A DNA stretch of 63,474 nucleotides, counting the filler, from Thraustochytrium aureum (lineage: Eukaryota), in NCBI GenBank assembly GCA_012862495.1. It is 10 parts of 6 records of this genome, joined end to end, with 100 filler letters (N's around TTAATTAATTAA, not from the genome) between each part and the next. Parts side by side here need not be neighbours in the genome. Positions count along the whole stretch, not along the records: positions 41,832 to 49,177 come from BLSG01000052.1; 9 more parts are not named here. The stretch is one strand, 5' to 3'. Position numbers and translations under genes: made by a program. Below, in pieces: positions 1 to 63,474 of the stretch (positions are counted from its first letter, which is position 1; each line of letters begins with the position of its first letter). The notes under the pieces were generated by a model. It saw only the letters and a list, made by a program, of their open reading frames with translations, did not search any database and was not told where the DNA came from.

Positions 1-344
1 GACCAGCACCGGCAAAAAGGCGATCATCAGCGTCACGGAGCGGCTCCCGAGCGCCTTGCATCCGCCGCCCCTCATCAGCCCGTGCAAGTCTTGACCGTCC
101 GAAACAGTGGCGCCTGCAAAAGAAGCAAGGAACTTTCCTCCGCCTCCACTGCAGTCCCTCCTCCGCAAACCCCCTCACACAGAGGGCGCTTGCCCCTCTC
201 CTCAGACCCTTCCCGCAAACCACAGTCGCGAACCTGCTGCGCCCTCACAGGGTATTCAGAGGGGTTCTTCGAGTTCGCTTGGGCTTTCGCTCTCCGGCGG
301 CCTTTGACGAGTAGGTACGTGCCCTCAGAGTCTCCTGCTTTGTT

Positions 345-496
345 CGTTCGTTCGTTCGTTCGCTCGCTCGCCTGCTTGTGTGACCTTGATCTCAGTCAAG
401 AAGAGAGTGAGGACAGGAGGAGCCTGAGAGCGAGCAAGCGAGCAAGCAAGCGAGTGCGTGAGTGAGTGCGTGCGTGAGTGAGTGAGTGAGTGAGTC
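345..496. repeat. Tetranucleotide microsatellites (TTCG, GCAA/GCGA, GAGT)n
   Basis: Directly visible runs such as ttcgttcgttcg, gcgagcaagcgagcaagcaag and gagtgagtgagt. Confidence 0.85.
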
Positions 497-594
497 GGGG
501 ATAGAAAGAGTTCGGGTGTTGTTCAGCGGCAGGCACGCGAGCGGGAGCCGCGTCGCGCGAGGCTGCGCCCATTCTTGTTGCTGCTCGTCCTCGC

Positions 595-845
595 CAGCCT
601 GCCAGCCACTGCCGGCCTGAGTGCCGGAGTGCCTGCCTGCGCGCCTGCGTGCCTGTCTGCGCGCAGGCCTGCCCGCCAGCCTGCCCGCCAGCCAGCCAGC
701 CAGCCAGCCCGCTTGCTGCCTGCGTGCAAGCCGCCTGCCTGCGTTCCTGCCAGCCAGCGTGCAAGCCCGCCTGCCTGCGTTCCTGCCAGCCAGCCTGCCA
801 GCCAGCCTGCCTGCGTGCCTGCCAGCCTGCCTGCGCGCCTGCCGG
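595..845. repeat. Degenerate GCCT/GCCA tetranucleotide array upstream of the first gene
   Basis: Repeated gcctgccagccagcctgcc units; explains the long low-complexity ORFs in several frames. Confidence 0.85.
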
Positions 846-928
846 ACTTGCTCCGTCGCCTGGCCTGGCGCAAGTCTCGGCGCGGCTGGGCGGCTGGGCT
901 CGAGGCGCCCTGCTACTTCGGCAGGAGC

Positions 929-2980
929 ATGGACCGCTCGGAGGACGCCAGCAGGCCCGCGGAAGCGATGACACGACTCGCAGACAAGCAGCGCAGCGAA
1001 GGACTCGAGCGAGCCGCGCCAGTGAGCTCGACCAGTATGCTGAGGGCCGTGACTGTGCCCGAGCGAGTGGACCTCGTGGAGAGCGCAGGCACACTCTCCC
1101 GGACGGGAGCTGGCGACGTCCACGAGGGCGCCTTGGTGAGCCGCCTCGCCGAGCTGCGAGGCCAGGTCAGCAAGCTGCCGCACGACCATGACGCGGTGCT
1201 TGTGCTGTTCCTGAGCCCGCAGACAAAGGGCAAGACCGCGCTTCTTGCCGACCTGCTCGGCAAGCGCGCAGATGAGGTAGAGGGCCTGTCCGACAAGGCC
1301 GAGCCGCTCAAACTGTTTCAAGACCCCCGCCACGGCGTGAGCGCGCTCGCGGTGCAGACCGGCGGGCTCGGGACGATCACCGACGAAGCCGCGCACCTGA
1401 TGGCCGCGTGCCAAGTCTGCATGCACGCCAAGTCCGTCGCCGGGTACGTGCTCTACTTGCCGGCCGGAGCGGCGCTGCAAGGGCCTAGCGACCTGTTCCG
1501 CAACGTCCTCGGCGCGCTGGGCACGCTGTTCCCGGACGAAGAGGAGGACGCGAAGCGGTCGTGCGTGGTCTTCCTGGCAGAGGCCGGGCTGGAGGCCCCC
1601 GATCTCGAGAGCTGCCGCGCTGCGCTGCTGCGCGTCAAAGAGAGCCAGCCAGGCACGTTTTCCGACGCCGAGGTCCGCGGCGCTTCCCTCGCGCTAAAAC
1701 ACGCTCACCTGAAAACAAAAGGCGCCAAACCCTTCGACTGGGCCTTTATCGACCAGTGGATCGTGCAAGGCGCGGCAGAGTCGGCCTCGCGGGCGGAGGG
1801 CGAGCTCAACTCCATGAGCGAGTCCTTCGACCGCATCGACACCGCCTGCGACGCGGACTTGCCAGCGCTGCGGCGCCTGGTCCCAATGGCGGCAACAAGC
1901 ATCCTCGAACAGCTATACTACAAACACTGCGACGAGCTCTCCGAGGTGCTTGACGACCTGGACGCCTATCTGGAGCGCCTCGAAGAGCTCAACAAGGTGG
2001 CCCACTGCACCGTGCCCGACGCCGCCGGCGCTGCCACTGGGCCGACGTCGAGCGGAGACCCAGACGACGGGGCTATCGCCATTTTAGAGTCGCTGGCCAA
2101 CTCCAAAAAAACAGATCCTCGCAGAGGCCAAGGCCAAAGCCGCCGCTGCCGCGGCAGAGATAGCAGAGTGCGATGCGAATATTCGCGCGGAGGGGCTCGA
2201 CTCGGAGCGCGAGGTCCAAGTGTGGCGCGATTCGTTCGAGCCTGCCAGCTCGCTGTTCGGGCGCCACGCAAAGGTCAAGCGGTTCGAGTATCCGCTCGGC
2301 ATCCCGTTCAAGCGAGCAGTGATCCAGCCCGACATCGCAGACAAGGCGTTAAAGATAAACGTGCTTCGCTACGACAACCTGCCGCAGCGAGGCACTTTCG
2401 CCCTGGAGGTGAGCGTGAAGAAGCCGCTGTTCGGGCACCTCAAGCGGATCCGGGTCGCGATCGTCGTTGCACACCGCAATCTACCTGATGTGGCCGCGAA
2501 GCGGCGAGCCTACGAAATGAAGCGCGCGCGCTCAGAAAAGGCCCGCGCCCGCGCCCAGGAGGAGATTGCGGCCTTGGAGGACGACCTCGTCAAGCTTGCA
2601 GAAACCAAGGCGCTCACAGTCCAGGACCTCCGCGCTGGCCGGAGCACGGCTGACGCCGAGGCAGACGCGNNNNNNNNNNNNNNNNNNNNNNNNNNNNNNN
2701 NNNNNNNNNNNNNNNNNNNNNNNNNNNNNNNNNNNNNNNNNNNNNNNNNNNNNNNNNNNNNNNNNNNNNNNNNAAGCTGCCCAACTCCGCGCGCACCCTG
2801 TGGCCCAGATCGATGCTGACGCGTTTTTCGCCGCAACGTGCTTCGGTCGCTCGCATACATACCGCTCGCCAGGTATGAAGAAACCGTCGCTGGCGTGCTT
2901 CGCCGCACAGACATGGCCCTCCTCGAGGGCGCCGCGCCGCCTGCCGCGCCAGCGTTGCCGAGTTCCAACGCCAAATGATA
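929..2980 (+). CDS. Hypothetical protein with a degenerate P-loop-like motif and C-terminal coiled coils (frameshifted, gapped)
   Basis: ATG at 929 in the 575..2488 ORF; VLVLFLSPQTKGKTALL resembles beta-strand + Walker A; apparent frameshift at the A-run near 2105 into the 2220..2819 frame; N gap at 2670-2773; end approximate. Confidence 0.55.
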
Positions 2981-3408
2981 CGGCCGGTGAGGCAGTCGAT
3001 CGGAAGGGCTCCCGACGGCTTGGCTTGGGGAAGAGCGGTGCCGTGCAAAGACCAAGAGAGTCAAGCGGCGAGGCTTTCGTTTGCAGCACGCTGAGAGTGC
3101 GGTGCGCCCATCCTCGCCAGGAGCAAAGTTTATATTTTTGTTGTTGCACTGTCGACCTGGAGGCAAAGGCGCCTGGGCGGCAAGCAGGATCCGCATAGTA
3201 TGCGGACTTGCGCTGGTTTTTGGGTTCTTGGCAGACAATGCCTTGACGAGTGCGGCGGGGTGCTAGGTTGCACTCAACAGCGCACTCACGCAAGCGCGCA
3301 CGCACTCTATAGAGGTGAGGCCCCGTCGCGAGTGCGCGGGGAGGGCAAAAGACTCAGACTCAAATTCCTTGGTTCCAACTTTCTGTGTTGATCAATCAAG
3401 ACCAGCTC

Positions 3409-5910
3409 TTACTGATGGTCAGCCGAAAACTCAATGTTGTTGACGCCCCCGAGCGACTTGACCGAGTCGGAAAGCATCGTCGCGAGCGGCGACGGTCCGC
3501 AAAACCCGATCGTCATGGCCGGGTCTTTGCCTGCAGCGTCCAGGTTGGCGCGCACCCCGCGGAGAAAGCGCAAGATGTGCGAGTGGGGCGCGTCCAGCGA
3601 GCCTTGCACGAGGCGCGAGAGGAAAAACTCCTGAATTTCCACGTAGTTGTCGGAGATCTGCTTGGGCTGCTCAAAGCCAATGTCGCCAAGCATCAGCTCG
3701 TCAATGTCCATCGCCGGGTTGGAGGCCGGGCTGGGCATAAACATCGAATCTGGCAAGACAGGGCTCGCGGCGGCCGCGGCCGCGGCGTTTTGCTTGTGTG
3801 CCCGCATCCGCTCTGCGGCGGTCATCGTCATGTCCGTGTCCATGCTGAAGGTGACGCTCGGCCCGGATTGGCTGTGGGACACCGTGCTCGGAGCACTGGA
3901 GAGTCCAGAGGCAGGCGAAGTGGGGCCAAGTCCAGTATCATGGGCGACCACGCCGTTTCCGAGCCCCCCTGTGACGCGGCCTTTGGCTTTGGGGTCGATC
4001 CAGGTCTGCGTGAGCACCGGTTCCTCGCCGCGCGCGACGGAATCCCGGCGGTGGCGCACAAAGTCTTCGAGCTCCTCGTTCTTGACGCGAGAAATGTAAA
4101 TCATGGCGCCGAGCCAGTCAAAGACCTTGACGTTCGAGCCGAGCGTCATGGGGTTCAGAAGGCCGCGGTCTGCCGCGTCCACGCAGAGGTCGAGGATGCG
4201 GTCAAAGCACCAGGCCAAATCGGCAATGTCACGGCAAGACCAGACAAACCAGACACGCGCGGGCGTCTTCTCGCCCACGCTGCGCTTGCGGATAATCTCG
4301 CGCAGGACCGACTCGGCCGCGGTGATGCCCGTGCCGGCGCCGATGACGACACAGCCGGCGTACGAGGGGTCAAAGCAGCTGGAGAAGGTGGTGCCGAAAG
4401 GGCCGCGCACAAAGCCGGTGACCGGCTTGGGCGCGGCGGCACCGGTCTGGTTGACGAGCTTCATGAGCTTGTAGGTCCAGGTCTCGTCCACCATCTTGTC
4501 GGTGGGTGTCTTGGGCAGCTCGCCGCGGATGCCGATGTGGAGCTCAAACTTGTCGTCAGCGGTCTCGGAGGCGATGCTGAACGGGTGCCAGACCGGGTCG
4601 ATCGCAGGAATCATCACATAGACCCACTGCCCAGCGCCGATCTTGAGGCGGCCGCCGCAGCAGCCCGAGTCCTTCATCGCAAAGGTGAGGTGCATCGAGT
4701 TGATGTGCTGGCCAGGGCGCGCGTAGAGGTCGCGGCGCACCACGGTGATCGCCTTGGCGCGGAAGATTTCGTCGCGGAAGCGGTCGAGAAAGTAGATGCC
4801 CCACGAGACCAGCACGGGCCAGAACACGTCGAACCGGGCCACGAGAGCGAGTATGAGAATGCCGTAGGCCACGACGAGGTGGATGTAGTACACAAACTCA
4901 AACCAGTACGTGCGGAAAAACTTGAGGCAGCGCAGGAACTTTGGCGCCGGCTGGTTGCCCCAGTAGAGGAGCGGGAGCAGCGGGAACCAGGTGGTCCAGA
5001 CCAAGAAGCGGAGCATCATGACGTTCTCGACGGGGTCGAAAAAGTTGTTGACACGTGGGGCAAACGCCTCGCAGGCCTTGGTGGTCTTGGGGTCGTCGAC
5101 GTTGGTGCAGTCGTGGTACATGACGATCATCCACACGCCGGCGCCTGCAGCCAGGAGGCCGAGGATCATAAACCCGAGCTGCTTGTGGATGTGCACAAAG
5201 TCGTCGATCGGGATGTAGTGGCGCACCCCGGGCCACGCGTTGCTGATCACGCGCCAGATACCGCGCGTCATGGTGAGCGGCAGGAGGCCCAGGCTCATGA
5301 GCGCGCAGTGCATAAAGGCGTACACGAAGGGAATGCCCACGTTTTGGCGCTGGTTGCCCTCGTCCAGCTCGTACTGGGGCGGGACGTCGAAAAACGTGAC
5401 GCCAAACCCGCCAAGGCCCTTGACGGCGACGCCGTCGACGATGGGCTGGCGTCGCAGCGGCAGCGAGCCTTTGTTGATCTGCACCATCCACGAGATGAAG
5501 ATCGCCGCGAAAAGGATCCAGTAGAACGAGTAGAACAGCGGGTAGCGGCGCATGCGGCTGAACCAGACGCCCTTGGGCGGCTCGAACTCTTGCTGCAGCG
5601 CAGCGCCGTGGTCCAGGACGAGCCCACCCACTTCGCCGCCCTTGATAAAGTCGGGAGACATGTTGCTCACGCGCACCTTGAGGTTGGCATACGCCTCGCG
5701 GGCGACCCCCCACTTGCCGTCGTTGACGCCGCGCGTAAGCACCTCGGCAAGCGAAGCGTTCGGGTCTGGCGACTCGAGACCGCTCCGCGAGCTCCGGGCA
5801 ATGCGCCACAGCGAGCGGAGGGCGATCTTGACGCTCTGCTTGAATGACTCGACGTGCTCGCGGCCGGCAATCGCCGAAGCCATCTGCTCGGTGACCTGCT
5901 CGAGCTGCAT
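3409..5910 (-). CDS. NADPH oxidase / ferric reductase-like transmembrane flavocytochrome (5' end may lie in gap)
   Basis: Multi-TM region with HKQLG and FEFVYYIH; FAD-binding GQWVYV..P...WHPFSIAS; NADPH-binding VRGPFG, IGAGTGIT, WFVWSCR and C-terminal FCGP. Confidence 0.9.
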   Translation of the reverse strand: MQLEQVTEQMASAIAGREHVESFKQSVKIALRSLWRIARSSRSGLESPDPNASLAEVLTRGVNDGKWGVAREAYANLKVRVSNMSPDFIKGGEVGGLVLDHGAALQQEFEPPKGVWFSRMRRYPLFYSFYWILFAAIFISWMVQINKGSLPLRRQPIVDGVAVKGLGGFGVTFFDVPPQYELDEGNQRQNVGIPFVYAFMHCALMSLGLLPLTMTRGIWRVISNAWPGVRHYIPIDDFVHIHKQLGFMILGLLAAGAGVWMIVMYHDCTNVDDPKTTKACEAFAPRVNNFFDPVENVMMLRFLVWTTWFPLLPLLYWGNQPAPKFLRCLKFFRTYWFEFVYYIHLVVAYGILILALVARFDVFWPVLVSWGIYFLDRFRDEIFRAKAITVVRRDLYARPGQHINSMHLTFAMKDSGCCGGRLKIGAGQWVYVMIPAIDPVWHPFSIASETADDKFELHIGIRGELPKTPTDKMVDETWTYKLMKLVNQTGAAAPKPVTGFVRGPFGTTFSSCFDPSYAGCVVIGAGTGITAAESVLREIIRKRSVGEKTPARVWFVWSCRDIADLAWCFDRILDLCVDAADRGLLNPMTLGSNVKVFDWLGAMIYISRVKNEELEDFVRHRRDSVARGEEPVLTQTWIDPKAKGRVTGGLGNGVVAHDTGLGPTSPASGLSSAPSTVSHSQSGPSVTFSMDTDMTMTAAERMRAHKQNAAAAAAASPVLPDSMFMPSPASNPAMDIDELMLGDIGFEQPKQISDNYVEIQEFFLSRLVQGSLDAPHSHILRFLRGVRANLDAAGKDPAMTIGFCGPSPLATMLSDSVKSLGGVNNIEFSADHQ

Positions 5911-7643
5911 GNNNNNNNNNNNNNNNNNNNNNNNNNNNNNNNNNNNNNNNNNNNNNNNNNNNNNNNNNNNNNNNNNNNNNNNNNNNNNNNNNNNNNNNNN
6001 NNNNNNNNNNNNNNNNNNNNNNNNNNNNNNNNNNNNNNNNNNNNNNNNNNNNNNNNNNNNNNNNNNNNNNNNNNNNNNNNNNNNNNNNNNNNNNNNNNNN
6101 NNNNNNNNNNNNNNNNNNNNNNNNNNNNNNNNNNNNNNNNNNNNNNNNNNNNNNNNNNNNNNNNNNNNNNNNNNNNNNNNNNNNNNNNNNNNNNNNNNNN
6201 NNNNNNNNNNNNNNNNNNNNNNNNNNNNNNNNNNNNNNNNNNNNNNNNNNNNNNNNNNNNNNNNNNNNNNNNNNNNNNNNNNNNNNNNNNNNNNNNNNNN
6301 NNNNNNNNNNNNNNNNNNNNNNNNNNNNNNNNNNNNNNNNNNNNNNNNNNNNNNNNNNNNNNNNNNNNNNNNNNNNNNNNNNNNNNNNNNNNNNNNNNNN
6401 NNNNNNNNNNNNNNNNNNNNNNNNNNNNNNNNNNNNNNNNNNNNNNNNNNNNNNNNNNNNNNNNNNNNNNNNNNNNNNNNNNNNNNNNNNNNNNNNNNNN
6501 NNNNNNNNNNNNNNNNNNNNNNNNNNNNNNNNNNNNNNNNNNNNNNNNNNNNNNNNNNNNNNNNNNNNNNNNNNNNNNNNNNNNNNNNNNNNNNNNNNNN
6601 NNNNNNNNNNNNNGAGTCAGCTGCGCAGAGTCAGCGCAGCTCGCAATCCGCGCCCTCCAACCGATCGCGTTGGGGGTCTGGCAGCCGACTGTGAGCTGAA
6701 ACAACAGCGCCAGCTCACATGATCAGGAGCTGCTGGAGGCGCCTCCATCATCATCACGAAGGCACTTGATGATGGTGAGCTGGTTGTTTGTGAGCTGCTG
6801 CTGGCAGTGGGTGGTCTGTCGGTCGGTTGGGTGGGTACGGAGCTCCTGCCTCTGGCATGCGGCGCGCTCCCCTCCTCCTGCTTCTTCTTCTTCGTCTCCG
6901 AGTCCTCACGGCGCCTCACTGGCAGGGGAGAGGCGCTGCGCTGCTCTTGACCGCCAGCACATGATCATCCATCATCATCGTGGCATGATCCGGTCCTGCA
7001 CGTGGCGGTCGTCAGAAGAAGCAATCAATCTTGACGAAAAACGTTGTTCGATCGAGTTCAAGTTCCAACCGCCTCCAGGATCGACCCCGGATGGCGGCGG
7101 CGGCTGCTGCACCGGGTGTACCGGTTCATCCTCTTCATCCTCTACCTCCTACCTCCTGCCTGGCTGCCCGCCTACAACGAATGAATGATGATGTGAGGCG
7201 GTGAGGTTCGTTCAGTTCAGTTCAGGTGTTACAACCAGAGAGTGGTAGAGTACCCTACTTCATCGAGCGAGAGGTGACGAGGCTGACGAGGCTGACGAGG
7301 CTGACGATGACCAGCGAGCCCGACATCGGAAGCCCACCATCATGCGTCAGCAGTGGTCTTGATCAAGTAATCATCATCAGAATCAGATCAGAATGCAGAC
7401 TTTTCGTTTTGCAAATTGATCAAGACGACAGCGCGCGAAGCGTCGCGCGCAGGGATGCCCCGTGTCAGGCCAAGGAGAATCAGTCAGCAAGGAGGACTCT
7501 GCTACTAGTAGTTGTAGAGTTCTCTTGGCAAGCAGGGGCGCCTCGTTCGCGACGAGTCGGATGCGAGAGCGAAAATGCGCAAGGCGGAATGGTCACATGG
7601 CGAATGCTACGAAAGAGATGGCCGTCGCGGTAAGGCGGGCGAG

Positions 7644-7840
7644 CTAGTTGGCACCAAGGGCCTCGGTCGGCACCTCGCCGGAAAAGTCGTTCATGGCAGC
7701 GTTAACAGCACCATCGAGGTCCGACCGGCGCACCATGATGAAAAATGGCAAAAACTCGGAAAACGAGACCGTCCCCGACGCGTTCACGTCGATGCCCTCG
7801 AACAGCGCGAGCGCGCGGCGGATGTCGATCTCCTCCGAAC
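7644..7840 (-). CDS. C-terminal EF-hand fragment of a gene running into the gap
   Basis: Manual translation SEEIDIRRALALFEGIDVNASGTVSFSEFLPFF...LGAN*; canonical EF-hand loop DVNASGTVSFSE. Confidence 0.7.
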
Positions 7841-7940
7841 NNNNNNNNNNNNNNNNNNNNNNNNNNNNNNNNNNNNNNNNNNNNTTAATTAATTAANNNN
7901 NNNNNNNNNNNNNNNNNNNNNNNNNNNNNNNNNNNNNNNN
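7841..7940. other. Artificial 100-nt gap spacer N44-TTAATTAATTAA-N44 (core also at 18150, 41776, 49222, 55518, 56998, 59274, 60955, 62134)
   Basis: Identical 12-mer giving stops in all six frames, always centred in Ns. Confidence 0.97.
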
Positions 7941-8273
7941 AGAAGGCTCTCCTGGCGACGCCTGCGCTCGCTCGCTCGATCGATCGCTCGCTCGCTCGCT
8001 CGCGCTGCCGCGGCGCCGTTCGGACTCTGCCCCGCCCACGGCTCCCTCGCGCTTTCCGCCTCATTCGCTTTGTTCGTGCGCAACGGGAGCTGCCTTTGGG
8101 CATTTTGCCTTGCCTTGCTTTGCCTTGCTTTGCCTGGCGTCCGATGGGCATGCGACACCAGGAAGCGGCCCCGGATGGACGCGCCAGGCGCTCGGCTCGG
8201 CGGCGGCTTGCTGCGCTCGTGCTGCGCTCGTGCTGCGGTGTTTACACACAAGTGAATGACACGAGTTAGTTTG

Positions 8274-10231
8274 TTATGGGGCGGCCACCTCGGCTGCCTT
8301 GGCGGCCAAGTAGACCGGCAAGAACTCCGCAAAGGTGATCGACTCGGACATGTCCGAGTCGGCGGACTCGAACAGCGAGAGCGCGCGCTCCAGGTCCATC
8401 GCCGCGGCGAGCCAAAGGTCGTCCACGCAGAGCAGGAAACCCTCCAAGTCCAGCGCGCCCTCGATGCTGCCCGCAGCGCGCTCGAACGCGGAGCGCGCAC
8501 ACGCCACGAGGCTGTCCGGCCGTGCGCCGACGACGGCAGCGTCGTGTCTGATCGACATCCGCCCTTGGCTCTGCAAGCGCCCAACGCGGGCGCCGGCGGC
8601 GAGCGCCGAAGGCCGGCGCTCTGGGTCCTGCGCCCAGCAGTCTTGCATGAGGTCGAACACCGCCGAGGCTGTCGCAGTGTCGCGGCGCGCGAGGCGGTTG
8701 TCAGGCCGGTGCCCGGAGCAAACAAGGCGCAATATCGAGGCTGCGGTCCCAACGCGCATGTCGCCGCCCCACGGCGCTCGGCCAGTGAGCATCTCCCAGC
8801 AGATGACTCCCAAACTGAATATATCCGCTTTCTCATCCCAGGTTGACCCGGCGAGTATCTCCGGGGCAGCCCAGGGCAGCGCGGCATGGAGCCCGCCCAC
8901 GGACAAGTACGCGGACTTTGGTTCAGCAACCTTGGCGCTCCGGCCAAAGTTGGTCAGGCGTGGCCTCATCGTGCCTCGCTCCACGAGCACGCTGGGCGAT
9001 TTCAGGTCGCGGTGAACGATCTGGCGCGCGTGCAGCGCAGCGAGGCCTTCGCAGATGCCGGCTAGAACCGTCACGATCGCGGCATCCTCGAGGGGCCCCT
9101 GCGCGAGGCAGCTGCGCAGGTCGCCACCGGAAACGAACTGCATGACCAAGAACGGCGCCTGCGCGCGCTCGTCGGCTTGATACATCCGAACAATGCTAGG
9201 CGTGCCGGAGAGGTCGCGCAGCCGCGCGATCTCTATCGAGGCTTCTTTTGCGCCGCGTTGGTCGCGAAAGACCTTGACCGCGACAGGGGTCCCCGTCCGG
9301 CCGCAAGACGCCCTGGTAGACGAGCGCCCTCCCTGCATTGCTGACCAGTCGCTGGATGTCAACGCCCGCAATGTCCGGAAAGGCGTCCGCGTTCGCCTCC
9401 GCCTCGCCGGACCTGGCCAACAGGCCCCTCTGGGAACGGGGTCTCGAGCCTCTCGCGGAACGGCACGACCACGAGCTCCATCGTGTCGTTAGCGCGGAGC
9501 ACGGTGCTCGCGTGGAAGAACCGGGACTTGAGTTGGTTCCCGAGTGAAAGGAACTGGGCCTGGTCAAGGTACGCGCCTTGGCGAACCACGCCGATCACGG
9601 CCGCGAGGCAGGAGGCCGTTTCCGAGTTGTACGTCTCAAGCGTCGACCCTGGGGCAAACACAATGCGTACTACAAATCGGTCTACTGAGGTAGTCGCGTA
9701 CAGCGACAGCAGGCGCACTTTGAGCTGATTGTCCACGCCGAGGACCTGCACACTTGAATCCGGTTCGAAGACCACGCAGTTGACAAACTTTCCGCCGCGC
9801 GCCTCCGCGCTGCATCCGCCCGCGTCGATGTCCACCCCCCAAGTGCTCGTTTTGCATGCCGCGGGCCCCTCGCGCGCCCCGCTGGGGCTCACGAGCTCGA
9901 CCGAAGCCACGGCTCGCGCCACGGCTTGTCCAAACGCCGCGTTCGTCGCGCCGACCTCCTGGCCCCGTGCGAAGGCCTCCAGCACGCCCCTCAGCACAGC
10001 GCCCTCTTTCCAGTTCATGTGATTCTCGCGCGACGCGACCTTCAAGCTGGCCTTGCGCACGCGGCCAGCTCCGGTTCGCACGAGGACGGTGATGCATCTT
10101 TCGTCGCCGCCCTTTTTCGAACTAAACCCGACCAAGACGCTCTCCACGGCCACATCCTGCACTGGGGGCAGGACGACCTCTTCGACGCGCCGGACGAGCT
10201 CGCTCCAAAACGCGCCCGTCACCGCCTCCAT
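8274..10231 (-). CDS. TKL-like pseudokinase with N-terminal unknown domain and C-terminal EF-hand (frameshifted)
   Basis: Joined from ORFs 9359..10357, 9196..9567 and 8274..9371; VAVK, HRDLKSPS, WAAPE, ADIFSLG, CWAQDPERRP; EF loop DSDMSESITFAE. Confidence 0.8.
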
Positions 10232-10577
10232 CGGCCCGCGCCCCCGGGCAACCGACTTGGACTCGTTTGCCCACCTGAGCCGCTGCGTCCGCGCCCTCTT
10301 CGCGCACAGCCGCCCTCGGTTTATCCTCTTGCAGGCAGCTCGGGATGGCAGATTCAAACCACACTCGGTATATCCTCTTGCAGGCGTCGCTCCAGAAAAA
10401 CACCCGCGGTTTATCCTCGGTGCGACCTGTGGTCCGTCTGGTTTCTCCCTCGTTTAATCCTCTTGAGGCTCGCGCTGTTCTTTTTTGTTTTGTTTGGGTT
10501 TGTTGAGGGGTCGCGGCGCGGACCTGGAATCGGCAATTCCACTTCGGAGTTGCAGGTGGCCCAGGCCGCCGCGGGAG

Positions 10578-10647
10578 CCTTCCAGCCGTCCTTCCAGCCG
10601 TCCTTCCAGCCGTCCTTCCAGCCGTCCTTTCAGCCGTCCTTTCAGCC
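10578..10647. repeat. 12-bp tandem repeat (CCTTCCAGCCGT) x5-6
   Basis: Directly visible; lies between the divergent kinase and coiled-coil genes. Confidence 0.9.
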
Positions 10648-10937
10648 TGCAAGCGAGCGAGTCTGGCGCGAAGACGGGCAGGCGCGCACGCAGGAGCCGC
10701 GGAGTCTCGGCATTGCGGTCGCGGACACTCGCCAGCTCCACCTGGTTCAGGCCGGCCAGCAGCCAGCCAGACGGCCGGCCGACCTGCCAGCAAGCCAGAC
10801 GGGAGGCCAGGAGCCGCTGCGCCTTGGCCTGGCGCAGTTGGCATTCCTCAGGTTGGTCCAGGTCGCTGCGGAGGCGGGCAGCCAGGAGCGGCCAGTCTCG
10901 CCCCCTTCCCGGGCCAAGACGCGGAGGCGCGAACGGG

Positions 10938-12593
10938 ATGGCTTCGAAGAGACTTGCGGGGATGGCGGGTACTTCTGGGGCTGGCGCGCGGACGGCGAGG
11001 TCGGCCAAGTCGTCGCTCGCCCCGGCGCCAGCGCCGTCGCAGAGGTCGCTAGCCGCGAGGGAGGTCGCGACGGCGTCGAAGCGGTCCATCAAAGCCCCGT
11101 CCGCCAGCGGGCCGAAGCGGTTCGTGAGCAAGGCGGACAAGGAGAAGCACGAGGCGCAAGAGCGCATCAAGGCCCTCGAGGCAGCGCTCGCCGCCTCTGA
11201 AGCGCAAATCGAAGCGCGCAAGCAGCGGATCGACGCGCTCGGCCTCGCGCTGGAGCAGCAGCTCATGCATGCCGAGGACAGCGCAGTGCAAAGCGAGCGT
11301 GCAAACGCCAGAGCCGCGCAGGTGGCTGCCGACCTGGCGCGCGCCCGAAGCGAGGCCGACCTGCTCGCTGGCCAGGTGGCAGCCGCGCAAGCTGCTGCGC
11401 AGCAAGCTGCGGAAACGCAGAGGGAGGCGGAGAGGTGCATCGCTGACGCCGCAGACAGAATCGCCCAAGCCAACGCGGCCCAGCAGCACGCCGAGGACAT
11501 GCGTGCAGCCGCCGACAAGCTGGCCAAAGACCTCCAGGGCAAGCTGATCATCACGCAACGTGCAAACCGGGAAGCGCAAGCGATGATGAAGGAGGCGCTG
11601 CAAAACGAAAAGGAGCGCCAACTCGAGGCTGATCGGCTGCGCAAGGCCGAGGCGGACCGCCTCGCGGTCCTCGAGGCCGAGACCAAAGAGGCCGCGATGC
11701 ACGCCGAGGTCCGCCACGCCCGCGAGCAGGCTCTCGAAGAGGCGCGTGGCGCCTGGGAGGAGCGGTTGCGTGCGGAGACGGACCGCGCCAAGGCCGAGCT
11801 CCGCGCGCAGCAGCAGCGCGCAGCAGAGCTCGCAGAGCTGCTTTCACGGCCGAAACCGTCCATGGAGCAGCTCCGGGACGACATCGTATCGACCATGCGG
11901 TTTCTGGTCAAGTCGCTCGACGACCGCATCAGCGAGGTCGAAGCGTTCCAAGGCGGCGAGACGCTGCGCTGGAAACTCATTAGGGCAAGAGTCGACACAA
12001 TGTCAGAGTACGTGGGTCGCCTGTTCGAGGTGATGGCTCCCGAGATATTCGAGCGCGACGCGCGCCTCCGCGCCCAGCAAGACGAGCTCCAGCGGACTGA
12101 GCAGGACCACCTCGCGACCAAGGCGCTCGTGCGGGACAGCGAGCGCGAGCGCAACCTGTTGACGCGTCTCTTCCACGCCGAGCCTGTTCTGGCACGCCCT
12201 GCTCCAGCGAGCAAGTCCCGGGCGGCCGCGTCGCGGGGCGGCGACCCAGTGCCTGTGCGGGCGCGCCTTCTTCTCTCAGAGATTCGAGCTGAGCGCGTTT
12301 TCGAGCTCATCGAGCGGGCGCGGACCTGGAACGACACCTGCTCCACGGTTCTGCTCACCTGTTGTGTGGCGTGTGGTGCGTTCTTCCTCGACGCGGATAT
12401 GTCCTGGCCGTGTTCCTGCGCGACCTCCAACTCGCTGACCCCGGACCACGAGGCCTATTGTGTATTGCAAGCTCACCACGACCACCAGGGCTCGGGGGCG
12501 GCCGGCGTTGCTCTGCGCCGCGAGGGCAGCGACTTGCTCGACGCGGCGAGTCCTCGTCGCGCGTCGTTACCGCGACTCTGCGCCAGCAACTGA
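10938..12593 (+). CDS. Long coiled-coil protein with Cys-rich C-terminal segment
   Basis: ATG 10938 in the 10485..12593 ORF; extensive A/E/Q/R heptads; CCVAC...CSC...HEAYC near the end. Confidence 0.7.
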   Translation: MASKRLAGMAGTSGAGARTARSAKSSLAPAPAPSQRSLAAREVATASKRSIKAPSASGPKRFVSKADKEKHEAQERIKALEAALAASEAQIEARKQRIDALGLALEQQLMHAEDSAVQSERANARAAQVAADLARARSEADLLAGQVAAAQAAAQQAAETQREAERCIADAADRIAQANAAQQHAEDMRAAADKLAKDLQGKLIITQRANREAQAMMKEALQNEKERQLEADRLRKAEADRLAVLEAETKEAAMHAEVRHAREQALEEARGAWEERLRAETDRAKAELRAQQQRAAELAELLSRPKPSMEQLRDDIVSTMRFLVKSLDDRISEVEAFQGGETLRWKLIRARVDTMSEYVGRLFEVMAPEIFERDARLRAQQDELQRTEQDHLATKALVRDSERERNLLTRLFHAEPVLARPAPASKSRAAASRGGDPVPVRARLLLSEIRAERVFELIERARTWNDTCSTVLLTCCVACGAFFLDADMSWPCSCATSNSLTPDHEAYCVLQAHHDHQGSGAAGVALRREGSDLLDAASPRRASLPRLCASN

Positions 12594-12965
12594 TTGATTG
12601 TCGGCTTCGGCAAGAGCTGCTCGCGGCAAGCAGCGCATGGATGTGCTCGCGCAAGCCAGCAGCGGCTTCGGCAAGAGCTGCTCGCGGCAAGCAGCGCATG
12701 GATGTGCTCGCGGCAAGCCAGCAGCTCATCGACCTGCCTAATTGATCGTTGATTGTCGGCTTCGGCATCGGCAAGAACTGCTCGCGCAAGCCAGCAGCTA
12801 AATCGGCATCGCAAGAACTGCTCGCCGCAAGCAACTGATTGATCAAGATCATGCCTCCACCTCGGCCTGCGACTCGCGCCCGCGAGTGATTCGGCCTCGC
12901 GCCAGCAACAGATCTCGAGAACACAGACCTCGGCCTGCGCCTCGCGCCAGCGAGTGATTGATCGA
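12590..12965. repeat. Degenerate ~60-bp tandem repeat
   Basis: cggcttcggcaagagctgctcgcggcaagcagcgcatggatgtgctcgcg occurs twice, followed by diverged copies. Confidence 0.75.
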
Positions 12966-13607
12966 GCAAGAGCCAGGCCCGTGTCCCTCGACGCGTGCCC
13001 TTCACAAGACGCCTGGCTGCCTGGCCNNNNNNNNNNNNNNNNNNNNNNNNNNNNNNNNNNNNNNNNNNNNNNNNNNNNNNNNNNNNNNNNNNNNNNNNNN
13101 NNNNNNNNNNNNNNNNNNNNNNNNNNNNNNNNNNNNNNNNNNNNNNNNNNNNNNNNNNNNNNNNNNNNNNNNNNNNNNNNNNNNNNNNNNNNNNNNNNNN
13201 NNNNNNNNNNNNNNNNNNNNNNNNNNNNNNNNNNNNNNNNNNNNNNNNNNNNNNNNNNNNNNNNNNNNNNNNNNNNNNNNNNNNNNNNNNNNNNNNNNNN
13301 NNNNNNNNNNNNNNNNNNNNNNNNNNNNNNNNNNNNNNNNNNNNNNNNNNNNNNNNNNNNNNNNNNNNNNNNNNNNNNNNNNNNNNNNNNNNNNNNNNNN
13401 NNNNNNNNNNNNNNNNNNNNNNNNNNNNNNNNNNNNNNNNNNNNNNNNNNNNNNNNNNNNNNNNNNNNNNNNNNNNNNNNNNNNNNNNNNNNNGAGAGTG
13501 TTCGAAGGAAAGAGGAGGCTGATGAGTCGGAGTGGAGTCGTAGGTGCAGCAGACAGACAGACCACATCGCATCGCTCGCGCGAGGCCAGAGCGCCAGCAG
13601 ACAGACA

Positions 13608-13609
13608 CG

Positions 13610-13641
<32 letters not shown>

Positions 13642-13675
13642 CTTGGCGTGCGTGCGTGCGTGCGTGCGTGCGTGG
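13608..13675. repeat. (GCAG)n + (GCGT)n microsatellite
   Basis: Directly visible. Confidence 0.9.
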
Positions 13676-13841
13676 GCGTACGGGCTGCTGACGGCTGGGC
13701 CGGCAGCTGGGGCAGAGCGCGATTTGAGCGATCGACGAGCGGTCCAGGTGCTGGTGATCTGGGTGTGCGCGCGGTGTACCAGCGCGTTGGAGGAGGTCGG
13801 CTCGTTGGCGCCGGCGGAGGCCCGGCTGGGCGGCAGGCGAG

Positions 13842-16800
13842 ATGAAGAGCCGCCTGTTTGGGAACAGGTCCTCGCGCAAGCTGACTGGCGGCGCCAGCGC
13901 GGGCGGCGATGAGGAGACACGGCCCACCGGCGAGCAGCTCAACAAAATGTACAAGCAGCTGCTGGAGGAGCTGGCGATACCGCAGGCCAAACGCGACCTG
14001 ATGCTCAAGAACGAGACCGAGGAGCGCAAGTGGCAGCTGATCAAGGCCCACTCGGCCATGGTGCGCAACGAGAGCATGCCGGCAAACAAGGACGAAAAGA
14101 AGAGCCCCAAGTTCTGGGTCGACCTTTTGGCGCGCCGCTCGCGCAAGAACGAGCCGGTGCTGACCGTCGAGGACTCGAGCGAGTTTTACGCCGTGCTCCG
14201 CACTGCGCACAAGCAGTTCCTGATCGAGTTTATCGAGCAGGACGGCGTCGAGACCCTGATCGAGCTCACGCGCTGGTACACGAGCCGCGACAACCGGCAG
14301 GACGCAGAGCGCAAGATTCTGCCGCAAATCATGTCCACGTACAAGGCCCTGATGAACAACAACGTCGGCATGGAGGGCGTGCTCGCGATCGAGGACTCGA
14401 TCACCTCGTTCGCGCTGGGCATGGACCTCACGAACGAGAGCGACCTAAACACGGCGCAAGAGGTGGTCATGCTCCTGGCCGTGACCTGCTTTTACTCGCC
14501 CGAGGGCCGCGAGATGGTGGTCAACGCCATGGACGACCTCCGCGTCCGGTGGCGCGAGTCCCAAAAGTTCCAGACCCTCGTGGACACCTTTGCGAACACC
14601 GCGGACAACGAGTTTCGCGCCTCGGTGATGATGTTCATCACCACCATCGTCAACTCTGCCGCCGAGGTGGAGAGCCGCGTGCGTGTGCGCAACGACTTTT
14701 TGGCCCTCGACATCATGCGCGTGTTCGAGCGCGTGCTGGAGGAAGCCAAGGAAGAGGACGACGAGTCGTACTCGATCATCGCGACCCAGTACCAGGTGTT
14801 CGAGGACATGATGGCCGAGGACCATCGCGAAGTGACCTACAGCCTGATCGCGGGCACCGGTGAGGACGTCGAGCTCGACCTCTCAGAACAGTCCGAGGTC
14901 TTCGAGTACCTGATCAAGTCCGCGCAGATGAGCGGGTGCGCCGACCTCCTGCTCGAGCTCTCGCAGAGCCTCTTGCTGATCCCCACGGAGCGCACGCTCG
15001 CGATTCCCACGTGGCGCGCGGTCAACCAGTTTGTGCGCGAAGCGACCGACTACTCGAAGCGGTCCGGCGGCGCCAAGCGGATCCGCCTCAACTACCAGCT
15101 GCTGACCGAGCTGCTCGACAAGCGGCACGAGCTCGACGAGAAGCTCAGCCAGCTCAGCTCGGGCGACGACATCATCGGCAAGCAGCGCAAGGCGATCCAG
15201 GAGCTCCAGAAAAAGGTCGAGCAGCTCCGCAAAGGCGGCGCCAAAGGCGCTGCCAAGGGCGGCTCGCGCACCAAGTCGGTCGCCGCAGAAGGCGGCTCCG
15301 GCGCGCCTGACTACGACGAAGGCGCCTCCAGCGAAGAGGTGCAGATCCTGCAGGACCAGGTCAAGCAGCTGCGCGACGAGATTGCCACGCTGCAGAAAAA
15401 GCTCGCCAAGTCGCACAAGGGCAAGCCCGTGGAGGACGAAGACGAAGACGCGGACGCGCCCAGTGCGGCGGTGCCCGCCCAGTTCACAGGCAAGCTCGAC
15501 TCGACGGGGCTGCGGCCCGCCGGCTTGGTTCCGGGCGCTAAGCCGTCGCCAATCCCGGCCTGCCCCTCTCCCTGGCCCAAAANNNNNNNNNNNNNNNNNN
15601 NNNNNNNNNNNNNNNNNNNNNNNNNNNNNNNNNNNNNNNNNNNNNNNNNNNNNNNNNNNNNNNNNNNNNNNNNNNNNNNNNNNNNNNNNNNNNNNNNNNN
15701 NNNNNNNNNNNNNNNNNNNNNNNNNNNNNNNNNNNNNNNNNNNNNNNNNNNNNNNNNNNNNNNNNNNNNNNNNNNNNNNNNNNNNNNNNNNNNNNNNNNN
15801 NNNNNNNNNNNNNNNNNNNNNNNNNNNNNNNNNNNNNNNNNNNNNNNNNNNNNNNNNNNNNNNNNNNNNNNNNNNNNNNNNNNNNNNNNNNNNNNNNNNN
15901 NNNNNNNNNNNNNNNNNNNNNNNNNNNNNNNNNNNNNNNNNNNNNNNNNNNNNNNNNNNNNNNNNNNNNNNNNNNNNNNNNNNNNNNNNNNNNNNNNNNN
16001 NNNNNNNNNNNNNNNNNNNNNNNNNNNNNNNNNNNNNNNNNNNNNNNNNNNNNNNNNNNNNNNNNNNNNNNNNNNNNNNNNNNNNNNNNNNNNNNNNNNN
16101 NNNNNNNNNNNNNNNNNNNNNNNNNNNNGATGCGCCACATGTTCTGGACCGCGGTGCCCGTGGAGAAGCTCGAAGGCACAGTGTGGCCCGAGCTGAGCGA
16201 CCAAAAGATAAAGTTTAGCGTCAAGCGCCTCGAGAGGATGTTCGGGCAGGCCGCCGACAGCGCGACGCCCGGCATCACCGAGAAGCGCGTGTCGCTCGGC
16301 ATCGTGCACCTCGTCACTGGCAAGCGCCAGCAGAACGTCGGCATCGCGCTCTCCAAGATGCGCGCCACGGACGAGGAGCTCGCGCAGGCGGTGCTGACCA
16401 TGGACGAGACAATGCTGACGCTCAGCCACACGCAGCTCTTGCTGGGCGCGGCGCCCACCGACGACGAGATTGAGCTGATCAAGCAGTTCGAGGCCACCAG
16501 CGGAGACGCCGCCAAGCTGGCGCGCGAGGACCGTTTCCTGCGCGTCATGAGCAAAATCCCGCGCCTGCACGAGCGCCTGCGCGCGGTGCTGACCAAGCAC
16601 ACCTTTGAAGCGGACTACGAACGCATCGTGGACAAGGTCAGCGCAGTGCGCAAGGCCTGCGCCGAGCTTGACCGGTCCTCCGCGATGAAGCGGTTGCTCG
16701 AGATCGTTCTGGCGCTCGGCAACTACATCAACGGCGGCACGCCGCGCGGGGGGGCCTGGGGCTTCAAGCTCGACGCGCTGCAAAAGCTCGACACGATCAA

Positions 16801-17668
16801 AGACAACACGAACCGCGGCACCCTGATGGACTTTCTGTACGCCACGCTGGAGGAGAGCTACCCAGAGCTGTGCGACTTTTCGCTGCCGGCCACAAAGCTG
16901 GCCACCGACGTCTCGTTGAGCGACACGATGAGCGAGCTCAACCTGCTGGCCTCGTCGATCCGCAACATCAAGACCGAGCTCGAGCACCCGCCCCTCTCCA
17001 AGAAGGACAGGTTCCACAAGGTGATGGCCGGCTTCGAGGTCAAAGCCTCCAAGAAGGTGGCCGAGCTGCAGAGCGACTTTGACAAGGTGCGCGGCGACTT
17101 TCAGCAGCTCGCGACCCAGTACGCCGAGACAGGCGCTGGCGTGGAGCCGGAAACCTTTTTCGTCAAATTTGTGCGCTTCGAGGTCGCGCTCAAGCGCGCC
17201 AAGCACGCCGTTGAGGAGCGCCGCGAGCGCGAGGAGCGGCTGCGGCGCCTCGCGCAAGAAAAGGAGCGCATGAAGACGCTCAAGCGCCTCAAGGAGCTAG
17301 AGTCCGCCGGCGCCGACGAAGGCGTCTTTGCGCAGTTTGCCAAGGCCAACGCGGGCAACGCGCAAGACATTGTCCAAGGCTTTCAGGCGCGCAACCGCGA
17401 AAAGGCCCAGCACGCGCCGTCCAAGTCGACGCAAAAGCCAAAGTCTCCGTCGCAGAGCGCCAGCAGCTCGGGCAAGACCAAGAAGAAGAAGAAGAAGAAG
17501 TCGACGCACTCTTCCACGGCCTCCCCGGCCGAGCTACGCAAGACGGAGACCAAGATCATCATGGTGGAGGGGCCGGACGGCCAGCTTATCGAGAAGCGCG
17601 TCCGCAAGAAGAAGAAGAAGCAGGCGCCCAGCAGCGTGCCGAACGCGGTCGATTTTGACATTGCCTAG
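13842..17668 (+). CDS. Diaphanous-related formin (GBD/FH3 - coiled coil - FH1 mostly in gap - FH2)
   Basis: N-terminal ELAIPQAKRDLM...ERKWQLI (GBD); FH3-like RVRVRNDF; Pro-rich start before the gap; FH2 motifs QNVGIAL and LALGNYINGG..RGGAWGFKL. Confidence 0.92.
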
Positions 17669-18205
17669 GCTTGCACCGCGAGCTCTCCTTCCCCGGAAGG
17701 GGTGCTGGGAGCGAGCGAGCGAGCGAGTTGGGGAATGTGTTTGTTTGCCGTTTTGTTCTCGTCGCCAATTTGTAATGCCCTGTGTTTTGGCGGCGGGGCG
17801 CGGCACTCCCATGTCCGCAAACTCGATCCCTCCTTCGCTCGGCTGCTGGGTCTTTGTTTGGACCTGGCAGCCTGCGTCTTTGACAAATACTCGAGTACCT
17901 TTTCCAACGGCCTATCACCAAATTAATTTCAAGATCGGTCTGGTTCAACTCTTTCTGACATTTTTCGATCTCGTGCCAACACCGGAGGGGCTGGCATGCG
18001 TCATGCGCGGCCAGCTCATTTCGCCAATCTTTCCTCGCCTTTCCAAAAGGCAAGTCACGGGGGCTTGGCAAGGCAAGAACGCTGTGGGCAAACAAAAGCA
18101 AGCCANNNNNNNNNNNNNNNNNNNNNNNNNNNNNNNNNNNNNNNNNNNNTTAATTAATTAANNNNNNNNNNNNNNNNNNNNNNNNNNNNNNNNNNNNNNN
18201 NNNNN

Positions 18206-18292
18206 TCGTTGTTCTTCCAATAATGAGCTAGTCGTTGTTCTTCCAATAATGAGCTAGTCGTTGTTCTTCCAACAATGAATTACTCGTTGTTC
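18206..18292. repeat. 26-bp AT-rich tandem repeat at contig edge
   Basis: tcgttgttcttccaataatgagctag x2 plus diverged copies. Confidence 0.85.
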
Positions 18293-18913
18293 TTTGGTCG
18301 TTGGCCTTTTACGTTGTTCGTTGCTGCAAAGCACACAATATTGTTCATCGTAAGGAAGTACGTATTGTTCTTCAGATGGCTCGGGGGAGCTGCTCTTTGT
18401 TCGTTTGTTGGGAGCTGAGAGAAACGGTAACGCGCGGGGGTTGCAGGGCTCCTTTGGATGCGCGCGCGTCGCGCAGCGTTGGTTGGCCTCCGGTTGCTGC
18501 CTGCTCGCTCCACTCGAGTACCTCTCGGTAAAAGGAGCGCTCCGAGCGACCAGCTCGCCGTTGCGCGCGCGCCTCGGCAGTGCGCCTTCCTTTTCTTCCC
18601 TCGTTGGCGACCCAGCGGGCGCGGGTCGCAACGAGCAACTTTCGCCTCGGCGGAGCGCTGCAGACCACGCGCCGGAAGGGCTTTCGCGCGCGCGCCAATC
18701 TGCGAGCGGGGCGAAACGGCACCGCCGACGTGGCTCTTCGAGGGTGGAAGAGCCCAAGGAACACAGGCGGGCTGCAGCGGGGTCGCAGCAGGCGACACCA
18801 AGGCCCGGGGCCAGCCGGCCTTCGGACAAGCGAGCCCAAGAAACAAACCAAGCGAGCGCCCCTTGAAGCACTAAGTGCATGGGGTGCGGCGCAAAAGAAA
18901 CAGAGGGAGCAGG

Positions 18914-21900
18914 ATGTTTGCCCGGCTGAGGTCGCTCTCGCGCGGGTCGGCCAAGTCCGACAACACCGCAAAGGACCCGGCGATCCCGCCCAGCTCGGAC
19001 GAGGCGCAAAAGCGAAAACGCGGGGGCGGCAAGCCCGCAGCAAGTCAAAGAGCGGCAAAGGCAGAGACGAGGACGAACGCAAGAGCAACACAAGTCCGCG
19101 ATCGCAAACCTCGTACAGCGAGGCCGAGGCATACAAGGACTCAAGTTCAGACCACTCCGACGAAGAGGCCATCGGAGAGCAGGACTCGGACGCCTCTGGC
19201 GACGAAAAAATAAGGCAGCAGCGCCGAGCAAACGAGCGCGGTCGCGCACCAGACGCGGCAACCGCGAAGCAAACGCCGCCGGCCTCCCGCCGTCCGGCAA
19301 AGATGAGGCGCGCTCGCGCTCGCGCTCGTTCGGCGTCTTCCGCCGCAAGCCGAAAAGTGGCGACAAGGGCGCTGCAGCAAAGCAAGGGAGCGATGCTGGC
19401 AGCGACGCCGGCTCGGCAGTCGCTGAAAGCTTCGCCGAGGATGGCGCGGAAAGTGTTGCGTCCGCCTCGCAACCGAAACGTTCTCGCTCTCGGTCCAACC
19501 CGATGCGGTTCTTGCTCGGGCGCTCGGGGTCTGAGCGGAGCATTGGCGAGGACAACCCAAAACGACCCGAGAAGCGCAGCATGTTTGGTTTCCGTCGGCG
19601 TCGCAACTCGGGCGAAAGCGAGGCCGACGGCATGGAGGGCGGCTCAGCGGCGGGCTCGGCGCGAGAGGACGCAAGCCGCGTCAGCGGAGCACTCGACACC
19701 GAGGAACGCGACACCACTGTGGACAGAGCTGGCGAATCTAGCGACGCGGAGAGCGACAGCGAAGACGGCAGCAGCGACGGCCAGGTCGGGCAGGACGCGC
19801 AAGGCGGCCGTCGAGCAGGCAGCTCCGGCAAGGCGGACAATGCTCGCGGCGACAAGCCTGCAGGCAAGCCGACGAAAGCGAAATCGAAGCTGAGCGCTCG
19901 CAAACTGAGCAAAGGAGCGAAGAAGCTAATTCGGNNNNNNNNNNNNNNNNNNNNNNNNNNNNNNNNNNNNNNNNNNNNNNNNNNNNNNNNNNNNNNNNNN
20001 NNNNNNNNNNNNNNNNNNNNNNNNNNNNNNNNNNNNNNNNNNNNNNNNNNNNNNNNNNNNNNNNNNNNNNNNNNNNNNNNNNNNNNNNNNNNNNNNNNNN
20101 NTCCGCTTCAAGAGCTCCCGCAAACGGCAAGAAAAGCCCCCGCCACCTGCCCATTCCGCAACCGAGCGCACGGGCGCCAAACGACCCAAAACGCCAGCCT
20201 TTTCCCCGGATGGCACCAGTCTTGGGTCCCCACGCGGCGAGGCCCTGGAGCAGGCGAGCTCGCCCTACCAGCATCACTTCACCCGGGCCGACGTGCTCTA
20301 CTTCAAGTCGATCCACGAGACCACGACGACAATGTTCGAAACGCTGAGCGAGCTGGTCGGCGAGGGCGAGAACGAGATCTTGCTGGCGCGGCTCAGCGAG
20401 CTGATCGAGGACCAGGACGACCTCTTCCGCGCCCTCGCGATTCTCCGCAGCACGCAGGAGGGCGACCGGGCCATGCTCCTCTTCCACATGCACAACCTGA
20501 GCGGCGACGAAGGCGGAATTTCACGCGACGACCTTGCCACGGTGATTCGGTATGCAGTGTGGCTCGAGCTGCTCGCAGAGGAACGTGCCGGGGCGCCGAG
20601 GCGGTCTGACGCCGCCGCAGCGGCCGCGGCCGACCCTGCTCTCGTGGCGCGGCTCCGCTTGGAGCGGTTTTACGCTCTCTACGCGCCAGACAAACTGACG
20701 CGCGTGAGATCGATCGCACTAAAGTACCGCGGCAACGAAGCCTCGCTGTGGAAAAAGCTCCAGCGCCAGTACCAGGGCGCGGTTGTGCCTTCTGATGCGG
20801 ACGTTGCGCCCATGGTGTCAGAGATTCGCGTGGTGGACGAGGTCGTCCAGCACGCGTTTGCGCGCTCCTCCTCGAGCAAGCTAGGCTTTCGCGAGTTTGT
20901 GCGCTGGATGGCCAGCGTGGACCCGCGGTTCGCTGAGGAGACTGTCGTGATGCGATTTGCGGCCCCGGTTCCGTGGCGCGACTTGTACAGCCCCGACCTG
21001 ACCGACAGCCGCGTCGAAGGCTGGCTCCGCGTCTCGGCCCTCCCGGAGAGCGGCGGCGCCCTGCCCGGCACTCTCAAGGTGCGCATCAGTGAACTTCCGT
21101 GGCGCCGACGGTGGTGCCGCATCGTGCGCTCGAAAGGCGGCGGCCCTGCCCGCCTCGAGGTGTGCAAGAACAGGGGCCAGGGCCCGTACCTGCGTGTCGC
21201 GCTTTCGGGGGACGCTTCGCAGGTTGACGTCATTGAGCGCGTTGGGCACAAGCACCGCTGGACGCTCGTGGTGAACCACGATCACTTTTTGCAGCCGTCG
21301 CGCGCGAGCGGCGAATCGCTCGAGGACTGGCTGTTCGGGCTCCGTGCCGCCACGCACGCTGGTCGTGAACGCACTGACAGCCCCGTTGCTACGAGCGCCG
21401 AAAGTGAACCTCGAGCCGGCCGCGCGCGCAATGGCCCCGGTGCATCGCCGGACGAGAGCGACCTCGAGGAAGAGAGCCACGCAGATGCAGCATTCGGGGA
21501 GGAAGAGGACGACGAGGAGGGGGAAAGTCAGCACGAAGGGGAGGAATCGGTTGACGAAGCGTCTGGCCCGGCGGTCGCCGTGCGCGTTCGAGCGTTCTAC
21601 GCCTGGTTAACCCGGACAAGCTCGGTGACGTGGACCGCATCGTCGAAAAGTACGCCGGCAAAGAGACCAAACTGATCCTCCTCCTCGAAAAGCAGTACCC
21701 AGGCTCCCGCGTGCCTCCTCTAGCCGAGGCCCGCCTCGCGCTGGCAGCCAACGCCGGCGGGGCACCCATGGCCCACGGCGAAACAGGCTCAGAGGTCGGC
21801 TCAGCGTCAGTATCGGATCGTAGCAGCTATCGCGCCATGAAACAGACCCGCGGGCGAAGCGACAACAGCGACGACGAAGAGGACATTGACGATGATGACG

Positions 21901-22283
21901 AGACCGCGAATGACAGCTTTGCTCTCGACCAAGCTCACGTCCAAGCTCCTGACCACGATGAGGAAGAAGACGGTTCGGGCTCCGAGTCCTCGAGGTCGCT
22001 CCAGCCCAACCCAGACCCGCACGACCGCCGTGCTGCGCGGCGCCAAGCGCACTCCCCACAACACGACGCCGGATCCCCGCCGGGCGGTCTAGGCGAGATG
22101 AGCGACGACGAAGACGACGAGGAGGAGGAGGAGGAGGACGAGGGCCGTGCGAGCCTGAGTGAGAGCGAGTCCGCCTTGCAGCCCGGTCGCGTTAGGGGTG
22201 GACAGGGCGAGGCTTCAATTTCCGGGCGTTCGGAGGGCAGTAGTGTGCTGGACGACTCGGACTCGAACGACTTTGATCGCTGA
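18914..22283 (+). CDS. Large protein: disordered N-terminus, degenerate EF-hands, PH-like domain, two copies of a ~40-aa FY..PDKL..KY.G.E motif, acidic tail (frameshifted, gapped)
   Basis: Joined from ORFs 18875, 18580, 19503, 20293 and 21630; PH-like EGWLRV...WRRRWC...LEDWLFGL; EF-like LFHMHNLSGDEGGISRDDL and KLGFREFVRW. Confidence 0.65.
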
Positions 22284-23938
22284 TGGACACCGCTCGAGGG
22301 CAGGCAGGTCCAAAACGCGGCGACGCGGTGTTGAAAACGCCTCGCTTTTTGGTTGAAAACGCCTCGCCTTTTGGTTGAGGACTCGCTCGACGGCGATGTG
22401 GACGACTGCCAGTGACTGACTGACTGACTGACTCTGACTGATTGACTTGTCCCCACTCGCCTCCGTATTATGTTGATTCCCGCCGCCTTGCGCCTTGGGC
22501 TTGGTTACTTCATCACGGTGACTCCAAGTTGGATGCTCTCTTGCGGAGCCCCGCCTCGGACCCTGATCGCTGCGTCGGTATCTTGGATACGCCATTTACG
22601 GGTGCACAGTTTCGCCACTGGCAAGGAATCGCCAGCGTTGCAAGTCGCGTGGCCGTACGCTAGCTCTAGAGAGCAGTAAATCGAGTTTCGCTCTTGCGGC
22701 GGAGGCCGCACTTGTCCACTCGCAAGGACGGCGCACGAATGATGAATAAACCCTGTCGCATCACAGCGTCGCAAAGGCCTGTGGCACGGCCGTTGATGTC
22801 GGCATCGAGGCTCGGTCGCCCTCAAGCCGTACGAGGGCCGCGAGGCGAGAATCGCGCTCGAATCCACNNNNNNNNNNNNNNNNNNNNNNNNNNNNNNNNN
22901 NNNNNNNNNNNNNNNNNNNNNNNNNNNNNNNNNNNNNNNNNNNNNNNNNNNNNNNNNNNNNNNNNNNNNNNNNNNNNNNNNNNNNNNNNNNNNNNNNNNN
23001 NNNNNNNNNNNNNNNNNNNNNNNNNNNNNNNNNNNNNNNNNNNNNNNNNNNNNNNNNNNNNNNNNNNNNNNNNNNNNNNNNNNNNNNNNNNNNNNNNNNN
23101 NNNNNNNNNNNNNNNNNNNNNNNNNNNNNNNNNNNNNNNNNNNNNNNNNNNNNNNNNNNNNNNNNNNNNNNNNNNNNNNNNNNNNNNNNNNNNNNNNNNN
23201 NNNNNNNNNNNNNNNNNNNNNNNNNNNNNNNNNNNNNNNNNNNNNNNNNNNNNNNNNNNNNNNNNNNNNNNNNNNNNNNNNNNNNNNNNNNNNNNNNNNN
23301 NNNNNNNNNNNNNNNNNNNNNNNNNNNNNNNNNNNNNNNNNNNNNNNNNNNNNNNNNGGCTCGGACGGATTGTGGGTGGTTGGTTTGGTTGGCTGCGCAC
23401 GGGGACCGAACGAGGAGGCTTCGGTCCGGTCGCAACCGCGAGTGCTTGCTTGCTCGCTTGCTTGCGCGGTGGAGCCAATCGGCAGGAAGCGGATTCGGAG
23501 CTGCTGCTCGAGAACAACTGCGTCGAGTGCGTGCCGGCCTGTACTTACTCGAGTGAGTAGAGCGCCCGTCCTCTACTCACTCACTCACCTGCCTCACCTG
23601 CCCGCGGAGGACGTAGGTTCAGGCTCGGAGAGGAAGAACGGCCACGGCCACGTTGACGCGGATGAGGGAAGTGCCGCGGACTCGTTGGCAGAGCAAGGCG
23701 GATCCTCCTTGGGCAGAGCGCTGGCAGCAGCAGCAAGTTGAACAGGGTCGAACAGGTTGGCAGGTTGGTTGGTTGGATTCGCCCTGTGAGGAGCGTGGAG
23801 GCCGTGGGAGAGAGCCCGTGATTCTGCTCGAATCAAGGGCTCGAATCCGCCAATGTCGAACACCACGGTGAGCCGACCGATCGTCCGATTGATCGGCGAT
23901 TCGACGATCGATCTCTCCACTGGCGCGCTCGGCGGCGT

Positions 23939-23973
<35 letters not shown>

Positions 23974-24540
23974 TCCGCTCACCGCTCCGAGAGCGTTCGG
24001 TGGGCCAACGGGTGGGCCTGCGAGCGCGACGTGCGCGGCGCTCCGCCAATCACACGCCCGAGCCTCTCGGAAGCTGGCAGCGAGCTCGGCCGGCCTTCAA
24101 GTTGCGTTTTTTCAGTGTAATGTGTTCCACTCACTCGAGGACAACAGGCGGAAAGACACCAATCGAGAATTCTTCGCAGTACACCAGCACGCGGCTGGCA
24201 CTCGGCCGGCAGTCTCTTGAGGGCCTCCGCCTCATGCGCCTGAACTGCAGGAGATGCGGCTCAGTTCGCGGCCTCACAGGCGCGTTCGCACGCCAGGAGA
24301 GATCGAATGATTGATGATTGATTGTCCACCAACCCCCCGCCTCCCTTCGCTCCGCGAGTACATACATCCTTACTCTCCCTACTCTACCCTACCTACTCTG
24401 CTGCCACTCCGAGTCGTCTCATCAGCGAACATCAACACTCTGCACAACCTCGAGCGCCTCAACCGTATCTCGGCAGCAGTTCCCGAAAGCAAAGATCGTT
24501 GACGCAAGTCGTGCGGCTCTGCGACAGGCAGACCTCGAGG

Positions 24541-25405
24541 ATGGGCGCCGCGTTCTCCGAGTGCAAGGCTCCGCAGGCCGACGAGGTGAGGGAGAACGGC
24601 TTTGCACAAGCAGGCTTTGGCAAACCAGCCCCCGTGGTCCTCGCAAGGGGCAGCCGAGGCGCGCCCGGAGCGGGTCGCTCGCATGCTGGCTCGGAGCGGA
24701 CGCTGAACGCCGCGAGCGACTCCAATGTCTCGCCGGCCTCGACGGTGACCTCCGTGAGCAGCGTCGATTCCACGGTCTGGTCATCCACGATGCACGTCGC
24801 CAGGCCGACTCCGCCCCGGACCCCGGCATCCTCGCCGCTTCCGATCAAGCGGCGCGGCAGGTCGGCTTCGGTGGCCCCCTGGCCTTCCAGGGCGCCGCTT
24901 GCGAGCCGGCCTGCGCTCCGAGCGCCCTCTCAAAGCATGCAGGCACGGGCCAGGCTGTGCCGCAAGGCGTCGTTGCGAAGCGGGCTCTCCAATCTCGGGC
25001 AGATGTGCAGCTGGGACCAGGCGGCGCAAGAGGATGCGGAGCTNNNNNNNNNNNNNNNNNNNNNNNNNNNNNNNNNNNNNNNNNNNNNNNNNNNNNNNNN
25101 NNNNNNNNNNNNNNNNNNNNNNNNNNNNNNNNNNNNNNNNNNNNNNNNNNNNNNNNNNNNNNNNNNNNNNNNNNNNNNNNNNNNNNNNNNNNNNNNNNNN
25201 NNNNNNNNNNNNNNNNNNNNNNNNNNNNNNNNNNNNNNNNNNNNNNNNNNNNNNNNNNNNNNNNNTGCCACGGCGATGCGTTCGACGAGCCGCGATCTGC
25301 ATCGAGCAGGAACCAGACTATGCGCTCGCGTTCTTCGAGCCCCGCCTGGAGCGGCGGCGCGAGGCGCGCTTGCAAGAGCTCGCCCTAAACTTTACGAGCA
25401 AGTGA
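24541..25405 (+). CDS. Hypothetical protein with possible N-myristoylation motif (gapped)
   Basis: MGAAFS start (MGxxxS); Ser/Pro-rich; a coding-like frame after the gap ends ...ELALNFTSK*. Confidence 0.4.
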
Positions 25406-25658
25406 GGCGGCCCTGGCGCGGCGTGGCGGGTGGGCATTGGCCGGCTCGGTTGACCCGAGCCGGTCCAACGCCCGCACCTTTTTTTTTAACATACTTTACG
25501 ATCGGATTGTTGGACGGTGCCGCAATCGCGCCGGCTGGGGCGACCTTGACTTAGGCCTCGGACCGAAAAACGAAAACGAAACGAAACGAAAACGAAAATG
25601 AAACGATTGCACACAAAGCACATCCAGGCCCCGCCGCGCTGCGGCGAACTGGAGCCAT

Positions 25659-26943
25659 CTACATGATCAAGCAGCCGCCGCCGCCGCCGCCCTTCTTCTT
25701 GCCTTTCTTCCCCTTCTTGCTGGATTTGGCCTCCGCCTTGGCCTCCGCCTTGGCCTCCGCCTTGGCCCGCTCCTCCGCGCGCTTGGCCTCTGCCGCAGCC
25801 TCGGCAGCCTCCAGCTCGCGCTTGCTCTTCAAGTCTGACTTGAGGCCCGCCAGTGGGTCTGCCTTGGCCGCCTGCTCAGGCGAGGGCTCGGGCCACTCGC
25901 TGAGAAACAGGCGGGCCTTCTCGGTCGTGCCAATCTTGCGCCCGGTCTTGGAGTATACAAACGTGAACACGTATTGGTGCAGCACCCCCCCGCTGACCTT
26001 GAACAAACGCATGCACAGGAGGTCGACTGACGTGTCATACGGGCCCTTCCGGTCTGGGCACAGCTGATCGAGGACCTGGTGCACCGCTTGCTCCCACGAA
26101 AACGCCTCAAAGTTGTTGTCCAGGTCGAGACGCAGCTCGTCCGCCTTCTGCCCCTTGGCAAAGCCGGTGATCGTAACGCCAGGGCCCTCTGGGTCGCCCC
26201 GCGACGTCCGTGTCACCGTGGAGCTGGCACAGTCGAGGTTGAGCAGGAACCTGAGCTGCCCCTGCGGCGTGTGCACCATGATGCACCCGTCGCGGTGGAC
26301 CTCCGCAACCACAGCCTTGCCCTTGCGACGCGCCACCGTCTTGAGCACGACGTTGAGCGTCGGCAAGTAAATGTTGGCCGAGGGGGCCACCCCGGACAGC
26401 GTCGGCTCGTTCCTGAGGGAGAGCGCAAATACAGAATCGGACTCGACGTGGCCCGGCGAGAGCCGCCGGATGGTGCCCGATCGCGCTTCCGTGTCGGGGT
26501 CAAAGTCGACCGCGATGACATCGCCCTTGTCAAGCAGGGCCTGTTTCTTGGAACTCTCGTTCATCTGAAACAAAAAGGTTATCGGCCGGGTGCCCTCCTG
26601 CTCGTCGCAGGTCAGGCTGACCACGGGCCGCGCTTCGGTGGTTTTACAAAGTAGCGCGGCGTTCGCTTGGCCTCACCGACGCTGGCCGGGCACACCTCGT
26701 GGAATCGCTCCATCCCGGAGACGATCACCTTGCCGGGGCCCTCGAGAGACCCGCCGCACCGCCCACAGAGCGGGGTCGCGTCGCCCATCATGACCTCCAT
26801 CTCCTTCCTGATCTCCTCGTTCTTCTCGGTCAGCGCGGCGTCGTTCAGTACGTCCTTGTCTTTGGAGGCCTTGGCGCGCTCCTCTTCCCCGGCAGTGCCT
26901 TTCACGACCGTCCGCCGGTTAATTGTGCCGTGTTTGTCGCAGT
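25659..26943 (-). CDS. Prenylated (CaaX) protein with LIM-like Zn finger half and PH-like region; 5' end in gap
   Basis: CGRC...RFHEVC; frameshift near 26630; C-terminus KKGKKGKKKGGGGGGCLIM*. Confidence 0.75.
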
Positions 26944-29598
26944 NNNNNNNNNNNNNNNNNNNNNNNNNNNNNNNNNNNNNNNNNNNNNNNNNNNNNNNNN
27001 NNNNNNNNNNNNNNNNNNNNNNNNNNNNNNNNNNNNNNNNNNNNNNNNNNNNNNNNNNNNNNNNNNNNNNNNNNNNNNNNNNNNNNNNNNNNNNNNNNNN
27101 NNNNNNNNNNNNNNNNNNNNNNNNNNNNNNNNNNNNNNNNNNNNNNNNNNNNNNNNNNNNNNNNNNNNNNNNNNNNNNNNNNNNNNNNNNNNNNNNNNNN
27201 NNNNNNNNNNNNNNNNNNNNNNNNNNNNNNNNNNNNNNNNNNNNNNNNNNNNNNNNNNNNNNNNNNNNNNNNNNNNNNNNNNNNNNNNNNNNNNNNNNNN
27301 NNNNNNNNNNNNNNNNNNNNNNNNNNNNNNNNNNNNNNNNNNNNNNNNNNNNNNNNNNNNNNNNNNNNNNNNNNNNNNNNNNNNNNNNNNNNNNNNNNNN
27401 NNNNNNNNNNNNNNNNNNNNNNNNNNNNNNNNNNNNNNNNNNNNNNNNNNNNNNNNNNNNNNNNNNNNNNNNNNNNNNNNNNNNNNNNNNNNNNNNNNNN
27501 NNNNNNNNNNNNNNNNNNNNNNNNNNNNNNNNNNNNNNNNNNNNNNNNNNNNNNNNNNNNNNNNNNNNNNNNNNNNNNNNNNNNNNNNNNNNNNNNNNNN
27601 NNNNNNNNNNNNNNNNNNNNNNNNNNNNNNNNNNNNNNNNNNNNNNNNNNNNNTCAACCTGTTGCTTGTGTGCTTGTTGCCCTCGATTTCCCACTGGCAC
27701 TGGCACGAAATGGCGAGCAATGCCAGCTGCAATCGCAGGCGCTGGCAGATGGACAAGGGCCGCCATGAGCGAGCGAGCGAGCGAGCGGGCGGGCGGGCGC
27801 TTTCACCCGCTCTCTAGCGGCTGCCTCTGCTTCATTTCAGTTCATTTCATCTCACGTTGGCGCGCAAGTGACGTACTACGCAAGTACTCACGCACGCATC
27901 ATAACATGCCTCGAGACTCTCTCAGCTCGCAGAAAGTGTCCGTGTCGCTGCGAGAACTCGAAGAGCTGGGGTGCGTGTGTGGCGTGGCGTGTGCGTGTGC
28001 ATGCCCAATGCGTCACCGATGCGGGTCACGGACGGACGGACGGACGGACGCACGGAGCAAGTCCGCTCTCAGGCCGCCCCCGCATTCAGAATTCAGCCAC
28101 GGGGCAGCCAGGGCTCTGCGCCTTGGTGCCGTTTCGACGGACATGCGCGGGCTCGGAGCCATGCGTTGTGATGAGTTGGGCTGGGACAGGTATCGTGGGC
28201 CTGCAGGTCGAAGAGTCACATCATGATCATGCTCGGCTTGTCCTTCCCTGACTGCGTCAGTTCAGCTCCGCTCTCGTTCTCGTCTTGGCTTCAATCGCGA
28301 GTTCACTGCAAACAGAGACGCAGAGAAACTGAATCCTGGTTGGTTGGCGCCAGGAGGCCAACGCGCCGCCCTTTTTGAGAACGCGCAGGGTGCCGTGAGC
28401 GGCACAAAATGGCTGCTTGCCCAAGCGGGATGGGCGAGCATCGAATTCACGACGATGCAGCGCAACCCAGAACCATCTCACCTCTCTAGCTAGAGCTAAG
28501 GTCACTTGGTTGTCAGTCTCTGCGGCGCAAGCTGAACGCGGGGCGGCTGGTGAGACGAACGTTGAGCGGTGCAGGGCGACGGTTTGTTCAGCCGCTTTCG
28601 ATCACGGTCGATTGGATGGCCGCAAACCAAACTGCAAACACGGCTTTCCGCGAGGGCAACGAGCATCCAAGCGCGAGGAACGCACAGACCTCGATTCACC
28701 AAATGATGAGCACGGAAGGCAAGGCCCGGCAAACGGCAAAGTCGGTCGACGCTCGGTGGAGCTTGCGGCGCGAGCCCAACAACAACGTGTTCAGGCGGCT
28801 CATCGCGCCGCAGCGCCGCAAGTCGCTTATCCTCTGTAGAAAGACGTCCTTCACCATTTGCAAGCCTCAGCAAAGCACGGTGCGGCGCCCGCGAACCGGT
28901 GAGCCCCCTTAGAAAATGCGACGCTGGCCCAACGGCCGGCCATGAGCACTCTGCTAGTTGCGGGACCGAGGCGTGGCATGGGTGCCGCAAAGCCTCGTAA
29001 AACCGCTGGACATACAGCACAAAACCCAACCTGGATTATAATTATAAATGCAGCGCTTTCTCTTGGGATGGGCCTGAGCAATCATGGTCCACCTCTGCCC
29101 ACACCACACCGAGTTTGTGCTCTCAAGCTGGACCTAGCTCTCTGCACTAGTGCACGTAGACTCCTTCCGCGCGTTCACCCCGAGCACGCCCACTTGCAAG
29201 TTCTCGCTGCCGCTGGCTCCCGGTGCGCTTACGAAAGTGCAGCACGGCCGGGCGGCTTGGCCATGATAGACTCCAAAAAATCAAAGTGCTTGAGCTGCAG
29301 GCGCGACTTGTTCGCCTGCAACCGGTGTGAAGGCACACTCGCTCGAGCCTGCGCCCTTGCAGCTCGAGAAGGCACCATGGCAGTCCCACGACTGCCAAAT
29401 TCGTCTTGGAGCCACGCGGCAACACTGCCCCATCCCTCCACCGCCCCCCCTTGTTCGGGTCCACCGCACCCCAAGCGCTGCGGTTTCCCGTTCTGGGCCG
29501 CACGCGAGCTTACTGGGACGTCGTGGGAACAGGTCTTGGAAGCTCGGCAGTTTCCGACTCGTATGCGTCGTTGACAGCTTTGACGCTCATCCGGTTGA

Positions 29599-30756
29599 TC
29601 ATCTGCATCTCGCGCTGCCTTCGCAACGACATTTGCGGTGATCTGATTCGCGCAGCTCGTCGGCGCAGCCTTCGAGGTGCAAGCCGATCTCAGCCGGTCC
29701 GTTCCTCTTCGTCGCAGCTGACTTGGCCCGTGGTCTGAACTTGCTTGCCTGCCTTACGCGCGGCGACTCGCAGCGCTCCGACCTCGTCGCGGGCTTGAGG
29801 TCGACTGGCGCTGCCTCGCGCACTGTCTTCGGCTTCGCCCCTGGGCGACTTCGCACGCTCAGACGGGGAACTGGCTCTGAAAACTTGGGCCTTCGAAAAT
29901 ATAGGCGGGGGCTCGGCACGACTTGGTCTGCTTCCAGCTCTGGCACGTCCGCAGCACAGGGGCCTCGCGCCCACGCGGGCACATCCACGGGCTTGCGCGA
30001 CGACAGCCTCCCTGGCGCGGCTTTCGCACACGAGTCGGAAAATGCGCTTCTATCGCTCTTCGCCCCGAGCTCGGGCCACTCTGTATTAACAAGCCAAGCG
30101 ACGCGGCCCCTAGGCATCCTCGCTGGTGCGCGCGCGTTTTGGAGCTTGCGCAAGACCTCAATATCAGCCGCCATCAGGAGTTGGCTAAGGTACTCGCGCT
30201 CCCGTGAACGGCGCCGAGAGCCGCTCGCTTGCCGCGCTGGCTGGTCTTCGCCTTCGGCCCCACGGCCAGCGCCAGGTTGCGCGTCGGCATGAGCGCGAAC
30301 GGCTTCGAGGCTCTGGCTAGGCCCCTCTGCCTCCTCTGTGCGGGTCAGAGCCTCGATGCCAAGGCCGCCCGCAAGTGCAAGTGCAGGCGCAAGTGCCACA
30401 ACATGGTGCACCTCGTCGTAATACGGCCGTGTTCTGCCTGGTTTGCTGAGCAGAATGCAGCGTACCCTAAACGTGCACGTGCACTTGAAATAGCCCAGGG
30501 GCACGAGTCCTGCTAGGACGGCTTGCTCCTCTTTCGTCTCATGAACGACAACCCAGGCTCCGCTCCGCTCTGGACTCGGCACCAAGACCTGATAATGAGC
30601 ACGCTCGTGCGGCTCCATGGCCGCTGCCCACGTCAGTTTGACATAGAGCATCCGCGCCCGCATCGCGCTTGCTCCGCCCAGCCGGCCGTCGCGCTGCAGG
30701 GGCTCAAACACGTCATGTTCGGCCGTCACCGCCAGCCGAACCCTGTCGCCAAACAT
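29599..30756 (-). CDS. Hypothetical protein
   Basis: Long ORF with globular-looking N-terminal half (LYVKLTW...YQVLVP...TFRVRC); ATG at 30756; no recognised family. Confidence 0.45.
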   Translation of the reverse strand: MFGDRVRLAVTAEHDVFEPLQRDGRLGGASAMRARMLYVKLTWAAAMEPHERAHYQVLVPSPERSGAWVVVHETKEEQAVLAGLVPLGYFKCTCTFRVRCILLSKPGRTRPYYDEVHHVVALAPALALAGGLGIEALTRTEEAEGPSQSLEAVRAHADAQPGAGRGAEGEDQPARQASGSRRRSREREYLSQLLMAADIEVLRKLQNARAPARMPRGRVAWLVNTEWPELGAKSDRSAFSDSCAKAAPGRLSSRKPVDVPAWARGPCAADVPELEADQVVPSPRLYFRRPKFSEPVPRLSVRSRPGAKPKTVREAAPVDLKPATRSERCESPRVRQASKFRPRAKSAATKRNGPAEIGLHLEGCADELRESDHRKCRCEGSARCR

Positions 30757-31658
30757 GCTGGCCGCCGCGCGCCCTGGCGCAACGGCAGCTTCCTGCGCGC
30801 GCTTGCTGCCGTACGACGCGCAAACACTGGGGCTCTGCCGCCGTCTCCAGGGCGCGGCACATGCACGGGCAGCGCGGAGCGAGGCTTTCGAAAGGCGAAA
30901 CCCCCCGGCCTCTCGGAGCAACTGTCACCCACAACTCGCTCGTTGCAAATCACTGAACTGCGCGCTCTGTCTGCAAACTTCCGACGGTGCGCTGAAACGG
31001 CGCTCTCTGCCTTGCCCCGCGATCGTTCGTTCATCGTCGTGATTTCTCTTGAGCAACAGTGTCACGGACGCCGCGTGAGCCGGAGGATGCCAAGCGCGAT
31101 TCTCGCTTGCATTTCCCACGCATTCAACGCAGAGCTCCCCGGTATCCAAACCAAAAGAAAGCACCATGGGGCACAGAGCTGTGGCGATTGGGTTCGCGTC
31201 GGCGCGCAGTGGAGCATTCAGGCCGCCAATCAGGCCGCCTGCCTGCCTGCCTGCTTGAAAGGCGGACGATTGATGGCCCGCAGCCGTTTTCCCGCAACGG
31301 ATCTCTTTACAACTCTTGAAATTCCATATTGCGAAATGGACCACAAGAGCACGGCAGACGCCCGAGTGCGCGTTGCCCGGGGCGCTGAGCGCCGGCGCAG
31401 GGGCGCGGCTGTGCAGGCAGGCGGCAGGCGGGCAGGCGGGCAGGCCGCTAGACGTCCTCGCGAGCGCGTGGCGTCTCGCTGCGGGCCTTTCGCACTGCTG
31501 GCGGCGGATGGGCTCCACTTCGTCGAGGTCGGCCACGGCGACGTCCGAGGTCGAGGCGCGCGGCCAGAGGGCGGCTCGCGAGGGCGAGGGCGCCGGGCAG
31601 GGCGCTGGGGAGCGGAGAGGGGCGCATGGGGTGGCAGGAAGGAGGCGCGGCTATCCGG

Positions 31659-33903
31659 ATGGGGGCGACGTGGAGCCGCTCGAGCCGCTGGCTGGAAGAC
31701 CGCCACTGGACCCCAGCGTGGCGCGGAACCTGAGCCGCATGTACACGAGCCATCGCACGAGCAACAGTAGCGGCACGAGCCATACGAGCGGGGCGACGCA
31801 CGAGACGAACGACACCAACCGGAGCAGCAGCATTAACGATGCTTTCAGCCCAGAAGTGACCAACATGGCCTGCGCCTACGGGCACCTCAGGTTTGCGAAC
31901 GGTGCCATCTTTCAAGGAATCATTTGCAATCGGGTCGAGGGCTTGACGAGGACGAAGTGGATCGAAAGGAGCTTGAGACCCTCGTGGCCAACTTTTTAAC
32001 CAAGGACGGTGAGTGCTTGCACGGCGTGTGGCTCTTCCAGCGACTGTCGTACGACATGCAGGCGCGCTCCCCCGTGGCGAGCTACTCTACANNNNNNNNN
32101 NNNNNNNNNNNNNNNNNNNNNNNNNNNNNNNNNNNNNNNNNNNNNNNNNNNNNNNNNNNNNNNNNNNNNNNNNNNNNNNNNNNNNNNNNNNNNNNNNNNN
32201 NNNNNNNNNNNNNNNNNNNNNNNNNNNNNNNNNNNNNNNNNNNNNNNNNNNNNNNNNNNNNNNNNNNGCTCCTGCAAGATTCGTCTGTGCATATTTACAA
32301 AGGCCCTGTGCAAGTGATGCTCAAGAACGGGCGCATTGTCCTTCCTCTCGCCAAGCAGCTCCTAGGCGGGGTGCAACCGCGCCCTTCGCTGGCCGCGCTG
32401 GAGTGCGGCCAGTTTGACGAGCAGTTCTGCGCGCCTGCGGAGGCAAGTTTCGGTGGCGAGGCCCTGCCCGCAGGCCATTCGGTCGCCAGCCAAGCACCAG
32501 TGAACCCGGGTGCGAACAACACCTCCGGCCAGCCAGAGCCTTTGAGCGATCGAGGCTCGCTGGGATCTATCCCCGCCAATCCCTCGACCTCCGGAGGGGA
32601 CGGCCACGTTGCTTTTACCCACGAAGTCGAGTACGCCAAGTACCCTATAGCCTCTCCGCGAGGGGCCGCATTCTCAACAGTCGTCCGAGGGGGGAGACAG
32701 AGTCTGGCGAGCCTCGCCGGACGCCGAGGCGACGCCTCACGACGTCGGCCGCCAGCCAAGACCGCGGCAGGCCCAACATCAGACGCGACCACCGCGTCCT
32801 GTTCTGGAGCCTCGCCGGGAAAAGAGATGGCCCGCAGCAAGTGGGATGACCCCATAAACAGCGACTTGCACCGAACGCACTTTCACCGCTTCTTGGACCG
32901 GTCCGCCGACTCGGCTCGCGAGCAGCTACACAGCATCCTGCGTTATGTAGCTGTCGCATTTCCTGGCATCGGGTACTGCCAGGGCATGCACTGCGTGGCA
33001 AAGTTTCTCCTAATGTTCAGCGAAGCGCCCGCGCAAAAGCCCGAGGCAGCTGCCTCGCCGAATGCTCAAGGCGGCCCAGCTGGCAGCGCATCCGGCAGTG
33101 GGCGGCAGCTCAACTCGAGCGTGATGCTCGAGACAGAGACTGCATTCGTTCTGTTTGCGCAGCTGCTTGAAGACACAAAGTACAGACTGCAGGACCTCTT
33201 CCACCCAGGGTTTGCGTTCTACAGGTCTGTTTTGGACGATATTGACAAGGAAATCGCCCGGCGCGAGCCCGTGCTCGCCGCCCATCTCGCCGACGCGGGG
33301 CTCTGTGCTCTCGTGTACGCCGCCAAGTGGGTCCTCACGTTGTTCACATTTTACGTGGACCAGGACTTTAGCTCGGTGACCAACGTGTGGCTTCGTTTTC
33401 TCTCGCAGGGCTGGGACGCGATATTGCAGGTCGCGGTCGCCTCTGTCTGCGGGGTCAAGGAGCACCTGCTGAACACTGACGCGGAGGGCTGCATCCTGAT
33501 TCTGTCGGGGACGACAGACGTGACTCCGCATGGCATTTTGGAAACCGTGTTTGGGACGACGCGAGGGCAGGCGCTGCTCGGGGACAAGGGCATGCACGTC
33601 TCCTCCGTGTCGGAGGGGCGGTCGATGGCTGAGGAGCGCCAGCACGAGCGCCAGCACGAGCGCCAGCAGTCAGGTGCGGTGCGGCCGCGCACGGCAGACG
33701 CTGCTCCTGGCCCGTTTGCAACCGAGACGGCCGCGAGTGCGGGCACCCAATTGCCCGCCGCGCCGCCCCTGTCCCCGCCGCTTTCGCTTGCCCCGCTGCA
33801 GGCCGAGCCGTCGGAACTCCATGAGCAAGCTGCCCGCCTCCTGGCAGAGACGCCCAAGCTAGAGAGCCGCGCGGTTCCAAATCGGCGGTATACCCAAGAC
33901 TGA
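31659..33903 (+). CDS. TBC-domain Rab GTPase-activating protein (frameshifted, gapped; start uncertain)
   Basis: INSDLHRT (IxxDxxR arginine finger), IGYCQGM (glutamine finger), YAAKWVLTLF, VWLRFL. Confidence 0.88.
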
Positions 33904-34044
33904 TTTTTGTGTTCATTCCATGTCCCGCGGCGCGGCACCCTGCACTAAGGTAGGGTGGTCGGCCAACCGCGCACTTGCGGCAGTGTCGCCTGCCGCCGAG
34001 AAAAAGCAACTAGGTCAGGCGATCCGCGGCTGATCACGTCGCGC

Positions 34045-34471
34045 TTACTGCGAGTGCGCCAAGGCGGCCGGTTCCTTCGGCACTAGCCTTGCTGCAAGAG
34101 CGTCAAGGAGCTCCTCGGCTTTGCCACAGAGGAAAACCGAGCCGAGGGCGGACGTGATGCGCGTCTTGCACGTGTTGATCTCGATCACCTTGGCCCCCGC
34201 CGCCTTCGCGATCTCCGGTAGGTACCCAGCAGGGTATGTGGATGCCGAGGTGCCAATGACGAGGCAGACGTCGTCGCCCTTGAGCGATTTGGCCGCCATG
34301 AGGGATTTCAGCCAAGCTTCCTCTGGCAGCGCTTCCATCAAGAGGACGCAATCAGGGCGAAGCAGCGCGTTGCAGTCCGTGCAACGAAAGATTGCCGCGG
34401 AGGGTTCAGCCCCTTGAGCAACCTGGTTTGCGATCAACTCTTCAGTGTTGTCGTCCACGATGCGCCAGCAC
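34045..34471 (-). CDS. Sirtuin (CobB/SIRT5-like) NAD-dependent deacylase, C-terminal part; 5' end in gap
   Basis: RCTDCNALLRPDCVL.EALP, VIGTSASTYPAG, VIEINT, GKAEELL. Confidence 0.88.
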
Positions 34472-35140
34472 NNNNNNNNNNNNNNNNNNNNNNNNNNNNN
34501 NNNNNNNNNNNNNNNNNNNNNNNNNNNNNNNNNNNNNNNNNNNNNNNNNNNNNNNNNNNNNNNNNNNNNNNNNNNNNNNNNNNNNNNNNNNNNNNNNNNN
34601 NNNNNNNNNNNNNNNNNNNNNNNNNNNNNNNNNNNNNNNNNNNNNNNNNNNNNNNNNNNNNNNNNNNNNNNNNNNNNNNNNNNNNNNNNNNNNNNNNNNN
34701 NNNNNNNNNNNNNNNNNNNNNNNNNNNNNNNNNNNNNNNNNNNNNNNNNNNNNNNNNNNNNNNNNNNNNNNNNNNNNNNNNNNNNNNNNNNNNNNNNNNN
34801 NNNNNNNNNNNNNNNNNNNNNNNNNNNNNNNNNNNNNNNNNNNNNNNNNNNNNNNNNNNNNNNNNNNNNNNNNNNNNNNNNNNNNNNNNNNNNNNNNNNN
34901 NNNNNNNNNNNNNNNNNNNNNNNNNNNNNNNNNNNNNNNNNNNNNNNNNNNNNNNNNNNNNNNNNNNNNNNNNNNNNNNNNNNNNNNNNNNNNNNNNNNN
35001 NNNNNNNNNNNNNNNNNNNNNNNNNNNNNNNNNNNNNNNNNNNNNNNNNNNNNNNNNNNNNNNNNNNNNNNNNNNNNNNNNNNNNNNNNNNNNNNNNNNN
35101 NNNNNNNNNNNNNNNNNNNNNNNNNNNNNNNNNNNNNNNN

Positions 35141-35752
35141 CGCGCCGCGGTTGCGGGAGGCCCGAGGGGCCTGTGGGCCGGCGCAACGCCTACCGTTGTC
35201 CGGAACGGGTGAGTCTGCTCTGATAGGCAAGCCGCATCGCTTGCCGCTTCTGACGACTGTCTGCTTGCTGGCGCAGGGCTACGGTTGGGTTTCGGTTCTA
35301 CGTCTACGACCTCATCTTGGAAAGGTATTGCGGCGGGAGTGCCATGCTTGGTGAGTTCCCGTGCCCGCTCGGCTTGCGTGCTCTCTGCGCTGACGGGCCT
35401 GCTCGCGGCTTGTGCAGGTGGGGCGTGCGTTGGAGCGCTAAGCGCAGTGTAGGTTCCGTGCAAGGACAGGTTGGTAGCGGCCGGCCAGATTGCCCCGCTG
35501 GTGGCGCTAACGCGTGCGGTGCGAGCGGGACGACCGCCCAGGCTTAACAACCCCGTGGACGTCGTCAAGTCAGAGATGCAGGCGGCGCAGGGCACCGCGC
35601 TGTACCGCGGCATGCTGGACTGCGCATCCAATATTATCAAGACCAAGGGGCTCTCGCACCTGCTCGGCGCCGGGCTCCCAGCACGGGTTTTAAAGATCGG
35701 CATCGGGCAAGGGATCATTTTCCATATCACTGCCACAATGTCGACCAAGTAA
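35141..35752 (+). CDS. Mitochondrial carrier (SLC25; citrate/succinate-fumarate carrier-like), 3' part with three introns
   Basis: Exons 35141-35208, 35277-35350, 35418-35448, 35542-35752 splice in frame to GLWAGATPTVVRNGATVGFRF...MLGGACVGALSAVLNNPVDVVKSEMQ (PxDxxK signature); GT..AG introns with CTGAC/CTAAC branch sites. Confidence 0.88.
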
Positions 35753-36266
35753 GAACTCTTCAGCTCTGCCTAACGATCACAAACGAAACGCTTCGTGCAA
35801 CAATCTCTGCTGCGACCCAAGCAGCCGTTGTTCAGTCTCGTAGGCGCATCCTACCAAAACGTTTGCGGAGCGGCTTTGCGCAGCGAGCCTTGTCGGAGGG
35901 AGGAAGACGCACCCAGTGCCAGCCACTGGTCGAACGGGCAGCTGTTGCCGTCGCCAAGCCGTCACCATCACCAATGTCCTCCTGCCAAAACGATTTTTTC
36001 AGTTCGGCTCGAGCTGGCCCAACGGCTATCTTCCACTCAACTAAAGCCCTCCCTCGTGCGCTGCCGAGCCGGGCGGGCACAGCAGAGGCAGCACCGATAG
36101 CGAGGCTCGCAGCAGATTGGAGCACCGCTGCGGGACGAGCACCAGGCTGGCAAGACGAGGCAGCGCTCGGCTGGAAAAGCTGCGCAAGAAACCTCCATCT
36201 CAAAGCTGCGCACGACGCCCGAGCCCCGCGAGCAGGACCTGAGGAGGCCGCGCGCGGTCCGGCGGG

Positions 36267-37427
36267 ATGACGCGAAACGTGCATATCTACGTTCCGGAAA
36301 GCAAGGAGCGCCAGGTACTCGACATCCTCGAGGCACAGGAGGATGTGCGCAGGCTAGTCACCATCGCCTGCAAAGGGGGAAGCAAGCGCAGATTACCTTT
36401 TTGTGCGTCGAAAAGCGGCTTTCAAACATCTTGCTCGACCTGGAGTCAACTGGGCTGGGGACCGACTTTGGGTCCATTGACATTTTCGCGCTGCAGACCA
36501 CAATACCCTCGCTCAACCCGCCCAAGCCCAAGGACTACAAGCGCAAGTATCGAGTCTCGGACCGCCGCGCGGTGCGGGAGATCGAAACCTCCATCGATGG
36601 AATGCTGCACCTCACGTTCGACTATGTGCTTCTCGTCATCGTTGCGAGCCTGATCGCGTCGGCCGGCCTGCTCTCCGACTCGGCCGTGGTCGTGGTCGCC
36701 TCGATGCTGGTCAGCCCGCTGATGGGGCCGATCATTGCAGTTGCATTTGGGCTCGCAGTGGGGCGCGTTGACTTTGTGCAGACCGGGCTGCGCAACGAGG
36801 CGTACGGCTTGCTTTTGTGCTTTTTAGTGGGTTGCACCGCCGGCCTCGTCTCCGTCGCGTTTTACGAGCCGCTTGGCAACACGTACTTGACCAAGTTGAC
36901 GGGGGCGCACCTTGAACAGCGCCGAGATCGAGGCGCGAGGCCGCTTGGTGGCATTGTTCAGCGGATTTTGGACTGCGCTCCCGAGCGGCATCGGCGTGGC
37001 GCTGGCCACGACCAACGCGTCCCTCTCGGCGCTCGTCGGGGTCGCCATTTCCGCCGCCCTACTCCCGCCCCTCGTGAACTCGTCCATCTGCCTCACGATC
37101 GCTGGTGTGTACGCTGCCTCCGGGGTGGACGCAACGCTCGCCACGCACTTTGCCCAGATGAGCGTGGTCTCGTTCGCGCTCTTCGTCCTCAACTTTGTCA
37201 CGATCATTGTCTTCGCCATCCTCACGTTTCGGCTCAAGGGGGTCTCCGAGTCGTCGATTGAGTTCTCGGGCAGGCTGCGGCTGCCCTTTCGCCTCGGCGC
37301 CCGCCGCTCGGATGGCCCGGCCGACCTACAGCAAGGTGTCGTTGCTGTCGCCGACGCGAACCTCGTGTCAGTGTCCGGGGCTGCAAGCGACCTGGAGGCT
37401 GGTGCGCTGGCGCCGATGAGAGTGTAG
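36267..37427 (+). CDS. DUF389-family membrane protein (two frameshifts)
   Basis: IASAGLLSDSAVVVVASMLVSPLMGPI and LVGVAISAALLPPLVN are typical DUF389 motifs; joined from ORFs 36267, 36401, 36912. Confidence 0.85.
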
Positions 37428-37671
37428 CGTGACAAAGTCGCCCTCGGGCCTCGGCTGCCGAACACAACCTCGCACCAAAATAAAAATCAATGATTGTTTA
37501 CAGCGAGGCCGTCTTCGGCTCGGCTTTGTTACGAGCGGCCTGGCGCGGTAGCAACCACGGCAGGGAGTTGAGAAGCGCGAGGCGATTTCATGTGCTCTGA
37601 TCAGAGGAGCGNNNNNNNNNNNNNNNNNNNNNNNNNNNNNNNNNNNTCTTCGGCTCGGCCATGGGCACTGA

Positions 37672-39066
37672 TCAGAGCGCCTTCTTCGGCCCGGCCTCTA
37701 CATGCGCGCCGCCCTTGAGGCTCGAGTAGGTTGCAAACCAGAAAAAGCCATCAAGAACGGAGAACGCCTGCAGGGCGTGTACGGCGCGGTCCTTCGTCGG
37801 GTTGCTGAACCGTACGGTAATGAGCCAGCTCGAAAGGCAGAGGAACGCAAGCACTCGCGCAGTGTTGACCTTGTGCCCCTTTTCGAGGCCGTCAAAGAGA
37901 CGGCCGATGCAGATGTAGGACAGAAAGCAGACGAACTGCACGATCGGGGCCTCTGCTTGCTGGATAATGCTGAATTTGAGCAGCGCGGCGACGCTAAAGG
38001 CCATCGCGGCCAGGAAAAGCCAGACCACGTACGCACGTAGCATTGGGCTCTTGGCGGACGGCAGCCCGTCGTAGCGCTCGCGCTTGTTTGGCGCCGGCTC
38101 GGCCCACAGGCTGCGCTTGCGTTGGGGCAAGGGTGCAAACAGGGCTTGCGGGCGAAACACCAAGCGGTGGTTCACTCTGCGCTTGAAAAGTAGGCTCGCA
38201 AAGTAGCTCAGACCGCGGGCCTTTGCGGGGTCCACGTTGGCCTGCAGGCGGCGCAAGTGCTCCACGTTGGCGTAGACGGGGTCGAAGGTTTCGTACTGCT
38301 TGACGAGGCCATAGTAGTCGCGCTGCTCTGTCTCGCCTACAAAGGTCCCAAACATGCGGTCAAAGATGATGAGCACACCGCCGTAGTTGCAGTTGCCCGG
38401 CGGGCGGTGGTGCATGCGATGGTGCGACGGGGTGTTGAGGACGTACTCTAGCGGCCCCAGGTCGCCAACAAGCGTGGTGTGAACCCAGAACTGGTACAAC
38501 GTGTTGAGGGCCGAGTGCTGCGCAAAGACAAGCGGGTGGAAAAACAAAGCGCTTGGCAGCTTGAAAATCCACGAGAAAAACGGCTGCATGGCGCCCTGGC
38601 GCAGCGCCGTGGCCAGGTTGTAGTCCTCCCCCGAATGGTGCACGCTGTGAGCAGACCAGAGCAGGTGGTACACGTGGGCGTACCGGTGCATCCAGTAGTA
38701 GCAGCAGTCTACGAGGAGGAGCGATCCCAGCCAGGTCGCCCAGGACTGCGGGTCGCTGTCGACGAGGCGGAGTCGGTTGTAGATCCACACATACACCGTG
38801 GTGCCCATCAACTTGAGCCAATACTGCCAGAGCATCTGTACGGACCCCTGCAGGATGGAAACGATAGTGTCGTTCATCCGGTACACGGGGCGGCCCTTGG
38901 CCAGCGCGACGGCAGCCTCCACGCCAATCATCAAGAAGAAGTAGGGTACAGCCTGCACCATCGCGTCCGGCGCTTGCCCCGCCGTCACATGACCTGCCAT
39001 CTCGTTCGGGCCGACCCCGTAAAACATAATCCGCAGCCCCTTGGCTGCCTGAACCGCGGCCTCCAT
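37672..39066 (-). CDS. AGMO: Alkylglycerol monooxygenase (TMEM195-like)
   Basis: YYWMHRYAH, HSVHHSGEDYNLATALRQ, YQFWVHT, NTPSHHRMHH, NYGGVLIIFDRMFGTF; C-terminal KKAL dilysine signal. Confidence 0.9.
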   Translation of the reverse strand: MEAAVQAAKGLRIMFYGVGPNEMAGHVTAGQAPDAMVQAVPYFFLMIGVEAAVALAKGRPVYRMNDTIVSILQGSVQMLWQYWLKLMGTTVYVWIYNRLRLVDSDPQSWATWLGSLLLVDCCYYWMHRYAHVYHLLWSAHSVHHSGEDYNLATALRQGAMQPFFSWIFKLPSALFFHPLVFAQHSALNTLYQFWVHTTLVGDLGPLEYVLNTPSHHRMHHRPPGNCNYGGVLIIFDRMFGTFVGETEQRDYYGLVKQYETFDPVYANVEHLRRLQANVDPAKARGLSYFASLLFKRRVNHRLVFRPQALFAPLPQRKRSLWAEPAPNKRERYDGLPSAKSPMLRAYVVWLFLAAMAFSVAALLKFSIIQQAEAPIVQFVCFLSYICIGRLFDGLEKGHKVNTARVLAFLCLSSWLITVRFSNPTKDRAVHALQAFSVLDGFFWFATYSSLKGGAHVEAGPKKAL

Positions 39067-40466
39067 CTCGGCGCGCCCGACACTAGCTAGCTAGAGGACC
39101 CTCTCACTCGACCAAGCCAGCCAGCTTCCGCCCCACCCCGCCGCAGCCGTTCGTTCGAAAAGTGCGTGCAGGGCCGCCTCGCGCCAGGTGATTCGAGTCT
39201 GGCCGTCGTCCCAGGACCGGCAAGCGGCCTCCCTTGCGCCTTCATTCAATCCATCCAGCATCCGGCAGGCAGGATGCAGGCAGGCAGGGATTGCGGCGGC
39301 CGGATGTCGGGCTGCGTAACGCTGCGCAAAATCGTCGCTTCTGGTCGCATCCCAGAGGCCATCGTCCCCACCTGTCTCTCGAGTCACACTGCACACCGCC
39401 GCGGCTCGTGTGAGTTCCAGGGCGCAGAGTCGTTTCGGCGCTCTCGTCCCCCACCTCTCTCTCTCTGCCAGGGCTGGCAGCCTGCTCGGACTGGACTGCC
39501 TGCGTCGCGTGGGGCTCGGAGATACCGAGGTCGATCCAGTGATCCTCCGAGTCCAGGCTCGGGTCCTCCTCCAAGTTGTTTGATTTGTTTTGAATCAAGA
39601 TTGTGTTTTGAATCAAGATTGATAATCCATGTGGTTGGTTGGTGGTGNNNNNNNNNNNNNNNNNNNNNNNNNNNNNNNNNNNNNNNNNNNNNNNNNNNNN
39701 NNNNNNNNNNNNNNNNNNNNNNNNNNNNNNNNNNNNNNNNNNNNNNNNNNNNNNNNNNNNNNNNNNNNNNNNNNNNNNNNNNNNNNNNNNNNNNNNNNNN
39801 NNNNNNNNNNNNNNNNNNNNNNNNNNNNNNNNNNNNNNNNNNNNNNNNNNNNNNNNNNNNNNNNNNNNNNNNNNNNNNNNNNNNNNNNNNNNNNNNNNNN
39901 NNNNNNNNNNNNNNNNNNNNNNNNNNNNNNNNNNNNNNNNNNNNNNNNNNNNNNNNNNNNNNNNNNNNNNNNNNNNNNNNNNNNNNNNNNNNNNNNNNNN
40001 NNNNNNNNNNNNNNNNNNNNNNNNNNNNNNNNNNNNNNNNNNNNNNNNNNNNNNNNNNNNNNNNNNNNNNNNNNNNNNNNNNNNNNNNNNNNNNNNNNNN
40101 NNNNNNNNNNNNNNNNNNNNNNNNNNNNNNNNNNNNNNNNNNNNNNNNNNNNNNNNNNNNNNNNNNNNNNNNNNNNNNNNNNNNNNNNNNNNNNNNNNNN
40201 NNNNNNNNNNNNNNNNNNNNNNNNNNNNNNNNNNNNNNNNNNNNNNNNNNNNNNNNNNNNNNNNNNNNNNNNNNNNNNNNNNNNNNNNNNNNNNNNNNNN
40301 NNNNNNNNNNNNNNNNNNNNNNNNNNNNNNNNNNNNNNNNNNNNNNNNNNNNNNNNNNNNNNNNNNNNNNNNNNNNNNNNNNNNNNNNNNNNNNNNNNNN
40401 NNNNNNNNNNNNNNNNNGCGAGCGAAGTCGCAGACCAGCTCAGGTCGTCTGTGTCACGCCAGAGAA

Positions 40467-41471
40467 ATGGCGCGGCTGACGTGCCTTTCGTACAACATAC
40501 GGTTCGTCCTGGACCGCCACCGCGAACGGATGCCGTTGATCAAGCAGGTCCTGCGCGACGCAGATGTCATCGGCATGCAAGAGGTCCAGAACGGCGGGTA
40601 CCTCTGCGGCCAGGATCGCGAGCTCCAGCAGTTCCTCGGCGACTTTGCAGCAAACAGCGGGCCGTGCTTCCCCGCATACATCGCGAGCATCCCGGTGTTG
40701 GGGTGGCTTTTCACCCTGTTCTTCGCGAGCCCGATCGGCCTGTTGTTCCGCGATCTGTACGCACTCTTCAACAGCGTCGTCCTCGAGCCGCTGCTCTGCT
40801 GGGTCGACGGCCCCATGCTCTTCCACACGCCTGTGCTTGGCGACATCTTCTACTTTGTGCTCGGCTCGGGCTGGTCATTCGGCAACTGCACGCTGGCAAA
40901 CAACGACCTCAAGCCCCAGAGCTTTCCGCCGCTGCTGCTCGGCGGGAAGTACCGCATTGCTCAAAAGACGCTTGTGCACGTCCCGCGGAGCGAGGAAGAC
41001 AGCGACCTCGAGCCGCACCGCGTGTGGATTGTCAACGCGCACCTCAGCGACACGCCATCATTCCCGACCGAAGAGCTGCGCGCGTCTTGCGAGGCGGCAC
41101 GCCTGTCCGAGTTTCTTCGGATCGTTGCCTGGGTGCAAGGCGAGCAGGGTATTCGGCAGGATGACTCGATCGTGATCATGGGCGACCTCAATAGCCCGCC
41201 AGAGGAGAGCCTGCATCGCGTGGTGTCGGAGCAGGGTTTCGCGAGCGCTTTCAAAACTGCCAACGGAGAAGAGCCCAAGATCACCTTCCACCAAAACCAC
41301 GAGTGCACGACAAAGGACGTCGGCTTTGAGGAATGCCTCGACTACATTTTCTTCCGCGGCCCGCTCGCGGTCGAGCGCGCCGCGCTTGCCGGCAACCAGC
41401 CGCACCCCTGCGATAAGACGCTGTACCCGAGCGACCACTTTGGCGTCCGCGCCACGTTTCGCTTTTTGTGA
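40467..41471 (+). CDS. Endonuclease/exonuclease/phosphatase (EEP) family hydrolase with hydrophobic insertion
   Basis: LSYNIR, DVIGMQEV, IVNAHL, VIMGDLNS, LDYIF, YPSDHF. Confidence 0.9.
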   Translation: MARLTCLSYNIRFVLDRHRERMPLIKQVLRDADVIGMQEVQNGGYLCGQDRELQQFLGDFAANSGPCFPAYIASIPVLGWLFTLFFASPIGLLFRDLYALFNSVVLEPLLCWVDGPMLFHTPVLGDIFYFVLGSGWSFGNCTLANNDLKPQSFPPLLLGGKYRIAQKTLVHVPRSEEDSDLEPHRVWIVNAHLSDTPSFPTEELRASCEAARLSEFLRIVAWVQGEQGIRQDDSIVIMGDLNSPPEESLHRVVSEQGFASAFKTANGEEPKITFHQNHECTTKDVGFEECLDYIFFRGPLAVERAALAGNQPHPCDKTLYPSDHFGVRATFRFL

Positions 41472-41832
41472 TGATGCCTTGCTCCTTCGTTAGAACTAAA
41501 CCGCCCATGACCTTGTCTATTTGCTTCTGCCTCATCCCCGACGATCAGTGGTAGGCCTCTAGAGCTAGGTATGTAGTACCTGTGAAGCGAGGGAGAGCCC
41601 TGTCCGGGTCGGTCAGCGTGCAGGACCATTCCACCGTCGCCACCGAGGACGGGACGCGCGCATCCCGGACCTTGCAACGCCAAATCGTGGCAGACTTGGG
41701 CGCAGCAAGTCCAACGCTCTTGGATGATGAANNNNNNNNNNNNNNNNNNNNNNNNNNNNNNNNNNNNNNNNNNNNTTAATTAATTAANNNNNNNNNNNNN
41801 NNNNNNNNNNNNNNNNNNNNNNNNNNNNNNNG

Positions 41833-43890
41833 GACGACCGCTGGGCCGTCGCCCTGTACGACTACAAGGCGCAGCAGACCGGCGACGGCGACGCGGGCCA
41901 GTTTCTCAGCATCGGCGCCGGCGACGTCCTTCTCGTGAGCCCGAGGGAGAACAAGGACTGGTGGCCCGCCAACCTGAACGGCAAGATCGGCTTCGTGCCG
42001 CGCAACTACGTCAAGCTCAAACCGCCAGACTGGACACCGCAAGCGCTCTCGACGCTCCTCGAGACGGGCCCGGGCCCGGCGGCGTTGCTGCGAGCCGTCG
42101 GTCGAGCTCAGGTGCGGAGCAGGCTCCGACTAGTTTGCAGAGACCCGACAGCGAGTCCAGCAGCTCCGACGGCGAAGACGAAGCCAACAATGACGACGAG
42201 GTGGAGGACTGGGAGATCGCAACAGCGCTCTTCCCCTTTGAGGCGAGCAACGAGAGGCAGCTCTCCTTCCGCGAGGGAGAGGAGCTCTTTGTGCTCCCCG
42301 TCGAGGGCCAGCAATGGTGGGTCGCTGCCAACGCCTCCAGGGCGACGGGGCTCGTGCCGTTCAACTACCTCGAGCTTGGCCCCGCAGACGAGCTCGGCAG
42401 TGGCGCCGAGGCGGAGAGCGAGAGCGAGAGCGACGAGGCCGCCAGCGCCAACGGCGATGACAGCGAGTCCGGCCTCACAGCTGGACCCCAGAGCCCCGGC
42501 TCGGTTCATAGCGGGTCTTTGGAAGCGAGAGGCAGGGCCGGAGCAGTTGCTATTTGCCAGTACGACTTTGTCGCTCGCGAGACGAACGAGCTCTCCTTCA
42601 CGCGCGGCGAGTTCCTCTGGGTCCTCGAAACAGGCGTCGAATGGCTGCGCGCCAGGAACGACCGCGGCGACGAGGGCCTCGTGCCGTCCAACTATTTGCG
42701 GCTCATGTCGGGGCGAGCCATCCGCTCCCTTTCTAGGAGCAGCGGCCCTGAACTCGCCGACGCATCAAGCGCGGGGCCCAACGACCAGCCGCTCGCCAAA
42801 CTCGGCAACCTGCTCTTTTTCCGCGTTCTTGCAGACTTGTGCGGGCCGCCGCAGCCCGACCCTGAAGGAATCCTCGCGGCGTTTTTCCATGCGGCGTCTC
42901 GAGCCCGGCGCGGCGCCAATAGAGACTGATGCAAAGACCCTAGAGTCGAGCGACGCTGCCGCGCTTTGGGTCGTCGTGGAGGGGCGACTCGAGATTCTCC
43001 ACCAAGGCAAGCACTTTGGCGACGTCCCAGCGGGGCAGTGGGTGGGCGAGACGCTTGCTACTGGCGCGAGCGCCGGGATGGTGTCGTTGCGTTGCAAAGA
43101 GGCCTGTACTGCCGCAGTGCTCACGCGCAAAGGGTTTGCGCAGCTCGAGGAGCGACAGCCGGCCGCCGCCGCGGCGCTTCGAACCATGGCGCAAGCTCGC
43201 ACGGGCGAGGCGCTCGGCAAGCAGATCGGCTCTGGGCTAACTTCCGACCAAGAAACTCTTCTCGGCTTCCTCCTGCGCTTTCGCCGGTTTGTGGCGGACG
43301 AGATCGTTTTCCGCGCCGGAGACGCCTCGCGCGACATGTTCCTGATCGTCAGCGGCGAGGTGCACGCCCCAGAGCGGAACGAGTACCTTGGGCCCGGGGA
43401 ATGCCTGGGACGCAACAGCCTTCTGCGAGGCGAGGCGAGGCGTTTCAGCGCGGTTGCCACCAAAGGCGCAGTGGCCGTTGCGCTCCGCGGCCAGGACCTG
43501 GCTGTGTTTCTGGAGGCCGCACCAGACGCTGCAAAGGCGCCAGGGCTGCGCGACTTTGTCTGGCACAAGTCGGCAGATGCGCTGCGGCAAATCCCTTTCT
43601 TCCGCAGCGTTCCGCGGGACAAGCTCGACAAGATTGCGTCCATGTGCCGATACCAGTCCTATGAGGAGGGAGAGGCAATTATTCGCAGCGGGGAGGTCGG
43701 GAACGACTTCTTCGTGATAGAGGCCGGCGTGGTCCGGATCGAGGTCCCCCACGCGCCAAATCACCGGCCAGCCATGCCGGATCGCAGGGCCCGGGACGGC
43801 CCGGGCAAGTCCGAACCTCTGCGGCGGCCGCGAGTTAACGACACGCTCCTTGGGCCAAACGACTACTTTGGCGAAATCGCGGTCCTCCAA
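41833..43890 (+). CDS. 3x SH3 + 3x cyclic-nucleotide-binding domain region (probably N-terminal part of the PI3K gene; 5' end in gap)
   Basis: SH3s ALYDY...WW...GFVPRNYV, ALFPF...WW...GLVPFNYL, CQYDF...W...GLVPSNYL; cNMP motifs VVVEGRL...GQWVGE, IVFRAGD...LIVSGEV...GECLG, IIRSGEVGNDFFVIEAGVV...DYFGEIA; frameshifts near 42060 and 42890. Confidence 0.88.
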
Positions 43891-44348
43891 NNNNNNNNNN
43901 NNNNNNNNNNNNNNNNNNNNNNNNNNNNNNNNNNNNNNNNNNNNNNNNNNNNNNNNNNNNNNNNNNNNNNNNNNNNNNNNNNNNNNNNNNNNNNNNNNNN
44001 NNNNNNNNNNNNNNNNNNNNNNNNNNNNNNNNNNNNNNNNNNNNNNNNNNNNNNNNNNNNNNNNNNNNNNNNNNNNNNNNNNNNNNNNNNNNNNNNNNNN
44101 NNNNNNNNNNNNNNNNNNNNNNNNNNNNNNNNNNNNNNNNNNNNNNNNNNNNNNNNNNNNNNNNNNNNNNNNNNNNNNNNNNNNNNNNNNNNNNNNNNNN
44201 NNNNNNNNNNNNNNNNNNNNNNNNNNNNNNNNNNNNNNNNNNNNNNNNNNNNNNNNNNNNNNNNNNNNNNNNNNNNNNNNNNNNNNNNNNNNNNNNNNNN
44301 NNNNNNNNNNNNNNNNNNNNNNNNNNNNNNNNNNNNNNNNNNNNNNNA

Positions 44349-46774
44349 CGCCGACCCGCCGCCGACGCAGTCCCAGGACTGCCTCGCATTTCTGCGGACG
44401 CCTGGTCCAAGCTCATGATTGACGTCACACGGCAAGCTCTGGCCGTCCAGCACAGCTGGGACAGGACTGCGCGCCAGGGTCAAATGCCAGCCGGGGGGTC
44501 CTGGCCGCTGCACGTCAAGCTCGTCGGCATCCAAGACACGCACCACCTTGGCCGGCTTGAACCTGGCGAGACGCTCTGTCTCCGCATCGAGCTTGTGGTC
44601 AATGCCTCAGTGATCGAGTCTCGCTTCTCGCGCTCCTTTGCCGGCGGCCTCGTCGTCAGGCTTGATGAGGACGTTTGGTTTGGGACGCGACTGGCGCAGG
44701 TCCCGGCAACGCGCGGGTTTGCTTGACGCTCTTTGAGCTGGCGAGCCGCTCGAGCAAAACCGGCAGCACGGGCGCGCTGGAAGCACTCTCTGCGTCGCGA
44801 AGTGTCCCGGGGGCGGGGCCGGATTCTGCGGCAACCGCTGCGCTCGAAGACGCCAAAGTGTTGGCTGGCGGTGAAGCGCAACTGTTCAACCAGAGACTCG
44901 AGCTTCAGAGCGGGCCGCTTGTGGTTGTTTTGTGGCCGCGTCGGGAGGCGGAACGCGCGCTGTTTTGTCTGAACGAGCCTCACGAAGGGCGCGCCACGGC
45001 CGTCTTGCACCTCGACGAGTTCTACAAGACCGTGTACCACGAGCTCCCGCCGGGAGCGGCGGAGCCGCTCAAGCAAATCAGCGGCGCTCCTGGGGCTGAC
45101 GGCGATGCGTCGACTGCGAGCCCGCCTCATCCGCCCCCGACTGCGAACAGCTCGCCGTCCGGCGGGCTCGAGAAAAAGAAGACGCTCCTCGGGCGCCTCA
45201 TGGGAAGTACTGCGACGCAGGTCGTCGCGCAAGGCCTGGGCGAAAAAGGACAGTCAGGGGGTTTGGGGAGCGAAGGCGATGGGCCTGCAGATGGAGGGGG
45301 GCCGTCTTCTGAGAAGGCCCCTGGGCACGACGATGGGCGCGACGGCGACCTCGACGGGAGCCGTGCGCGCGACCAGCGAGATGCAGCGTTCCGGGCGCTA
45401 GAGTTGCTTGACGCACAGCACGTGGACCTTCGCGTGCGCGAGCGAGCTGTGCGAGCGCTCGAGGCAGTCAGCGACGATGCCCTGGGGGACCTTCTCCTGC
45501 AGCTCGTGCAGGCGCTAAAGTTCGAGCCCTGGCACGAGTCAACGCTTGCAAGTTTTCTCTTGCGCCGAGCGCTTCAAAACCCGCGCGAGATCGGCACGCG
45601 GCTGTTCTGGCTCCTACGGTCCCAGATGCACGAGAAGCGGTTCGCGACGCGGTACGGAATTGTACTCGTTGCGTACCTGGACAACTCGAGCGCGGCCCAC
45701 CTCTCGGACCTGTCGCAGATGGTGGACGTGCAAAACTTGCTGCAAGACGTCGCCGTTGACGCGGCCCAGAACCGCAAGCTGACATCCAAGGTGGAGCGCA
45801 ACAACTTTGTCCGGCGCGAGTTGTCGCGGCTGAACGGCCAGTTCCCGGCCAATTTCCAGCTTTGTCTGGACCCCAAAGTTGTGCTCGGCGGTCTCTTTGT
45901 GGAGTCGTCCCGGGTCATGACTTCGAAGAAGCGACCTCTTTGGCTCAAGTTTGCTCCCACAGACCCGGTCGAGGCCGGGGGCGAGTCCAAGCTTGTCATG
46001 TTCAAATCGGGCGACGATCTGCGGCAGGACCAGCTGACGCTGCAGCTGCTTCGGTACATGAACACGACCTGGACTGAGAACGGGCTCGACTTGCGAATGT
46101 GCTTGTACGAGTGTCTCGCGACAGGCGACAACGTTGGGTTTCTGGAGATTGTGACCGACTCTGAGACGACTGCCGCGATCCAGAAAAAGCACGGCAAGCT
46201 CGGCGCGCTGAGCGCGCGCTCGCTGCTGCTCTGGCTGCAGGAGGTGAACGCTGGGAAAGACTTTCGAGCCGTGGTGGACAACTTTGTGCGGTCCTGTGCC
46301 GGCTACTGCGTGGCGAGCTTTGTGCTCGGGCTGGGGGACCGCCATAGCGACAACATCATGATCAAGCGCGACGGGCGCCTCTTCCACATCGACTTTGGGC
46401 ACTTTTTGGGCAACATCAAGCGCAAGTTGGGTGTCAAGCGCGAGCGCACGCCATTCGTGTTCACCAAGGAGATGGCGCACGTCATGGGTGGTCGGAGCGA
46501 AAAGCCTTTCGCGCTGTTTGTCGACTTGTGCTGCCGTGCGTACAACGTGCTGCGCCGGCACGGCTCGCAATTGATCACGCTGTTTCGACTCATGGTGCCT
46601 GCGGGCTTGCCAGAGTTGCGCAGCGAGCGCGACCTCGAGTTTATCATGGAACGGCTCGCGCTGGACCAGAGCGACGCAGAGGCGGCGAGCCGCTTCAAGC
46701 GCGAAATCAACAACGCGTTGAGCGACACCTACCGCCGACTGGACAACGCGATCCACAATTGGAAGACCAACTAG
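44349..46774 (+). CDS. Class I-like phosphoinositide 3-kinase (C2, helical and kinase domains)
   Basis: C2-like segment 44349-44726, frameshift near 44705; helical LLQLVQALKFE, LFWLLRS; kinase MTSKKRPLWL, FKSGDDLRQD, GLGDRHSDNIM, FHIDFGHFLGNIKRKLGVKRERTPF. Confidence 0.95.
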
Positions 46775-46910
46775 CGGGAGGGGGCGATGGCGACCCAGTG
46801 TGCGCAAGCCGTGCGTGCGTGTTTGCGCGCATGCTAGCGTGCGTGGGCGACGCCTGAAAAAGAATTTTGATGAACTGTCAATGATGTTAGGGTTTTGGCG
46901 ACCTGGCCGA

Positions 46911-48890
46911 TCAGGAGCGCACGAGGGCCAGCGCGAGGGCCCCTTGCGGCGTCTCGAGGAACAAACGGAGACGCTCGGCCGCTGCTGCTTGGTCCTCAGA
47001 CGGAACGTGGCAAGGCTTGTTGCGAATGGCCCCATTTTCGTCCACGTGCACGAAGGGCCCATAAAACCCGCCATACGTACCCATGGCGGCCTTGCAGGCC
47101 TCAGGGGAGGGCTGGCCGCGGTCCGGCTCAAAGTTGTCCTTGTTGAGCTCACGCAGCCGTGCAAAAAGGCGCTCGACAACGTCCGGATGATCGCTCGACA
47201 CCTCAGAGTCTTCATTCGGGTCCTTTGCGATGTTGAACAAGCAGCCATCCCCGCAAAAGCGCCCGCGCGTCAGGGTGGACTTGATTGCAGCCTTGCCCCA
47301 TCCATCAGCGTGCACGTCGAACGTGGTGTAGTTTTCCGGAAAGGTTCTAAAGATGGCCTTGTCGGACCCAGTGATGAGCTTCCAGGGGCCTGAAATGATG
47401 GTTTTGCTGGAAATGTGCATCTCGGATCGCGGGCCCTTGCCGAGCGGCACCTGGCCAGAGAGCAGGGGCCACTGGTTCAAGCCGTCAACGGCAGGGAGCG
47501 AGTACTTGTCCGCCCTTTCGTCAAAGCTGTCGACGCCGGCAACAGCGCACAGTGTCGTGTACCAATCGGACACGTGGATGTAGTCGTCCACGACTTTGCC
47601 GCGCATCGGAACGGGCACGGCGCCGCCGGATACGAACGCGTTCACGCGGATGCCGCCTTCCCAGTCCGAGGTCTTTCCGCCGCGCAGCGGCCGGTTTGTG
47701 GCAGCTCCAAAGGTGCTGCGAAAGTGCGGTTTGGTTGGCGAAAGCATCGAGCCGTACTGGAAAGCGTCGTCGCGGATTCGTCAGCAGGGATCTGGGCCAA
47801 GCCATCGCTCATCCGCAGCTAGCTCACTCTCGTACACGTCTTCGTCGCCGTCGACGTCGCCGTAGGGTACGAGCCAGAGGGCCAGCGAAGGATTCAGCAG
47901 CGAAAGGGCCAAGGTCGGCCGGGTCAACAAGCGGCAAGAAAAACTTACGATTGGTCCGCCATTGTCGCTGGAGACGATCAGGAGCGTGTTCTGCCACATG
48001 CCCTTGCGCTGGAGCGCGGCGACCATCTCGCCTAGGGAAGAGTCCATGTACTCGACCATGGCCGCATAGCGGCGACGATCAGGGTTGCTCAAAAACGAGT
48101 ATCGCGTTTCGATTTCGGGTGGGGGTTGCAGCGGGGTGTGGATGCTGCGGAAAGCGTGGAAGAGGAACAGCGGCTCGTCTTCCTTGGTGGCGTCGTGCGC
48201 CAGAATGGTGGCCACGCTGTGATCCGTAAACATGTATTCCTCCCATGCAGTGCCGTTGAGCGTGCGCGCAGGCCCGGTCGTGTTCCAGAGGTCGACGAGC
48301 TCGAGGCCTTGCTTTTGGCAGAGGTCCTCGTGCACAGTGCTCCCAGCGTCGAGTCGCTGATTGAGCATCGAGTTGGCGTGGTGAAAGTAGCCGAAGAAGG
48401 TCTCGTATCCGCGGCCCATTGGCGTCTGTTCGTATGTCGCCATCCCGGCGTCCCACTTGCCGGTCATGTGGGTCCTGTACCCAGCCGAGCGCAGCTTTTC
48501 GGCAATGCCGGTCATCTTTGTCGGAATGCCGGAAAAGCCGCTCACGGGGTCATTCGGGTTGACGGAGATCGGGTCTGTGTTTTCCACGCTCACGTGTACG
48601 GGGAGGCGCCCGCTCTGCAGCGACGACCTCGACGGCGAGCAGTAGTTGTACGTGTAGTGCCTGTTCAATTCAACGCCTGCCTTGACGAGAGCATCGATGT
48701 TCGGCGTGTTGATCTCTTCGTCAGCGTGCGGGTTGCCGGTGTTTCTCTTGCGGTGGTATCCGACGTCGTTCCAGCCCCAGTCATCCACGAGGACGAGGAG
48801 AACGTTGGGCTTTGCGCCTTGCGCTTTGTCGGGGGCGAGCGCGACCGTCGCTGCGGCCAACGCGATGGCGAGCGCTGCTCGTGCAGCCAT
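46911..48890 (-). CDS. Secreted arylsulfatase (formylglycine-dependent S1 sulfatase), two exons
   Basis: Signal peptide; PNVLLVLVDDWG, CSPSR, GKWD, SSDNGG, PLRGGK...WEGG; intron 47757-47948 (GTAAGT...CTGAC...CCAG) joins GGPI to YGSML in frame. Confidence 0.93.
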
Positions 48891-49278
48891 GGTGCTCCGA
48901 GCGGTCCTTGTGCTCTGTCCGTCTGTCCGAGTCTGTCCGAGTCTGTCTTGTCTGCCTGTCTCGTTGCGCTTCTTCCTTCGTTGCGGGTTTGCCGTGCATC
49001 ATGTGTCAGTGCTCTGTGACTGGGAAAAACATGTGGCTCATTCTCCATGCCTTTGCGGTTCGAGAGCTCAGCGGGACACCGTGGCCAACGAGGTCGGCGC
49101 AGAGCTGACCACGCAGTGCGCGAAGGCGGTCGAGAGCGATGGTGCCACCGCCAGGTTGGATCATCCACAAGGACGGTNNNNNNNNNNNNNNNNNNNNNNN
49201 NNNNNNNNNNNNNNNNNNNNNTTAATTAATTAANNNNNNNNNNNNNNNNNNNNNNNNNNNNNNNNNNNNNNNNNNNNA

Positions 49279-52200
49279 GACCTGGCTTGAATTCGAAGTC
49301 GGGTTGATGAGCGTCGATGCGATTGGACCACCTGTTTGCTCGCAGATTTGTCCATAGCTGCTTTGCGAAGACTTGGTCGTCTGCGCGGTAGAACTTGTAG
49401 GATGACGTGCACACGTCGGAGACGACGAGGGCGCCATACGCCTCAGTTGTCACACTTTCGCCGTCGACTTGAACTTCGCGGATAAGCGGAACTGGGGGTA
49501 GATCTGAACTCGCTTCACCTCGGGCAGGTCTGCTTTCCTTTTGTCTTGCGAAGTTTGCGCCTTGGCCAGGTCTGCTCCCGTTTCGCCCTGCGAAGATTGC
49601 GCTTGGGAGCTAGTGTGAGGCGCGCAGGAACAGGACAGGGCCTTGTCCAAGCCCGTAGTGAGGGCCTCATGGACGATGGCTTCACGCTCGCCCTTGGCAA
49701 AGGCGTAGCGCGAGAAAATGCTGCAAACTGAAGCCAACGTGGCGAGTACGACTCCCAACACGAGAAGCTCCCGCGCGGTTTCGCCATTCGTCACTTCAAA
49801 GGCAGACTGCAAAGTGACGACCATAACAACCAGACCGAGCACGCGGAGCGCGACACCAACCGCGCCGCCGCCGACCCGCACGAGATGATTGAATCGAATC
49901 TCGTCCGCCGTGGCATTGAATCGCGCTTTCCAACGCGTCCACCGCTTCTTGCTCTGAAGCAAGGCGTCGTACAGCTCGCGCCTTCGCTGTCTTGGGCGTT
50001 GGGTAGTCGCGTCTTGGGCAATCCTTCCCACTTGCGAGACAGTATCCACCCAGGCCGGCAAGAGTTGCTCGACCAGAGCTGGCTGGTTGAAAACGTTGTG
50101 CAGGTAGTTGGCAACCTCCGGGAGTTGCGCGAGCTGCAAGACGGCCTGCAGGAACGAAAAGAGAAGAAATGGGCGCTCTGCAGCATCGGCCAATGCCGCG
50201 AGCCAGCACGCGGAGGGCAAGGCTGCGAAAGCAAAGGCGAGCAGCAATCCGATACAAATCTTGGTGATCTCCTCACCGCCAGGCGTTGCTGGCCACCTGG
50301 CCAGCTTATCTCGCCAAACCACGCTAATCCCGAGGAAGACGAGGGCGACCACTGTCCCAACGACGATGCCCGTCGTTGCCTGCGCGTCCGCTTGCACAAA
50401 GCGGGTGGGGACCACCATCGCACTGACCACACCGACCAACATGATCCATTGGATCGCTGTGAAGCGCTTGACCGGTCCGAAATTGAAACCCCTTAGAAAG
50501 TACAAGCCCGCAAAGATGAGCAAGCGAGGACCAACGCGGGCACAGCGATGAGGTACAGCAGGCTCACGATGGATAGCGCAAACAGGTCGATCACGAATTC
50601 ACAGGTCAGTCTGATGAGATACCAGAGCCACTTTCGGGCAGGCAGCTCGTCGAGCGGGTTTGCGATGAACTCGTGAACCTCGTTGGGCAAGTTTTCGCGT
50701 GGAACATCGAGCACGTCTTCGCCCTGCGGCGAAGCGAGCAAGTCCTTAGCGGTACGTGGAGCCTTCCTTTCCGACACGTCTCTTCCTTGGCCTTTCTCGT
50801 TTTTGCCTTGCTTGCCCTTGTCCTTCGGAACAGCGGCCGCCCGCAACACGGTGTCTGGTGCAACAATCGCTTGTCGTTTCAACACGCCGTACGTTCGGTT
50901 GACTCGTGGAAACACACGGAGCAAAGACAACTGGCTGGACATGGCTCCACGAAGCAAGATCCCGGCCATGAGAAAGAAGCCAAAGAGCCCCACGCCACCG
51001 AAAGCCGCGTTGGCCCGGTCGCTCAGGCAGCCGACGGATGGGTCGCTCGGATAGTGGATGATAAACAGAGCACCGAGCCCGGCACAGGTCAAAACGCAGA
51101 CCACCACCGTTAGAACGGCGATCGATACCTGCTTGGCCTTGAGCAGGACCTGCGTCGAGTGCATGACGACGGCGGCGAAAAGCACGAGCGTAAAGGCGAC
51201 CCAAGGGTTGTTCTGGTGGGAGCAGATGCGGTATTCGGCGCCCTCAAGCATCCGCCGCTCAGAGCGGCCTTCGCAAACGCTGATCCGCTTGGTTTCCGAG
51301 TGCTCGGTGAACACGAATACTGCGAATGCGATGACTGCGGCGCCAAGAAGGCTCAAGCAGGTCCACACGGCGAGCTGAACACTGTCCGGCTCTCTGCAGC
51401 AACCGCTTGCGAAAAGCACCACAGCGCCAGACAGCACGAGGGAAGCGCCATAAGCGACGATGATCCCCGACAGCCCGTGCATGTAGGCCACTGGTTCTCC
51501 ACCTGGGAGGCCAGGGCAAAGTGTAGGTGCCTGGGTCGGCGTGCCCGTCGGGTTCGCCGTGGGCGACGTGCTCGGCGAGGCCGTCGTCGGCGACAGCGTG
51601 GGCGTGCCCGTCGTCGGCGACTGTGAGGGCGCCTTGGATGGCGACCGAGACGGCGCCTTGGTGGGCGAGCGCGTCGGCGACGCGGTGGGGCCAGCTGTAG
51701 AAGGGGCCTGGCTGGGTGCTTTGGTAGGCGACCCGAGGGCCCGCGCGAGGGCGAGCCGGTAGGAGTCTTGGACGGGGTCCTGGTCGGCGAAACGGATGGC
51801 CCCTTTGACGGAGAGCTCGTTGGCACGCGAGTGCAGCCTCGAAAGTTGGTGTCCGGGTTTGGCTCGAAAACCGAGCTCTTGAGGAAGTCAAAGATCTTCT
51901 TTCTCCGGTTCGCCGCCCGTGATGTCCAGAAACCTGAGTTTCGAGCTGCTGCTTGACGGCCGCGACAGCCACGGACGCGCGGTTGTATCGTAGATCGTCT
52001 CGTAGAATGCGCAGACGTCGTCCTGCGCCAGCTCGGGGTCAAAGTAGTACTTGTAGTCTGCAAACTCGGAGGCCAGGTCCTGGTAGATCGGGAGGTACAG
52101 GATGGCCTCAAAGTTGGGGTCGATCGTCACGTCGCAGTACGCGGGCGTGTCGCACTCACCGCTTGTAATATTGCAAACGTCGCCCTTGTCGATCCACTCG

Positions 52201-53059
52201 GTCGCGTTGCTCCGGTCCCGGAGTCCGAGCATGTTGCTTAGCGCTAGGGTGGCGCACAGCTTCGTGTCCACGTTCCGGCCGAACAATTTTTCGACGTCAA
52301 AGCCGTACTGCTTGCAACTATCAATGTCACCAATACTATCGAGGACAAACATGATCGGCACTACTCTGCGCTCCAGGGTCGCGGCCTTGGTTGCCGCCAC
52401 GTGGTCGAGCGTCGCGATCATCGCCTCGTGGAGGTTTGACCCGGTCGAGTTGAAGCTCGGGTTGAACATTGTCCTGTCAAACAGCTCGTTCACCGTGTCG
52501 TTGAACGCTTGCTCCGAGCCCAGCTCGGCGCTGCTTTCAACCGCAAAGTTGTCGCCCGCGAAAGCAATCACCCTGGCGACCGCGTCCAGCTGGGGTGCTG
52601 TTCGCAGCCCGTCCAGCCCGAGAATCGACCCTGTCGCGAGCACGGTGTCTCGGTACTGCTGGCGAAGCGTGGCGCTCATGCTTAAAATCGTGGAAACGTC
52701 GACCATCAAGATGAACTCGACAGGGCACAAGGCAAAGTCCTGGTCGAAGGGCGGGTTGCGTTCTGGTCCGTCATCTGGGCCTTGGGCGTCGAGGAGCACC
52801 GTGGGGGCCGTGTCCAGGTGGAACAGCCCGTGGCCCCAAGTTCGCGTTTCGGCGCTCGAGTCTGCGATCCCGTCGTTGTCCGAGTCCAAGTCGCACGCGT
52901 TCGGGTCGGTCAGGCAGTCCCCGCGTCCTTGGTAAGCATCCACAGCGCCACCGCGCCAAGCGCGACGAAAACGACGATGTTGATCGCCTTGACCAGTCGG
53001 CTCGCCGTCGCGGGCCAGTCCTTCGGCCAGGGTTGCTTGGAGCACGGCGCCATCTCCAT
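49279..53059 (-). CDS. Large membrane protein: N-terminal TM, Ca-binding DxDxDG motif, VWA-like domain, Pro/Thr/Ser stalk, multi-pass TM region (several frameshifts; may continue past the gap to ~49006)
   Basis: ATG 53059 gives ...AINIVVFVALGAVALW; DLDSDNDGIADS; VEFILMVDVS (MIDAS-like start); SPT repeats at 51540-51830; hydrophobic ORFs 50493..51491 and 49450..50523. Confidence 0.65.
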
Positions 53060-53473
53060 CGCGACTGCCGTTGCAGGACTGTCGCAGCGCTGTGCTTCCG
53101 ACCCCGCGCTCCTCTGCTCGCGTCACCACGCTGACGAATGATGAGTGAGCGCAACGCATGCAGTGACCAACAGACGGACACGCAAGAGCTTCTCACCGTT
53201 TCCTGAAGCGCAAGTTCACGGCGGCACCGGCACCACCACGTGCCGACTGCATCAATTCCAGTGGTGGCAAGGCGAGAAAGAGCGCGCATCGATCCACCCC
53301 TTCGCCCTCGCTGCGACATGAACGGGTCCAATACGCGCGGCCCCCGGCCGAGGCAGCTGGCAAGTCGCACCCGCCCCACTCGTGACCGACCGTCCGTCAC
53401 GCAACCGGTCAGTCGGTCGGAAGCCACGCGGCGCGTGCCCTATTTCGCTGAGCCGCGCAGGGAGACCCTGCAT

Positions 53474-53552
53474 TCGCACGCGCGCACGCACGCACTCACG
53501 CACGCACGCACGCACAAAAACCACGAACGCACGAATGCACGCACGAATGCAC
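53474..53552. repeat. (GCAC)n microsatellite
   Basis: Directly visible. Confidence 0.8.
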
Positions 53553-54565
53553 GGCAAGCGCCAGCCTGTCTGGGCACGGGCTCGAGCACACTCCCGTCGA
53601 CTTGCTGAGTGTACTCTTCTACGAGCTCCACCTCGGGCAACGCACCTCGCTCGCTCTTTCTTCGAGTTGTTCTGAGCCCACTCAAGAGTATCCTCCCGGC
53701 ACAACACCGGCAGAGGGCGCTCTCTCCGCACGCCGCAACGCGCTGCGCTGCTCGTGCGATCGATCGCGGCCATGGCGTCTGTCTGCCGGCCGGCGGCCGA
53801 GCGCGGCTTTTCCTGCCGCGATCGATGCGGCTGCGCGCCGCATCGAGGACGAACGAAGGCCTCGGGCCTTGCTCCCTGCGCTCCAGCCCTGCGCCCGCCC
53901 GCCTGCCCGCGGCGCATGGCCTGGCTGGCTGGCTGGCTGGCTGGCTGGCGTGCGGCGAGAATGGGTCTGTCTGGCAGGCTCGAGGGCTGGGATGGAGCAC
54001 GTGGGACGCGCGAGGCTAGAGGGATGCGGCATGATGAACGCGCGCTCGGCTCGCATCATGCTCGCGATGCTCGANNNNNNNNNNNNNNNNNNNNNNNNNN
54101 NNNNNNNNNNNNNNNNNNNNNNNNNNNNNNNNNNNNNNNNNNNNNNNNNNNNNNNNNNNNNNNNNNNNNNNNNNNNNNNNNNNNNNNNNNNNNNNNNNNN
54201 NNNNNNNNNNNNNNNNNNNNNNNNNNNNNNNNNNNNNNNNNNNNNNNNNNNNNNNNNNNNNNNNNNNNNNNNNNNNNNNNNNNNNNNNNNNNNNNNNNNN
54301 NNNNNNNNNNNNNNNNNNNNNNNNNNNNNNNNNNNNNNNNNNNNNNNNNNNNNNNNNNNNNNNNNNNNNNNNNNNNNNNNNNNNNNNNNNNNNNNNNNNN
54401 NNNNNNNNNNNNNNNNNNNNNNNNNNNNNNNNNNNNNNNNNNNNNNNNNNNNNNNNNNNNNNNNNNNNNNNNNNNNNNNNNNNNNNNNNNNNNNNNNNNN
54501 NNNNNNNNNNNNNNNNNNNNNNNNNNNNNNNNNNNNNNNNNNNNGGGGAGGTTGATCTCGCTGGC

Positions 54566-55157
54566 ATGATGCAGGAAGCCGGTGGTGAGGACCTGTCATG
54601 GCTGGCGAAGGCAAAGGAATCCGGGGCCGCGGCCGCCAAGTGGGCCAAGGCGAAGCCAACCGAGATCGCAAGCGCGACAGCGAGCGTTGTCGGCGCCGCG
54701 GGAAGCTCGAGCGTGGGCATGGCTGTCCTGAACACGTGCGGGTTTACCGCGAACGGGGTCGCTGCCGGGTCGCTGGCAGCGGCCGCGCAAGGACCCGCAA
54801 CGGTAAGCGGCAGCTTCTTTGCTCTCAGCCAGAGCGCTGCTGCGACAGGCGCTTTCGCGCTGTCGACCACCGTCTTGATGGCCGCCGCTGGGGCTGTACG
54901 CGGCAGGCGGGGCAGTGTACGGGGCTAAAGGAGCCTATACTCGCTGGAACCGGCCGCCTGCTGGGGACTCGAGCGCCGCGGACCAATACACCCGCGAACA
55001 ACTTGAGACGCTGGACATTGAACAGCTCGTCGAAATACTCGTGCGCGTGAGCGACTCTGGAGAAGAAATACTGGTGCTGGGCGTAGCACGGGCAGACTTG
55101 ATCGAAAGGATCCTCGAAGCGCAGCGCAAGCAAGCCTCGTCTCGCAAGTCCGGCTAG
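54566..55157 (+). CDS. IFI6/IFI27 (ISG12 / Ifi-6-16)-like small hydrophobic protein with C-terminal extension (frameshift near 54910)
   Basis: GFTANGVAAGSLAAAAQ....SGSFFALSQSAAATG matches the family pattern GF...G.AAGS.AA..Q.......GS.FA..QS.GA.G. Confidence 0.8.
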
Positions 55158-55473
55158 GCGAAACGCCGCGCTCGCGGGCGGCGCGCCAGCCGCACACCAG
55201 CTAACGAAAGAGACGCAACAAACTTAATTTCCACACGAACGTGCACCAGACGCAAGCGCTCGATGGCGTCGTGCAGCCCGAACGTGAGCGCGTCACACCG
55301 CTGCTTGCGGAGGGTCGTCCTTGCTGGTGAGCTTGGGCTGGTTGGCCGAGAAGATGTCCAGCCGGACAAATGTCTTGGTCAGATCGCGGCCCTTGTAGTG
55401 CTCGAGCAGCGAGTGGACCAGGTCGCAGTACCTCGAGATGCGCGCCTGGGAGACGAAAGCGCCCTGGTAGGTC
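55154..55473 (-). pseudogene. Fragment of a HET/TIR-like domain of the type found N-terminal to TPR arrays in protists; disrupted
   Basis: Manual translation TYQGAFVSQARISRYCDLVHSL...TFVRLDIFSANQP, stop at 55293, then LTFGLHDAI in another frame; resembles FVSHAW...VWLDIFxxNQ. Confidence 0.5.
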
Positions 55474-55573
55474 NNNNNNNNNNNNNNNNNNNNNNNNNNN
55501 NNNNNNNNNNNNNNNNNTTAATTAATTAANNNNNNNNNNNNNNNNNNNNNNNNNNNNNNNNNNNNNNNNNNNN

Positions 55574-56704
55574 GTGCTGGAGCCTCCCACGCCCGCCGGC
55601 TTTGCAGAAGGCCGCGCGTTCGACGCGGCCTTCACCCTTGCCTCGGGCTGCTCGAGGAGCACGAGGAAGAGCGTGAGGTTGTCGCTGGAAAGGCGCACGC
55701 TCGTTGACTCGCGCAGGACCGCCTTGTAGGCCGCTTCAAGCCGCTCTCGAAACCCCTCCGGATCCTCTCCTGGGCCCTCGAGCACGGAAAACTTTTTCAG
55801 GATCTGCACCACCTCGGCGCTAGACATGGCGTCCCAGAGTCCGTCGCTTGCAAGGAGGATGGCGCGGTGGTGCGGCTGGCGCCGCACGCGCGTGACATCT
55901 GGCTCGTTGCTGATCGGGCAGAGCCGCCGCGGCGCGTTGACCGGTTTGTACGAGACGTCGCCCAGTGTGCGCGACACCGCAAGGTCCCCGTTGACGCGAA
56001 AGTCGTCAATGAAGCCCCCGGCGAGCAGCACCCGGCGCTCTTCAGAGGCGACTGTCGGCTTGTGGTCGAGCGTGACGAACTCGAGCGAGTAGTCCTCGTT
56101 CACCAGGATGCCGCGCGAGTCGCCGAGGTTGCCAAAGGTGATCGAGTCCTTGTCGAGCAAAGCAAAGGTCAAGGTGGTGCCGTTGTTCTCGGAGGCGATG
56201 GGAAGCAGGCGACGAAGGCGACTGTCCAGCTCGGTGATTGACCGGTCTAGCTTGTCTCTGAGGCGGGTCTCGCCCGCCTCTGGGCCGCCATTGTCGTTCA
56301 GGTGTTTTTCAACCATGTTGGCCAGGTGCCGCGCGGCGTAGTCGGCGACGATGTGGCCCTCGCCCTCGAGGCCGTGGCCATCCAGTACGGCGTACAGGGC
56401 GCGCGAGCCTCCGCAGATGCGCGCAGCGATGTATCTGTCCTCCATGTACGGCCTGTACCCCTGGCTCTCCACGAGGGAGTAGGCGGCTACTCCGAGAGGG
56501 GTCGGGTCCTCGGGGGGTCCACACCACGCGATAGGGCGGGAGTCCGGCCCACAGGCGCCTCAGCTTTTCGTTACATAGCGTCAGACGCAGACAGCAGCTC
56601 AGCTTGAACTGAGCGATCTCCTCCACGAGGGGCGGCGGGTCAGGGTTCGGGTCCAACGGCGCTCGAGCCTCCCCAGGTTCTTGCGGCGCGGTCCCCTCCT
56701 CCAT
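55574..56704 (-). CDS. PP2C (PPM) protein phosphatase
   Basis: QGYRPYMED, VLDGHG, GTT, NLGDSR, DHKP, LAVSRTLGD, LASDGLWD, SDNLT; probable ATG 56704 with frameshift at the G-run near 56515; 3' end in gap. Confidence 0.92.
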
Positions 56705-57053
56705 CCGCCCAGCCAGAACGCCGCAGCAGCCGCCGCCGCAGCAGCCGTAGCACGCCGTCGCGATCGACCGCACCCCGCTCGCGGTCCAGCCCCGTTTCAT
56801 CCACCGCCGACCCGCGCCAAGGTCGGTCGCTGCTGCTTGTCCAAGCCTCGCGCCCGCTTCCTTCCTCCTCTTTCAGCTGCTCCAGCTCCAACAGCTCCTC
56901 CTGCGTCTCGTGCGCCTTGGCCAGCGCGCTCCACACCGCCCCCAGAGCGCTCTNNNNNNNNNNNNNNNNNNNNNNNNNNNNNNNNNNNNNNNNNNNNTTA
57001 ATTAATTAANNNNNNNNNNNNNNNNNNNNNNNNNNNNNNNNNNNNNNNNNNNN

Positions 57054-59144
57054 CAAACACGCCCCATGGCTGACAAAAAGCGAAGTGGGAAGCAGCAGCT
57101 TGGAAGGTTTGGCCAGGTAGATCTCCTCAACAGAAACCCCGAGCTCGAGGCGCTCCATGTCGATGGTCCAGACAACCGCGCAGGGGTTGCCCTTTCGCGG
57201 CCCACCACTTTTGAGGTGCCCGAGCCCAACGACGTAGCGGTCTGCGACGACTTGGCCAGCTGTCGTTGGTTCGAAGCTGGCCAAGTCCGCCGATGCGACC
57301 GTGCGGGAACTCGCCAATGGGTCAAGCCTCTGCTGGAAGAAGTCTGACGTGGCCCCGCTGCGCATCGAGTCAACTCGAGCAATGCGAAGCGGCCAGAAAC
57401 TCTCCACGAAGAAGAGCGTCGCGTCCATCGAAAACGGCCCACACGCCGACCCGCCCACCCCGCCGTCGAGCTGTACCTTTTCGCCGCTTGACGAAACGAG
57501 ATAGCGCCCGTCTGGCTTGCGGCCGCCGTCACTTTGGCCGTAGCCTGCCAGAGCCTGAGAGCTTTGGGCCTGCACAAGCGACCACAACTCCCCTTGGTGG
57601 ACCACGGCACACGGGTTGAGCCCCGGGCCGAGGGCGTGGGGCGCCACCCCGTTCAAGTTGAATGCGGCGTCGAGCGGCTCCAAAAACAGCTCCGAGCCCC
57701 GAAACTGGCCGTCCGTCAAAGATTGCTCCCAAGCCGCGGTTTCGACGCGCCGATACACGACGCCGAAGGAAACATTGCCGAATTGCGAGTCGATCATCGG
57801 CACGACCGCAGAGGAGACCACAGGCCGCTCCGCCGTCTTGTCCACTGAAGTGCGCACCCGCTGGATGCGCGAAAGGGAGAGGTGGCCCTCGTCCGTGGAC
57901 CCAGTCTCCACGAGCTCGAGAACCCAGCTAGGCGGGTCGGCGAACGGAGCTGGAAAGGCGAAGCGCGACTGCGCGCTGGTGTGCAGAACGAGCGTCAAAG
58001 ACAAGACACGCGACAGCGCTGGGAGAGACATCGCCCCGAGGAGGCCCAGCGGCCCGACCCAGCGAAAGATCATTCGCAGTCGATTGCGCACTCGCCTCTT
58101 GTCTTCCTGGTCCACGATTACGGGGCTCTGCTCATACAGGAAAGAAAAGCCAAGGCAAGCCAGAAGCGAAAGGATTCCAGGGAACGTGGCGTGCTTGTCC
58201 CACATGAGAACGTTGATGAGAATTGTGAGCGCCTTGCAGGCATCCCCAACGACGGAGAAGGCTGTTGCCGAGACCACCTCGCGCGCCGCGAAGGCGAAGT
58301 AGCTCATGAGCGTGCCGAACACGCAGCTCACCAGGAGCCACAGCAGGCCGATTCCGCTGGCTGCAGAGGCCGCCTCGGCGACCTGCCAGGCCTCGCCCGT
58401 CAAGGCGTTGATGACAACTAGCGGGGCCAAGGGCAGCAGGTTGGTGTAGAAGACGCGCCCCCAGGTGGACATGTCCACATTGTCGACAATGTGCTTGATA
58501 TAGATTTGGTTGACGCAGAAGACGACGTACCAAGTCACGGCCCAGAAGACAGAGTTGACCGTGAACTGCGCCGACTCGAACACAAGGTAGCCGAGCCCGG
58601 ACAGAAAGATCCCCACAAGGCAGGCGGTGGACCTTGTGCTCGGGAGGTCGCGGTTCAGAAACACGGCGTCGAGCACGGAGAGGGCCAGCGGGGCCGAGGC
58701 CCGAAACACGATAAAGGTCTCCACGTTGGAGAACTGGAGCACTTTGATGTTGCTGTAGACCGTCAGCAAGAACACGGCCGGCACAATCCAAAACCTCTTG
58801 GTCGTTTCCCAGTCCAGCGCGTCCACCTCGATGCACTGCATCCGTCCAGCGGCCCACGTAAAAGCACTTGCGCTCGCGAGCTGCAGAAAGAGGATTACGG
58901 ACGGCAGGGGCAAGTGCGACACCGCGAGCTTGTTCACCACGAGCAGACTGGCCGACACGCCCATGTACCCGCCCACGGCGAAAACCCGCTTGGTCCGCGT
59001 CGTCCGGGCGAGCGAAGCAGTGGCCGTCGTGTCCGCATCCTCCTCCTCCGCCAACGCGAACTCGCCCGATTCGATCGCGGTGTCCGGCCCAGGACTGCAG
59101 TCGTCCTCCACCGTGCTCACCACCTTGTAGCTTATCGAAGCCAT
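57054..59144 (-). CDS. GDP-sugar transporter (GONST3/4, SLC35D-like) fused to a C-terminal globular domain; 3' end in gap
   Basis: LLVVNK, SNIKVLQFSNVETFIVFR, WGRVFYTNLL, SATAFSVVG..CK.LT..IN..WDKH; uninterrupted ORF continues ~350 aa. Confidence 0.9.
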
Positions 59145-59765
59145 CTGGCCCCGTCCCGGCTCTGCTCCTTCGCGCGCGCTGCTCGTCGCGCTCTCCTCGG
59201 GCTTCTGCGCCCTCGCGACCCGTCCCTGCNNNNNNNNNNNNNNNNNNNNNNNNNNNNNNNNNNNNNNNNNNNNTTAATTAATTAANNNNNNNNNNNNNNN
59301 NNNNNNNNNNNNNNNNNNNNNNNNNNNNNGCGTTACGTACGACGTGCGGCCTGTAAGTAACACCGCGCGGAGCCGCGGCGAGCTGTTCTTGGCACGCACG
59401 AAGGGTTAACTACACAAAGCGGATGTAGCTAACGAAAAGCCAGCGTTTGCGCGAAGTACACGTCGTTTTTCGTTTGTGCACGTTAGTAACAACACGCGGC
59501 GCGTGGGCGTGCCCAGGCGTGCGGGCGGGCGATTTGTTATTGACGTCGAGAGAGGTAGCTAACGGACGCGGCGGTGTGGCTGGATTTGGGTGGCGCGCCC
59601 GAGCTGGCGCAGCAAGCAGAACAGAGCGAGGACGCGCGGTGCCCGACTCCGCGCTCGCTCCTGCTCTTGGGCGAGTCTATCGCTCTTCCGGCTCGCCGTC
59701 TTGCCAACAACACAGCACAGCGCAGCGCAGCACTGCCCTGCACTGCACGGGCCGTGGGAGCGAGG

Positions 59766-60304
59766 ATGAGCCGGCCGAAGAAGCGAGGGCGCGTCCAGGT
59801 GGTCGAGTTCAACGACGAGCCCGGCGTGCCCGGGGCGCAAAAGCGCGCACGCGGGGAGGACGAGCGGGCGCGAGGGCCTCGCGAATCGACGGCCAACTTG
59901 AATGACCGCGCCATGAAGAAGAGCATGGACCAGGCGTGGGACGACGTATTAGAGTTTGGCGCGCAAAACCTCGGCAAGCGCGAGCGAAAGCGCTACGACG
60001 ACGCAAAGCTTGTGCGGCTCGGGTTCAAGCCAGCGAAAAACCCCAAGATACCGCAGCACGTCTTCTTCTCCATGAAAAAGACGCACGCCAAGCGCGAGGC
60101 CAGCAAGAAGGCCGAGGAGCTGGCGTCGGGCGTTGTTGTAGCAAAAATCCACCAAAACCAAGAGCAAGCGCAACGACAAGGAGCGGCCCCGCAAGCGCCG
60201 CGACGACTTGCACGCATGGGAGGGGGGCACGATGCGCGGGGGGGTTCTGCGGTTGCGCAGCGCAGAGTAGACGTCCGCGGCCCCCCACGGCGATGACATT
60301 GTAA
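59766..60304 (+). CDS. DUF4602 / C1orf131 (Faf1-like) ribosome-biogenesis protein (frameshift near 60150)
   Basis: Basic protein with DVLEFGAQNLGKRERKRYDDAKLVRLGFKPAKNPKIP, resembling the C1orf131 core. Confidence 0.6.
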
Positions 60305-60544
60305 CTAACGCTTTCTTTCGCTCGCTTCCCACCATTGCTCTATAGAGACAGCGACAACGGCCTCCCGCGACCTCGTCGCGCTCGATGCCGGCCCGCTCTG
60401 GCCGTGACCGACCCGCCCTGAGCCGCGCCGCCAAGGCAAGCACCCTCACTCGGCGCAGCTCCAGAGCAGCAGCTAACAAGTCTCCCCCTCTGGCCAAATT
60501 CACCGAGTTCGCCGCGCGACGACAGCAAAGGTAGAGTCGACAGT

Positions 60545-60910
60545 CTACACCTGCGCGATGCGGTGCATCTCCTGCTCGGGCGGCTCGCTCTGCGCGCCGC
60601 TCGCATCCCCCGCGCTGCTGCGCGCAACGTTCTCTTCAGGGGTGGGCGCAGCCTTGCTCGTGCAAACTGGAACAAGCAGGCGCAGAACGCAATGGCGAGG
60701 CCAATGACATTCACCCCGCCCTTGTTAGCCTCGGCCTCGCCCTCCGGCTGGTGCGCCGGCTGGTGCGGCTGAGGTTGGACCGGCTGCTGTTGGACGGACA
60801 CGTTCGGGGCACCCTGCGGCTCTGTCGGCTTGGCCGCCTCGGGGCGGGGGCCGCCCATGGCGTCCTTGAAGGCGACAACAAACATGCCGCCAGCCTCGTC
60901 TTCCTCGAAG
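60545..60910 (-). CDS. 3' fragment of a hypothetical protein with a single TM segment
   Basis: Q/P-rich stretch then VNVIGLAIAFCACLF; 5' end in gap; end uncertain. Confidence 0.35.
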
Positions 60911-61172
60911 NNNNNNNNNNNNNNNNNNNNNNNNNNNNNNNNNNNNNNNNNNNNTTAATTAATTAANNNNNNNNNNNNNNNNNNNNNNNNNNNNNNNNNN
61001 NNNNNNNNNNCTCTTCCTCGCCCGACCGCGTCGCTGACGCTGCCAGCACAAAGACACAGCCGACGGGCACCTCCCGCCGGTCCAGGGCGGCCTGGCCCTC
61101 GCGCAGGGCTTGGCGCATCCACCGCTCGTCGGCCATCGAGGCGGAAGCGGGATTGATTTCCGGCCGGCCGCG

Positions 61173-62089
61173 ATGGGGCTTTTCGGGCTCGAGGGCGGGC
61201 GAGCGTTCGGGCGCGCGCCGCCCTGGGTGGACGAGCGACTGCCGCCGGGGTTTACAAAGGACAGCGCAGTGTACGGGTCGATCTGGGAGACGGCGCGGTC
61301 AGTGGCCACGCTCGAGTACATGGTGCTCTCGCCCAACTTGGTGTGGCTCGTGGTCGCTGTTGCCGTCTATTGGCTGGCGCCGTACGACCTCGACGCGGCA
61401 GCGCGGCTGAACCCCTGGTGGGCGCTGCGGCGCGCTCTGCTCAACGTGGCTATTGTGCTGGGGTTCACTGGCGTGCTGAGCCTGGCGCTGTTCAAGACAG
61501 AGTGGGCGACGCGAAAGTTCAAGCCCGAGTCGCTGCCGACCCGCGCCCTGTTGCTGCACAATGTGGCGTACACCGTGCTTGGCGCCCTGCAGTATACGGC
61601 GTGGGAGTGCGCGTTCATGTACATGTGGGCGACAGGCACAGTGCCGTACCTGAGCGACGAGCAGGTGCTTGGGGACAGGGGTGCGATGGTGGCCACGGTG
61701 CTGCTCGTTCTGCTGGTCCCGATCTTGCGCGAGGTGCACTTTTACTTGGGCCACAGGCTGATCCACATCTTCCCCCTTTACAAGTTCATGCACGCCGTTC
61801 ACCACCGCAACGTGGACACCGAGCCGTTTTCGGGAATCGCGATGAGCCCTGCCGAGCACTTGCTGTACTTTAGCGGAGGCGCGCTGGCGCTGTACGTGCC
61901 GTGCTCTCCGTTTGTGTTTCTTTGGATCGGCCAGCACGCCTTGCTCTCCCCAGCTGGCGCACACAGCGGTTTCGAGGACGCCTGGCAGGCGGACCAGTTT
62001 CACTACATCCACCACGCCCACTTGTCGTGCAACTTTGGCGGGTGGTCGTTCCCTTTCGATGCCTGGTTTGGGACACACCGCGCTGCGCT
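61173..62089 (+). CDS. Fatty acid hydroxylase / sterol desaturase family protein; 3' end in gap
   Basis: His boxes HFYLGHRLIH, HAVHH, FHYIHH; NFG..FDAWFGT. Confidence 0.9.
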
Positions 62090-62189
62090 NNNNNNNNNNN
62101 NNNNNNNNNNNNNNNNNNNNNNNNNNNNNNNNNTTAATTAATTAANNNNNNNNNNNNNNNNNNNNNNNNNNNNNNNNNNNNNNNNNNNN

Positions 62190-62766
62190 GCTGCTGCTGC
62201 TGCTGCTGCTGCTGCGGCGGCGGCTGGGGATCACCGAGTTTGCGCGTTGGCGTGCATGGCGCAGCCGCGGTTGCTCCCAACTCGAGTTTGCGCAGGCGCG
62301 CAACAACGTCGGAGAGATCTTTGCCGAGGCGCTCGAGCTTGGCTTCTTGAGCGTGCTCGCGTCGGCGTGCGTCGCTGAGCTGCAGCTCCATGGTTGCGGA
62401 GGCCTTGCCCAGCCTTTGGCACGCCTGTTGGGTGTCGTTCACCTTGTCGCGCAAGCTCTGCACGAGACGGACCAGCACCTCGTCGTGCGCGCTCTCCTGC
62501 ATGAGCGCGCGCAGGCAGTACTCGATAGTTTCGAAAACGCTTTGCATTTGCTCTTCCTGTTTCTCCAGGCCCTCGCGCAGATTCGTGATCTGGCCCGCAG
62601 CGTCCTCGTTCTGGCTCGCCACCGCACACTTGGCGTCCTGGAACAAATTGCGCAGCTGCTCTTCGCGCGCCTCCAGCCCAGAAGCGAACGAGCGCACGCC
62701 GCAGTTGCCGTCCAGCAGGCCCTCCAGCACCATCTGCTCCTCCCCAACTGCGCTCCGCCCCGCCAT
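62190..62766 (-). CDS. Coiled-coil protein with polyQ running into the gap
   Basis: ATG 62766; heptad-rich; ends in a (CAG)n tract at the contig edge. Confidence 0.55.
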
Positions 62767-63016
62767 ATCGCCCACCAAAACGCCTCCCGCCGCTCCTCTC
62801 CCCGTCCCGCCGCTCGCCCCCCAGCCAGCCAGTCAGCTCGCCAGCTCGCCAGCCTTAGCCTTGCTTTTTCGCAGGCCGTCGCTCCGCAGCCGCCGGCAGG
62901 CACACCCCGCGCCACGTCGCCGGACCTTGGCGCGCGTGCCTGTGGCGCCCTGCTTTCGGCCCCTCCGCGCTGCGCTCTGCAGTGCCCTCCCAATGCGCGC
63001 GGCTCCTCCTCTGGCT

Positions 63017-63170
63017 GCCGCGCGGCTGCTCTGCACTGCCTGTCGCGTGCGTGTCCGCTCAGGCGCTGTCTGTCGCGCGGCTGCTCTGCACTGTCTGTGG
63101 TGCGGCCGCTCAGGCCCTGTCTGTCGCGCGGCTGCTCTGCACTGTCTGTGGCGCGGCTGCTCTGCACTGG
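63017..63170. repeat. Minisatellite built on GCGCGGCTGCTCTGCACTG (~52-55 bp period)
   Basis: Core occurs four times with shared tgtctgtcgc/cgctcaggc spacers. Confidence 0.85.
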
Positions 63171-63474
63171 CGTGCGCTGGGCGACTCGCCGCGTTGGGGG
63201 TCTGCCGCGCCCGCGGAACCGCCGGCGCCGCCGCCTCACCTTGCGCCCTATCTCTCTCTCTCCCTCTATCTCTCTATCTCTTTCCATCCACCTTGAGAGC
63301 TGCTCGCTAGCTAGTAGATGCTATGAACAGGCAGCGGCACCGCCATCATGATCACATGATCATCAGCCCTCGCGGCCACGTTCCCAGCGGAGCGTGGATC
63401 GGCGATCCCGAACCAGAACGACCAACAACGGCCGTGTCCGATCCGCCGGCCGCTCTTCTTCCGACCCAGATGGA

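Follow-up and report, generated by a model that had tools for sequence, protein, structure and literature searches.

Does one polypeptide at this locus join a PI3-kinase (PI3K) to its own cyclic nucleotide sensors, and could such sensors control the kinase? To our knowledge, cyclic nucleotides act on PI3K only indirectly in animals and in Dictyostelium, by way of receptors, G proteins, Ras, PKA or Epac. If true, a cNMP sensor built into a PI3K would connect the two second-messenger systems directly. Such a protein would also overturn the published view of one plain layout for all non-opisthokont class I/II PI3Ks, and would show class I PI3K control without p85 or p101 in single-celled eukaryotes. 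The locus was analysed within a window of 63,474 nucleotides, the whole stretch of joined Thraustochytrium aureum parts (assembly GCA_012862495.1), and lies in the part from BLSG01000052.1. To judge from its sequence, direct control of this lipid kinase by cAMP or cGMP is likely.

The gene encodes one chain, in which three SH3 and three cyclic nucleotide-binding (CNB) domains stand ahead of a class I-like PI3-kinase (Table 1). The initial annotation had read three SH3, three cNMP, C2, helical and kinase domains on the same strand, and Pfam agrees on domains and order in the window pieces, all on the + strand. One SH3 was matched in the first frame (within 41833-42120, E 5e-12), two in the second (E 4e-25), followed by three cNMP_binding stretches in 42871-43890 (E 3e-26), PI3Ka (E 3e-29) and PI3_PI4_kinase (E 6e-59). 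A PI3K C2 domain is present before the helical domain, as indicated by a weak Pfam match (E 0.022, under the curated cut-off) and by tblastn similarity between the window and the C2 region of the relatives P0003 and P0004 (E 1e-16 to 5e-8), whose own C2 passes the cut-off. Because of the scaffold linker, whatever lies left of 41732 does not truly adjoin the gene. Only a few codons at the start appear to be missing, since alignments of relatives with the first codons present here start at residue 5-8 of those relatives.

Table 1. Features of the SH3-CNB-PI3K locus (window positions)
Feature	Position	Strand	Evidence or remarks
Scaffold linker N44-TTAATTAATTAA-N44	41732..41831	.	removes gene start
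SH3-1	41839..42018	+	ALYDY, WW, GxxPxNY-type motifs; Pfam; 65% identical to residues 8-77 of P0004
Window error, one base missing	42077	+	+1 after 42077; run X1 contig
SH3-2	42210..42377	+	Pfam, similarity to relatives
SH3-3	42540..42707	+	Pfam, similarity to relatives
CNB1, degenerate	42790..43200	+	lacks both the beta2-beta3 Gly and the Arg of the cassette
Window error, one extra base	42882 (within CNB1)	+	-1; runs X1, X2, X3
CNB2, partly degenerate	43207..43587	+	Arg in place of the ribose-binding Glu; retains beta2-beta3 Gly and cassette Arg
CNB3, first part	43588..43890	+	Gly169 equivalent and FGEIAVL; past gap edge S-E-V-R-S-A
Assembly gap, 457 N	43891..44347	+	predicted from relatives: CNB3 end, RBD, linker
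Proline-rich linker, pre-C2 helix, PI3K C2	44348..45052	+	tblastn with P0003/P0004; Pfam weak
Window error, one more	near 44355	+	read from contig loose ends
Window error	44370	+	+1; run X1
Window error	44709/10	+	+1; runs X1, X2, X3
Low-complexity Gly/acidic stretch	45060..45390	+	replaces first ~70 helical residues
Helical (PIK) domain, C-terminal part	45383..45703	+	profile positions 79-181 of 185
PI3K catalytic domain	45704..46774	+	MTSKKRPLW, FKSGDDLRQD, DRH, DFG, basic activation loop
DRH	46337-46345	+	
DFG and basic activation loop	46391-46447	+	
Stop TAG	46772-46774	+	

Outside the gap, the reading frame in the window shifts at three places (near 42077, 42882 and 44710), and a stop stands at 42927-42929 in the SH3 frame. 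Public contigs at each switch show these changes to be single-base errors in the window. The earlier caveat that the two sides of the gap are out of frame holds for the gap as drawn, but not for its true length. Record 10 of run X2, one contig of 3066 nt, spans 42086-43890 and 44371-44623 with 1009 letters between them, in place of the 480 places between 43890 and 44371, so that the gap is longer than drawn. This length, equal to 336 codons plus one letter, is a count taken from the X2 contig; the letters themselves were not seen, and a stop codon among them is conceivable. Since 1009 mod 3 is 1, which equals the codon offset of 44371, the two sides are in frame. The corrected path over 41833-46771 has 5469 nt, or 1823 codons, and the chain, first put at ~1600 aa, comes to about 1830 aa.

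X2 is taken to be spliced RNA because it skips a 192-nt GT..AG intron in the adjacent sulfatase gene (47757..47948, - strand), which the DNA run X1 reads through; its RNA status comes from this intron test, none of the listed runs with the locus being recorded as RNA. The gene is transcribed, and a single in-frame transcript extends from SH3-2 to the start of C2. The RNA check suggested across 43891-44347 thus joins both sides in frame and, together with 13 listed single-chain relatives, bears out the proposal of one SH3-cNMP and PI3K chain. Further downstream, no listed RNA piece lies over 45254-45471, and the RNA contigs of X2-X4 (one study, contigs only) end at 46770; neither point is weighed as evidence. 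Strain differences are synonymous at seven of nine sites in the CNB segment and at 24 of 36 over the whole gene.

The gap probably also encodes an RBD, as judged by comparison with relatives. An RBD directly follows CNB3 in 11 of the 13 listed relatives, at the position which corresponds to the gap here, and 336 codons fit the 271-residue CNB3 end and RBD core of P0004 plus a linker (about 80 residues in P0323). The idea that the SH3 and cNMP part stands in place of an RBD-type N-terminus is not upheld, since these 11 relatives carry the RBD as well. A search among longer proteins with the CNB region gave a score for none of 7993 candidates, and a metagenome scan for the gap returned four loci of 23-28% identity, unrelated to it.

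In the kinase half, the P-loop, catalytic Lys, DRH and DFG are all intact. The activation loop DFGHFLGNIKRKLGVKRER is basic and, counting from the DFG Asp as 933, has equivalents of p110-alpha K942 and R949, in agreement with the class I/II rather than Vps34 type first assigned; both residues are linked to PIP2 recognition in the accessible part of PMC7614683. The gene is not filed as class IA, since Pfam gave no match to the p85-binding domain PF02192 in the window pieces or in the 13 listed clade relatives. The class II C-terminal PX and C2 are absent, the frame ending right after the kinase domain. In the helical domain, the C-terminal ~100 residues are present and the first ~70, sought in all frames, were not found; a DNA contig of X1 (45200-46163) is ungapped over the Gly/acidic stretch. 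This domain is complete in five of six aligned relatives (P0004, P0323, P0006, P0010 and P0016).

Residue comparison agrees that only the third cNMP domain is canonical and that the first two are degenerate; the gap interrupts CNB3, as had been noted, and does so inside its phosphate-binding cassette. All four key residues of CNB3 are accounted for, three in the window and the Arg through the cassette continuation, which is read from a 30-letter loose end of one low-depth X1 contig and from the two nearest relatives, P0003 and P0004 (GEIAVLASEPRSA at this place). The full set of four cassette/loop residues is absent in both CNB1 and CNB2. The available part of PMC2246266 describes the Gly169-Arg209 pair as a mark of allosterically coupled, cAMP-binding CNBs. 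Identity to P0004 is 44% for CNB3 and 45% for CNB2, CNB3 thus being no better conserved. Structure prediction, one of the checks suggested, gave the CNB beta-roll fold for the window piece (Z 14.4-14.8 against solved CNB domains) and for the relative P0146 (Z 19-20). CNB1 is predicted as a beta-roll with pLDDT mostly 80-90, and the CNB2 model superposes on PKG 7lv3 with Z 14.4 and an rmsd of 1.7 over 110 residues. A cGMP selectivity deduced from the R-S/T-A motif was considered and set aside as not decisive. The accessible parts of PMC3080414 and PMC3765617 match this motif to PKG rather than PKA, but it would be cGMP-permissive at most, since many bacterial and channel CNB families also have it by default (PMC2246266, Table 1, from the part available).

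As far as sequence comparison goes, the CNB-PI3K arrangement is common to related protists. Among the 120 listed matches, 25 carry a CNB, and 13 of these form one clade with the present kinase (SH-aLRT 98, in a quick tree of 64 rows with SH-aLRT as sole support). These thirteen long relatives, including Hondaea GBG30282.1, have cNMP domains and kinase in one chain, with a family layout of two to three SH3, three CNB, RBD, (SH3), C2, helical and kinase domains. P0003 and P0004 are nearest for the CNBs and for the kinase alike; each window CNB groups with their CNB of the same position, and the clade CNB1 domains group together (0.993). The four key residues (beta2-beta3 Gly, cassette Gly, Glu/Asp and Arg) are all kept in 18 of 34 clade CNB domains. 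Eight of the 13 clade proteins have one or more intact CNBs, CNB3 being intact in all eight; five relatives, P0011 and P0016 among them, have all three intact. The other five proteins (P0006, P0007, P0008, P0012 and P0013) have none, so CNB-like domains can persist without a canonical ligand site. CNB domains also occur in two further PI3K clades (WW-CNB-GAF, as in GBG33290.1, and CNB-RBD), and a single origin for all three clades was rejected (p-AU 7e-5). On the trees, the kinase lies nearest to stramenopile PI3Ks, the exact sister being poorly supported in the largest tree. In line with the initial annotation, which knew of no characterised PI3K with built-in cNMP sensors, no description of a CNB-PI3K fusion was found in the literature searched. 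Term searches of PMC12221091 (main text and four supplements) and PMC5784254 gave nothing on this protein, nor did the accessible part of PMC13589923, and no report was found on the Batrachochytrium-labelled record.

How would the nucleotide act? We tentatively favour, at a little under even chances, a model in which cAMP or cGMP at the intact CNB3 of this ~1830-residue chain would activate the kinase through relief of autoinhibition. Before nucleotide binding, the CNB triplet would keep the RBD-C2-helical-kinase core in check; binding would then move the CNB3 hinge and C-helix and release the core, by analogy with PKG and Epac; CNB1 and CNB2 would be structural spacers in this lineage. The product, extrapolated from known families, would be PI(3,4,5)P3 made from PI(4,5)P2. 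The RBD would add a Ras-family input, giving a coincidence detector, and the SH3 domains would recruit the chain to proline-rich partners, replacing a separate p85 or p101 subunit. Intramolecular SH3 autoinhibition is without support, since no conserved internal SH3-ligand motif is common to the 14 clade proteins. Relief of autoinhibition is disfavoured by the degenerate CNB1 and CNB2, the ~70 missing helical residues and the clade proteins lacking any intact CNB. Modelling CNB1-3 in complex with a relative's helical-kinase part, without alignments, gave a score of 0.00 and favours neither view. The direction of regulation by cNMP is not readable from sequence.

Within the same chain, the nucleotide at CNB3 could instead turn the kinase off, or only relocate it, by masking or uncovering the RBD or membrane surface, with an unchanged catalytic rate in the latter case. 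The evidence for one chain and the intact CNB3 fit this equally, and CNB3, directly preceding the RBD, could gate Ras access or localisation; but PKG, PKA-R and Epac, to which the CNB part is structurally closest, are activated by nucleotide, and such a mode is regarded as rather unlikely. Slightly better placed, though still on the unlikely side, is a CNB triplet serving as a ligand-independent scaffold or binding another small ligand (as in the KCNH CNB-homology domain, PDZ-GEF or the trypanosome PKA, which binds nucleosides), with RBD and SH3 alone regulating the kinase. This would agree with the 16 of 34 clade domains which lack at least one key residue, with the five proteins devoid of intact CNBs, and with non-canonical CNBs known to take other ligands (PMC2246266, available part); the trypanosome PKA is reportedly another such case. 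On the other side, CNB3 keeps all four residues here and in P0003, P0004 and P0005, and in five deeper relatives all three cassettes are complete; drift alone would not have kept them so across kinases that are only about 50% identical.

Two other explanations concern the integrity of the gene itself. A decaying or catalytically impaired copy is improbable: it would account for the frame switches, the two degenerate CNBs, the shortened helical domain and the longest end branch among the four nearest rows (0.37), but the switches are errors, the gene is transcribed, the catalytic motifs are intact and the strain differences are mostly synonymous. Two genes flanking the gap, an SH3-cNMP adaptor and a PI3K, are very hard to reconcile with the one RNA contig crossing it in frame. 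The gap letters known by number alone and the five clade members without the CNB part (P0151 and P0323-P0326) would leave room for them. However, all 14 clade members of at least 1269 aa carry the CNB in the kinase chain, and the five short members, whose starts lie at the RBD end or further on (P0323 inside the RBD), read as fragments, unproven for P0325. Returning to nucleotide-controlled PI3Ks, we give about even chances to a broader proposal. Protist PI3-kinases would form a new class of direct cNMP effectors beside PKA, PKG, Epac and CNG/HCN channels, with cAMP or cGMP, a Ras-family GTPase and SH3 ligands converging on one PIP3-making chain. This class would have arisen at least twice in different PI3K clades, Hondaea having two versions (SH3-CNBx3-RBD and WW-CNB-GAF).

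Among named proteins, Hondaea fermentalgiana GBG30282.1 ('Phosphatidylinositol 3-kinase, putative') is an orthologue, 61% identical in the helical-kinase part, with a CNB-CNB-RBD-C2-helical-kinase layout. Its public model, an automatic annotation, begins inside CNB2 and is without the SH3 part; no study on it was found in the literature searched. As in this chain, PKG and Epac have tandem CNBs before a catalytic domain, and PKG gives the best sequence and fold matches of the CNB part. Apicomplexan PKG has three to four CNBs, some with degenerate sites. In the present chain, by contrast, the tandem CNBs precede a lipid kinase, an autoinhibitory pseudosubstrate was not identified, and the coupling between CNB and kinase is putative. 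With class I p110 (beta, gamma, alpha and delta), the chain has in common the C2-helical-kinase core, the catalytic motifs and the basic activation loop. The best PDB match is p110 beta (E 1e-117), the best 60 of 143 matches all being class I p110, and the modelled RBD-C2 part of a relative aligns with PI3K gamma 197-539 (Z 16.3, rmsd 15.4 over 276 residues). The differences from p110 are three added SH3 and three added CNB domains, a shortened helical domain and no detected adaptor-binding domain. Nearest on the trees are the stramenopile PI3Ks, within a non-opisthokont class I/II-type set which includes Dictyostelium PI3K1-3, the oomycete PH-domain PI3Ks and the Triparma and Ectocarpus PI3Ks. 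According to the accessible part of Philippon et al. 2015 (PMC4617754), the non-opisthokont class I/II proteins all share only RBD-C2-helical-kinase; the present clade has SH3 and CNB domains in addition.

SH3-CNB-PI3K, a PI3-kinase carrying SH3 and cNMP-binding (CNB) domains, is a real, expressed and conserved form of class I-like PI3K. The window that holds its gene is a chain of small scaffolds: at nine places from 7841 to 62189, two 44-N runs flank a stretch of 12 bases (the 12-base stretch at 41776-41787 reads TTAATTAATTAA). These pairs are artificial scaffold linkers, so that gene neighbourhoods across them are meaningless. The gene-bearing scaffold covers 41832-49177, and the gene start thus sits on a scaffold edge. 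All Pfam matches lie on the plus strand: SH3 matches are split between two frames, cNMP-binding matches cover three stretches, and the helical-domain and kinase matches follow a C2 match that is weak. The frame break flagged at the gap by the initial annotation does exist, but it is not the only one: the reading frame also shifts near 42077, 42882 and 44710, and no single protein can thus be read from the window as written.

Comparison with contigs from four of six public sequencing runs revealed a single inserted or deleted base at every frame shift outside the gap (Table), and the breaks are errors. Record 10 of the public run X2 (3066 nt) spans 42086-43890 and 44371-44623, with 1009 letters in between. 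A codon ends at 43890, 44371 is a second codon base in the C2 frame, and 1009 equals 336 x 3 + 1; with the errors corrected, the path between 41833 and 46771 measures 5469 nt, exactly 1823 codons. Run X2 skips a GT..AG intron in the adjacent sulfatase gene, retained in the DNA run X1, and the bridging contig is thus spliced RNA. It links SH3-2 and SH3-3 with all three CNBs and the beginning of C2; it is an assembled contig rather than a single molecule, only the length of the 1009 letters is known, and among the contig pieces listed none covers the entire gene. The initial annotation had placed the SH3/cNMP and kinase parts in one chain and called for RNA across 43891-44347; this RNA, bridging 43890 to 44371 in frame, bears out the proposal.

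Features of the window: frame errors in the gene, and other genes
Feature	Coordinates	Strand	Detail
Frame error	42077	+	X1 contig
Frame error	42882	+	X1, X2, X3 contigs
Frame error	44370	+	X1 contig
Frame error	44709/10	+	X1, X2, X3 contigs
Sulfatase gene	46914-48998	-	192-nt intron 47757-47948 spliced out in X2
Formin, Diaphanous-type	13758-17665	+	GBD, FH3, gap, FH2
DUF389 match	36101-37424	+	in two frames
Ordinary eukaryotic gene	3412-5910	-	
Ordinary eukaryotic gene	8277-9488	-	
Ordinary eukaryotic gene	32269-33900	+	
Ordinary eukaryotic gene	34048-34470	-	
Ordinary eukaryotic gene	37675-39090	-	
Ordinary eukaryotic gene	40419-41468	+	
Ordinary eukaryotic gene	55573-56559	-	
Ordinary eukaryotic gene	57054-59228	-	
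Ordinary eukaryotic gene	59559-60293	+	
Ordinary eukaryotic gene	61038-62090	+	

Domain scanning covered 31 window ORFs. The ten ordinary genes encode ferric-reductase/NADPH-oxidase-like, protein kinase, RabGAP-TBC, Sir2, fatty-acid hydroxylase (two), Exo_endo_phos, PP2C, TPT transporter and FSAF1 types. Single-base indel errors are frequent in the assembly; the split DUF389 match is probably another one.

All catalytic motifs are present in the window kinase. The activation loop had initially been assigned to the class I/II type, and it is indeed of class I type: the best 60 of 143 PDB matches are class I p110 subunits, and the kinase has equivalents of K942 and R949 (numbering from DFG Asp as 933), through which p110 alpha is reported to recognise PIP2 (PMC7614683, available text). 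At 45060-45390, low-complexity sequence, its letters confirmed by X1, replaces the first ~70 helical-domain residues, which may alter regulation or stability. A full helical domain is found in five of six aligned relatives, the Hondaea model being without about 50 residues.

An RBD likely lies inside the gap, since its 336 codons match the lengths in two relatives, namely 271 residues past the gap anchor for the CNB3 end, linker and RBD of P0004, and ~80 residues from RBD end to pre-C2 helix in P0323, among the closest ones. In the predicted model of another relative, P0146 (pTM 0.36, with unreliable relative domain positions), the three CNBs fold and the segment after them can be superposed on RBD and C2 of PI3K gamma. 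In this model, residues 621-725 form a small beta-rich domain and a helix between RBD and C2. This domain, possibly a degenerate SH3, occupies the place of the fourth SH3 in other members.

Longer proteins were searched with the helical-kinase part, and the best 120 of 1576 matches were examined. At least 25 relatives have CNB domains (25 of the 120 matches listed; profiles built here, Pfam in agreement). Among the matches listed, 13 CNB-bearing relatives (P0003-P0008, P0010-P0016; 49-61% identity) have a common layout: two or three SH3, three CNBs, RBD (11 of 13), sometimes a fourth SH3 (5 of 13), C2, helical and kinase. Just one or two CNBs were detected in P0003, P0006, P0007 and P0008. SH3 is absent only from P0003 and P0006, both starting late, and three SH3 are present in a longer protein that clusters with P0006.

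The window kinase and these 13 relatives form one clade, with a FastTree support of 0.991 (253 rows) and an SH-aLRT of 98 in a quick tree of 64 rows (all CNB-bearing ones and a chosen sample of others). With 356 rows it is a 20-row node of support 1.0, where all 14 proteins of at least 1269 aa have CNB and five short ones start at the RBD end or later. Its neighbours are stramenopile PI3Ks (oomycetes, Triparma, Ectocarpus). Named members are GBG30282.1 from the thraustochytrid Hondaea fermentalgiana and P0013 (KAH9253398.1), labelled Batrachochytrium salamandrivorans; the others are metagenome, Logan or transcriptome proteins. The fungal label fits badly because P0013 is nested beside P0012 and class I/II PI3K is reported as lost in fungi (PMC4617754, available text); it may be a wrong label or a contaminant record. 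CNB domains sort largely by position and every window CNB pairs with its P0003/P0004 counterpart; the CNB and kinase halves thus have the same nearest relatives.

Full-text searches (titles and abstract starts, few subscription journals) returned no paper on this combination. Philippon et al. (PMC4617754), in their phylogeny of PI3Ks, give non-opisthokont class I/II proteins one common layout, and the word 'cyclic' is absent from the available text; PI3, phosphatidylinositol and phosphoinositide have zero occurrences in the survey of CNB domains by Kannan et al. The Hondaea proteins of the PI3K clades with CNBs have automatic names only in public databases.

A second CNB kinase clade, (WW)-CNB-GAF-C2-helical-kinase (14 rows, SH-aLRT 99), has as named members Hondaea GBG33290.1 and a protein of Thraustochytrium sp. 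LLF1b; RBD was undetected in the 14 rows (P0049, P0050, P0069, P0089, P0095, P0103, P0105, P0107, P0113, P0223, P0232, P0249, P0258, P0280). CNB and GAF would provide one PI3K with two possible cyclic-nucleotide sensors. A third clade (4 rows, one a fragment; support 100) has two or three CNBs and RBD without SH3, and the cassettes of P0045, P0047 and P0093 are mostly non-canonical. Placing all three groups in a single clade costs 99 log-likelihood units (p-AU 7.4e-5). As the groups, defined by domain layout, were named once the first tree had been seen, and as the tree is not rooted with class II or III, these sequences show at least two origins of the CNB-PI3K fusion or repeated loss, and not their order. 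Other protist class I-like PI3Ks (P0030, P0035, P0048, P0056) have added Pfam families (PF00179, PF00788 with PF21989, PF00112, PF00616), and some of these additions may reflect fused gene models.

Four residues were scored per CNB: cassette Gly, Glu and Arg, and the beta2-beta3 Gly, whose co-evolution with the Arg is reported for CNBs with allosteric coupling (PMC2246266, available text). As initially read, only CNB3 is canonical in the window gene, with all four (its Arg read from a contig loose end, matching P0003 and P0004), whereas CNB1 lacks two and CNB2 has Arg in place of Glu. The CNB fold is retained by each of the three as far as the predicted models go, CNB3, cut by the gap, folding poorly. 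The window gene encodes a single, expressed chain in which the kinase motifs and one of the CNBs are intact. Two separate genes are extremely improbable beside the in-frame RNA bridge. An impaired copy, to which the helical-domain replacement might point, is also improbable, though less so; of 38 single-base differences between window and contigs, 36 lie inside the gene, and 24 of these are synonymous; of the 9 that fall in the CNB segment, 7 are synonymous.

All four residues are found in 18 of 34 clade CNB domains. CNB3 is intact in each of the 8 clade proteins (of 13) with at least one intact CNB, and P0010, P0011, P0014, P0015 and P0016 have three. The simplest reading would be an ancestor with three working sites, of which thraustochytrids kept the RBD-adjacent one, some lineages losing canonical binding. 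CNB3 looks like a probable cNMP site, and binding there would be fairly likely to change kinase activity or location; direct control of SH3-CNB-PI3K by cNMP is likely. CNBs acting as a ligand-independent scaffold, or binding another ligand, would agree with the absence of any intact CNB in P0006, P0007, P0008, P0012 and P0013, and are unlikely given the recurrently intact CNB3. Inhibition or relocation of the kinase by cNMP, which the same CNB3 would equally allow, is slightly less likely still, activation being ranked as more likely than other directions of regulation.

Activation is tentatively pictured on the PKG and Epac pattern: cNMP would occupy CNB3, relieve autoinhibition and switch the kinase on, while the RBD would add a small-GTPase input and the SH3 domains an adaptor input. 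Unlike PKA and Epac, Ser or Thr follows the Arg in all 18 intact clade CNB domains, which would permit cGMP, with no proof of preference. In contrast to class II PI3K, the window protein has no PX-C2 tail, and it differs from p85-regulated PI3K by the absence of a p85-binding domain.
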